In this document: positions 1 to 64,000 of the stretch, in pieces | How the letters are laid out: each line of letters opens with the position of its first letter | Position numbering within the stretch: the stretch's first letter is position 1 | From: Cetorhinus maximus | Taxonomy: Eukaryota | Assembly: GCF_964194155.1 (NCBI RefSeq) | Contig: NC_135901.1 | Span: 6,200,001 to 6,264,000 of the forward strand | DNA length: 64,000 nucleotides | Direction of reading: 5' to 3' | The notes under the pieces: generated by a model | What the model was told of the DNA's origin: nothing | What the model saw: only the letters and a program-made list of their open reading frames with translations | Databases searched by the model: none | Translations under genes and position numbers: made by a program

Positions 1-13
1 TAAAAGGGTTTTC

Positions 14-2682
14 TGTAGTAATTATAGTTCTGATAAACGTAGGACTGTACCTTTAACCACAGGGGAGGAAAAGAGGAGAGCGATTCTCCTGAGTATTTGT
101 GGGCGCAAAACCTACAGTTTAATTCGAAGCTTGACGGCCCCCAGTGCCCCTGACTTGAAGACTCTCAGCAAATTAGTAACAATAAGGAGCATTCTCAACA
201 CAAACCCTCAGTCACAATGCAGACGTTCAGGTTCAATTCATTGAATACAGCCCCAAGAGAGACCATTGCTACCTATGTGGCGAAATTAAAACAACTCATA
301 GAATATTGTGATTTTGGTGAAAGCCTGAATGAAATGCTCAGAGATTATTTTGGTCTCTGGCGTGCAAGAGGATGCTATTCAGCGAAGATTGCTGACTGAA
401 GTGGATCTTGATTTTAAGAAAGCGTTAGAAATAGTACGTGCGATGGAAAGCGCTGGAAGGGATTCACAAGCGATTCAAGGTGCACAAAATGGCGCCATTT
501 TCCTAGTTGGGCGGGAACGGTCAACTGAAAGTGGCGCGAAAATCCAGGACTCCGCCGTGAAGCGGGAAACAGCCCCCGCTAACCGAAAATTGAGGAACCA
601 GTTTATTAGCAAATTCGAAAACTAAGTTTTATCGACGTGGAAACAATCACACTCCTAACGATTGGCAATTTAAAAGGTGGAGTGTTATTTTTGTCACAAA
701 AAAGGACACATATTGAAACATTGCAACACAACATTAAAACAGGCTTCCGGGCAACAAACAAAGCCCAATGAAGTATGTAGTGTGGAAGAGCCAGAAACAA
801 CCAATTCTGACATTTAATCCTTATTCAACATGAGAGTTGGGAAGACAGAGCCAGTCACTGTCACTTTACAGGTGAATGGGAAACTCTTAATAATGGAAGT
901 GGGCACTGGTGCTTCTACCACTGTAGTAGGAGAACACAATTTCAAATATTTAAATAAAGGTGCTCAACAATTAAATTTGGAACAAACGTCTACCAAGTTG
1001 AAAACGTACACAGTCGAAGAAATCCAGGTATAAGGTATCACCAGAGTACCTGCTTATTAGAGACACCAAACAGCACAACTACCAATGATGGTATCAGAAG
1101 GTACAGGACCAAGCCTTCTACGTCGAAATTGGTTGAGATAAACTAACCTTGATTGGCCAATAAGATTTCAAAAGGAAGCAGGAAGAGTTCCTGAGTTGGA
1201 AAAGGAACAAGGTAAGGTCCTTCAGAAAGAGCCTGGAGAGTCCAAGGACCGCACCTGGATGCAAATGGAATGTGTAGCTATTCAGCAACCTGAATAAATG
1301 AAGACTGTCTTAAACAACGACATGGAAGAACAGCAGAAGAAACTCAAGGCGACTCTGCTGAATTACAGAGTTCAAGTTGAAGCGAGTGAGTTTCGCAAAG
1401 AAAAGAAAAACCCTGTTGAAATATCCTCACACACTACAAGGATCCTACAGGTCAAAATTACGAAGAGAAGCAGAAAGAATTTAACATCACTCTGAGCAAA
1501 CTGAAGAACGAATTGGCACAGAAGACGCAGCAATGTTCAAGGTTCCGGGAGGAAGTCAACAGATGCACGAAGGAGACAGAAGAGCTGAAGAATCAGCTGA
1601 ATGAAGCGAAAGAGACCTTGAAAGGAAAGGTCGTAGAACATTCCAAGATGCGAGTAGATAATGAAGTCATGGGTAACTCAAATACTGAATTAAGACAAGT
1701 TGAGAAATCACCTGAGAGAAGTCTGGCCGACAGTGAAGTCAAGATGAAGGCCAAGACTATACTCTGTGGTAGAAAGCAGAAGACAAAAAGGATGAAGGTC
1801 CTGAAAAGACAATAAAAGGCGAGAATGAAAAAGTTAACAGGTGATCATCGGAAACTAAACTTGCTCGTTTCCTACTTCACTACAGACACAATCCAAATTT
1901 GGAGGATAAGATGGAGAAACGTCAAGGGAACCAAAAAGCGACTCCTGATTTGCATAGTCATCAGCAACAATTTACTGTTGGAGAAACAGTGTATGTAAGG
2001 ACTGAAGTGGTTAGCTGGTAAAGTAAGCTCTGTGGCCGGACCATTGTCGTACCGTATGGAAGTGGAGGGCCGGATCACCCGTAAGCATGTGGATCATTGA
2101 GGAAGAGAGATATCCCAAGAAAATGATGTTCCACCTGTAACCATTGCTGAACCTATGGTTCCTGTTGAAGTTGCTCAACCAAGGACAGACATGCCCGATG
2201 TCTCTGTCAGAGTGGAAGACACTGAACTGCCTGTGCCTAATGAGGTAACTGATGTCAATGCGGTTCCAGAGAATATGGTTCCTGCAAAAGAATCGGAAGT
2301 CGTGGAGCTTCGATGTTCCACACAGATCAGGAAACCATCTTAAAAACTGAATTTGTAATTTAATGGCCTGTGTAAATATTGTGATGGCATGAGATAAATA
2401 CAAAAGATAGAAAAGTTTAAGGTTGTGGTGGGGGGGGGGTGGGTGGTGGCTACAGTAATTATAGTTCTGATAAACGTAGGACTGTAGCTTTAAGAATACC
2501 CCTGTGTTGTAAGATCACATGATCTGTACGGACCAATGAGTTAGCAGCACGGGGACCCTCGAGGAGAGAATTCATCTTTAATTATAGAGTTAGATGCACA
2601 CATGTAACTGCTGCTGCCGTCTTGTAAATAAAGTTCAACGTTTCCACCAAGCAAAGCTGCCTAGAAAATCAACTCTATCACA
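14..2682 (+). mobile_element. Gypsy/Ty3 LTR retrotransposon, internally deleted and non-autonomous (truncated 5' LTR, gag, protease, integrase C-terminal tail, PPT, 3' LTR)
   Basis: 14-56 (TGTAGTAATTATAGTTCTGATAAACGTAGGACTGTA) recurs at the start of the 3' LTR (~2451). Gag-like translation (KRRAILLSICG..TYSLIRSL; LKQLIEYCDFGESLNEMLRD; IQRRLLTEVDLDFKKALE). Protease-like VNGKLLIMEVGTGASTTVV. Integrase tail (GPLSYRMEV..RKHVDH; LRCSTQIRKP). G-rich PPT at ~2421-2450. Ends ..ATCACA, flanked by TTTTC/CTTTC (probable TSD). Confidence 0.8.
2451..2682 (+). mobile_element. 3' LTR of the Gypsy element
   Basis: Follows the PPT, contains AATAAA (~2627), ends in CA, and matches the 5' LTR stub at 14-56. 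Confidence 0.7.
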
Positions 2683-2892
2683 CTTTCTTCCCGAAAGTAT
2701 ATCAGTGAAACAAACAGGGTTTTTATGACAATTGATGGTCACCATTACTGAGACTAGCTTTCAATTCCAGATTTATTCATTGAATTTAAATTCCAACTTC
2801 CACTGTGGTGGGAATTGAACCCATGGCCCCCAGAGCATTAGCTAGGCCTCTGGATTAGTAGTCCAGACATTAATGCTATGCCACTATCCCAT
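2683..2892 (-). mobile_element. tRNA-derived SINE (5' half), apparently interrupted by the Gypsy element
   Basis: The reverse complement begins with A-box-like TGGCATAGC and B-box GGTTCAATTCC. The same family recurs many times in the window. Confidence 0.65.
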
Positions 2893-3267
2893 CTTTTAGT
2901 GACAATCGTATATTGATAGCCCTTAGTTCTGGTCTCACTCCACACAAATAGAAAGACTTTCTCTATCCTATCGAAAAACCCCTTTCATCGTCTTAATCAG
3001 GTCACCCCTCAGCCTCCTCATTTCTAGAGAAAAGAGCCCCAGCCTGTTCAATCTTTCCTGAGAGCTATAACCTCTCGGATTTTGGTAGTGTAGGAAATGC
3101 AGAATAGATGAAGAATAGCCTCCTTCGGTGCTTTCAAGTCCTGAGAAGATCGGGAAAAGGGGTTTAATTTCACTCCACCTAGCGGAAACTGCACAGCAAC
3201 AGACTTAAAATGGTAGCGGGCAACTTGCTTCTCCAGCCCTTTTGGCACCGGGTGGCGGGGCTGTGAC

Positions 3268-4040
3268 AGGAAGAATAAAAAAGAGGCATATTATCTAAAT
3301 GGTGAGAGATTGCAGAGCTCTGAGATGAAGAGGGATCTTGGTGTCCTAGTGCATGAATCACAAAAGGCTAATAGCTTTTACATCAAGTAATTAGGAAGGC
3401 TAATAGAATGTTATCGTTTATTGCGAGGGGGATTGTTTGTAGGGAGGTTATGCTTCAGTTCTGTGGGGCACTGGTGAGACCGTATCTGGAGTACTGTGTA
3501 CAGTATTGGTCACCTTATTTAAGGAAAGATGTCAATGCATTAGAAGCAGTTCAGAGGATGTTTACCAGGCTAATATCAAGAATATGTGGGTTGTCTTATG
3601 AGAAAAGGTTGGACAGGTTAGGCTCGTATCCACTGGAATTTGGATGAGTAAGAGGTGACTTGATTGAAACATTTAAGATCCTGAGGGGTCTTGACAGGGT
3701 GGATGTGGAGAGGATGTTTCCTCTTGTGGGAGAATCTAGAACGAGGGGTCACTGTTTTAAAAATAAGGGTTCGCTCATTTAAGGCAGAGATGGGGAGAAT
3801 TTTTTTCTCTCAGAGGGTCGTGAGTCTGTGGAACTCTCTTCCTCAAAAGGCGGTAGATGCAGAGTCTTTGAATATTTCTAAGGCAGAGCTAGATAGATTC
3901 TTGGTTAACAAGAGGTTGAAAGGTTATCGGGGGTAGGCAGGAATGTGGGGTTGAGGTGACAATCAGGTCAGCCATGATCTTATTGAATGGCAGAACAGGC
4001 TCAAGTGGCCGAGTGGCCGACTCCTGCTCCTAATTCATAA
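3268..4040 (+). mobile_element. CR1 LINE, 3' fragment
   Basis: CR1 ORF2 C-terminal motifs (LVRPYLEYCVQYWSPYLRKDVNALEAVQR; FFSQRVVSLWNSLP) followed by a CR1-type 3' UTR. Confidence 0.9.
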
Positions 4041-4419
4041 TTTGCAATGTGTCCATCTGAATTCATACACATCAGGGTTCCAGTGGGGTACATGACACAC
4101 GTTTGCCATTGTTAGTGGAGTGCCCTCTGGGCTGCACAAGGGTAGCTAGACTCTTCCTCCCACTCTTCACTGCCGCACCCCCCACCCCACCTACCTCCTC
4201 AGGCCTTTACACACCACCCTCCCTCCTTCCTCTATTACTTTCCCTGGGCCCCCTAGTTTTGGGATGAGTGGGGCCAGCGAGACCCAACGGCCAGCGAGAG
4301 GTCCTTTCATGGCTCCAGGTTCTCCAGATGTGCATTGACAAGGTTCCCCCCCTCCTCCCTGAAGCTCGAAAGAGAATGGGACCCTCCCATGAGAGAGGCT
4401 GTCCCGCTTGTGATCCTGG

Positions 4420-5460
4420 TTGGAAATGGTGGGAAACTGGGAAATATTGGGATGCAGAGGGACCTGGGTGTCCTTCTACACGAATTAAAGAAATTACAGC
4501 ATATAGGTACAGCAAGGAAATCGAAAGGTAAATGGCATGTTCTCTTTTATTGCAAACGGATTGGCATATAAAAGTAAAGAAGTCTTAAAATAATTATATA
4601 GATCTTTGGTGAGACTACACCCGAATATTGTGCACAATTCTGGATCCCTAACCCTACCCCTAATCTTAAACCCAACCCTAACTCCCTAACCCCATCCCTA
4701 ACTCCCTATCCCTAATCTTAACTCCCTAACCCCATCCCTAACTCTTCAACCCCATCCCTAACTCCCAACTCCAGCCATAACCCCATCCCCAACTTCCTAC
4801 CTCATCCCTAACTCCCCAAACCCCACCCCTAGCTCACTACCCCTAACCCTAACCCCATCCTTAACTCCCTACTCCTAACCCTAGCTCCCTAACCCTATCC
4901 TTAACTCCCTAACCCCATCCATAACTCTAACTAAACTGATTCCTGGGATGAGAGGGATGTCCTATGAGGGGAGATTGAGTAGAATGGCCCCATATTCTCT
5001 GGAGTTTAGAAGAATGAGAGGTGATCTAATTGAAATATATAAAATTCTTCGGGGGTTTAACAGGGTCGATTCTGGGAGGCTGTTAACCACCCCCCCCCCA
5101 ACTCCCCCCGCACCCCCCCACCTCCCCCCCCCCCGCCCCGCACCCCCACCCCCTCCCCTGGCTGGGGAGTCTGGAACAATGGTGGGGGTCACAGTCTTAG
5201 GATAAGAGATCAGCCATTTTGGACTGAGATGAGGAGAAATTTCTTCACTCAGAGGGTTGGGAATCTTTGGAATTATCTACCCCAGAGAGCAATGGATGTT
5301 CCATCATTGGGTATACTCAAGACTCAGATTGATAGATTTTTGGGCACTGAAGGTGGGAAAGTGGAGTTGAAGTAGAACATCATCCATGATCTTAATGAAT
5401 GGGTGGGGCAGGCTCGAGAGGCCGAATGGCCTCCTCCTGCTCCTATTTGTCTTGTTGTTT
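4420..5460 (+). mobile_element. CR1 LINE 3' fragment interrupted by a telomere-like tract
   Basis: QRDLGVL..; GMSYEGRLSRM..YSLEFRRMRGDLIEIYKILRGF; CR1 3' UTR. Confidence 0.85.
4645..4934 (+). repeat. Degenerate (CCCTAA)n interstitial telomere-like repeat
   Basis: Many CCCTAA/CCCCAT/CTCCCTAA units, partly in a ~20-bp higher-order unit (CCCTAACTCCCTAACCCCAT). Confidence 0.8.
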
Positions 5461-5667
5461 GCTAGATCTTGGGAATAATGTGTATCTTTTTCCGATTTGA
5501 TCAATGGATCCTCATCCTCAACCTCCCTTGGTTGCCATGGCTACAGGAGTAGGCCATTTGGCCTTTTGAACTTACTTCCCTGCTTCACTCACCACCTATT
5601 TTGGAGCTTTTTAAAGACCATCCGGTTCATCAACAGCTCTAACCTGTTTCTTGTCCACCCCTTGCAG

Positions 5668-5807
5668 GTATACAGCGGTTGCCATGCCAATGCTATACAA
5701 TACCCGTTGCAGCTCCAAGCAGAGAGTCACGTTGATGATAACCATGGTCTGGATGCTGTCCTTCGCCATCTCATGCCCGCTGCTCTTCGAGCTAAAAAAA
5801 CACCCTG
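5668..5807 (+). CDS. DRD2: DRD2-like exon (end of DRY motif, ICL2, TM4)
   Basis: TTGCAG|G TAT ACA GCG.. translates YTAVAMPMLYNTRCSSKQRVTLMITMVWMLSFAISCPLLF; donor G|GTAAAC. Confidence 0.9.
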
Positions 5808-6179
5808 GTAAACTGTGCCCATCAAGAACCCTTCTTTCATCTTTTATTCCTCTATTGTCTCCTTTTATGGTAAGGGAGGGGCATGAGAATTCTCACAGCA
5901 ATCCCAAGGATTGGGGACTTCAGTTATATGGAGAGACCGGATCAGCTGGGATTGTTCTCCTTAGAGCAGAGAAGGTTCAGGGGGAGATTTAATTGAGGCA
6001 TGCAAAATCATGAGAGGTTTTGACAGAGTAAATAAGGAGAAAGTGTTTCCAGTGGCAGGAGGGCCGGTAACCAGAGGGCCACAGATGGAAGAGAATCGGG
6101 AAAAGAAGCAGAGGGGGGGAGGAGGAGAATTTATACTCCACACGAGCCCACTCCCACCACCTCTTTATCTCCCCCATCA

Positions 6180-6920
6180 CCATTTCCTTCTATTCCTTTC
6201 TCCCTCATGTGTTTATCCAGCTTCCCCATTAAATACATCGATAATATTCACCTCAACCACTCCCTGTGGGAATGAGTTCCACATTCTCCCCACTCTCTGG
6301 ATGAAGAAGTTTCTCCTGAATTCCCCATTGGATTTACTAGTTGTTGCACTATGCTGATAGTGCTGGTATCCCACCACTGCCAACCATGTTGTATTATGGT
6401 GCGCGGTGGTGTCTCAACAATGCGACCTTGAGACTTGTAGATTTAAACATGAACTCTTTATCTATTTACAGATCTCAGGTTACTGTCATGCATGGCGCTG
6501 CTACCTCCATACAGGCTGGTTCCAAAGCGTTCTATCTAGACTGTTCTCTCAGTCTGTTACCATGTGACCTTATACATCATACCGTGGGTGGTGCTATTCT
6601 CCAGTCCCTCTCTAACCCTTACTCTGCCGTGCACCTTTACATTACAGTGGCATGCAGGCACATACAACACTAGTGATTATCTTATATTGATGGCCGTCTA
6701 GTTCTGGTCTCCCACCAGCCCTACCCTCCCCCACCCCACCCCACCCCAAAAGTGGAAACAGCTTCTCTATGTTCACCCTGTCAAAACTCTTTTATAGTTT
6801 TAAAGGCTTCTATCAGGTCACCCATCAGCCTTCTTTTCTAGAGGAAAGAGCCCCAGCCTGTTCAGTCTTGCCTGGTAGTTATAAGCTCGTAATTCGAGTG
6901 CCATCTTTGTGAACCTTTAG
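6180..6920 (-). mobile_element. CR1 LINE fragment, split by the solo LTR
   Basis: Reverse-complement CR1 3' ORF2 sequence, near-identical in style to 33330-33650. Confidence 0.75.
6342..6669. mobile_element. Solo LTR inserted into a minus-strand CR1
   Basis: TGTTG...CAACA termini, 5-bp TSD CTAGT (6337-6341 and 6670-6674), and the CR1 sequence resumes on both sides. Confidence 0.8.
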
Positions 6921-6994
6921 TTACATCTTCCCCAGTGACTCAATGACAGTTTTTGCAATTGTGGAGACCAGGAATGTGCTCTGTCCTCTTCCAG

Positions 6995-7194
6995 ATAAAA
7001 GGGACGAGACCATCTGTGCCATCATGAACACTTCTTTCATCTTATATTCCTCTATTGTCTCCTTCTACATTCCCTTCATCGTGACGCTGTTAGTTTACGT
7101 CCAGATCTATGCCATGCTGAGACGGAGGAGGAAGCGCGTGGCAGCTAAGAGGATCAGCGTTGCCATGGAGCATGAAACCCAACCACCCATAAAG
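6995..7194 (+). CDS. DRD2: DRD2-like exon (ECL2, TM5, start of ICL3)
   Basis: TTCCAG|AT AAA.. translates [53 protein letters not shown]; donor GTCGGA. Confidence 0.9.
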
Positions 7195-7730
7195 GTCGGA
7201 AGAGTAAATAACAAGCTCAAGTATTAAAATGAGGGAATGTGCGTAGTGGGCGTGGTGTAAGTGACTGACCTTTAACCTCTAAACTCCGTGATTAAATCCT
7301 GCCCAAGTTCGCTTTGTGTAGAGGCTGCACGGGTTCAAGTCGACATGGGTTAGAGTGGCTTCGATCCATTTTGTATCAGACATGCTGCCATGATGCAGAG
7401 TTGCTTTCAACCTGCCATTTAATGGAGGATACAGGATGACTGGGGAAGTGATGTCACCACAAGTATAGGATGTTGGTCATTTATAAGAGGCTGCAGATTG
7501 GCAGGCATAGAGGGAAATGTACATCTAACCCCATGTTGTACCTGCCCTGGGAGATTTTGATGGGGACAGTGTAGAGGGAGATTTACTTTGCATCTAACCC
7601 CATGCTGCACCTGTCCTGGGAGTGTTTGAAGGGGACAGTATCTTGCTTTATTATTTAAAAAACATGCTTTTTAGAGTGAAATTTCCTTGTGCAATATTAC
7701 TGTACGTTTCACACAATCATATTTCAGCTG

Positions 7731-8140
7731 AAACATTCACTCCCTCCACCTCCGACGCACAGTGGCAGCAGAGTGTACCATCTAGAAGATGCACTGCAGC
7801 AACTCACCAAGCTTCCTTAGACCGTACCTCCCAAACCCACGACCATGACCATCTAGAAGGACAAGTGTAGCAAATAGATGGAAACACCACCACCTGGAAT
7901 TTCCCCTTCTAGTCAAGCACCATCCTGACTTGGAAATATATCGGCCATTCCTTCACTGTCACTGGGTCAAAATCCTGGAACACCCTCCCTAACAGCAATG
8001 TGGGTGCACCTACACCGCATGGACTGCAGCGGTTCAAGAAGGCAGGTCAGCCCTACCTTCTCAAGGGGCAATTAGGGATGGGCAAGAAATGCTGGCTCAG
8101 CTGGTGAAGCCAACATCCCATGAACGAATAATTTTTTTTT
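7731..8140 (+). mobile_element. 3' end of a second LINE family (CR1/L2 group)
   Basis: Recurrent family (HSLHHRRTVAAVCTIYKMHC..VAGSKSWNSLPNSTVGVPTPHGLQRFKK) ending in GGGCAATAAATGCTGG..CATCCCATGAA. Confidence 0.75.
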
Positions 8141-8322
8141 AAAATGCAATACTTAAGTCAGTAATTTTGAAAGGATTTTTGCCCTATTTAATGGACAATC
8201 TCTCAATTCAAATTGTAAACAATGGGTTTTCTTTATGGCCGATATGAAGTATTTATATCCATGTTCGTGCCTACACTGTTGCCAGGGTCGATAATTCCAT
8301 TTTTTGTTTTATTTAGTTTCAG

Positions 8323-8409
8323 AATAAGTGCACACACCCGGAAGATGTCAAACTTTGCACTTTAATGGTCCAATCAAACGGGAGCACCAGCGTGAGTAAA
8401 AAGAAATTG
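8323..8409 (+). CDS. DRD2: DRD2-like 87-bp (29 aa) D2-long-specific exon
   Basis: TTTCAG|NKCTHPEDVKLCTLMVQSNGSTSVSKKKL|GTAAGG, homologous to the human D2L insert [29 protein letters not shown]. This distinguishes D2 from D3 and D4. Confidence 0.9.
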
Positions 8410-8709
8410 GTAAGGCCTCATCTGGAGACATCAGAATCCTCGGAGCTGATTGACAAATTCCCAGTTCAATTTGAGTGGCCGAAATTCCCACTTGTCACTA
8501 GGGTCATCAATCATTCCAAAGGTCATTGATCAACTCTCTTCCCATTCACTGCCATCGCACGAAATCTCAATGGACCCAAACCTCTTCCCACTCACTCCCA
8601 TTGTACACAATCCCAATGGAACAAGCCCCTTGTCCTTCACTCCTATTGCGCAGAATGTCAGTAGATCGATCCACTTCCATCGCACAGAACCCTAATTCCT
8701 TTCCCTTCC

Positions 8710-9150
8710 ATGGAGAGATTGGAGAAGTTGGGATTGTTCTCCTTAGTACAGAGAAGGTTAAGAGAGAGATTTAATCGAGGTAGGCAAAATCATGAGGGGT
8801 TCGGATAGAGTAAATAAAGAGAAACAGTTTCCTGTGTCAGGAGGGTCGGTAACCAGAGGGACACAGATTGAAGAGAATCAATAAAAGAAAGAGGAGGAGA
8901 TGAGGAGATTTTTTTTAAATTTTTACACAGTGATTTGCTGTGATCTGGAAGGCGCTGCCTGAAAGGGCGGTGGAAGCAGATTCAGTAGGAACTTTCAAAA
9001 GGGGAATTGGATAAATAGTTGAAGGGGAAAGATTTGTCAGGCTGTTGGGCGAAGAGCGGGCGGAAGTGTGGGACTAATTAGAAAGCTCTTTCAAAGAGCC
9101 AGCAGAGGCTCGATGGGCTTAATGGGCTTCTGTGCAGTATGATACTGTGA
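8710..9150 (+). mobile_element. CR1 LINE 3' fragment
   Basis: Typical CR1 terminal ORF2 and 3' UTR sequence. Confidence 0.75.
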
Positions 9151-9307
9151 ACAAGTTAACTGCCCACACTCCATGTACAAAATGGTGACTTGGAACCAAC
9201 GGCCTTTTGTCATTCCCTTCCTTGTCCTCTCCTGTGATTTGTGTGTGCTCTGGTCTGTGCTGTTGGCTGTTGGTAACACCCATTTTCTCTTCTTTTTGGC
9301 ATCCTAG

Positions 9308-9643
9308 ACACTGGTACGAGAAGCAATCCCTTGCTCTGAAGAATCTGAGGGAGCCCGCTTTGTGGGGCCTCCCGAGAGGTCAAGGCCAACAGGAACTTTG
9401 CTGGCTTTCCAGCTCTGGACCACTTCCAGATCCTGCCTGATGGCTGGTGAATGGAAGGCCCCTTCCTCCATCGAGGCATCCGGGGACCCCGAGTGCGATG
9501 GCCAAGCAAGGTTCTTCAGGCGGAGCGCTTTTGAAGTGCAGAGGGTGTCGGACGAGAAACAGGTGCCAGTGGCCAAATCAGCAGTGAAAGCAAACTGTCC
9601 CACCAGAAGGAGAAGAAAGCAACACGGTTGGCGGTTGTCTTAG
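9308..9643 (+). pseudogene. DRD2: DRD2-like ICL3/TM6 exon, frameshifted
   Basis: PPERSR and FEVQ are in one frame, while LPDP and KLSHQKEKKATRLAVVL are not in that frame. Exon length 336 (3n) is incompatible with the required phase 0 to phase 1 boundaries. Confidence 0.8.
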
Positions 9644-10300
9644 GTGATTCTAGAACAAACCAGAACAATAGACTATGTTCCACCGAGACACAATGATTTA
9701 GAACAATTGCCCAAGATCCACAGCCTCGTTGGTCTCGAACAATGTTTTAGGTGCCATCATGTCAACATGATCTAGAATAGGCAAAGTCTATCGGTTCTTA
9801 TAATGATCTAGAACAGCAGACCGAGTTCTATGTAGTTACAACCATCTAGAACAATAGACGAGATTCCATTGTGTCTCAATGATTTATAAGAACAGGATAG
9901 ATCCATGGATCCTGAAATGATCTAGGGCTGTAGGAGAAATTACATGCTCTATAACTGTGGACTAACTTCCATAGTCTGGAAATGATCTAGCAAAATAGTC
10001 AAAGTTTCGTTGTGGCACAATGATCTAGAACCATAGGTTAAGTTGCATTGTAGCACAATGACTTAGATCAACAGTCCAAGTTCATGGGTTTTGCTGTGAT
10101 CTAGAACAATGGGCTGCATTCCACTAGACCGCAAAGTTCTAGAGCAATAGGCCAAGCTGCACGGAAATGTAATGATCTAGACTAATTGGCTGTGTATAGT
10201 GTTACCATACTCCCAGTAGATTAGTCAGAGTCCTATAGTGTTACAATGATCTAGAATAATAGGCTAAGTTGTATGAAATCGCTATGTTCTAGGATTGGAT
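9644..10300. repeat. Diverged ~38-bp minisatellite with a conserved AATGATCTAGAACAATAG core (~17-18 units)
   Basis: The core recurs at ~9692, 9767, 9803, 9841, 9878, 9917, 9981, 10019, 10057, 10096, 10133, 10171, 10246 and 10284. Confidence 0.8.
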
Positions 10301-10511
10301 TCTATACCGATGATACCAAATTTGTAAGCTTGTGTGCCAGAGATGTAATGTGAATTTTAGCAAAGAACTAGCAACTATAAGTAATTAATGGATGCCCTGT
10401 TGCCATATGGTTGAGGAGCTGAGTGGAGTAGGAACCCTTTTGCGAGTCACTGTGTTGCGATGACAAATGGCCCACACTCTTTTCCTCTCTCTCTCTCTGT
10501 CGGATTGGCAG

Positions 10512-10699
10512 GCATCTTCATCATCTGCTCGCTGCCGTTTTTCATTATTCACATCCTGAACGTCCACTGCCAGACGTGCTACATCCCGCCAGGGCTCTAC
10601 AGCGCCTGCGCCTGGCTGGGTTACGTCATCAACCCCATCATCTACACGACCTTCAACGTGGAGTTCCGCAAAGCCATCATGAAGATCTTGCATTGCTAA
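10512..10699 (+). CDS. DRD2: DRD2-like last coding exon (TM6, TM7, C-tail)
   Basis: GGCAG|GC ATC TTC.. translates [62 protein letters not shown], ending in the D2-type ILHC. Confidence 0.9.
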
Positions 10700-11189
10700 A
10701 GCTGGAACAGGGACTGACTCTGGAACAGGGACTGAGAGCCAAGCGAACCAGTCCATGAAACTTGCAACTGACGTCTGCACACGAAAGACACGGGCTTTTA
10801 AGGATCCCAGACTATAAACACCTTGTCTCTGCTGTCTTCACCACACCATAACAGGAAGCCAGAATGATCCCTTCCTGCCAAAGATGGAGGAACATGAGTG
10901 TACTACACACTGGCACCTTCTGAACACGACAATAAAAGGATGAGTGCTCACACCACAATGTTATGTAGTTTAAATACAATCTCTCTACACCTAAACACCT
11001 TCCATCGCCACCTACTCTGCGTTTAGTTGTTGCGTTCCTTACTGAAGTTCCCACTTACTGGCACCCAAGCTAGTATCCTCAGAATTAAACGCAACCCTTG
11101 ATCATTGTGCCACCAGGAAATGTAACGTATGGGTCATGTGGAGATGAGCAGAGAGGCATTTGGCCAAACCTAAAGGTGGCAGGTCCCTT

Positions 11190-11565
11190 AATTTGTTCAT
11201 TCATGGCTGGCATTTATTGCCCCTCCCTCATTTCCCCTTGAGAAGATGATGGGGATTTGCCTTCTTGAATTCCACTGAGTGGCTTGCTGGGCCATTGCAA
11301 AGGGCAGCTAGGAGTCAACCACATTGCTGTGGTTCTGGAATCACATGCAGGCCAGACCGGGTCAGGATGACAGATTTCCTTACCTATAGGACATTAATGA
11401 ACCAGATGGTGTTTTACAACAATAATTATGGTATCATGATCACTGTTACTCACTTTTAATTCCAGATTCATTTAATGAACCTAATTTAAATTCCTTCCGG
11501 CCATGGTGGGATTTGAACTCACGTTTCGAGATTATTAGTCCAGTAACATGACCACAAGGCTACTG
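11190..11565 (-). mobile_element. tRNA-derived SINE
   Basis: Same family as 2683-2892, with core GAGTCAACCACATTGCTGTGG..CACATGCAGGCCAGACC. Confidence 0.7.
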
Positions 11566-12774
11566 TTCAACTCAACAGAGTTGATAAGGTGGTAATAAAA
11601 GCAAATGGGTTCCTTGAGTTTATAAATGGAGGCACAGAATATAAAAGCAATGTGATTGTACCAGAACTTGCATGACTGTTCTTTCAGAGAGCCAGCAGTC
11701 ACAATGGGCCAAATAGCCATCTTCTGTGCTGTAACTTAATGGCAACGCAAGCCTTTTCTTCTCCTTAATCCACTCTTGGACAGAGATAATGCCTCGAAGC
11801 AGTGAATATACTGAGAAATATACGCAATTATCCTGATTCCCGTTTGGGCAGAGATGTGACCTCTGTCCTTGTCTCACTTTACAGATTGTGATGGAAAGCT
11901 AAAATCTTTATCGATCTCTAGTCATGCACACTGTGCTAGATGATTCAGCAAAGCTGACCCAGAAACGAGATGGTGCCTGAAAAAAATACTGTATGCCAAT
12001 CTGTCCACCATCAAGTTAGAATTTGAGACAATAAAAGATCACTTTTTAAAAAAAACCGTTCATAGGATGTGAGCTTCGTTGGCTGGGCCAGCATTTATTG
12101 TCCATCCCTAATCGCCCCTTCAGAAGGTGGTGTTGAGCTGGCTTCTTGAACCCCTGCAGTCCATGTGGTGTCGGTACACCCACGGTGCTGTTAGGGAGGG
12201 AGTTCCAGGATTGTGACCCAGCAACAGTGAAGGAACGGCGATAAATTTCCAAGTCTGGATTTCCACCCTGGCTGGAGAGGCAGAACGGGGGCGGGGGCGG
12301 GGGCGGGGGGGTGGCGGGGTGGCGGGTGGGCGGGCCGGCGCAGCCTCAGGATAAAGGGTTGGCAATTTTGTACTGAGATGAGGAGAAACTTCTTCGCTCA
12401 GAGCATTGTGAACCATTGGAATTCCCTGCCCTAAAAAATTGTGGATGCTCAGTCGTTGAGTATATTCAAGACTGAGATTGATACGTTTTTGGATATTAAG
12501 GGATATGGGGATATGTCGGGTGAGGAAGTGGAGTAAGGTAGAAGATCAGCTACGATCTTATTGAATGGCGGAGCAGGCCCGAGGGGCTGAATATTCTCCT
12601 TCTGCTCCATGCTGGCCCCTTCTTGCCTAATAATCTATTGTCTGACTGATTAAACTTCGCCATTCAATAAAACCTTAGCAGTGCACTCAGCTGAATTGTA
12701 CAGTGTCACACTAAACTCAGGAGCATCTCGGGGGATGAACAATTTGAACCATTTCTTTAAGTAACATTCGTGAA

Positions 12775-13410
12775 TTGTTAAGTGCCAGGCAATGACAATT
12801 GCCAACAAGAGAGAATCTAACCATCTCCACTTGATGTTCAATGAAATTACCATCACTGAAACTCCCACTATCAACACCTGGGAGGTTACCATTGGCCAGA
12901 AACTGAACCGGACGAGCCATATAAAATACTATAGCTACAAGAGCTACAGACTGGGAATTCTGAGGTGAGTAACCCACCTCCTGACTTCCCAAAGCCATCT
13001 ACAAGGCACAAGTCAGGAGTGCGATGAAATACTCTTCACTTGCCTGTATGAGTGTAGCTCCCACAACACACAAGAAGCTCGACACAATCCAGGACAAAGC
13101 AGCCCGCTTGATTGGCACCACATCCACAAACATTCACTCCCTCCACCACCGACGCACAGTGGCAGCAGTGTGCCCCATCTACAAGATGCACTGCAGCAGC
13201 TCACCATGGATCCTTTGACAGTACGTCCCAAACCTGCAACCTGCACCGCCACGAAGGACAAGGGCAGCAGATAAATGGGAACACCACCACCTGGAAGTTC
13301 TCCTCCACGTCACAAATTATCCTGACTTGGAAGTATATCGCCGTTCCTTCACTATCGCTGGAACTCCCTCCCTAACAGCACTGTGGGTGTACCTACGCCA
13401 CAGGGACTGC
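12775..13410 (+). mobile_element. Second LINE family, ORF2 3' fragment
   Basis: EYSSLACMSVAPTTHKKLDTIQDKAARLIG..HSLHHRRTVAAVC. Confidence 0.8.
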
Positions 13411-13935
13411 AGCTGTTCAAACTCTTTCGAGTTATCAACAGTCACAGATTGCAACCCTTTCGAGTACAATCACAGTTCTGGGTTTTTCCGGGAGTGGGAC
13501 ATGAACCCACAACCCTCTGATTCAAAGGCGAGGGTGCTATGAACTGAGCCACAGCTGACACCAGAAGACAGCTCACCGCCACCTTCTCAAGGCGCGAATA
13601 GGAATGGGCAATAAATGAAAGAATGAACAAACAATTTTACAACAGGACAAACTATCTTTAAGTTTTAAAAAAAAGTTTTAAATTTTAACCATACCAATTC
13701 CTAGCCCTGTGTAAGCATGTTTAGAGCATGGGGGTATTAAATGTCATACATTGATAGAGACAACTAGAAGATGGCCAGTAATCATTGATCCATCCCAAAA
13801 ATTTCTTAGTTCCACAGGAAGGTGGGTTGCATGGAGCACATCAAAGTTAACAAGCAATTCAGTCGAAGAGAATTAGCTGTTAAATGCCAATTGGAGAAGA
13901 CTGGGCCTCAGTTTAATGTGTCATCCGAATGTCAT

Positions 13936-15004
13936 CCCTCCGACAGGGCGGCGCTCCCTCAGTCCCGACCCTCCGACAGGGCGGCGCTCCCTCAGTCCCG
14001 ACCCTCCGACAGGGCGGCGCTCCCTCAGTCCCGACCCTCCGACAGGGCGGCGCTCCCTCAGTCCCGACCCTCCGACAGGGCGGCGCTCCCTCAGTCCCGA
14101 CCCTCCGACAGGGCGGCGCTCCCTCAGTCCCGACCCTCCGACAGGGCGGCGCTCCCTCAGTCCCGACCCTCCGACAGGGCGGCGCTCCCTCAGTCCCGAC
14201 CCTCCGACAGGGCGGCGCTCCCTCAGTCCCGACCCTCCGACAGGGCGGCGCTCCCTCAGTCCCGACCCTCCGACAGGGCGGCGCTCCCTCAGTCCCGACC
14301 CTCCGACAGGGCGGCGCTCCCTCAGTCCCGACCCTCCGACAGGGCGGCGCTCCCTCAGTCCCGACCCTCCGACAGGGCGGCGCTCCCTCAGTCCCGACCC
14401 TCCGACAGGGCGGCGCTCCCTCAGTCCCGACCCTCCGACAGGGCGGCGCTCCCTCAGTCCCGACCCTCCGACAGGGCGGCGCTCCCTCAGTCCCGACCCT
14501 CCGACAGGGCGGCGCTCCCTCAGTCCCGACCCTCCGACAGGGCGGCGCTCCCTCAGTCCCGACCCTCCGACAGGGCGGCGCTCCCTCAGTCCCGACCCTC
14601 CGACAGGGCGGCGCTCCCTCAGTCCCGACCCTCCGACAGGGCGGCGCTCCCTCAGTCCCGACCCTCCGACAGGGCGGCGCTCCCTCAGTCCCGACCCTCC
14701 CTCAGTCCCGACCCTCCGACAGGGCGGCGCTCCCTCAGTCCCGACCCTCCCTCAGTCCCGACCCTCCGACAGGGCGGCGCTCCCTCAGTCCCGACCCTCC
14801 GACAGGGCGGCGCTCCCTCAGTCCCGACCCTCCCTCAGTCCCGACCCTCCGACAGGGCGGCGCTCCCTCAGTCCCGACCCTCCGACAGGGCGGCGCTCCC
14901 TCAGTCCCGACCCTCCGACAGGGCGGCGCTGCCTCAGTCCCGACCCTCCGACAGGGCGGCGCTGCCTCAGTCCCGACCCTCCGACAGGGCGGCGCTGCCT
15001 CAGT
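13936..15004. repeat. Homogeneous 33-bp GC-rich minisatellite (CCCTCCGACAGGGCGGCGCTCCCTCAGTCCCGA)n, ~30 units
   Basis: Near-perfect tandem copies, a few truncated units near 14690-14840, and a C>G variant in the last three units. Confidence 0.97.
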
Positions 15005-15062
15005 ACTCACCCTCCCCACCCCTAACAGTGCAACACACCGTCAGTAATTCTTGCCTTCATTG

Positions 15063-15330
15063 CTGACCCTCTAAGAGGCAGCACTCCCTCTGTACTGACC
15101 TCCACTCCAAAACTGCAGCACTCTCTCAGTACTGACCCTCCAACAATGCAGCGCTCCTCATTTCTGCCCCTCTGACAGTGCAGCGCTCCTCAGTACTGAA
15201 CCTCTGACAGTGCATATCATCCTCAGTGCTGACTCTCTGACAGTGCAGATCATCCTCAGTACTGACCCTCTGACAGAGCAGCACTCTCTCAGTACTGGCC
15301 CTCTGACAGGGCAGCCCACCCTCAATACTG
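15063..15330. repeat. Older degenerate ~30-bp tandem repeat related to the 33-bp unit
   Basis: CTGACCCTCTGACAGTGCAGC..TCCTCAGTA repeated ~8 times. Confidence 0.8.
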
Positions 15331-17134
15331 CCACTGAGGAGTGTGAGACTTGATGTTGTGCTCATGTCTTTGGAATGGGACTACAAATCTACAACTTTTT
15401 GATTCGGGGGCGAGATTACTACCCCTTGCACCCTGACCACTATTTAACTGTCGTGTCCCAAGGGGGTGGCCATTTTACTTGACCATTATCATGTCTAAGT
15501 GGATGCAACATTTCACAGCTGGTTTCTGAGTCAAGTTAGTCACTTTGGATGCCACTTTGCTTCCATTAACCAATAATTGGCTCAATGAGATGGTGGAGAT
15601 GTTACATAATAAATATTTTGAGAGGCGACAATGAGTCAATGGAAACTGGGCTGCACCTTTTACACATTGACATAGGTGCTTCAGTTAAGTAGTCAGAAGA
15701 GATCAATTAGCATTATATAAAAGCTGTGGGAGCATTTGGCAGAGTTGTATGATTGGGTGGTTAGTGAATGATGAACCTTCAGTTGAAGACAAACAGGAAA
15801 TGTTGGGAGCAATCAGCTGGCTGGGCACTATCTTTGGTGAGAAACGAGAAAAGCAAGTTCTTTTATCAGAACTGAGTAAAGATAGAAATGGAATAGATTT
15901 TCAGCAAGTGGAGATGATTGTTTTCAAAATTGAAATGTAAGTGATTGAAGGATGAGCAGTTTTATGGTGTGGTGTCAAGGCAATTAGTTTTGGGATAAGT
16001 AAAGAAACAAAATGTGTCTATAGGTGTGAATGGCAGAATTTTTAAGAGCAGCTGTTGTCTGAGTGCTTAAAAAAAAAGTAAAAGTGAAACTGGCAAAGGA
16101 AACAAAATGGGGGCAGAGATTAGTCTGAAATTTTTGAACTTTAAAGGCTGTAGGCAATGTCTGATTTGACAGATGAAGTACTGTTCCTTGGGCTTCACTG
16201 GAAAAGTGGAGCAGGCTGAGGACAGGTTGGAGTGAGAACAAGGTAGAGAGTTAAAATGGCTGGTAACAGTTTTTGTGAACTAGTGAGGGGAACAATAGGT
16301 TTTTTCCTCATCTCTTGGTCATAGCACTGTTTTTCGCATGCTTGTTACTTCTGTGGTGAAGGAGGAACCCAAAGCTCTTGAAGCAACGTTCCCTTTGCGT
16401 TTTTGGAAATTTGAATTGCTGAGCAGCTCCTTGTCTGTCCTTCCACTAAACAAATTAGGGAGGCTTTGATTGTTTCCAGTGAGCTCAGCCAGAATTGTCC
16501 AAAACCATTAAAGTTTCTTAGTGAATGATCCATGGAATAACATGTCCGAGAGGAAGACGGCTATTTGTGTTGGTTTATTTGAAAGTGCTACCTTTTTTGT
16601 CCTGTAATTGTGACTGGTAGCGCAGAGCCGATCCTCCTTTTAATATGGCTAATGTTCGTTGGAGCTGTTGGCCTCCAGCGTAAACCAGGAAAACTGATTT
16701 GAAATTGAGATAGAAATGGTTATTGGGAGAGGGAAAGTGAATGTTTGGTGTCTGTAATTAATTTCCAGTCCCTTTTTAGCACGATGTAATCTCTCAGTTG
16801 AATGATGCTGTCTTGGTGGAGATATATGTTAAATCTAAATGTGCTAAGCACTGCAGTGATAGATTTAATCAGGCCATTGAGCAGCTTTGCACAATTAATT
16901 TGATTTGAAATGCTATTGATTTTCCTGACAAATAATGATACTCATTAATTTGAGTTTCTAGTCTAGAGTTCTGACTGAGTTGTAATGTTACATTATTTTA
17001 CAACGAAAAATCTGACTTTGTTCTAAATTGGATATTCCGGCTTGTTTTTGACAATCACCCAATCATGTTCCCTAGTACTTAGCTTTTAGATGCTGACTGG
17101 GATCTTTAAACATATGAATGTGATTATAATAGGT

Positions 17135-17880
17135 TTCCACTTGTGGGGGAGACCAGATTTAGGGATCATCAATATAAGATTGTCACTAATAAATCCAGTG
17201 GGGAATTCATGAGGAACTTCTTCTCCCAGAGAGTGCGGGAGAATGTGGAACTCACTCCCACAGGGAGTGGTTGAGGTGAATAGTGTAGATGTATTTATCC
17301 ATCTTCCCCCTTTAAATACATTAGGGAAATGGGAATAGAGAGGTATACTGAGTTAGGAGGAGGCTTGACAGGAGCATTACCACTGGCGTGGGCAGGAGGG
17401 GTTGTATTAGGTTTCCCTATGTTCCAAAGTAAATATTGATTGATATATTTTCTCTAGATTCTCAATGATAACTGGGATGAAGAGCTGTAGCTATAAGGAT
17501 AAGCTGGGACTCTCTTGGAGAAAATAAGGCTGAGAAGAGACTAGATAAGAGAGATTCAAGATCCTGAGGGCTGTGGACAGGGTAAATAGTGAGAAACTGT
17601 TCCCACTCAAGAGAACATCAAGAACGAGAGGGCACAGATTCAAAATTTTTGTGGGAAAAGCAGTAAATGTGATTTGAGGAAAACTTTTTCACCCAGAGGG
17701 TGGTTGGAGTCTGGAACGAACTTCCTGAAGGGGTGGTGGAGGCAGGTTCAACCGAGCTATTCAAAGGGAAATTGGATTGCTCCCTGAAAAGTGTGCGAGG
17801 TTACAGGGAGAAGGCAGAGGAGTGGGGCTACGCAGAATGCTCTTTCAGAGAGCCAGTGCAGACACAACGGGCCAAGTTGC
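17135..17880 (+). mobile_element. Two CR1 3' fragments
   Basis: RVVGVWNELPEGVVEAGS..FKGKLD motifs and CR1 tails. Confidence 0.75.
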
Positions 17881-19679
17881 ACTGTAAAGATACTTTTGGC
17901 ATTCAATCATAGTATTTCTTGGATTGATGTGCAAATCAAAAGGTTGAATTTGAGTGTTTTGTTTATTCTACGCTGTCAGAATTGACTTCCCCTGGTCAGT
18001 GACCCTGATAGCCTGCTTGAGATCTTTTGAAGAAATGATTTACCCGCACACTAACATAGACAACTGGTCATAGAGGGCCCTGTGCCTTGAGATTGTCCTC
18101 TCTACATCCGAGTAGAAATGGGTTTGGTTGACTTCTTCCATATGGGACTTGCCTCCATTAGATGTAATTAATCCTGCATTTATTTACACTGCCATCCAGC
18201 TGAATGCTAGACCATGACGGTTGACCATCTGCAGGCTAAACAGTTTCTGCATTTGTACCGCACGGGGAGGCCATTCTTCCCACCCTGCATGTACTGACTC
18301 TTATCTGATTAGTTCCGCTCTTGCGGTGTTCCCTGTAGCCTTAAAGTTCCGCAAATAGGAATATTCATTTTAGAATCTGCTGCTGCCATCATTTCACAAC
18401 GGTTTTTTAAAAAAAAAACTTTCTCGTGTTGCTACGGTTTTTTCAGCAGCCCCCGTTTAAAATCAAACTCTGCTGCCATTGAACGGTTTGTGATTTTTTT
18501 TGAGAACCTCATTGTCCGCTTAAGCTTCTCCATTCTCAGAACAATCCCAGCTTCTCCACGTTTTACCTGTACGAGGAAAAGCTGATGATACCATGGACTA
18601 GGAACACAGATTTTAGTTAAGAGACGGGGTGTGGGGCGGGGAGAGGGTGGAGGAGAAGTGTGAAGAACATTTTTATTTTTTAACACTGCGCGCGTGATGC
18701 TCGCGAGGGGTGGTGGAAGTAGGGGGGATGAATGATTTCAAAAGTAGTGGCATTTTTTTCCCCAAGCCTCAGTTTTGATGTGATCCAATTGTTATTAACC
18801 ACTCCACAGCAAACTCGAGGGTAGAATCGGAGGAGTAGTTTATTTTACACATACAAAGAAAACACGTACCACACCTGCCACCCACTTTTACGTTCATACA
18901 AAAGAGGGATAAAGGAACAAGGACAGGGCAAAGACCACAGAAAATAAAAATTATTTCACTGGAATCCAGAATCAAAGGTCCAATGATGTTTTCCTTTCAG
19001 AGTCAGCAGCTTGAAGACTAATCCTGGATAATTCACTTTTCCAGTGCGCAGAACTTCTATGATGAGATGAATTAGTCCTGTAGGCGCTGGTGCAGTAAGT
19101 TCTGGTAGAAACAGTGCAGATGGGGGCTAGGGCCATTTAAACTTGGACAGAATCCTGGCTCTGCTGCCACTTGCTCTATGGAAGATCGCAATCTGCTTCG
19201 CAGCTCCACAAGGCAGGGTAACTGGTTCTCCCAGCTAGGATGGTGGGGAAATCGTGTGATATGACTCCCACTTCTCCACTTTGGTTCGGACAAAGGATTT
19301 ATTTATATTCCTTAGTCTGGATTCTTGCTGGTTAATGTTTCAATCATTAATCATTTCCAAGAGGTTTTGGGGTCCTTTGAACTATCAGACTGGTCGTCTC
19401 TGTTGGCCAAGCCTTGGCCTTAGAAGTGTAATTGGTCTTTGTACAATTTCCTTGGATTTGATCTTTGCAGAATATGCAGGACTACAGGGGAATGGCACTA
19501 GCTGAATTGCTCAGTTGACAGATCGAATGGCCTCCTTGTGTGACAAATCTTGTTGTGTTTAGCAGACTAGCACGCAATAGATTAAAATCAGGCATCCATC
19601 TATACAAAGTGACCTGTCTGTTTCCTCAAGGCCTGAGAAAAAGGTGACTTCCCTCAGTTGGCCTTGAGTTAAATTTTTT

Positions 19680-19935
19680 AATTCATTCATGGGGCGTGGG
19701 TGTCAGAATTAACCGCATGTAGGCCAGACCAGGTAAGGACAACGGCAGATTTCCTTCCCGGAAGGGCATTAGTGAACCACTTGGGTTCGTGGCCGTCACT
19801 AGATTTTTAGTTCCAGATTTTTATGGCATTCTAATTCCACCATTTGCCATGACAGGATTTGAACCCGGGCCCTGTGATTTGAAGCATTGCCCTGTGTCTC
19901 CGGATTACTAGTGCCATCCATTATGTGGCACCTCC
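19680..19935 (-). mobile_element. tRNA-derived SINE
   Basis: ACATGTAGGCCAGACCAGGTAAGG core; reverse B-box GGATTTGAACCC. Confidence 0.65.
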
Positions 19936-20076
19936 ACTCCCTCTCTCCTCCCACGTGTTGTTTGTGGTTCTTAGAAACGGAAGGAGGACTCTTGGAGCTC
20001 ATCGGTGTGTTCATTCTTTGTTCTACGCTGTAGATTAGATTCTAACTATGTTTCATTTTTCTCTCAGCTTACGAGC

Positions 20077-21246
20077 ATGGATTTTGAAATTGCATGGATA
20101 ATAGGAAGATTTTCAGATGCCATGAGCCGTGGCGGGATATCCGAAGTGGCATCTTTGGTGAAAGCTGAGAGGAGCAGATTGGAAAGCGTGACGGTTCATG
20201 TGGCGGTCACCGGGACCCCGAGAGTGGGGAAGTCTGCTTTCATTAATTCAGTCATGGGTTTCAAGGATGGCGAAGATGGCGCGGCACCCACCGGCCCCGC
20301 CCAACAGGTGACAAAGCCGGCGCCTTACAGCCGGCCGGGAAACCCCAGCTCCGTGTTCTGGGAGCTGCCTAGCGTTCCGGGACCCGGCCTCTCGTCGGGC
20401 AACTACCTGAAGACGGTGGACGTCGACAAGTACGTCGGCTTCTTCATCCTGTCATCGACGTGGTTCACGTGGGAGGTCGCAACCCTTGCCAGCGAGCTCA
20501 GGCGGCTTGGCAAGCAGTTCTACCTCATCCGCACCAAGATTGACTTGGGCCCTCCTGGCTACAGGGACAAGGAGTTCGTTGATGACGTCCTGAATGTTTT
20601 CACCGCCGACCACTTTGCAAACCTGAACATTGAATACGCGATTGCTCACTTCTTCTGTGTCTCCTGCCACCAGGTTGATAGGTTCGACTTTCTGGAATGC
20701 GTCCAGGCTCTGCAGAGAAATTCCTCTCCTCCACTCCAGAAACATGCCCTGCTGCTCTCCCTGCACTACTTGGCCAACAAGATGGAGCTGAAGGACTCTC
20801 TGAGGGAGTTCATTCCGGTGTCGGCGGTCTACAGCTGCCTCATCGACCCCATCCCGGTCGAGCAGCTACCTTACCAGGCCAATGTCCACTTTCTGTACAA
20901 CGAGATCCGGCTTTACCGCGTCCTGTTGGGGCTGGACTACCCGGCCTTGAGCAAAAGGGCCAAGCTGATTCGCCAGCCGACCTTTGTCCTCTCGGATGAG
21001 ATCCACACCACGATGGCGAAGATGCTGACGGAGAAGGGCGTCTCGGAGGAGCTGCTGAAGTGGACGAAGATAAACGTGTCGGTCCCCCACAGCTACGTGA
21101 AGTGGATTCCCTTCCTCGAGACCCTGCCTGGAGGGAAGCTGTCTGGGGCTTCCACCATCCGCTTGTTGGATACCATGCTGCAGAAGTTTACGGACGATGC
21201 CTGCCGTGTTCAGAGGAAAATGGAGGATGTACTGAAGGGTGAATAA
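20077..21246 (+). CDS. Immunity-related (interferon-inducible, p47/IRG-family) GTPase, IRGC/IRGQ-like, 389 aa, single coding exon
   Basis: Acceptor CTCTCAG| at 20067, ATG at 20077. VAVTGTPRVGKSAFINSVMG (G1, GKS type), GAAPTG, FWELPS (degenerate WDLPG, G3), FYLIRTKID (G4), and C-terminal PIP..YRVLLGLD typical of IRGs. Confidence 0.85.
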   Translation: MDFEIAWIIGRFSDAMSRGGISEVASLVKAERSRLESVTVHVAVTGTPRVGKSAFINSVMGFKDGEDGAAPTGPAQQVTKPAPYSRPGNPSSVFWELPSVPGPGLSSGNYLKTVDVDKYVGFFILSSTWFTWEVATLASELRRLGKQFYLIRTKIDLGPPGYRDKEFVDDVLNVFTADHFANLNIEYAIAHFFCVSCHQVDRFDFLECVQALQRNSSPPLQKHALLLSLHYLANKMELKDSLREFIPVSAVYSCLIDPIPVEQLPYQANVHFLYNEIRLYRVLLGLDYPALSKRAKLIRQPTFVLSDEIHTTMAKMLTEKGVSEELLKWTKINVSVPHSYVKWIPFLETLPGGKLSGASTIRLLDTMLQKFTDDACRVQRKMEDVLKGE

Positions 21247-22410
21247 CATTGTTTGAGGCCCAACAATCTAATGGTGTTTGGTACACATGAAGGGAGAGGA
21301 AAGCTCAACTTCAGTATCAAAGGCCAACATTGGCATCCTCTGGTGGGTGAAGTGGCTTAATTCCCTATTTTCCTCCATAGTCTGCAATGTAACCTTGTTG
21401 CAGAGGCATTCCATGCTCTGCCAGTCCAAGATTGTTAATGCACAATGCATTCTCTTCAAGTACAAAACATAGCCATTTCATCCCAAGACCTTCCACAACT
21501 AACTAAACGAGATTGGCTTGCAGATGAAATTCTAATTGGCAGTCCACATGGGCATGGGCCAAAATTGAAGGCTAGGCATTACAAGACTCGTATTTCACTG
21601 CAGCTGGTAGCTACCATGCTAGCTGGGTGTGAGGTTTCGCCTAAGCACATTACTGCAACTCCAGCTGATGTCAATGCAACATATTGACTGACCCTCTTTG
21701 TCTGAATGAGCAACATAACCCAGATGTGTTTTCTTTTGTAAGTTTAACCTGTATTGTGCATCCAAGTGTTGACGCAATATTGGGGATCATTTCTTCTATC
21801 CTTCCCATGTTAAAAGTAGCAATAGCTCTTGTAGATGTTGTAATAGTAAACACCATCATTAAACAGCCAATGACCGTCTTTGGAAGCCCGAGTGTAGATT
21901 GAATTGCTGACTCTCCACTTTTAAAGGTGATGGGCGTGATATTTTTGACTTCAACCTGAGTCCAGTGTGGTTGTCGAGCAACACTTCAATTTTTAAAAAA
22001 AATTTAACCTTTGTTTCAAGCACATCAACACTAATTGAGCCCAATATTTTGGCAGAATGGCTGACTATTGACGGCACAGCTTTGTTTTCCTCTCCTCCCA
22101 ACAGGAGGAGATTTTAGAGAATTGTCACTGCAGGGGGAATTGGTGGGTGAAAGGCCAGGATTCAAAGGAAATGCCAAGTGTGTGCAAAAGAAATGAAAGA
22201 TGTGATTTCTGAGCAATGCAAGTAAACTCACTTTTTTTGCTGAAAATGTAAACAAAGCTGTTTCTTGTACAGATTACTGCTGAGTGAGTCTCATTTTATT
22301 TCACGAAAGGAATGCCAATGGGAGTGTCAAAATTCGCACAACTTAACGTTTCAGTCTATTTCCAATTGATAACTGAACTCACTACGGTTATTTGAGAAAC
22401 TTCAGAATTT

Positions 22411-22417
22411 AAATAAA
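22411..22417 (+). terminator. Candidate polyadenylation signal of the IRG gene
   Basis: AATAAA ~1.2 kb after the stop, in a repeat-free AU-rich 3' UTR-like stretch; an ATTAAA also occurs at ~22684. Confidence 0.35.
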
Positions 22418-22944
22418 ATTATTAATGTGCACAGTGACTGTTATCTGACTTTTCAAAGTAGCTTTAGTGAAGGGTTTAACTGCAGTTGACTTAAAAAAAT
22501 TTTTTTTTAAAAACTTCAACATTTTGTTAACTGCTGCATGTAACCTGTTTGTCATCCACTTTTTCATTTTCCAGTTCTGTTCAAAAATTTCCTGTAAATA
22601 CTGTTTTCATAAATGCATGTTTGTATGTGGGTCATCAAAGACTTTTGTATTGGAGCTGTCTGTCACCCGTGAGGAATTGATTTATTAAAATGAATAACTT
22701 ATGCAATTTATCCTGGAGTCAGCTACCTTGGAATTTGTTTCTCTATGCTAACTGTGTAGTTCTGTTTCTGTAAAACTGGATTAGGTATACACACATTCCC
22801 AAACCCTGGATAACTTTAAAAGCAATTTTTGTTTTGATTTGCAGCATAGTGAAGCTATTTGGCCCATGTCTGTGCCAACTGGGATTGGTCCCTAGCCTTG
22901 TGGGTTACAGCATGACACGCAGATTTCCAAGTGCACTTTTTGGA

Positions 22945-23260
22945 GAAGTGGTGCCGTAGTGGTATTGTCACCAGGCTGGTATTCCAGAGACCCAGGATAA
23001 TGCTCTGGGGCCCTAAGTTCAAATCCAAATGGTGAAATTTGAAGTCAATTTATAAAATAAAATAGACCCCATGTCTGACCATTTTTCTTGTTGTAAAATC
23101 CCATCCGGTTCACTGACCTTCAGATGTCCTTATCTGGCCTACATGTGACTCCAGATGCACAGCAACGTGGTTGACTCTTAATGTCTGAACAAGGTCAGTT
23201 AGGGATGGGCGATAAATGCTGACAAGGCCAGCGATGTCCACATCCAATAAATGTGTATAA
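22945..23260 (+). mobile_element. tRNA-derived SINE
   Basis: A-box GTGGTGCCGTAGTGG, B-box-like AGTTCAAATCC, and LINE-like tail GGGATGGGCGATAAATGC. Confidence 0.7.
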
Positions 23261-23294
23261 GGTTGCTGCCTGTACCCCATCACATGAATTTCTA

Positions 23295-23905
23295 AAAATT
23301 CATTCATGGGATGTGGGCTATGCGGGCTGGGCCAGCATTTATTACCCATCCCTAGTCGCCCTTGAGGGTGGTAGTGAGCTGCCTCAAACAGCTGCAGTAC
23401 ATGTGGTACAGATACACTCACAGCGCTGTTAGGGAGGGAGTTCCAGGAGTTTTACCCAATGACAGTGAAGGAATGGCTGATATATTTCCAACTCGGGATG
23501 GTGAGTGACAATGATGGGCACTTCCAGGTGGTAGTATTCCCATGTGTCTGCTGCCCTTGTCCTTCTAGGTGGTGGTGGTTGTGGGTTTGGAAGGTGCTTT
23601 GAAGGGGAATTGGTGAATTCCTGCAGTGCGTCTTGTAGATGGTACATATTGCTGCTACTGTCAGTGGTGGAGGGAGTGAATGTTTGTGGATGGGGTGCCA
23701 ATCAAGCGGGGCTGCTTTGTCCTGGATGGTGTCGAGCTTCTTGAGTGTTGTGGGAGCTGCACTCATCCAGACAAGTGGAGTATTCCATCACACTCCTGAC
23801 TTGTGCTTTGCAGATGGTGGACAAGCTTTGGAGTCAGGATATGAGTTACTTGTCACATGGTTCCTGGCCTCTGACCTCTCGTAGCCACAATATTTATATG
23901 GATAG
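23295..23905 (-). mobile_element. Second LINE family, 3' fragment
   Basis: SAAPTTLKKLDTIQDKAA.. on the minus strand plus the family tail. Confidence 0.8.
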
Positions 23906-25679
23906 TTCCGTTTCTATGCCCATCTAATCCTTCTGCCAATGACATTATATTTGTCTCCTGGTTGTTGAAGGACACCAACATTCCCCTTGGTGAGGTCAAT
24001 CTGTGGGCAATGGTGGGCAGGTAGCAAATGATCCATTCAGAGGGGTGTCTTCACTTGGTGTACCTTTCTCTTTGAAGGCCAAGTGACAGGTTCTGTCTCA
24101 GGCATTGCACCATGAAGCTGCCAAGTGACATTGGGGATTGTTGCCACTGGCCATTTGTGGCATAGCATGCCAACCTAAAAGAATTGACTTCCAGGTGCAA
24201 TTGTCGATGGTTAGGGCCTTCGTGTCATGGCTACAATTATCCCTGAACCATTGCTTTTGTTGTCCACTAGTAATTTGGGTCCATGTACCTTGCTACATGG
24301 AAGGTCCTTGGGAGTGTGGCCATCTTCCATTGTTATAACCACAGCCGGTGTTAATTGCTGAGCAAACCAAATCTCAGGGAAACTTGTCTTATGGACGATA
24401 CCCTTTGTTTTGTATTCTGAAAACAAGGCGATGTACCGATCTTAGTAAGAAGTCCAGTAATGCTTTTACTTTTATTTCTTAAAATCCCAAAAGTTTTATT
24501 AGCAACAATAAAAGGAAACGTAAACACACACGATTAGTTACACCATTAATGTTAGTTTTTAAAAAACATGCCCCAAAAAAAGGAAAATTCTACTTGGTCA
24601 ATCCTACATGTAAACACCTCCCAGGCAACACCTCCCGGGCAACAGTCCCTTTATAGATGGTTAACTATAAAATCCAGTAATATTACACAAGGTGAAGTGT
24701 TGTAGCTTTAATAAAGGCATAGCACATGACCTCTAACCTCTTCCACTCTACGTTGGAATCCACTTCAGAATAAAACTGCTTGTTGCAGCCCAGGACTTAC
24801 TAATGGCCGGTTCAAATGGCAAGCTCTCCGGGCCCAGAGCTCCAGCTATCTCTAATCCTAAACTCTTTCCCCTTCCATCCCAGTTCCACTGTTCTCACAC
24901 CTTTGAAACTCAAATCCTTCCACATATAAAATCTTTTTCTGTTTCTGTCTTGTCTTTGCTTTTTGGGTCAATAAAATATCGTCACCCCACTACTCTACCT
25001 ATGGAACTCCCTGCGAAATGTAAAGATGTTTTTTGGTACCTCTGACTCCCCTTTGATATTCAAACAAACTCTCAACTTCTCTAAAAATGCAAATTTTAGA
25101 TCTAACCTAGTTACTTGTACCTCAAGCTTAACACCCCTATCCTTTACATCTTTCAAAACCTCAAGACAACCTGACTCCAATTAATCTCCTGCACGCGCAC
25201 GTATCAACACAATTAGGCAGTCCTCTCAAATACAGAGCTCCTTGAGGAAATGGGTACTTCATATCCACTCTGCATCATGGCCCTCTCCATTATAGATAAA
25301 ATGCCTAACTTTGTACACCACTTACATTCTATTCCTTGGTCTCCTCTGTTCCAAAGAAAGCGAAATTAGCAACATTTCCTTCGGGGAAGCCCCTTTGGCA
25401 GGGCCAGATTTAAGGTGAGATCGCAGCCAATAAATTGTGTTCCGTTTTAGAAGGGAAGCCTGCGAGTTTGAAGTGGGCCTGGAGGATTCTGACGACTAAA
25501 CCTCAAATTTTTGCATATTGGCGAGCAAAGAATATCATTACCAAGTTGATGAGTCCCTCTGGGTCGCGTCTATGCTAGCAGAATGATTTAATATGCTACA
25601 GCATCAGCACATTTGGCATCTTGACTTCCCAAAGTATGGTGTGTTTGGGGGGAAAAAATCTGAAAAATGAGTCTCCAAT

Positions 25680-26230
25680 GTCCAACCACCTCTATGCAGA
25701 ATCCCTCAAAAGCATAATTATGTGTAATCATTCCTGCCGTTTATTTTTTAAACTAGAAAAGCCATCCAACACCAGCTTCCTCTTCCCAAGCCAATATGCC
25801 CAGTGGTGAGGCGCAAATCACTCCAAACCCACTCTGGTGCGCAGGACAGTTCTTTCATATGCCTGATACCAGACTCTGGAAGCAACTGCTGTACTCAGAA
25901 CTCAGTGGAGGCAGGAGACGCTTCAGTGACGCTTCTCCTCACCGCCCCCCTCCCCCGCATCCCCCGCCCCAAGTAACACCGACTCATGGGAGTCCCTGGC
26001 TTGTGACCGACCAAAATGGATGGAGGAGTTTCTTTTGTGAAGGTGAAGCCCAGGCGTCCGAAAGAGCGCGCAAACCCGCAGAGGAGCCATCTGCCCCACC
26101 CTTCAAGCTCCAGCTGCCGCTGCATGTGGAACAGTCTGAGATCGTACGCTGGGCTTCTCAGCCACCATAGAACCCACTGGACTGGAGTGGAAGTAAGTCA
26201 TTCTCGACCCTGAAGGGCTGCCCAAGTAGG
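25680..26230 (+). mobile_element. RTE-type LINE 3' remnant
   Basis: LWCAGQFFHMPDTRLWKQLLYSELSGGRR resembles the RTE C-terminal motif (RWAGHV.RMPD.RLPKQLLYGEL). Confidence 0.65.
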
Positions 26231-27019
26231 AGATGTTAAATCACTGCACAAATAATCACCTTTCAAAATATTAAACAGGAATTTTATCCAAATAAACTTA
26301 TTAAAATGTTCCCCTCCAGCATTTCATTTAAATAGTTTTGAAAAGTAATGCACACACTGATAAGGGTTGAAACTCTTTCGAGTCTGATAAGGGTTGAACC
26401 AGAACATTCAGTGACTCGTCTATCTCAGTGCCATTATATTCCAGCTACCAAGGAGCCTTTGATATATATTTAGACAGTGAAAATACAGCTGTAAGTGTAT
26501 GGATATTGAGTCTTAAACTCAAAGTGCTGGAAGAGGTTGAGACCTTTTGAATGGAAACTCCGATGGGGAATTCGGGAGAAACTTCATTTCCCAGCGAGTG
26601 GTGAGAATGTGGAAATCGCTACCACAGGGAGGGGTTGAGGTGGATAGCATAGATATGTTTAAAGGGAAGTTGGAGCGACATTAGAGAGAAAGGAACAGAA
26701 GGATGTGGTAAGGGGGTGGGAGAAGGCTCATGTGGATCAGAAATACTGGCATGCAGCAGATGGGCCGAATGGTCTGTTTCTGTGCTGCTGTCGTGTAGAA
26801 AAGTCGGCCCTTTCAAATAAAAACCCTATGGATAAATTTAATCATGTGAAATGCGTAATTTTTTTAAAGCCTCAATTTGTATGCTAGAAGTTTTAATGAG
26901 TTGAAAAAGCAAATGGAAATTTGTGTAGAAAGTTTTTGGATATATGTAGGAAAAGAGACTTTAACATTTTGTTCAATAGTAGGGTATAAGGCCACAGATG
27001 ATGGTCAATGAGCCATTAC

Positions 27020-27810
27020 CACTTAGAAGGGAGGCCATTTGGCCCATTGGGTCCATGCTGGTCCTCTGTAGAGCAATCCAGTCAGTCCCATTCCCTCCAC
27101 TCTATCCCCGTACCCCTGCAAGTTTATTTCCATCAGGTTTACACCCAATTTCCTTTTGAAATCATTCATCATCTCTGCTTCCACCACCCTCGTGGGCAGC
27201 GAGTTCATTACCACTCGCTATGTAAAAAAGTTCTTCCTCACATCTCCCTCGCATCCCCTGTGCAAAACCTCAAATCTGTGTCTCCTGTACCTCGCTAATG
27301 GGAACAGCTTTACTTTGTCTACTTTATCTAAACCTGCCCTAATCTTATTCACCTCTAACAGTGGAGATGTTAACATTTTCCCCCATAGGAAATATTGACA
27401 TGATTGGAACATTAGAACATAAGAAATAGGAACAGGAGTTGACCGTTCAGCCCCTCGAGCCTGCTCCGCCATTCAATAAGATCATGACTGATCCTCTTGT
27501 GTTTCGATTTCCACATCCCCATCTAACCCCGGCAACCTTTGATTCCCTTGCCTCACAAGAATCTGTCCACCTCCTCCTTAAAAATATTCAATTACTCCGG
27601 CTCCACCATCTTCTGAGGAAGAGAATTCGAAAGTCGCACTACCCTCTGAGAGAGAAAAAATTCTCCTCATCTCTGTCCTAAAAGGGCGACCTCTAATTTT
27701 AAAACAGTGCCCCCTAGTTCTGGACTCACCCATAAGAGGAAACATCCTTTCGACATTCACCTTGTCAAGGCCGTTCGGGATCTTCTATACACTTCAATCA
27801 AATCACCCTG
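27020..27810 (-). mobile_element. Two CR1 3' fragments
   Basis: NVERMFPLMGESRTRGHCFKIRGRPFRTEMRR; tails AGAACATAAGAAATAGGA. Confidence 0.8.
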
Positions 27811-27839
27811 ATTTTTGAATACAAAGCCTGACTGTATAC

Positions 27840-28215
27840 CCAGCATGGCTTGTTGGCTAGCAGCCTGGCCGCAGGGTCAGAGGTTGTGGATTCAAGGCCC
27901 AGTCCAGTGACTCGAGCCAACAAGCAGAGCTGACACTCCTGATGCAGTACTGAGGGAATGTTGAACTGTCGCATGAGGCTTTCAACTGAGGGCCCCCCAT
28001 CTGCCCTCTCGGGTGGATGTAAAGGATCGCAAGGGTACTATTCCGAAGAAGTGCAGGGGAATTCTCCTTACTGTGCCATGAGCATTTATCTCTTATTCAA
28101 TGACATTCAAAAAAGCAAGCAATCGCGTTGGTAACCCTACAATGCCACAGTGCTTACACTTCAAAAGTACTTCAATGACTTGTAAAGCACTTTGGCATGT
28201 CATGAAAGGTGCTTT
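27840..28215 (+). mobile_element. Deu-domain SINE (SacSINE1-like)
   Basis: GCAGTACTGAGGGA..ACTGAGGGCCCC..TCTGCCCTCTCGGGTGGATGTAAAGGATC..ACTATTCCGAAGAAG..CAGGGG core. Confidence 0.7.
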
Positions 28216-28744
28216 ATAAAGGCATCATATCTACCAAATTGTTTAGAATAGATGAGTTGTTTATTGCTGAGGAGACATGCTGCGAATATTTTTGTCTTGC
28301 ACTTAGCAGATTGGTCAAGGTGTTACTTTGGACAATGCACCAAGGGAACTGTTTCGCCCCCAGGCTTTTGTTTAATTCAAAAAAAGGCGCAATGCCTGGA
28401 CATGTTCCTTTTGCCTACAGAGGACAGGTTCCTGTTTCAGAATATATGTTGCTTCTGCTAAATCTTCTTGATCGGAACTCGTGTCCCCTGAGCGTTAGCC
28501 TGGACCGCTGGATTACTAGCCCAGTGACAGTACCACTACACCGTCATCTCCCCTGAAACTCTTTGGGCTACATTTAAGTTTTTAGTGGGTGGTTGCACTT
28601 CAAGAAAGTTTAGTGACTCTTGATGGCCTGTGTTGACAACTCTTGTTTGGACATGGAGGTAATTATTTGGCCTTGATCAACCATTCTGGCGTTGACCGAT
28701 GATTAACTTGCCTTCGATATTTCCTCCCAATTTTTCAGCAATTA

Positions 28745-29005
28745 GATGAGGTTATGTTCTTTTTTAGCCATCTTAATGCCTTTTAAGGAAATATGTCCTC
28801 TTTTTCAATCCTCTTAATGCTTCTTAAGAAGATATTTTCCCTTTTTCCGTATCTTAATGCTTTTTAAAGAAGATATTTTCCTTTGTTCAATTATCTTAAT
28901 GCCTTTTGAGAAATGCTCTCTTTTTCAGTCATCTTAATGCCTTATAATATGCCGCCTCCATGCATTTGAGGAGATATTTGATCATCTTAATGCCTTTTAA
29001 GAAGC
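28745..29005. repeat. Degenerate ~39-bp AT-rich minisatellite, left part
   Basis: TCATCTTAATGCCTTTTAAGAAGATAT.. repeated ~7 times. Confidence 0.8.
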
Positions 29006-30465
29006 TTTTCAAAATTCTCCAGATTTTGGGAAGGTTCCATTAGATAGGCATATAGCAAATGTGATTCCTTTATTCAAGAAGGGAGGGAGACAGGAAACAG
29101 GAAACTACAGGCTCGTTAGCTTAACATCTGTCATAGGGAAAATGTTAGAAGCTATTATTAAAGATGTTATAGCAAGGCATTTAGAAAAACTCAAAGCAAT
29201 CAGGCAGAGTCAACATGGTGTTTTGAAAGGGGAATCATGTTTAACCAATTTATTGGCGTTCTTTGAAGGAGCCACATGTGCTATGGATAAAGGGGAACCA
29301 GTAGATGTACTGTACTTAGATTTTCAGATGGCATTTGATAAAGTGCCACACAAACGGTATTGTGGAAAATAAAAGCTCATAGGTGTAGGGATGTATTGGC
29401 ATGGATAGAAGATTGGCTGGCTAACAGGAAACAGAGGGTAGCCATAAATGGATCTTTCTCTGGTTGGCAGGATGTGACGAGTGGTGTACCGCAAGGATCA
29501 ATGCTGGGACCTCAACTATTTACAATTTATGTAAATGACTTGGATGAAGGGGCAGATGGTTTGGTGGCTATATTTGCTGCCGACACAAAGATAGGTAGGA
29601 AAGTAAGCTGTGAAGAGGACATAAAGAGGTAGACATAGATAGGTTAAGTGAGTGGACAAAGACCAGGCAAATGGAGTACAATGTGGGCAAATGTGAAATT
29701 GTCCATTTTGGCAGGAAGAATAAAAAAGAAGCATATTATCTAAATGGTGAGAGATTGAAGAGATCTAAGATTCTGGATGATCTGGGTGTCCTAGTGCATG
29801 AATCACAAAAGGTTAGTATGCAGTAATTAGGAAAGCTAATAGAATGTAATAGTTTATGCGAGGTGAATTGAATACAAAAGTAGGGAGGTTATGCTTCAGT
29901 TGTACAAGGCACTGGTGAGACCACACCTGGAGAACTGTGTACAGTATTGGTCACCTTATTTAGGGAAGGTTGTAAGTGCGTTGGAAGCAGCTCAGTGAAG
30001 GTTTACTAGACTAATACCAGGAATGGGTGGGTGTCTTATGAGGAAACATTGGATAGGTTAGGTTTGTATCCGCTGGAGTTTAGAAGAGTAATAGGTGACT
30101 TGATCGAAACATTTATGATCCTGAGGGGTGAGTGGATGTGGAGAGGCTGTTTTCTCTTGTGGGAGAATCTAGACTAGGGGTCACTATTTAAAAATAAGGG
30201 GTCACTCATTTAAGACAGAGATGAGGAGAAAATTTTTCTCTCGGAGGGTGGTGGGTCATGAAACTCTCTTACTTGAAAGGGGGAGGAAGCAAGGTCTTTT
30301 AATCTTTTTAAGGCAGAGCTACATAGATTCTTGATTGACAAGGGGGTGACAGGTTATCAGGGGTAGGAGGAGGTTGCAATCAGATCAGCCATGATTTTAT
30401 TGAATGGCGGAGCAGACTCGAAGGGTCTTTTGGCCTACTCCTTCTCCTAGTTCATATGTTTGTTT
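29006..30465 (+). mobile_element. CR1 LINE (RT domain to 3' end), degenerate
   Basis: PLFKKGGRQETGNYRLVSLTS..QSQHG..SCLTNLL..VLYLDFQMAFDKVPH; SGVPQGSMLGPQLFTIYVNDL; FAADTK. Confidence 0.92.
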
Positions 30466-30810
30466 ATGTCCTCATTTTGGTTATCTTAATGCATTTAAGA
30501 AGTTATGTTCTCTTTTTCAGTCATCTTAATGCCTTCTGAGAAGACATGTTCTGTATCTTAATGCATTTTAGAACATTTGTCCTCTTTTCCAGTCATTTGG
30601 GAAGATGTGTTCTATTTATCAATCATCTTAATGCCGTTTGAGAAAATATGTCCTTTTTAGTCATCTCATGGCCTTTTAAGAAGATGTGCTCTCCTTTTGC
30701 GAATGCCTTTTAAGATGTTCTCTTTTTCAGTCATCTTAATGTCTTCATCTTCATGTCTTTTGAGAAGATAGGTCCCCATATCCTTCAACATGTTAATGCC
30801 TTTTTGCGAC
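30466..30810. repeat. Same ~39-bp AT-rich minisatellite, right part
   Basis: TCATCTTAATGC(C)TT(T)TAAGAAG..TGTTCTCTTTTTCAG units resume after the CR1. Confidence 0.8.
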
Positions 30811-30859
30811 GCATTTTTGGGGAAAGGGGCTTGTAATGGCTGGAGGGGCCGAATAACCA

Positions 30860-31090
30860 CCCCAACCACGTGGTCCTCATTTTGAATTCCGACCGTTGGC
30901 GGGAAAGCTCGAGCCGCCCGCCGCCCGCCGCCCGCGCGGGGTCTGGAGGTGGTGGGGAGCTGATTGGACGGCGGGCCGCCGCCGCGCGATGGGCGATGCA
31001 GAAGCGCCCGCCGTGATTGGACGCGGGGGCGTGGCGATGGCTGTCCCTGCCCCCTCCCTGCGGCCGCCCCGATATTTAAGCCGTTGGATG
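30860..31090. promoter_or_regulatory. CpG-island promoter-like element with cell-cycle-type motifs
   Basis: TTTGAA (CHR-like, ~30880), TTGGCGGGAAA (E2F, 30896), two TGATTGG CCAAT boxes (30961, ~31014), GC boxes, and TATTTAA (~31073). Confidence 0.6.
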
Positions 31091-31849
31091 GAGGGGGAAG
31101 CGACACCATTTGAGGATGTGAGGTGGAGGGGCTGGTCATGGAATAAAGTAGAAATAAAACATTATAAGAGGGAACACTGTTTTTGAAATAAGGTTACTCT
31201 AAACAGGAGAGGCTCCCCTTTGTTTTAAAAAGTGAAATAAAAGGCAGCCAGGACCTCATTGGGATGCCAGTTTAGGCAGGGTCAAAGGTCGCCCAAACAT
31301 TGGCCAACTAATGTGGCTCTGACTGCATGTCAGAACTGTTGGACTTAAATGAAAAGTTTCCCTCTTAAGAGGGAAGATAGGCTTTAAGAGATAGGAGAGG
31401 TTGCGACATAGTCCTAGAGCAAGTCAGTGAAGCGTATCAGGTTGGAGGTAGGCAAGTGACCAGTGGCAGGCTGAAGAGTTGAAATAAGGCAGTAAAGGGT
31501 CTCAGAGCACCAAAGGTCCAGGTAAGACGAAATGGCAGGAATTACGTGCACACACACACCATCATTATCATCATCACACCATCATCATTGCATGTGGGCA
31601 AAAGGGAGAACGGCGCCAATTTCACTTGGGATTCGCCGAGTGCCCCTCGCTCAAACGGAGCCAGGGCGACGCCCCGGAGCGAATTGCTTTGGCGTTGCAC
31701 CCTTCAGCCACCTTGCCGAGCCCTGGCCAATGTTGACGCGTGGGAGGATTTGGGTGCCCCACACCCGAAACGCTGCAAGCTGCCCCGCTGGCGGCAGCAA
31801 GCAATAAAGGGCGGCGAATGGCATGTCGGCTCTCCCCTTGCGAGGGAGG

Positions 31850-32525
31850 TGCTGTTTTAAGAGTAAGGAAGTTTTGCCCCCATTATACAAGGCCTTGGCG
31901 AGACCACGCCTGGAGCACATGTGCACAAGTTTCAGTCTCCTTAGCTAAGGAGACTTGCCTTTGGTGGGGATGCAGTGAGGGTTCAAGAGACTGATCCCTG
32001 GGATGCTGGCATGGGGGTGAAGCGCAGAATGGCCTCCTTACTCATTCCGTGAATCCCTACGAGAGGGCGGACCTACGAGGTGAGATTGAAGTAGGGGAGC
32101 CTGTTACCGCTGGAGTTTGGAAGAATGGGAGGTGATCTGATTGAAACTTTGAACATTCTTCGAGGGTTTGACGGGGTCGGTGCCGACAGACTATTTCCCT
32201 CCTGCGGCTGTAAAGTCTAGAATGGGGGGCGGCGGGAGCGTCACATTCTCAGGGTGAGGGGTCGTCGATTTTGGACTGAGATGAGGGGAAATTCCTTCAC
32301 TCGGAGGGTTGTGAATCTTTGGAATTCTAACCCCCCCCCACCCCTCCCCGAGAGCTGTGGATGCTCCGTCACTAAGTCTATTCAAGTCTGAGACTGATAG
32401 GATTTTGGGCGCGAAGGGATAGGGCAGGAAGGTGGAGTCGAGGCAGAAGATCAGCCGCCATCCTAATGAATGGGGAATGGGGGAGGGGGGCAGGCCCGAG
32501 GAGCTGAATGGCCTCTCCCTGTGCT
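31850..32525 (+). mobile_element. CR1 3' fragment (GC-rich, degenerate)
   Basis: YKALARPRLE; CTGGAGTTTGGAAGAATG.GAGGTGATCTGATTGAAAC; CR1 tail. Confidence 0.7.
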
Positions 32526-33250
32526 GCCGAATGGCCTGTTTCTGTGCCCTATATCCTGTGTGGTTTCCGACAAGTGCCCCAGTTCCTTCTGCTAACACCC
32601 CTCATGCGAAAAACCGACAGATTTGTAATAGCAGGCAGACCTTTAAACAGTGAATAAAAACGGGGCTCATGAAATAATTCATTATTTAGGAAGTAAATAG
32701 GAAGGGAATCCCCCGTTTAAAAATCGTACCATTGTAACTTATATTGACTTTCATCATTCTCTCAACCAAAATACAGCCGCTGACTCCCTCCCAAACCGGA
32801 GCTCAAATTCAGTGGTATTGTGGTCACCCTTTGCAATGCAGTCATTGACTGTTGGATGATTAACAAACCCGCCCCCCCCCCCCCCCCCCCCCCACGCCCC
32901 GGTTGTCCCTCCTCTCTAACTCTCGCCTGGCCTGTTCCCGAGCCAGTTTGAAAATATACTGTTCTAGAAAAACTGTCCTGGCTGTGTTCTAGAAATTTGA
33001 GACCGCGAGTAGAGTGCTGGTGTAGTGTTGTGGGTTTAAACTGCCCACCCGTGTATGTGACGGTGATGAGGAAAGCTCGCAGGTGGCTCCTGAATTATTT
33101 CATGAGCCCCATTTTTATTCACTACTGTTTAAATCTCTGCCTACTCTTACAAATGTGTTGGCTTTTGGCATGAAGGATGTTAGCAGAAGGAACTGAGACA
33201 CTGATCGGAAACTACACAGGATTATACAGCACAGAAACAGACCAGTCGGC
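32526..33250. repeat. Inverted repeat: ~155-bp arms at 32526-32681 and 33091-33250 with a ~410-bp spacer
   Basis: CAGTTCCTTCTGCTAACA..GGGGCTCATGAAATAATTCA versus TGAATTATTTCATGAGCCCC..TGTTAGCAGAAGGAACTG. Confidence 0.85.
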
Positions 33251-34150
33251 CCAACCAGCCCATGCTGCTGTTTATGCTCGACTCGAACCTCCTCCGATAT
33301 TCCTCATCCAAATCTTTCATTGTAACCCCTCTATTCCTTTCTCCCTCATGTGTTCATCCAGCTTCCCCCTTAAATACATCTACACTATTCACCTCAACCA
33401 CTCCCTGTGGGAATGAGTTCCACATTCTCTCCCACTCTCTGGGTAAAGGAGTTTCTCCTGAATTTCCCATTGGATTTCTTGGTGACTGTCTTATATTGAC
33501 AGCCTCTGGTTCTGCACTTCCCCACAAGAGGAAACGTTCTCTCTGTATCCACTCTTATCGAAACCTTTCATCATTTTAAAGACTTCTACTAGGTCACCCC
33601 TCAGCCTTCCAATTTTTCCAAAAGAGACCCAGCCTGCCAACCCCTGCCTGATATATATACCCACGCATTTCTGTGATCACCCTTGTAAATCTTCCCTGCG
33701 CCCTCTCCAGTGCCCCTGTATCCTTTTTATAATATGGTGAACAGTTCTGCACACAGTACCGTAAGTCTGGTCTAATCTCGGTTTGGTGCTGGTTCAGCAG
33801 AACTTCCCTACTTTTCAATTCTAGCCCTCTAGAGATAAAGCCTGGTGTTTGTTTGCTTATTTCTACGGCCTCGCTAACCTGTGGCACGGTTTTCAATGAT
33901 TGACGTATTCGTAACCGAGACCCCTTTGTTCCTCTACTACACCTAGACTACCATCTTCCAAGTAATTCGTGACCTCTCTGTTCTTCCCACTGAAATGAAT
34001 TACCTCACATTTATCTGTGCTGAACTTTATTTGCCAATTATTTTCCCATCCTGCAAGTTTGTTGCTGTCCTCCTGTAATTTGTTGCAGCCCTCCTCACTC
34101 TTTCCCCCAGCACCCCCTGCCAATTTGGCGTCAGAGGCAAATTTAGAGAA
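33225..34150 (-). mobile_element. CR1 LINE fragment
   Basis: CNKLQEDSNKLAGWENNWQIKFSTDKCEVIHF; GFISRGLELKSREVLL. Confidence 0.85.
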
Positions 34151-34314
34151 TGCATTGTGAAACTATTCCGATACTCCCGAGACTGATACAGTGCCGGATA
34201 TAGCAGAATATATATATTTCTGCTATTCCCTAAGACCTGCCCCAGTTTCAGTAGTATAATGCAGTCTTCCCTAGTTGAATATCTGATGAGAGATTGATCG
34301 CCTCCAAGCTTTTA

Positions 34315-34697
34315 TTCTCATTCACGGGACTTGGGCACCGCTGGCAAAGTTAGGATTGAATGCCCTTCCCTAAATTGCTCCTTGAGAAAGTGGTGGCGAG
34401 CTGCTGCCTTGAGTATAACTGAGAGGCTTGCTAGGCCATTTCAGAGGGCAGTTAGGAGTCAACCATATTGTTGGGGCCTGGAGTCACACGTGGGCCAGAC
34501 CAGGTAAGGTTGGCAGATTTCCTTCCCTAAAGGACATTAGTGACCCAGATGGGTTTTTACAACAATCAGATAGTCTCATGGTCACTGTCACTGAGACTAG
34601 CTTTCAATTCCAGATTTATTTAATGAACTGAATTTAAATTCCCTCATGCCATGTAAAGATCCAAACACACATCCAGGCCTCTGGATTGCTAGCCTAA
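34315..34697 (-). mobile_element. tRNA-derived SINE truncated by the assembly gap
   Basis: Family core GGCCAGACCAGGTAAGG..AGATTTCCTTCCCTAAAGGACATTAGTGA. Confidence 0.7.
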
Positions 34698-34897
34698 NNN
34701 NNNNNNNNNNNNNNNNNNNNNNNNNNNNNNNNNNNNNNNNNNNNNNNNNNNNNNNNNNNNNNNNNNNNNNNNNNNNNNNNNNNNNNNNNNNNNNNNNNNN
34801 NNNNNNNNNNNNNNNNNNNNNNNNNNNNNNNNNNNNNNNNNNNNNNNNNNNNNNNNNNNNNNNNNNNNNNNNNNNNNNNNNNNNNNNNNNNNNNNNN
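34698..34897. other. Assembly gap (200 N)
   Basis: Run of N. Confidence 1.
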
Positions 34898-35064
34898 TAC
34901 TGACTTGCACATTTTTCATAGAGGCAGCTTCATTATGAAATCAAATTGAACAAATTAGTTTCATCATGAAACAAAATAGTGAAACATTTTACAGGCACAT
35001 CAATAAAAGTTTTATCAATCAGCATTGATATTGGTGAAGCTTTGAAATCACTGATATCAATCAT

Positions 35065-35505
35065 TTACCAGACCGATTCCTGGGATGGCAGGATTGTCAT
35101 ATAATGAGAGATTGGGTCGACTTGGCCTGTATTCACTGGAGTTTGGAAGAATGAGAGGGGACCTCATTGAAACATATAAAACTCTGGACAGACTGGATGC
35201 AGGGATAATGTTTCCTCTGACTGGGAGGTCGAGAACAAGGGGTCACAATCTCAGGATAAGGGGTCGGTTATTTAGGACTGAGATGAGGACAAACTTCTTT
35301 ACTCAGAGGTTGGTGAACCTGTGGAATTCTCTACCACAGAAGCTTGTGGAGGTCAAGTCGCTGAATATATTTAAGGCATTAAGGGGTGTGGGGAGAGAGC
35401 AGGTGTATGGTGTTGAGATAGAGGATCAGCCATGGTCATATTGAATGGCAGAGCAGATTTGAAGGGTAGAATGATCTACTCCTTCTATTTGCTATGTTTC
35501 TATTT
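35065..35505 (+). mobile_element. CR1 3' fragment
   Basis: GLSYNERLGRLGLYSLEFGRMRGDLIETYK..NFFTQRLVNLWNSLP. Confidence 0.88.
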
Positions 35506-35519
35506 CTGATACAGCAGCA

Positions 35520-36460
35520 GCAACATTTGGTAAAGGTGGAACCCACAACAAAGACTGGTTTGAGACCTACTCAGCAGAGATGACATCTGTCATTGAAGCA
35601 AAAAGCAAAGCCTACCTGATACACAACATAAACCCAACAGCTTGAACGCAGCGTAACTTAAAATTATCCAAGACAGTTGTGCAAAAGACAGGGAGATACT
35701 GTGCAAATAAACACTGCAACAGCCGACACCAAGAAATCCAAACTGACTGTGACAAAGGAAATGTATGTGCTGTGTATGATCGGATCAAGAGGGCGCTTGG
35801 TCCAACCCATTTGAAATTGGCAGATGATGTACTCATTGACAGAAGTAAACAGATGTCCCGCTGGGTTGAACATTACTGTGAGCTGTACTCCCGTGAGACA
35901 GACATCTCCCAGTCTCTGTTTGACTCACTTCTGCAGCTTCCTGTCATGGTTGAGTTGGACCAGAAACCTCCTTCATTTGAGCTGGAAAAGTCCATTGATT
36001 GCATAGCAAGCAGAAAGGCTCCCAGCAAGGAAGTAATTCCAGGTGAACTGTTCAAGCACAGGAATTCCCATCTCCTGTCACACCTTCATGACCTCCTCCT
36101 CTGGAAGGTCATCAGCATTCCCTCATTTTGAGGATAATGCCTACTCAGGGTCACGAGTTTCTGCCATGGGTCATCATGTGACTGAACAGGCTGATTCTTA
36201 ACCCACAGATTGTTGGGCACATGGGGCGGATGTTCTACGAGGTAGTGAGATCCAGAGTGCAGGATTGCTTCCTTTTTTTCTCCCTTTCTGCCACTGCTCT
36301 GCCTCTTCATTAAGCTGTTGGGACTCAGAGCGTGAGGCAGCTGGATGGATAAGTTGTTGCCATTCTGAACAATTGGTAACAAACTCCTCCCAGTCACGAA
36401 GGCCAAAGTCACTGTGCTTCAAGGAGACATTCAGAGTGTCTTTGAAGCATTTTCTTTGTA
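35520..36460. mobile_element. RTE-type LINE remnants (+ internal ORF piece 35520-36120; - 3' end 36130-36460)
   Basis: QMSRWVEHYCELYS..LDQKPPSFELEKSIDCIASRKAP..IPGELFK on +; KDTLNVSLKH..DWEEFVTNCSEWQQLIH on -. Confidence 0.65.
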
Positions 36461-36517
36461 CTCCCCTAGAATGTCAGGCATTTGAGAGTTGAGATAAGAG
36501 AACTGTCATCACCAATC

Positions 36518-36832
36518 ACAGACAGTCTCTGACCAGCCTCCATTTCTCTTCCATTTACAGATGCTCCCTCACCGGTCTCCATCTCTGCTCCACCTACAGA
36601 TGCTCCCTGACCAGTCTCCATTTCTCTTTCATTTATAGATGATCCCTGACCAGTCTCCATTTCTCCTCCATTTACAGACACTCCCTGACCAGTCTCCATT
36701 TCTCCTCCATTCATAGACGCTCCCTGACCAGTCTTCTCCATTTACAGACACTCCCTGACCACTCTCCATTTCTCCTACATTTACAGACGCTCCCTGACCA
36801 GTCTCCATTTCTCCTACATTTACTGACACTCT
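36518..36832. repeat. 39-bp minisatellite (~8 units)
   Basis: ACAGACACTCCCTGACCAGTCTCCATTTCTCCTCCATTT units. Confidence 0.9.
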
Positions 36833-36999
36833 CTGCCTCTCCTGGATTTTGGGACTGCCTCTGCTCTCAGGTTTTTGTTGTGATCCGGCTCGGAGGGAAG
36901 CGGTGGAGGCTGTTATTGGAGGTTTATATTGTTGTTTGCTGTTATCTCACTGTCAATGCACATCGTAACTGGAACTCTGCACTCAACACCCTTCCCCTG

Positions 37000-37630
37000 G
37001 CTTCCTGTCCTCACAAACATCACTCTGCCACATATCCGCCAACTGATTAAAACCCACAAACTGGTTGAAACCATTCATGCTGCACCTCACTAACCGCTCC
37101 ATGATGACCAGTTCAACCTATCTACTGCCCGCAGTCCATCTCACTGCCCCATATGGAGCACCCTTCCTGAGCAAGATCTACCAGCAGACATCCTTTGGAT
37201 CAAGCAATGGAACCACAGAAAGTCACTGACAAGTTCCTCGTGACAATCCCCATCTGCTGAATGGTTTGAACTGCCACGATGATAGTGGTCCTTGCTGAAC
37301 CGGCTCAGGACAGGGGAGGGCCCTGATGCAGCCAAACTCCACCACTGGGACCACAGCACAAACCCCTTATCCACTTGAGGAAAAGTACAAACAATGCTGC
37401 ACGTGACCAAGGAGAGTTCCTCTGACAGACTAAGTGGCAGACTTTCTGTCCTGCTGTACATTCTGGGAACAGACACACACCATTGAAGCAGTGAATCTCC
37501 TATTGAAACTTTGGTTTTCTCTGGCAGCACGGAGATTTGAGGGGCAAAAGCTGTTTCAGAACAGTGGAAGGAGGGTAACAAAAAACTGCAGCACAAGAGT
37601 CTGGGGTCCACTCGGTCAAAAACAATCACA
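37000..37630 (+). mobile_element. Non-LTR element 3' remnant (Ingi/Vingi- or RTEX-like)
   Basis: WSLLNRLRTGEG..AAKLHHW..GKVQTMLHV resembles a C-terminal zinc-knuckle region. Confidence 0.45.
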
Positions 37631-37687
37631 ACGCAGGGGTGTGGAGTTTAGGGCAACAAGAGCTGGTGGCTGAGGTTTCAATCCCAT

Positions 37688-37805
37688 GGAGACCAGGGTT
37701 GAGTACCACTGGTACAAGGGGTTCAGTACCAAGGAGACAGGGATTTAGTCCCACTGGTACAAAGGGTTCAGTCCCAAGGAGACAGGGATTTAGTCCCACT
37801 GGAAC
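37688..37805. repeat. 42-bp tandem repeat, ~3 copies
   Basis: GGAGACAGGGATTTAGTCCCACTGGTACAAAGGGTTCAGT.. Confidence 0.8.
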
Positions 37806-37924
37806 GAAGTCCCACTTTTCCCTGAAGTAAAAGCAGATACCACTGGATGTCAGCATTTTCTGTTTGTTTCTGAATTCAGATTTTCAGCATCTGCAATATT
37901 TTACTTATGTGCCACCATGCCCTT

Positions 37925-38770
37925 TTTTTATTCATTTACGGGATGTGGGCATCACTGGCTCGGCCACCATTTATTGCCCATCCCTCATTACCCTTGAGGT
38001 GGTGGCAGTGAGCTACCTTCTTGAACCACTGCAGTCCCTGCGTGTAGGTACACCCAGTGCTGTTAGGGAGGGAGTTCCAGGATTTTGACCCAGCGACAGT
38101 GAAGGAACGGTGATATATTTCCAAATCAAGATGGTGAGTGGCTTGGAGGAGAACTTCCAGTTGGTGGTGTTCCCATGTATCTGCTGCCCTTGTCCTTCTA
38201 AATAGTAGCAGTTGTGGGTTTGGAAGGTGCTGTCTAAGGAGCCTTGGCAAGTTTCTGCAGTGCATCATGGAGATGGTACACACTGTGGCCACTGTTCGTC
38301 AGTGGTGGAGGAAGTGAATGTTTGTGGATGGGGTGCCAATCAAGCAGGCTGCTTTGACCTGGACGGTGTCAAGCTTCTTGAGTGCTGTTGGAGCTGCACT
38401 CACTCAGACAAGCAGAGAGCATTCCATCACACTCCTGACTTGTGTCTTGCAGATGGTGGACAACTTTGGGGAGTCAGGAGGTGAGCTAATCGCCCCAGGA
38501 TCTCTAACCTCTGACTGCTCTTGTAGCCACAGTATTTATATGGCTCGTCCAGTTCAGTTTCTGGTCAATGGTAGCCTCCAGGATGTTGATAGTGGAGGAT
38601 TCAGTGAAGGTAATGTCATTGAATGTCAAGGGGCAATGGTTAGACTCTCTCTTGTTGGAGATGGTCATTGCCCTGCACTTGTGAGGCACGAATGTTACTT
38701 GCCACTTGTCAGCCAAAGCCTGCATATTGCCCAGGTCTTGTTGCATTTGGACAGTGACTGCTTCAGTGTT
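37925..38770 (-). mobile_element. Second LINE family, 3' fragment
   Basis: QQDLGNMQALADKWQVTFVPHKC..; AGSKSWNSLPNST; family tail. Confidence 0.85.
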
Positions 38771-40218
38771 GTTGTTTAATACATTTGTTTGGATCTGGAG
38801 GAGAGGTAATCAAAGACCAGACAGATTTAAATCCTCTTTTCCTTTTTTAATGTTTGTACAATTTATAATCCATAATCCAGTATGACTCTCACATCCACAG
38901 CTTGTATTTATGTAGCATCTTTAACATTGTGAAACATCCCAAAGTATTTCACAGGAGAATTATCAATCACCATTTGACAATAAGCCATGTAATGATTAAC
39001 AGGGCAGATGAAACCAAAAACTTCATCAAAGAGGTAGGATTTAAGGAGTATCTTAAAGGAGGAAAGTGAGGTGGAGATGTTTATGGAAGGAATTCCAGAG
39101 CTAACTGACTGTCCTGCAGTGGAAACATTTTCTTCCTATCTACCTGTCGAAACCTCTCAGCATTTTGAACACCACCATTAAATTTCTCCATAACCTCCTT
39201 GCTCTCAGGAGGGAAATCCCAACTTCTCCAGTCCCTTCACAGAACTGAAATCCCTCATCCTTGGTATAATTCTGTTGAATCTCTCCTGCACCCTCTCTGA
39301 GATAGTGACGTCCTTTCTAAACTGAGGTGCCCAGATTGGTCATGAAATCCAGCTGAGGTCTCACCAGTGGTTTAATAAAAGTTTACTATAGCTTCCTTGC
39401 TTTTGTACTCTGAGCCTATTTCAATGAAGACAGGATCCTTTGTGCTTTATGAAAGCCTTATCAAATAGCCCTGCTACCTCCAAATATTTCTCTATATACA
39501 AAGTGTTCTTGTTCCTGCATTCTGTTTAAAATTGTACCATTTAGTTTATACTGCCTCTCCTCATTCTTCCTTCCAAAATGTATCATTGACTGTGGATCCC
39601 GTTGGGATGTTCTGAGGATATGAAAGGTGCGAAATGAACACAGGAACTTTCTTTCTGTTTTACAGCTGATTAAAAGTTGTCGATTTTGCTCCAAAGATTA
39701 AATTGAAATTGATATTCAAAGTTACCTATTTTGCTGCAGAAACAACTGGGAGTCAGAGAATTAAGAGGAAAGATCCCAGACAGATGTTCTTCAAGGTACA
39801 CTGCAGGCCCAGCAGCTCAATCAGCTCCGCACTCAACTCAGAAGACCTTAACAACTACCCAGAGGGGAGTTCTCCTGGTGCAGTGGGACCAACATTCGTG
39901 TTTTAACTAACACCACTAAAAAACAAAAATCTGGATTAATTGGTCATTTGTCTCATTACTATTTGTGGGATCTTGCTGTGCACAAACTGGCTGTTGTGAA
40001 AGAACAAAAAGAGCATTTCAAAAGGAACTAACTTGTCTTCGTGCTTTTAAAAAGACACAACACACTGTTTAATACAAAGCTGATTTGACACTTATCCAGA
40101 ATTTGAACAATTGTAACTAGACTGCAGTTTATCAAAATCATCAGAAACAGATCCCAACTCTCAGAATGAACATGGTTCTGTCCTGGATGTGGTTAACAGC
40201 AGAGTCAAACCCTTGCAG

Positions 40219-41254
40219 TCACTTGTGAACTCGCTGGTGCATCAGCAGAGTGGAAGAACGAGTGAATCCCTTCCCACACACAGAGCAGGTGAAAGGCTTC
40301 TCCCCAGTGTGAACTTGCTGGTGCCTCCACAGATTGCATGAACGAGCAAAGCTCTTCCCACATTTTGAGCAGGTAAATGGTCTCTCCCCAGTGTGAACTC
40401 GCTGATGTACAGTGAGGTCAGATGATTGCCTGAACCCAGTCCCACAGTGAGAGCACCTGAACGGTTTCTCGTCAGAGTGAACTGGTTGATGGTGCGCCAG
40501 GTCTCCAGAACTTTTATAACATTTCCCACAGTCTGAGCATTTAAAAGGCCTCTCCCCGGTGTGAACTCGCCGGTGTATCAGCAGATTGGATGAATTAATG
40601 AATCCCTTCCCACACACAGAGCAAGTGAACGGCCTCTCCCCAGTGTGAACTCGCTGATGTATCAACAGGCTGGACGATCGCCTGAAGCTCTTCCCACAGT
40701 GAGAGCAGCTGAATGGTGAGTAGCCAGTGTGAATGCGCTGGTGCTCCCTCAGTCCATATGGACATTTAAAGCTCCTATCACAGTCAGAGCAATTAAACTG
40801 TCTCTTATCATTGTGAACTTGCTGGTGTCTCAGCAGCCCAGATAAAAACATACATCTCTTCCCACACAGGGAACAGGTGAATGGCCTTTCCCCAGTGTGA
40901 ACTCGCTGGTGTGTCACCAGGGTGGATGAATGAACAAATGCCTTCCCACACTCAGTACAGGTGAAAGGCTTCTCCCCCGTATGACTGCGTCGATGACCTT
41001 TCAGCTCAGAGGCATAATTGAATCCTTTCCCACAATCCCCACATTTCCATGGTTTCTCCCCAGTGTGACTCCGCCTGTGTTTTGACAGGCCACATGATCG
41101 ACTGAAACCTCGTCCACACACAAAACGTGTACGGTTTATCCCCACTGTGAACAGTGCTAGTTCCTTCCATGTTCAAAGGCCGATGATATTCAAATCCAGA
41201 GGAATTGAGCAGCTCTGTCAGATCCCGATGTGATGTTAGGTTTGGGTTTCCCAT
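40219..41254 (-). pseudogene. ZNF-A: KRAB-less tandem C2H2 zinc-finger gene (10 intact fingers plus 1 broken); probably disrupted
   Basis: TGEKP/TGERP-linked fingers in ORF 40219-41145. A 2-bp deletion in the first finger (~41120) puts the upstream ATGs (41254, 41170) out of frame. The family acceptor TTTTACAG|GATATT is mutated to TTTTACCAAATATT (~41280). Confidence 0.75.
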
Positions 41255-42439
41255 CTGTACATTCTCTCCTTTTAATATTTGGTAAAACAAATAGAAAAAA
41301 GGAAAAAGAGAGTGTGAGAGAGAACACAAAAACAAAAAGACAGGTTGTGAAATTGAGCAGAATTCATGGGGCCAGCATTAGAAAAGAGACCATGAAAGCT
41401 GCCGGATTATTGTAAAGACCCAACTGTATACTGTTGTCCTCCAGCGAAGGGAACCTGCTATCAGGTTTGGATCTACAGAACAGGGAGAGAATTGGGAGGT
41501 GGCAGCAGTGGAGGTTTTCTACATCTGCACCTCTACCAGACGTTTGACAGAACCTGTCACCTCCACCATCTACAAAGACAAGGGCAGCAGGTGCATACAT
41601 ATACCATCATCCTTTTCAAGTCACACACCATTCTGAGTCAGGCATATATCCCTGTTCCTTCATCGTCACTGGGTGAAAATCTAGTAACTCCTTACTAAGA
41701 AGAATTGTGACAGGACCTTCACCACACTGACTGCAGTCGTTCAACAAGAAGGCCCACCGTCACATTTTCAATGGGAAACTGGGAATTGACAATATGTGCT
41801 GGTCTCACTGGTGATGCCCAATTCCCATGAATGAAGTGAAAATTTTCTGTACTTGCCAAATGGATTAAAAGACTCTACACATAAACTTGTTAATAAAACA
41901 ATACTGTTTTCTGTTGCAGTATAGGAACCGCGTCAGTTTAATAAACTAATTTCTCCTAGAATCTACCTCCCTTTAGCTTCCCACATTGGAAATTGTTGGG
42001 CTCAACAAGTCCTCTGGGTTTCAGAGCAGTGGAGGAGACTAGAACCTGGAGACGCAGTTTAAGAATAAGAGATGAGAAATTTAAGACTTAGATGAGGAGG
42101 TTCGTTAGCCTATGGAATTCACTTCCCGAGAGCACAATAGAGGCTGGGTCATTGTTCAAGGCAGAGTTAGACAGATTGTTGATAGACAAGGGAGTCAAGT
42201 GTTGCAAGGGCAGACAGGAAATTCAAGTTGAGACCACAACCAGATTAGCCATGATCTTATTGAATGGTGGAGCAGGCTTGAAGGGCTGAATGTCCTTCTC
42301 CTGCAGCTAAGTTCTAGTCCTATGGGTTAAACCCAGCAGCCTCACCTCCATCTCCACTTCAGTTCAATGTGCTTCTGCATCCAACACTATCCTGATTCAA
42401 ACCTGGTCTGTCTGTGTTTCTGGATTCAGCCTGCAATAG

Positions 42440-42580
42440 AACAAAAGCAAAATACAGTGGATTCGAGCAATCTGAAATGCAATAAGAGAAAATGCAGGGA
42501 AACACAATAGGTCAAGCAGTATCTGTGGAAAGAGAGAAACAGAGTTAACATTTCAGGTCGTTGACCTTTCCTCAGCCTCG
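42440..42580 (+). mobile_element. Penelope-like element terminal fragment
   Basis: AAAAGCAAAATAC..ATCTGAAAT..GAAAATGC..CAGTATCTGTGGA..AGAGTTAACATTTCAGGTC, same family as 57124 onward. Confidence 0.6.
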
Positions 42581-42594
42581 AATAAAACAATTAC

Positions 42595-42890
42595 CGACAG
42601 TTCCCACAATCCCCCGCGCCCCAGAAACCGCTCTAACCAACTCACGCCTTTCCCCAGGGCCAGCCGCGGGGCATTCTGGGCAGCTCCTTTGTTGTGAGTC
42701 GGACTCGGTGGAAATGGGAGAAGAAACTGGGAAGCGGCAGCGAGGATGGGGGAGGCGCTGCAGCATTGCTTTAATGGGCAGCCCCGACCCCCAGCAGCCC
42801 CCAGCCCGGGGAGATCACCGCACGGCCGCCGGGCCCGGCCGCTCCCATTCAGCCTCGGAGAGCCGCACTCGCTGCTCCTGAGGCTGTGCT
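42595..42890 (-). promoter_or_regulatory. CpG-rich first exon/promoter of ZNF-A
   Basis: Highly similar to 56657-57000; minus-strand donor GTCG|GTAATT at 42595. Confidence 0.6.
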
Positions 42891-43184
42891 CACCCCCCGC
42901 TCAGTTTCTCCATTGAATCCTGTTTCTCTCATTGTTTTTCCCAATTCAGATTCACCGCCTCATTTTATTTTCTTCCTCTGAGCCCCTGATCTCCATCTGA
43001 CAGGGCCGTGTTGGAGAGCAGGCATTGACTGTCCTGGGAAACAACAGCAAGAGGAACTCAGAGGCCCGAGGAGCAAGGAAGCAGCGAGTTCACCAATTGG
43101 AGCAATTGAGGCCTGGAACCTGAGTTGGCCAGTCAAGTGAGTCAGTTGGAACCCCTGGTAGACAAGTTATCATTAAAACATTCT

Positions 43185-43487
43185 TTTTTTTGGGGATGTG
43201 AGCGTCGCTGGCTATGCCAGCAATTATTGCCCATCCCTAATTGCCCTTGTTTAGAGGGCATTTAAAAGTCAACCACATTGCTGTGGATCTGGAGTCACAT
43301 GTAGGCCAGACCAGGTAAGGATGGCAGATTTCCTTCCCTGAAGGGGATTAGTGAACCAGTTAGGTTTTTATGACAATCAACAATGATTTCATGGTCCTCA
43401 TCAGAGTTTTAATTCCGGATTTTTATTAAATTTAAATTTAATCATCTGCCGTGGTGGGATTTGAACCCCAGTCCCCTGGGTCTCTGG
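43185..43487 (-). mobile_element. tRNA-derived SINE
   Basis: Family core and reverse B-box GGGATTTGAACCC. Confidence 0.75.
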
Positions 43488-43827
43488 AAAACAACAGAGT
43501 AGTTTAAATGTTGTCAGTATTTTGATTTCCTGAGGCTCTGATTATGAGTTTCAGACATTCTGTGCCACGTGGATGAGGGTTTCCAAGGTCATGCATCTCT
43601 CTCTTTGCATGTCGATGTTTGTAAAAAATATACAAATTGATTTCCCCCTCATGTTTCTATTTTCAATGCTGAGATGGACAATGCCCCACCAATTCCCACT
43701 CCCCTTCTTTCTCGTGGTTAATGGAGGGTCCATGCACTTGAGTTGATGCATAATTTTGTTCCCAATTTTAATTATTGCCTCCCGCCTCAATCTGCCCATC
43801 AGTTGAAAAAACACTAATGAGGACCTG

Positions 43828-44210
43828 TAATGGCGGGGTCATTACCCAGCATTCCCCGCGGTGGTGAATGTTCCCCCATCCAAACCACAGGAGTGGTGCG
43901 CAGGCGCAGGTCCGATCTGTTTGGAGTATGCGCAGTGAGAGTGATGGCGGTGGGGAGAGACGCTCTTTTGTCTCATCTGCAACCGGTAAGGAAATTGAAA
44001 CGCGGAGGGACCGATAGAGCCGGCGGGTCGACAGGGACGGTTTCGAAACACCTACTGAAGGCCTCACACCTCGAATAAGAATTTGCAGGTCCCGGGTTTG
44101 CAGCTTCGAGTCCTTTTCTCGAGAAGTGGCCCAGGTGAACTGCCGCCATCTTTGTTCAGCGAGGAGTAGAGCGCATGCGTTGGCGACTGGGTAGAGTGGG
44201 CGGGGCTTCA
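43828..44210 (+). promoter_or_regulatory. CpG-island promoter/first exon of ZNF-B
   Basis: Paralogous to 61183-61565. NRF1-like TGCGCAGGCGCA and GCGCATGCG, YY1 CCGCCATCTT, GC box, candidate donor CCG|GTAAGG at 43985. Confidence 0.65.
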
Positions 44211-45229
44211 GAATCTCTGTTCCCTGCCGAGTCCTAGTGCCCGGGTAGTGCAAACAGCCGCTCCAGTTTTTTAAACAGCTTCACCTATTCCCAGACTGCA
44301 GGTGATGTTTGCAGCCCAGAGGAGACCATGTATATATTCAGTCTGAGAGGTAGCAGCCATGTATGGTTACCTGAGGGGCTGCTCTTCCATGTTAGTTTAC
44401 GCTTCAGCCCCAGGCTCCTGATCTTGCTGCCCAGTGGGAGGTGGTTAAGACAGAGGATCTTCTACTGGAGCTGCTCTCGGTTAAAACAGCATTTTGGAGA
44501 TCAAGGGTGGGTGGTATCTATGGCTGCTGGCCTCTCTTCCATGGTTTTGTCTGTGCCCGAGTGGCCTTGGACAAGGAACATGCGGTGTCCACCGATAGAC
44601 TTGATACCTCCCACAACCGGTGGTACCTCAGGGTACAAAGTGTCTCATAGACACTGGAAACAATATTCTGGTTTAGTTGGGAAGGCTCTCTTCACTTTTG
44701 ATGGAACTTTGTTGCCAATTTTAGTTTCTTTTACTTTGATTGGATCACGTGTTTGAGAAAACAAGTGGAAAGAATGTTCCACAGAAATAAGTCTAACAAG
44801 AACAGTCTGTTCTGAATTTCTATCCTGCACTGATCGTGATACTGACTCTGTCAACTCTATTTACAGAGGATTAGAAGGAGAGGACTTGCTGATGGGAAAC
44901 TCAAACCAAACATCAGATCAAGATCTGACCGAGCCACTCAATTCATCAGGACCTGAATATCAACGGCCTTTGAACATTTAAAAGGTGGAAGGAGAAATGT
45001 TTGTCTGTTCTGTCTGGGGGAGAAGAATTCAACCATCGGTGTGACTGGAAAAGCACCGAGACACCCACACATCCGAGTGAGTGTGTTTCAGTGAACTGAA
45101 CTTTAACCAGTTACACAGCCTGAAAAAACATTACACTGTCCACAGTGGGGAGATCTGTACATTTGCTCTGTGCGTGGATGAGGCTTCAACTGATCGACCA
45201 ACCTGGAGAGACACAAGGACACCCATACC

Positions 45230-46123
45230 ATGGAGAAACCGTGGAAATGTGGGGACTGTGGGAAGGGATTCAATTACCCATCCCTGCTGGAAATGCATCG
45301 ACGCAGTCACAGTGGGGAGAGGCCATTCACCTGCTCCGTGTGTGGGAAGGGATTCATTCAGTCATCCCACCTGCAGACCCACCAGCAAGTTCACATTGAT
45401 GAGAGGCTGTGTAACCCCTCGGACAGTGAGAACAGCTTTCAAAGCTCCAAGGACCTGATCAGGCACCAGGTTGTTCACACCGAGAAACAGTTCAGTTGCT
45501 CTCACTGCGGGAAGGTGTTTAAAAGATCACAGAATCTCATTGAACACGAACGCACTCACACTGGGGAGAGGCCGTTCATCTGCTCTGTGTGTGGGAAGGG
45601 ATTCACTCGGTCATCCCACCTCGCTACACACCAACTAGTTCACACAGATAAAAGACCTTTCAAATGTTCTGACTGTGAGAAGAGTTATAAAACCACAAGC
45701 GATCTGCTGATCCACCAGCGGGTTCACAATGAGGAGAGGCCATTCAGATGCACAGTGTGTGGGAAGGGATTCACTCTGTCATCCAGCCTCCAGAAACACC
45801 AGCGAGTTCACACTGGGGAGAAGTCATTCACCTGCTCCTTGTGTGGAAAAGGATTCATTTATTTAACCAGCCTCAGATCACACCAACTTGTTCACTCTGA
45901 TAAGAAACCTTTCAATTGTTCTGAATGTGAGAAGAGCTTTAAAACCACAAGTGTTCTGCTGAGACACCAGCGAGTTCACACTGGGGAGAGACCGTTCATC
46001 TGCTCCGACTGTGGGAAGGGATACACTCGCTCATCCCACCTGCTGACACACCAGCGAGTTCACAATAGTCTGCAGGGACTGGATTCTGCTGTTATTGCTG
46101 CTGTTAATCAGATCCAGGAATGA
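45230..46123 (+). CDS. ZNF-B: KRAB-less C2H2 zinc-finger protein, 297 aa (9 intact plus 1 degenerate finger), with C-terminal LQGLDSAVIAAVNQIQE tail
   Basis: Open ATG-to-TGA ORF. Acceptor ATTTACAG| at 44866; decayed fingers upstream at ~44995-45229. Confidence 0.85.
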   Translation: MEKPWKCGDCGKGFNYPSLLEMHRRSHSGERPFTCSVCGKGFIQSSHLQTHQQVHIDERLCNPSDSENSFQSSKDLIRHQVVHTEKQFSCSHCGKVFKRSQNLIEHERTHTGERPFICSVCGKGFTRSSHLATHQLVHTDKRPFKCSDCEKSYKTTSDLLIHQRVHNEERPFRCTVCGKGFTLSSSLQKHQRVHTGEKSFTCSLCGKGFIYLTSLRSHQLVHSDKKPFNCSECEKSFKTTSVLLRHQRVHTGERPFICSDCGKGYTRSSHLLTHQRVHNSLQGLDSAVIAAVNQIQE

Positions 46124-46484
46124 ACCATGTTCATTCAGACAGCTGGGCTTTGTTTCAGCTGATGTAAGTAACCCGTATAACTGAGCTGGAATTTAATATT
46201 CTGGATAAATGTCAAGTGAACTAATATTGTTACAGGCACACTTTCGAGACCTTGATTTCTCCAATATGAGATTAATTGATGTCCAGTTGCTAACTGCTCC
46301 ATTTTTGGAGCCTTTTCTCCTTTCTAACTCTAGATTATTTCAGTTATCATGCCTTTAATTACTCTCACGGACAAGTCCCATACCTTCCAAACTGTCCCTC
46401 CTAGCCTTGGTGTCCAGGAAAGGTATTGGTAACACTCCCGGGATCACTAAACACAAAACCCAGTCTTTTATACTGATGTGCTGG

Positions 46485-48440
46485 GCTCCGCCATCATTGA
46501 GGATGGTGATGATTGTGGGGACCTACTTTTCCTGTTAGTTGTTTACTTGTCCAGCACCATTCTTGACTGGATGTGGCAGGTTGATCTGTGATCTGATCCG
46601 TTGTTTGTGGGATCGCTTAACCCTGCCTCGAGCATGCTGCTTCCACTGTTTAGAATGCACATTGTTCCATCGTGTAGGGTCACCAGATTGGAATCTGAGT
46701 TTTAGGAATGCCTGGTGCTGCTCCTACACTCTGTGTTGAACCAGGGTTGGTCCCTTGGCTTGATGGTAATGGTAGAGTGAGGGATATGTGGACCATGTGG
46801 TTACAGATTGTGGCTGAATACAATTCTGCTGCTACTGATGACCCACAGCACCTCATGGATGCCCAGTTTATATTTCAACCTATTCTGAATCTATCCCATT
46901 TAGCATGGTGATAGTGCCTCACAATATGATGGACGGTATCCTCAGTGTGAACACGGGACTTTGTCTTATAAAATCACAAGAATTAGAAGCAGGAGTAGGT
47001 CATTTGGCCCCTTGAGTCTGCTCCGATCATGGCTGATCTGATTGTTGCATTAACTCCCACTTTCCTGACTGCTCCCATAACTCTTGACTCTCTTGTCAAT
47101 CAAAAACATGTCCAACTCAGCTTTGAATATATTCAGTGATCCAGCCTTCATTGCTCTCTGGGAAGGAGAATTCAAAAGACTAATGACCCTCAGCAAAGAA
47201 ATTCCTTCTTGTGTCTGTCCTAAAAAGGAGACCCCTTATCTTTAAACTGTGCCTCCTAGTTCTAGATTCACCCACGAAAGGAAACATCCTCCCAACATTT
47301 TCCCTGTCAAGCCCCCTCAGGATCTTGTTTCAATAAGATCACCTCTTATTTTTCTAAACTCCAACAAGTATAGGCCCAACCTGCTCAACCTTTCCTCATA
47401 GGACAATCCCTTCATTCCAGGAATCAGTATAGTGAACCTTCTCTGAACTGTTTCCAATGCAAGTATATCTCTCATTCAGTAAGGGGATGAAAATTGTGCC
47501 CAGTTCCCTCGCTGTGCTCTCTCCAATGATCTGTACAGTCATTCCTTACTTTTATACTTCAGCCCCCTTTCAAAAATGCCTCCCTAATTACTTTCTATTC
47601 CTGAATGCTACCTTTCTGTCATTCATGTACCAGGACACCCAGATCCCTCCGTACCGCAGCATTCTGCAGTCTCTCCCCATTTAAATCATATGGTTTTACT
47701 ATTGTTCCTGCCAAAGTAGACAGCCTCACATTTTACCACATTATACCTGCCACAATTTTTGCCCACTCAATTAACCTATCTATATCTTTATATCCTCCTC
47801 ACAACTTGCTTTCCTACCTCTTTGTATCATCAGCAAATTTGATTATAACACAATTGATTCCTTCATCCTAGTCAGATGGTAATAGTTGAGGCCCCAGCAC
47901 TGATCCTTGTGACACTCCACCAGTTACAGTTTGTCAACCCGAAAGTGGATGAGCACTGTGTGGTGGTCACTCCTATCAATAGTGTCATGGACAGAAGGAT
48001 CTGCAACACGTAGATTGATGAGGACGAGGTCAAGTAGGTTTTTCCCTCTTGGTTCCCTCACCACTGACCGCAGACCCAGTCTAGCAGCTATGTCCTTTAG
48101 GACTCAGCCAGCTCAGTCGATATTGGTGTGAGTGAGCCAGTCTTGGTGATGGACATTCCTCCACCCACTGTACATTCAATGCCCTTGCCACCCTCAGTGC
48201 TTCTTCCAAGTGGTGTTCAACATGGAGGAGCACTGATTCATCAGCTGAGGGAAGGCAGTCAGCATGAGATTTCCATGCCCATGTTTGACCTGGTGCCATG
48301 AGACTTCATGGGGACTGGAGTCAAGGTGGAGGACTCCCAGGGCCACTGTCTCACCCTGTATACCTCTGTGCTGCCATCTCTGTTAGGGCCTGTCTCTGAG
48401 TGTGACTGTGTCAGGCTGTTGCTTGACTAGTCCGTGAGAT
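46485..48440 (-). mobile_element. Second-family LINE (46485-46965 and 47945-48440) with a nested minus-strand CR1 (46975-47945)
   Basis: The CR1 tail AATTAGAAGCAGGAGTAGG.. interrupts continuous LINE endonuclease-region sequence. Confidence 0.65.
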
Positions 48441-49296
48441 TGTAGCCAAGTTCATGTTTAATAATTAGTTTCTAGTTTAGTTATGTGTAATGATCAAGGA
48501 ATTGAAGTGTATTAATCAACTAACCTAATATGATATTCTGCTTAATTGTAATCGATGTAGAACACTGGTAGCATGTGACTGGCTCTTTGTCTGTAGCTGC
48601 ATCCTTACTTGACAAGTGAAATACAGCCCATGGCCCTAGGCTGGTGCAAAGCTACACTTTTATGGTTTAATTACAGAGTAAATACTGCAAACCCCGTCTT
48701 GGTTGGATGAGCTAAGGTCTGGAACCGTTAACTCCCCAGCCATTGACACTGATAAGCTATTCTTGAGGTAGAAGACCCTATTGTGTGAAGAAAACAGCTG
48801 TGGGGTTTCAAACCTTTAGCCTTATGTCTTAAATCAGTTTATCCTTTTAACTTGTCGTGTTTTCAAAGAAGCAGTCACTTTCCTGAACAATATATAACCT
48901 GGTTCTGTAAACTTAAAGAATTAAGTGCTCCAATCAGTTTTTGTAGCTCTGTAGTTCTTTTGACTCATATTACTTATGAACATGTATCAATTAAATGTAT
49001 CAATTAAATGTATCAATTGTATGCACTTTTATGTGTATCTTGCGATCTCAACTTTGACACACTGATCACCTTTATACACTGATTTTATGCACACTACCTG
49101 TCGATTTTAGGTGCGAAGTAACTTTGTATTTTCGGTATCAGTTTAAGGCTGTGTGCCACTTTGTACCTTTTTAATAAACTGTGTTCCAATCCCTGGCAGC
49201 CACTACGAAAACATACACCAGCAAGCAGTTTCTTTAACCAAAACATATTGATAGGCGCCTGCCCTAATGAGAACTCTACAGGATTTCTAAACATCA
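48441..49296 (+). mobile_element. Probable LTR (ERV/Gypsy-like)
   Basis: Starts TGTAG at the break of the LINE; TATATAA at ~48891, AATAAA at ~49173; ends near ..CATCA. No TSD confirmed. Confidence 0.35.
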
Positions 49297-49329
49297 ATTA
49301 GGCATTTGGGACAATGAGCCCGAGTTTTT

Positions 49330-49665
49330 TTTTATTCATTCATGGGATGTGAGTGTTGCTGGCTAGGCCAGCATTTATTGCCCATCCCTAATTGCCCTCG
49401 TTCAGAGGGCATTAAGAGCCAACCACATTGCTGCAGGTCTGGAACCACATGTAGGCCAGACCAGGTAAGGACAGGAGATTTCCTTCCCGTAAGGACATTC
49501 GTGAACCAGATGGGTTTTTACAACAATGGATTTGCAGTCGTTATCAAACTTTTAATTCAAATTTCACCATCTGCCGTGGTGAGATTCGAACCTGGGTCCC
49601 TAAAGCATTACCCTGGGTCTCTTGAATACTAGTCCAGTGACAATACTACTATGCCACCGCCTCCC
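49330..49665 (-). mobile_element. tRNA-derived SINE, near full length
   Basis: Tail TTTATTCATTCATGGGATGTG, family core, reverse B-box GAGATTCGAACC, reverse A-box CTATGCCAC. Confidence 0.8.
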
Positions 49666-52064
49666 TCAAAGTGTTAACCATTAGGACTTGACTCCACATG
49701 CTTTCTTATCTCAAATAAGTGGACAAAGAAAACATCTTAAGGCATCCGATTATCTCAGTAGAAAGCTACAAAATTTCATGAAATGACAGGAAAATCTATA
49801 ATGAGGGGCACAGTCCCACAAGTTATTGACACATTAGAGTGTGGAGAGTCAGGAGATTAAATGAAATGGCATCAGTAGATGACCCATCAGAAACTAATCA
49901 CGCACCACCTAAACCAATCGGACTGATCATGCATCGTCTGAACCAGAGTTCAGGAACACTACTGATCGTGCACAGGGGCTGTGTCTAGAAAGGGTTAATA
50001 AGCACCAGCTTTCAGGAGCATAGCTGCAGCTCCAGGAAGATGAGCAGGAAGAAGATAGATTACAGTCAACAGAACAAGAGACAACATGACAGTTGGCCAG
50101 AAGTCATGAGCGAGTGTTCCAAAGTGAACCGACTGTTTCCACTGCCTTTGGTAAGTTTAGCATTTTGTAATTATTATGATTAACTTAGTAAATTCTGTGA
50201 AGCTCGTGACAGCTCACTTGTAAGAAGCATGATCCTGTAGTGAGTCAGAACTGAAAGTCCTTTTATATCAGCTCTCCCAACTCAAGTCTAATAATTGTAA
50301 TTGACTTAAGTTTTACAATTAAGTTAAAGCAAACCCTAGATCTGACAGAAATTGACACAAAGTCCAGCTGTTATAGGGAGGACTTTGCAGGGTCATTGAG
50401 GGTGATCTGTCTGGTTTTATTAATTTCTGTAGAACTTTGATACAACTAAATGGCTCGGCCATTTCAGAGTCCGCTTCATTGCTGTGGTCCTGGAGTCACA
50501 TGTCGGCAGGCCAGGTAAGGACGGCCGATTTCCTTCCCTAAAGAGCATTCGGAACCACATGAGGCTTTATAAAAATCTGATAGTTTTATGATCATCATGA
50601 CCAGCCTTTTTAGATTTATTCCAAGTTTATGAATTAATTAAATTTATCCCCAGATACCCTCAGTGGGATTCAAACTCATGTCTCCAGACAATCATCCAGG
50701 TCTCTGGATCACTAGTCCAGTAGAATTAACACTCTACTGCCATTCCCTTGTGTATGTATTTAGCAAGAGCCTGCAGGCTGATGAGACTCTGTTAAATTGC
50801 TGGTGTGCTCCTGTACTGCTCTGTTTTAACAGGAGCCTGCAGGCTCATGAGACTCTGTTAAACTATCAGTGTGGTTCTGTATTCTGCCTGAAATGTAAAA
50901 TGACTGAACCTTTTGTTCCTGTTATGAAATGAGGGTGTATATTAATGAGTCTCACATCCTTGCCCATGTCTGCTGCAATTGTGTAGAAGGGGGATGTGTA
51001 GAAGAGCTGGTCTTTGTATGGAGATGTGAACCAAGGAAACGGTATTTGTGTGTGATAGTGACACAGCCTTGTGCTTACACTCAGAACAATGCACAGATAT
51101 CCTTGTTATATGCTGAGCAGAGTCAGATCATGAATGTAGTGAACAAGTTAAATTTAAATATCTCCTGAGTAGCCACAGTTTGTTAGATCACAGCTGAGAA
51201 GAAGAGAGTTCTGTATTATCACTGTTATAAAGAAAAAGTAATCATACTCTATTATTCCCAGGATGTTAATAAAGTCGGTAAAAAACAATCTGTTGTAGCT
51301 TAATTTTCTGGTGTCTGAAACCACAAATTTCAACATTTAGAGTCAACAAGATGAGCAATTAAACACATCAGGGCCCAATACTGCAGATCAATATTCCCAG
51401 GGGAAAGCCTGTATCCAACATCTCGAGTAGATGGAACAGAGAAAGATCCCAAATATATGAAATCCTGAATCATTTTGTAAATATCTTTCAAATGCCGATA
51501 GGATCCAGCTGTCAGTTTCCGATACATTGAAGTCAATGGAAAGTGAGAGAGAGGCTGGAGAGTCAGGTTGAAAGCAGAGTTGGGGCCACTTACACTGAGA
51601 CACCAAATCCAGGGACCATGAACACAGAGTATAAAATGGGAATCAGAGAGTCTCAGTCTGGGGAATGGTCCTGGTGGTGAAACCAGCTCTAGCGAGGGTG
51701 AAAGATGAGGAATAGATGAAGCGATGATGATGGAATCAGATGGTGACCAGCGGGGCTGCTGATTGGTTATTGTCAAAATCTCTTTTCAGGCAGGATGATG
51801 ATTGGCTGTAAGCAGCTCAACATCTGGATCCACCTGCTCTTGTCCTGCAGTCTAATGTCCCTGATGTTTGTTTCTGTGCGAAATGTCAAGATGTGAAAGG
51901 AGGGAGGAAATCGGGCTCGAGCCAGAAGCAAGGGTCCTCAAATGAACAATTCATGAAGCTGTTTTGTGATTCGTCTGTATGAGGTTCAAATACAAAAAAT
52001 GGAAAAGGATGTGTCAAGTGATACTGGTGTTATCAATTATGGTTTCTAACTCTCATCATTAACT

Positions 52065-52450
52065 CCCAAACCTAACATCCTATTGGCCAGCCCAAACCAT
52101 TAATCCCAATCCCAACCACTGACCCCAATCCCAATCGATAACCGCGAACGCACAAATACTGACCCCAACCCCAATCGATAACCATGAACGTACAAAAACT
52201 GACCCCAAACCCAACCAATAACCACTACCTGCAAACATTGATCCCAAACCCAATCAATAACCCCGAACACTAACCCCAATCTGAACCAATAACAGCTAAC
52301 CCCAAACACTGACACCACCCTAACCAATAACCACTGCTGCAAACACTGACCCCAATTCTAACCAATAACTGCTAACGACACCCAAACCCTAGCCCAATTC
52401 CTAACCCCAGCCCCAATCACTAAGACCAGCACCTAAGACCCAGCTTAACT
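52065..52450. repeat. Degenerate ~39-bp C/A-rich repeat with CCCTAA/CCCAAT motifs
   Basis: ACTGACCCCAATCCCAA.CAATAACC.C.AAC..CAAA units. Confidence 0.75.
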
Positions 52451-53249
52451 AAGGATCATTGACAGGTAGCTATGGAGGGGCTAAAGGGCTGACACAGGAA
52501 GAATTTGAAACAATTCGCTCAATTAAGGTAATAGTACGAGGTATGTTCGTAACAAGAGATTAAATCAATGAGACCATCAAAATCAGCAATGAAAATTACA
52601 AAGATCAGAACATTTCAAAAGTTCTCACACACAGTACACGTGGAGTAGTTTTACTAAATCAGGTTCCAAAAGGGTAAAATAACACAGAAAATAACAGATT
52701 TCAAATCTCATACAAGATTGTTCTCTACAGAGTTGTGCAAATGAAATCTAGATGTGTGTAAAGTGAAACATTACAGTTCAGCCTGTAACCCACAAGCAGC
52801 ATAATCAAACGGAACAAGCTTGGGGTTTCTTTTCTTCTGCTGTCGGGGAGTAGAAGCAAAAACCACCTTAAATGTCAATATCTGAGTCAGACACCCAGGC
52901 CAAAGCTTCTGGTGTAACAGTGTGGATATCTGATAAGCTGCCTGTGAATTTCCTCTGAGGACAATGTTTGACCATGTGCTGCAGGGTCTGTTTAGGAGCT
53001 CCACAGTCTCATGATAGGAACAGGAGAAGGCCACTCAGCCCATCCAGCCTGCTCCCGCCATTCAATATGATCATGGCTGATCGAACACTTCAATGCCTTT
53101 TACCCCACACTATCCCCATAACCTTTTATGTTATTGTTAATCAGAAATCTATCAATCTCTCATGATGGAGATGTTTTAATCTTCCAGCTATTGAGAAGGT
53201 GGCAGCATCCACCATGACCCGGTCTGAGGCTCTTCAGGCGTGGATGATC

Positions 53250-54350
53250 ACAGCCTTCTCAGGGCCCATCCTGTTACATGATCATAGATCACAACTAACA
53301 TCATCGCAAAGGACTCTGAACTTGTCATTGAATCAACCTCCGGTGAGAGCAGCAAATCAAATGAAACTGTCCTCTTCAGGACCAAAGAAAACCACACATT
53401 AGACCAGCTATCCCAATATGTCAGCTTAACATCTAAGGCATCTCTCACTCAAAATGCCAGTCTCTCCAAAGGTTACTCAGGAAACACAGCATTGATGCCC
53501 TGGTTCCTCAGGAAACACATATCGAACACATTCACCAGTTCAACACAAAGAGGACATATTAAAGGTTTTGACCTAATCGCTTGCAATGACCATCCCAATA
53601 CGGTCATAGGCATGAACATACTCGGCCCCGTGAGCCTGCTCCACCATTCAATAAGATCATGGTTCCACCTACCCCCAATAACATTTCACCCCCTGGTCAG
53701 GTGTGTTACATCAAATAAAGTATCGAGGGCTGCACCAAACTGAAGCAGACCAGTGTTTCTGGACTTTTCACTACGGCAATAAGTGTAGGAGAGTTAACAA
53801 TCTACAGATGACTATAAACCAACAATCGTACCTGACCCACTGCTTCCTCCTCATCAACATCCATCCATCCATCTCAGAATCTTCAATATCTACCACACAA
53901 TGTGGGGTTATGTAGATGTCAACTATAATGGAGAAGCAATTGTACAGTGAGCTTTACTAGAAAATAACTTCCTCCTTTTTGTTGTCAGGGTTCAAGGTAC
54001 ATTCCATTAATCAAGGTGGCAGAGAGAATATAACTTGGATCTATGCTTCTTCTCCAACTAAAGCAAAGGAAACCCAATCACCACCTCCAGAACCATTCCT
54101 GACAAATTCCTAACAGTCAGCACAGGTTTTCCCATCATCCCATCATTGGCAATGAAAATCCTGTCATCACATCAACAGCAGAAACACGATGGAATTTCAA
54201 AAAAGAAAACCGGGAAATCTTCCAAAAGGCAATTGACACCAACATCAGGTGGATTTCACCAATGTGTTCAACAGATTTATGGGATTGATGAAAGTTCGGA
54301 GCTAAATATGGAGAAGATGGACTCGATGAGAACAGAAATAACCTTGAGTT
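53250..54350 (+). mobile_element. Non-LTR element 5' remnant with AP-endonuclease (Ingi/Vingi- or RTEX-like)
   Basis: IPICQLNI*GISHSKCQSLQRLLRKHSID..QETHI resembles APE motifs I and II. Confidence 0.5.
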
Positions 54351-54616
54351 AGAAAAGGCCCCAAATAATGGCCCAGTCAGGAACAGAAGATCAATCAGTC
54401 TCCTCTTATCATTGGGGAAATCAAATCTTCAAAACACCGTGTGTCTGAAGCAAAGCTGATTGAGTCAATATTTACACAGAACATCAATGTGCAACCCAGC
54501 TATCAAGCTTATTAATGTCAGCAGCAACAAACTCTGACTGTCAGAATGAACATGGTTCAGTCCTGGATGTGATTAACTACAGCAATAACAACAGAATCCA
54601 AATCCAACCCCTGCAG

Positions 54617-55483
54617 TCACTTGTGAACTCGCTGGTGCCTCAGCAGTGTGGATGAACGACTGAATCTCTTTCCACACACGTGGCAGGTGAATGGCCTCTC
54701 GCCACTGTGGACTTGCTGGTGGGTCAGCAGGGTGGACGATTGAGTGAATCCCTTCCCACACACTGAGCAGATGAATGGCCTCTCCCCAGTGTGACTCCAC
54801 TGGTGATTAAGTAGGTTGGACATCCAAATGAAACCTTTCCCACAGAAAGAGCAGATGAATGGTCTCTCCCTGGTGTGTGTGTGTTGGTGCATCAGCAGAT
54901 CAGCAAGGTTTTTAAAGCTCTTCTCACAGTCTGGACATTTAAATGGTATCTTAGTGTGAACAAGTTGGTGTGTCAGGAGGTCGAATGAACGGGTGAATCC
55001 CTTCCTGCACACAGAGCAGGTGAATGGCCGCTCCCCGGTGTGAGTGCGTTTATGGTTCAATAGATCATTCTTCCTTTTATATTTTTTGTCACAGTCAGAA
55101 CATTGAAAAGGTCTTGCCTCACTATGAATACGATGATGTGACAGGAGGTGGGATGAGTTAGTGAAGCCTTTCCCACACACGGAGCAGGTGAACAGTCTCT
55201 CCCCTGTGTGAATTCGCTGGTGTCTCAGAAGGTGGGATGATTTAGTGAATCCCTTCCCACACATGGAACAAGTGAATGGTCTCTCCCCAGTGTGACTGCG
55301 GCGATGAATATGCAGCTCAGACGGGTAATTGAATCCCTTCCCACAGTCCCCACATTTCCACGGTTTCTCCCCAGCTGGACAACACTTGTGGTTTGACAGG
55401 TTATATGATCGTCTGAAGCCTCGTCCACACAGAGAACACATGAATGGCTTCTTCCAGTTATGAACAGTACTTTCTGATTCCAT
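54617..55483 (-). CDS. ZNF-C: KRAB-less C2H2 zinc-finger protein, 288 aa (9 canonical fingers plus 1 C2HC-like)
   Basis: ATG at 55483 (MESESTVH..) opens an uninterrupted ORF to TGA 54617; acceptor TTTTACAG|GATATT at 55590. Confidence 0.85.
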
Positions 55484-56059
55484 GTTCAAAAGCTGATCTT
55501 GTTCGTGTCCCAATGAATTGAGTGACTGTCAGATTCTGATGCGATGATTGATTTGAGGTTCCCATCCACAAATCATCTCCTTCGAATATCCTGTAAAATT
55601 AATTCAAATGGGAGAAAGAGAAGTGATAAACACAGTAGCAGGTTGTGAAATTGAGCTGAATGAGTCTGGTAACTTGTGGGGAGGGCACTAGGAAAAAGTG
55701 ACCATGAAAGCTGCCATTGTCATTAAAAGCCCAACTGATCCTTCAGTGAAGGGAATCTGGCCTGGACCTACACAAGAATCCAGCCTCGATGGGAGGAGAA
55801 AGACTGAGGTGGGAGAGGGAGGGAGTGAATGAGAACCTTCACCAGCCCAAAGGACAGTGGAACAGTATCAACCGCAAATTCCCCTTCCAATCGCAAACCA
55901 AGCTGACTCACACTTACAGTGCCATTACCTCATTGTTGCTGGGTGAAAATCTTGTAACTCCTTAACTCAGCACTGTGACAGTACCTTCACCACACAGACT
56001 GCAGCAATTGATCAAGCATCACCTTCTCAAGGGGAAACTGCTGATTGTCAATATTTTTT

Positions 56060-56390
56060 TGAATTCATTCACAGACGTGGGTGTCGTTGGTTAAGCCAGC
56101 ATTTAATGCCCATCCCCAACTTCCCTTGAGATGGTAGAGGTGAGTCACCTTCTGGAAAGGCTGAAGTGCATGTGTTATAGGTACACCCAGTGTTGTTAGG
56201 AAGGGAGTTCCACGATTTTGATCCAGCAACAGTGAAGGAATGGGAATATAGTTCCAAATCAGGATGGTATGTAGCTTAGAGGGGAACTTGCAGGTGGTGA
56301 TATTCCCATGCATCTGCTGCCGTTGTCCTTCTCGGTGGTAGAGTTCGTGGGTTTGGAAGGTGCTTTTTGAAGGAGGCTGAGAGAGTTGCT
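56060..56390 (-). mobile_element. Second LINE family, 3' fragment
   Basis: SFTVAGSKSWNSLPN plus family tail. Confidence 0.75.
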
Positions 56391-56656
56391 GGTCATGCTC
56401 GTGATGCCCATGTCCCAATAATTAATTGTAAAAGTTTCTGTATTTGAAATATAAAGCGTCGACATAAATACTGTCTCCGACTTGAAATACGGCTTTTAAT
56501 TGGTCCGTCTGTGTTTCTATACTCGGATTTATCAGCAACGCGTACAATTAAACAAAAGCAAAACATGCACATGCAGGATGTCTGAAATTTTTACAAAAGT
56601 GTTTGCTAAGTCAGCATCTGTGGAGAAGGAAACAGAGTTTGCAACAAAACACTCAC

Positions 56657-57105
56657 CGATAGGCACTGACTCATGGTGGCTGATTCCCACAATCCCCCGC
56701 GCCCCAGAAACCGCTCTATCCAGCTCGCTCCTTTCCCCAGGTGCTGAGTGCGCATGCGCCCAGGGCCAGCCGCGGGGCATTCTGGGTGGCTCCCTTGTTG
56801 TGAGTCGCACTCGATGGAAACGGGAGAAGAAACAGAGAAGCGGCGGCGAGGATGGGGGAGGCGCTGCAGCATCGCTTTAATGGGCAGCCCCTCGCCCCCG
56901 ACCCCCAGCCTCCCAGCCCGGGGAAATTACCGCACGGCCGCCGGGCCCGGCCGCTCTTTCTCGATCTCTGAGAGCCGCATTCGCTGTTCCTGAGGCTGCC
57001 ACATCGCGCATGCTCTGTGCATGCAGGCGGACACAGGGGGCGGGGCCTTTCCGCACCTGCGCGTTACGGCCCTTCTGATGGGGATGGGACATGTTCACGC
57101 GCGCG
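56657..57105 (-). promoter_or_regulatory. CpG-island first exon/promoter of ZNF-C
   Basis: Paralog of 42595-42890; donor ATCG|GTGAGT at 56657; NRF1-like GCGCATGCGC; GGGGCGGGG GC box. Confidence 0.65.
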
Positions 57106-57123
57106 GAACATTATGGACAGGCT

Positions 57124-58219
57124 AAAAGCAAAAAACTGCGGATGCTGGAAATCCAAAATAAAAATAAAAATACCTGGAAAAACTCAGCAGGTCTGGCAGC
57201 ATCTGCGGAGAGGAACAGTTAACGTTTCGAGTCCGTATGACTCTTCAACAAAACAAAGTAAAAATAGAAAAGAAGTTAAAAAAAAGCTGGTTTAAGGGGG
57301 GGAAACAGGTAGAGCTGGATAGAGGGCCAGTGATAGGTGGAGATAGCCAAAAGATGCCACAGACAAAAGGACAAAGAGGTGTTGAAGATGGTGATATTAT
57401 CTAAGGAATGTGCTAATTAAGGGTAGAAAGCAGGATAAGCAAGGTACAGATAGCCCTAGTGGGGGTGGGGGAAGGGATCGAAATAGGCTAAAAGGTAGAG
57501 ATAAAACAATGGATGGAAATACTTTTAAAAATAATGGAAATAGGTGGGAAAAGAAAAATCTATATAAATTATTGGAAAAAAAGGGGGGTGGGAAAGAAGG
57601 AGATGATTTGTGGATGGGAACCTCAAATCAAACATCGCATCAGAATCTGACAGTCATTCATCTTCCGACTAGGCACTTTACAGCCTTCCGGACTCAATAT
57701 TGAGTTCAACAATTTTAGATCATAAACTCTCTCCTCCATCCTCACCCCCTTTCCGATCCACCCCCCGCCCCCCCCTTTTTTCTGATAATTTATATACATT
57801 TTTCTTTCCCCACCTATTTCCATTATTTTTAAATGTATTTCCATCCATTGTTTTATCGTTACTTTTTAGCCTATTTCGATCCCTTCCCATCACCCCACCC
57901 CACCTCACCCCCACTAGGGCTATCTGTACCTTGCTTGTCCTGCTTTCTACCCTTAATTAACACATTCCTTAGATAATATCACCATCTTCAACACCTCTTT
58001 GTCCTTTTGTCCATGACATCTGTTGGCTATCTCCACCTATCACTGGCCCTCTATCCAGCTCTACCTGTCCCACCCACCCCCTTAAACCAGCTTCTATTTC
58101 ACCTCTTTTCTATTTTTACTTAGTTCTTTTGAAGAGTCATACAGACTCAAAACGTTAACTGTGTTCCTCTCCGCAGATGTTGCCAGACCTGCTGAGTTTT
58201 TCCAGGTATTTTTATTTTT
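57124..58219. mobile_element. Penelope-like element in inverted (fold-back) configuration with TSD
   Basis: The left arm (57124-57590) is the reverse complement of most of the right arm (57661-58219). ATTATGGACAG is duplicated at 57110-57120 and 58220-58230. Confidence 0.85.
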
Positions 58220-59249
58220 ATTATGGACAGACTGACTCGCCATTCATATCTGTTCGCAGGGAGAGGAAAGTCAGGGGTTACAGTCATAGAAAAGTAGAAT
58301 GTAAAACAATGAACATTATCCACTTCCCGGAGAAGTGAATATGTCGGAGAAAATGATTATGTTAATTGCAAAGAATTACTTTTCTTTGATTTTAAATAGT
58401 TCAGTTTATACATTGAATCATGTTTAACTGTATTTCCGAACTCAGATGCATGGACTCATTTTTTATGTTCCTCTGAGCCCCTGAACTCCATCTGGCTGCA
58501 TAATGTTAGTCAGTGGTGATTGATTGTCCTGGGAACTCCTGGAGATGGCTGAAGCTCCAAACAAGGGAGATGTTCCAACATCTTCCACAAGAATGAGAAT
58601 GGATACAGAACTGGTTACCATCAGCAGCACAGGGCAATCAAGGCAACTCTGAGGTTCGACAAAATCCAATCCATGTAAGACAGAAAGGTACTAACCTAGT
58701 CCTATTCCTTACATGGTTCAGGTCCTCAATGAAGGATTTAAATGATGAAATCCATGTGTATTTCAGTGCCGGTATTATACAAGTGATGTATTGATTTGTA
58801 ATTTTAATATAATTTTAATTCCATATTCCTTCTTTTAATATCCATTACCACTTCCCTGTAATCTGAATTTGCTTGTCTATTCTTCTTACTACATGATTCT
58901 TACATGTTTCTATATTTTTAACTTGATTATTTTGTCTATATATGAATTTTCTGATGTAAGTCACACTTTAATTCAGCCTCTGGCTGCGAACGTGTTTCTT
59001 GAATAAAATACCATTATTATAGCTCACAGTATGGGATCACAAACTCAGAATTACCAATTGGCACTGGACAGGAGGGTAAATAGTGACTAGGATTGAAACC
59101 CACCATCACACAGCAGCTTCATGAGAGAAAGGGAGAAAAATCTGAGCATTGCATCCCTGTTGATGTTTATAGGCTGTATTCTACCACATGGAGCATTCTG
59201 GGTAGCATCATCCACCATTATCTTCAGATGCTGCCAAAAGAAGGTGGTC

Positions 59250-59760
59250 AGTTCATCGTATTTGTACCTGCTCATTAGTGTAGCGATTGAATTAGTCCCA
59301 CTCCCCTGTTCTTTACTCATAGACTTGGATATTTCTTCCCTTCAACTTTTCACCCAATTCTCCCAAGAATGTTGCTATTGAATCTATTTCCAGCACCCTT
59401 GCAGGCAGTGCATTCCAGATCACAACAACTCACTGCTTAAAAAAATGTTCTTTTGGTAATCGCCTTAAATCTAAGTCCTCTGGTTACTGAACCTTCTGGA
59501 GAGCCTTCCTCCTTCTTTCCTTCTGTCAAAACCGCTCATCATTTTGAACTCCTCTATCACATCTCATAGCCCTTTTGTTCTGAGGAAAGCAATCCCAGTT
59601 TCTCCAGTCTTTCCATGTAACTGAAGCCTCTTATCCTTGGTACAATTCTAGCAAATCTCTTCTGCATCCTCTCTATGGCTTTGACATCCTGTTTCAAATG
59701 TGATACCCAGAGCTGAAGACAGCATTCCTGCTCAGGTCTAACCAGTGCTTTAGAAAATCA
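59250..59760 (-). mobile_element. CR1 fragment
   Basis: Reverse CR1 3' ORF2 sequence (GCAGTGCATTCCAGATCACAACAACTC..). Confidence 0.65.
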
Positions 59761-59959
59761 AGCGTTAACTCATTTAACATAAACACACTCAAAATAAATT
59801 GTTCAAGTTATGCACTAAAATACCACATGGAGTTCACATCAGGTTGCTAACTGCTACTACAATTGTATATCAGGCATTTGATCTCCAGGTAAAGAAGGGT
59901 ATGATAACATCGTGGTTGTCCATTGGTGATCCCTTATGTCGGGGATGATTCTTTCTTTT

Positions 59960-60355
59960 GGATGACTGGGTGGCAGTGAGATGTCAGTGGGTTCACAGGT
60001 GAATAATGAGCCCTATCTTAGCCTTGCAAGCTCTTCCTACAGTGAGGATTATGGGGGTTCTCAGCCAGTAGAGTTGGTGGTGGATTGTTGGCTTGAGCAA
60101 CTGCCCTCTCTGGTCATCTCTTGTTGGCTGTTCTTGTTGATTGGAAAGTCTTGATGCCATGTTTGAGGATGAATCACCACTTTAGGTCGTGATTGGGCAT
60201 CTGCTTCCCAAGTGTTTATGTTCATAGAGCACACCATCATGGAGGCTTTGAGATTGTCTTTGAAACATTTCCTTTGGCTCCAAGTGAAGGAGCGCCTTGG
60301 TGTAGCTCTGAGCACAGCACCTATTTGTTCAATCTGAATTTGGGCATTCTAATTA
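59960..60355 (-). mobile_element. RTE-type LINE 3' remnant
   Basis: QRKCFKDNLKASMMVCSMNINTWEADAQSRPK resembles the RTE C-terminus (QKKRFKDTLKASL..WE..A.DR). Confidence 0.55.
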
Positions 60356-60810
60356 CATAGTGGTTACATTACTGGATTAGTAATCTAGAGACTGGAATAA
60401 TAATCTGGAGATGTGAGTTCAAATCCCACCACAGCAGTTAGAGATTTTAAATTCAGTTAATTAAATAAATCTGGAATAAACATGTACAATAAAAGCTGGT
60501 ATCAGTGATCATAAAACTATAGGATTGTCCAACTGGGCGTCCATTGGACATCCTTTAGGACAAGAAACCTGCCATCCCAACCTCATGGGTCTGCGGGTGA
60601 CTCCAGCCCAACAGCAATGTGCTTGACCCTTGAAATGGTCTAAAAGCCACATGGTTGAATCAAAACTGCTCAGAGAAACTAAAATCCTCATGGACTGCAG
60701 TAGTTCTAGAAGATGGATCACCAAGGGCAGTGATCTCAAGGGCAGTAAGGGATGGCAATAAATGCTTGCCTAGCCAGTGACACCTGCATACAGTGATGAA
60801 TGAAAAATAA
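60355..60810 (+). mobile_element. tRNA-derived SINE
   Basis: TAGTGGTTA A-box, GAGTTCAAATCCC B-box, LINE-type tail GGCAATAAATGC. Confidence 0.7.
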
Positions 60811-61182
60811 TTCCCTGTGTTACTGATATGTGGCAGCATAACTGAAAATACATGACCAAGAGTGTCCACGTGAATGAGCCCTATTTTAGTCTTGCAGGCT
60901 CTTCCTTCCGATCTCCTGAGATCACGTTTGACTGGTGGGGGTGGTGGGGGGGGGGGGGAGGGGTGTTGGATTCTTCTGCCATTGCTGTGGTATTGGAAAA
61001 CTTCTGAGGGATTCCCGATTCTCCATCAATTACTATTCCCCTTCTTTCTGACGGATAATGGAGGGTCTGAGCTCTTGGGTTTCTATATAATTTGGTTCTT
61101 AAATTTATCTGTTGCCCGACTCGCGCCCCAATCTCCACATCATAGTAAAAGACAATCAGTGTTCACTAATTAGGACTTTCGA

Positions 61183-61565
61183 TGGCGAGATCCTTACCCA
61201 GCATTCCGCGCGGTGGTGAATGTCCCCTATCTACACCACACGAGAGCCGTGCGCAGGCGCAGTGCCGATCACTGTTTGGAGCATGCGTGATGTGATAGCG
61301 ATGGGCAGAGACGCTCCTTCTCCGCATCTGCAGCCGGTAATGATCCAGAAATCCAGAGGGAGCGATGAAGCTGGCCGGTGAACGGGGATGGTTTCTAAAT
61401 GCTTGATAAAGGTCTCAAAACTCGAAGAAAAACCTGGGGAACCCACGTTTGCAGCTCCGGCGCTTTTCTCCTGAGAACAGGCCCACTTTCACAGCCGCCA
61501 TCTTGGTCCAGCGGGGAGCAGACCGCATGCGCAATCTTCCCGTGACGTAACGGTAGGCGGGGCCA
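61183..61565 (+). promoter_or_regulatory. CpG-island promoter/first exon of ZNF-D
   Basis: Paralog of 43828-44210. TGCGCAGGCGCA, CCGCCATCTT (YY1), CGCATGCGCA, TGACGTAA (CRE-like); candidate donor CCG|GTAATG at 61336. Confidence 0.65.
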
Positions 61566-62221
61566 GGAGAGAAAATGATGGGTTCATTGATTTTATTGTC
61601 ACTCTGTGGATAGGAGCTGGAGAACTGAACCCAGGCAGGGGACAGGGAGAAAGGGAACTGGGAGTGGAGGAAATAAACTGTGGAGATGGTGAGATGGGTT
61701 TGGATTTCAGCCCAGGGAGGAGGGAGACTGTGTGGGACGGGAATTTACAGCTTTAGGGGAACAAGAGAAGAAAAAAATGTTCCGTAGAAACAAGAATTGT
61801 CTGTTCCGATTTCTATCTTGGACTTAAAGTAATTATTTTTGTAAACTCATTTTGCAGGATATTAGAACGGGAGGATTTGCAGATGGAAAGTTCCAACCAA
61901 ATATCACATCAAGATCTGATAGAGTCACTCGGTTCACCAGGACCTGAATATCATCAGCCTTTCGAATGTAGAAGGAGTAATGTTTTACTGTTCTGTTTGA
62001 GGGAAAAAAATAAACATCAGTGTGACAGGAAAATCACCGAGACACACACACACTTGAGTGAGAGTGTTCCAGTGCACTGACTGTGAAAAGAGCTTTAACC
62101 AGTTATACAGCCAGAAAAAAACATCACACCATTCACAGTGGAAAGAAACCGTACACTTGTTCAGTGTGGGGCAAGGCTTCAATCGATCATTCAAACTAGA
62201 GAGACACAAGGTAACCAAAGC

Positions 62222-63506
62222 ATGGAGAAACCATGGAAATGTGGGGACTGTGGTAAAGGATTCAATTATCCATCCCGGCTGGAATACCATCAACGCAGTC
62301 ACATTGGGGCCAACACCATGGAGAAACCATGGAACACCATGGAAATGTGAGGACTGTGGTAAAGGATTTTATTATCCATGCCTGCTGGAAATCGATCGAT
62401 GCAGTCACACTGGGGAGAAGCCGTTCATCTGCTCTGAGTGTGGGAGGGGATTTACTAAGACAGCCTGCCTCATGTCACACCAGCGAATTCACAGTGAAGA
62501 GAGGCCATTCAGATGCTCTTCCTGTGGAAAGAGGTTCAGGCAGTCATCGACCCTCACTGCACACCAGAGAATTCATACTGGGGAGAAGCCATTCACCTGC
62601 TCCAATTGCGGGAACGGATTTACTCAGTCATCCAGTCTGCTGAAACACCAGCGAGTTCATACTGAGAAGAGGCCATTCAGCGGCATGTCCAGTAGAAAGA
62701 GGTTCAGGTCTTCATCTAACCTCATTGCACACCAGCAAGACCACACTAAGGAGAGGCCGTTCACTTGCTCCTTGTGTGGCAAAGGATTCACTCAGTCAGC
62801 AAGCCTTATGTTACACCAGCGAATTCACACTGAGGAAAGGCCGTTCAGTTGTATTTACTGTGGAAAGAGGTTCAGGTCCTCATCCAACCTCAATGCACAC
62901 AAGCGTGTTCACACTGGTGAGAGACCATTCACGTGTGCTATGTGTGGGATAGGATTCACCCAATCAGCCAACCTGGTGGTACACCAGCGAGTTCACACTG
63001 AGGAGAAGCCATTCAGCTGCACTTACTGTGGAAAGCATTTTGGGCAGTTATCCACCCTCACTGCACACCAACGCACTTACACTGGGGAGAGACCATTCAC
63101 CTGCTCAGTGTGTGGGAAGGGATTTACTCAGTCAGTCAGCCTCATGTTACACCAGCGAATTCACACTGGGGAGAGGCCATTCAGCTGTACTTCCTGTGGA
63201 AAAAGTTTCAGGCAGTCATCCGACCTCACTGCACACCAACGTGTTCACACTGGGGAGAAGCCATTCATCTGCTCTGTATGTGGGAAAGGATTCACTCATT
63301 CATCTGGCCTTTGGTCACACCAGCGAATTCACACAGAAAATAAGCCGTACAGCTGTATTGTTTGTGAAAAGCGGTTCAGGTCTTCATCTGATCTTAATGT
63401 GCACAAGCGAGTTCACACTGGGGAGAGGCCATTCACCTGCTCCTTGTGTGGGAAGGGATTTACTCGGTCATCCAATCTTCTGACACACCAGCGAGTTCAT
63501 AAGTGA
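62222..63506 (+). CDS. ZNF-D: KRAB-less C2H2 zinc-finger gene (11 intact fingers in the main frame); 5' part frameshifted
   Basis: Acceptor TTTTGCAG| at 61857. The MEKPWK start at 62222 is cut off from the main array by a 10-bp duplication (ACCATGGAAC/ACCATGGAAA, ~62326-62345). The long finger ORF runs to TGA 63506. Confidence 0.75.
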
Positions 63507-64000
63507 CTGCAGGGGTTGGATTCTGCTGTTGTTGCTGCTGTGAATCACATCCAGGATTGATTGTCTGTCAATATTTAGTTTGTTTCTGTTGATGTTAGCA
63601 ACATTGTAACTGGCTGGAGTTTAATATTCTGAAGGTGTTGCTGCCTTTTGGGATTGCAATGTCCCTTTTTAAAAGCACCATCTGTGATATTTCCCCTTGA
63701 TTCAAGAACTCTTACCAGGAACTAGGTGATAATAAAGTTATGAACTTTTATTTCAATCCTAAATTGATCTTTGGTGCAAAATCTACGATTCTGTGTCTGA
63801 AAGGTTCCTGATTAACATCTCCAATTAGAAAATGCTGATTATCCTTGCTGACAATTCTGACTGACTTACAGATTCTTCAGATTGACACCTCCTTTATGAA
63901 ATTAAATTATCAAGGAACATGAAACAAAGAAGTAAAATATTTTACAGGCACATCAATAAAAGCTTCATCAAACAACATCGATATTGATGAAGTTTGGAAG

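Follow-up and report, generated by a model that had tools for sequence, protein, structure and literature searches.

Organization of the locus

The window analysed here is a stretch of 64,000 nucleotides of Cetorhinus maximus DNA, in which four C2H2 (ZNF) genes, A to D, could be recognized. They form two head-to-head pairs, A-/B+ (40085-46215) and C-/D+ (54506-63530), with paralogous CpG islands, which represent an old segmental duplication. The island beside ZNF-C (56684-57000) matches its counterpart at 42601-42886 at 81%, while a second island pair (approximately 61023-61531 and 43686-44179) matches at 73%. A candidate splice donor for the putative first exon of ZNF-C is located at 56656. 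In all four ZNF genes the frame is broken after the conserved N-terminal stretch and before the finger array begins (55480-55590; paralogs at 41.2, 44.9 and 61.9 kb). Elsewhere in the window, a tandem array (13936-15335) has a GC-rich and CpG-rich core (GC 0.75, o/e 0.9), an imperfect 19/40-nt tandem repeat at 52072-52377 is rich in AACC/CCCA, and a scaffold gap of 200 N is situated at 34698-34897, 22 kb from the insertion described below.

At the edge of the CpG island that is far from ZNF-C, a Penelope-like repeat of very high abundance is present in two 5'-truncated copies, which lie head to head between 57110 and 58230, inside an 11-bp target-site duplication (TSD). ZNF-C is probably transcribed away from this element. 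The insertion looks ordinary for an inverted Penelope-like element, except that a 65-bp copy of an exon of the neighbouring ZNF gene is found at the seam between the two copies. The features are collected in Table 1.

Table 1. Positions of the insertion, its parts and the neighbouring gene features in the window
Feature	Positions	Strand	Remarks
ZNF-C ORF, C2H2 array	54617..55483	-	288 aa
Donor segment in ZNF-C	55519..55583	-	7 nt inside putative 3' splice site (exon start 55590)
CpG island (putative promoter and exon 1 of ZNF-C)	56684..57110	-	CpG o/e 0.80; function putative
TSD, left copy	57110..57120	+	11 bp, ATTATGGACAG
Left arm, inverted 5'-truncated element 3' region	57121..57595	-	57589-57595 ambiguous; possible 1-2 nt microhomology with donor
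Tail, 39 nt, left arm only	57121..57159	-	family terminus near 57123
Degenerate minimal-hammerhead-like motif	57221..57251	-	5-bp helix II, extra base after A9, G10.1-C11.1, GAAAC; C3 and A6 not canonical
Filler, 65 bp, ZNF-C sense	57596..57660	+	63/65 to reverse complement of 55519-55583
Junction microhomology	57657..57660	+	TCA common to insert, donor and family; preceding base C in donor and family, T in insert
Element ORF end, last 21 codons and stop	57660..57725	+	upstream, family contigs carry on
Right arm, sense element 3' region, without tail	57769..58219	+	from arm alignment
TSD, right copy	58220..58230	+	7 of its first 8 nt agree with the element's continuation

The inverted insertion and its family

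On the plus strand, the left TSD is followed by the antisense element 3' region, the filler in ZNF-C sense, the sense element from the ORF end to 58219 and the right TSD. The first-pass annotation, which was based on the letters of the window, had described an inverted-repeat element with paired arms of about 430 bp. This was confirmed by aligning 57152-57588 with 58227-57769 (88.7% over 459 columns); the arms differ by 27 substitutions in 424 aligned bases and by 7 gaps. They are also unequal, the left one carrying an outer tail (57121-57159) and the right side having the ORF end in addition (57657-57768). The sequence ATTATGGACAG occurs in the window, on either strand, only as the two TSD copies (57110-57120 and 58220-58230), and in a chance control a direct repeat of at least 11 nt appeared in 6 of 19,742 random flank pairs (10-nt slop). 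The duplication had been given as 11 bp or longer: it is exact over 11 bp, but not longer. A second inverted element of the same family was not present in the window. An empty site could not be found in the window either, because the sequence on both sides of the insertion point has no counterpart in the paralogous promoter. At 42443-42570 and approximately 56590-56650, older and decayed pieces similar to the end of this element occupy the same edge of the two paralogous islands, and possibly derive from one insertion predating the segmental duplication.

For a comparison with the family, contigs from four of 24 runs (X1, X7, X8 and X15) were placed on 55400-57768, a reference that includes one arm only; 48-65% of three of the runs was covered. 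Between 14,741 and 134,414 records were placed per run, concentrated on the arm and the ORF end, as in a dispersed high-copy family. Among the matches listed, 601 contigs of X7 and 390 of X8 stop at 57123 and have unrelated flanks; measured from this family terminus, the tail is 37 nt long instead of 39 nt. By two family patterns, no copies were found in metagenome or viral contigs.

The probable assignment to the Penelope-like elements is based on structure. In the accessible parts of two reports, the Penelope layout consists of an inverted 5'-truncated copy, a tail of 30-40 bp on one end and a short TSD (PMC3846280; bioRxiv 2021.04.23.441226). The insertion likewise has an inverted 5'-truncated copy giving flanking inverted repeats, a 39-nt tail on one end, and an 11-bp TSD, of the short and variable type, without a poly(A) tail. 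The ORF end presumably resembles the end of a Penelope ORF. Its 21 terminal residues gave no Pfam or PDB match and are too short to count against a GIY-YIG domain. A DNA transposon or MITE with terminal inverted repeats was rejected, as the termini differ by 39 nt and the contigs of the family connect the ORF end with the 3' region on one side and with upstream ORF sequence on the other.

The left arm also contains a motif with features of the minimal hammerhead, for which an extra base after A9, G10.1-C11.1 and GAAAC-GUU have been described (PMC4209133). It was the sole site in the window for a relaxed descriptor that was written after the site had been seen, and its predicted fold is not significant (z -1.8). 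The corresponding part of the right arm (approximately 58125-58160) is further decayed and has lost two CpGs that the left arm keeps. A search of 50000-64000 against Rfam gave no match to the motif or the element and one chance-level match elsewhere; tRNA genes were not found.

The filler and its donor

The segment between the arms had been read as the reverse complement of 55519-55583 with 2 mismatches, copied from ZNF-C among the paralogs of the window, and both statements were borne out. In a best-match test covering the four ZNF paralogs in the window, the filler matches ZNF-C at 63/65 positions, compared with 53/65 for B and 50/65 each for A and D. Nine columns of the paralog alignment, two gap columns counted, are private to the filler and ZNF-C, and a 2-bp deletion common to these two is missing from A, B and D. 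The further claim that the filler represents the start of the ZNF-C coding exon is correct only in part: the donor begins 7 nt inside the putative exon but lies 5' of the present ATG (55483), so that it is not presently coding. In the paralogs the N-terminal frame is open across this stretch, and the donor is now upstream of the ATG because the 2-bp deletion of ZNF-C shifts that frame. A contig of organism B carries the same 2-bp deletion and a further deletion of 3 bp. Before the insertion, donor and target were 1,527-1,591 bp apart.

The two ends of the filler differ in what they have in common with their surroundings. On the ORF side the microhomology probably amounts to 4 nt with one later C-to-T change, of which 3 nt are directly visible. 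On the other side 1-2 nt at most can be common, the stretch 57589-57595 being ambiguous. The filler ends 7 nt short of the putative splice acceptor (55590); its sense orientation would fit an RNA template, and it crosses no exon junction. The 7 nt left of the filler were considered as spliced exon 1, a reading that was dropped since the element's own sequence explains them equally well. At the right end of the insertion, the target agrees with the element's continuation at 7 of 8 positions, as do 94 of 127,570 window positions in a fixed register; this is a modest hint of annealed priming, the register not having been fixed in advance.

Whether the 65-bp segment is part of the Penelope consensus, a point raised by the first-pass annotation, could be addressed with the contigs. 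At 57658, at least 263 contigs of X1, 171 of X8 and 126 of X15 depart into the family's own ORF sequence, and their shared upstream sequence ends in GAACAGCACC; no such departure was seen for X7 among the matches listed. The conclusion that the filler does not belong to the family consensus is supported, because family contigs in three of the four runs carry on into their own ORF at the seam. Within the window, the filler thus maps near the target site and appears to be absent from the element consensus, as a local templated insertion does. Of the X1 records, 14 of 134,414 fit two places of 55400-57768. One contig has a same-strand joint from 57518 to 57660, from arm to ORF end, with a short side of 21 nt; this was regarded as insufficient evidence for a second inverted copy. 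Joints on the opposite strand near 57580-57588 were discarded as ordinary copies seen against a one-arm reference.

Proposed course of integration and comparison with known systems

The structure is quite probably the product of one germline integration, in which element RNA served as the template at both ends of a staggered cut, and 65 nt copied from ZNF-C, at a distance of 1.5 kb, bridged the remaining gap. The endonuclease would have cut the edge of the ZNF-C CpG island with a stagger of 11 nt. Element RNA would then have been reverse transcribed from both 3' ends; with start sites 37-39 nt apart, a tail would have resulted on one arm only, and the right end may have annealed through the 7/8 match. 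Both cDNAs would have halted early, after approximately 475 and 560 nt, and the corresponding truncated copies are seen. Before the two were joined, one cDNA end may have copied the 65 nt of ZNF-C that now form the filler, and microhomology of 4 nt towards the ORF and of 1-2 nt at the opposite junction would have closed the seam. After the insertion the structure would have decayed neutrally; the element is most probably dead.

Two routes could have led to the filler. In route (a), the ORF-side cDNA would jump onto ZNF-C RNA at CTCA and stop 7 nt short of the splice acceptor; this can be put forward tentatively. In route (b), the left cDNA would snap back on its own resected plus strand, copy 65 nt and anneal to the other cDNA via CTCA, that is, a copy of DNA followed by microhomology joining, which is possible but rather doubtful. 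Route (a) is slightly favoured because of the donor distance and the exonic donor. The two are inseparable at this locus since they predict the same orientation and no exon junction is crossed. Of the template switch during integration that had been suggested initially, the part that stands is the copying of a local template at the inversion seam, as indicated by the 63/65 match and the departure of family contigs at this point. The term fold-back describes the shape of the insertion well, but taken as one arm copying the other it does not agree with a tail on the left arm only. Two separate priming events fit better for this reason. A literal fold-back could hardly supply a left-only tail unless the right end was trimmed, which is allowed for in the accessible part of one report (bioRxiv 2021.04.23.441226).

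The timing of the capture bears on an improbable alternative, in which the inverted insertion came first and its palindromic centre broke later, to be patched by host end-joining with a copy of ZNF-C. Long inverted repeats are prone to breakage, and the divergence between filler and donor (2/65, 3.1%) is nominally below that between the arms (27/424, 6.4%). However, this difference is not significant (Fisher p=0.40, or 0.78 when a 66th base is counted), and the filler occupies exactly the expected meeting point of two truncated cDNAs. Capture at insertion is consistent with this divergence, 65 bp having little dating power. One of the changes occurred in the filler and one in ZNF-C, and the junction base may be a second change in ZNF-C. 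The filler keeps a paralog-type base at two sites where ZNF-C is derived, a clear one and the junction site, a finding that would also be explained by a closer ZNF paralog elsewhere, acting as mRNA in trans, or by a composite formed elsewhere and moved, the proximity of ZNF-C then being a coincidence. ZNF paralogs from elsewhere do match 55400-57768 in the contig runs. Yet one or two later donor changes agree with the roughly 2 in 65 predicted at 3.2% per lineage, the nine private columns tie the filler to ZNF-C, and the X1 depth of 482 at 55563, against 126-269 for exact local contigs, suggests little room for many close paralogs, a weak argument as depth is not copy number. A distant donor is accordingly quite improbable.

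That the inverted structure is an assembly chimera can scarcely be credited. Among the matches listed, no contig crosses the seam with the filler or shows an empty site, and assemblers have been troubled by inverted Penelope structures according to the accessible part of one report (bioRxiv 2021.04.23.441226). Against this, the filler differs from the donor at two to three sites and matches paralogs at one or two of them, microhomology is present at the seam and an exact TSD at the ends, and exactly matching X1 contigs cover 55685-55951, 56550-56698 and 56929-57100. A different kind of alternative concerns the fate of the composite rather than its origin: it could have been retained for regulation, as a read-through hairpin or through antisense filler near the ZNF-C splice acceptor. 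The insertion sits at a CpG-island edge, and 414 arm-to-arm pairs are predicted at -744.5 kcal/mol. However, no constraint is evident in the arms, which have accumulated 27 substitutions and 7 gaps, and the hairpin transcript proposed in the first-pass annotation found no support, since the loop with the ZNF piece would be unpaired and ZNF-C is presumably transcribed away from the element. Such a role is very unlikely. Run X15, which is guessed to be RNA, has no depth over most of the CpG island, and this is not evidence on expression.

The exon copy at the seam is most likely a scar of integration, an accident of the process without sign of function. As a single locus, this is a dead insertion without a shown effect on the ZNF gene, and its value is mainly that of a test case for Penelope integration. 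How the inverted structures of Penelope are formed and how integration is finished are still-debated questions. A filler with readable donor, orientation and microhomology is a usable marker, because an RNA jump and a DNA snap-back make different genome-wide predictions. It may be speculated, although this is rather unlikely, that Penelope-like elements routinely prime from both cut ends and close the seam by a jump onto nascent RNA of a neighbouring gene. In that case many transcripts made in the germline within 1-2 kb of an insertion would be preserved as datable fossils in genomes rich in the family, and filler orientation would settle between two-ended priming and the self-priming model.

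No account of a filler copied from nearby sequence into the inversion seam of a Penelope element was found in the literature covered, most subscription papers, such as older Drosophila virilis work, being outside the search. A close likeness exists with the Pen2a-type inverted-pLTR insertions of Adineta vaga, which according to the accessible text also consist of head-to-head 5'-truncated copies with a one-end tail of 30-40 bp, while their TSDs are 8-10 bp (PMC3846280). The same text describes unrelated host sequences captured between pLTRs inside TSDs in rotifers; in its accessible part (PMC3846280) these are not traced to DNA beside the insertion site, whereas here the donor is 1.5 kb away. 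Palindromes at inverted junctions, for which self-priming was proposed, are likewise reported there for rotifer Penelope, in contrast to the host filler at the junction studied here. The anole element Poseidon (PAc) cuts and extends both strands in vitro, with two reverse transcription start sites that bound the tail and a preference for ATT (PMC11167929); the TSD at our locus begins with ATT. In the accessible part of that study, priming takes place without target homology, in contrast to the 7/8 match of our insertion; the closure of the junction and fillers from the host are left aside, and the late steps of Penelope integration are stated as not validated (PMC11167929).

Human L1 offers precedents for both routes. 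For route (a), co-insertion of a nearby precursor mRNA was reported once (bioRxiv 2022.05.18.492429); as far as the accessible text goes, this was a single somatic event in an adenoma clone, whereas here a germline fossil of a Penelope-like element has its filler between two element copies. For route (b), 22 templated insertions, typically shorter than 250 bp and copied from templates outside the element, have been described in the accessible part of another report (bioRxiv 2024.08.27.596794). Route (b) is weakened because such DNA-templated inserts typically come from within 15 bp, compared with 1.5 kb here. A further study on L1 describes, in its accessible part, three inserts that carry genomic DNA from close to the site, and inverted inserts with additional pieces at their internal junction (PMC11702581). 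In L1 twin priming, adjacent parts of one RNA are copied, whereas in the present insertion the same 3' region was copied twice.
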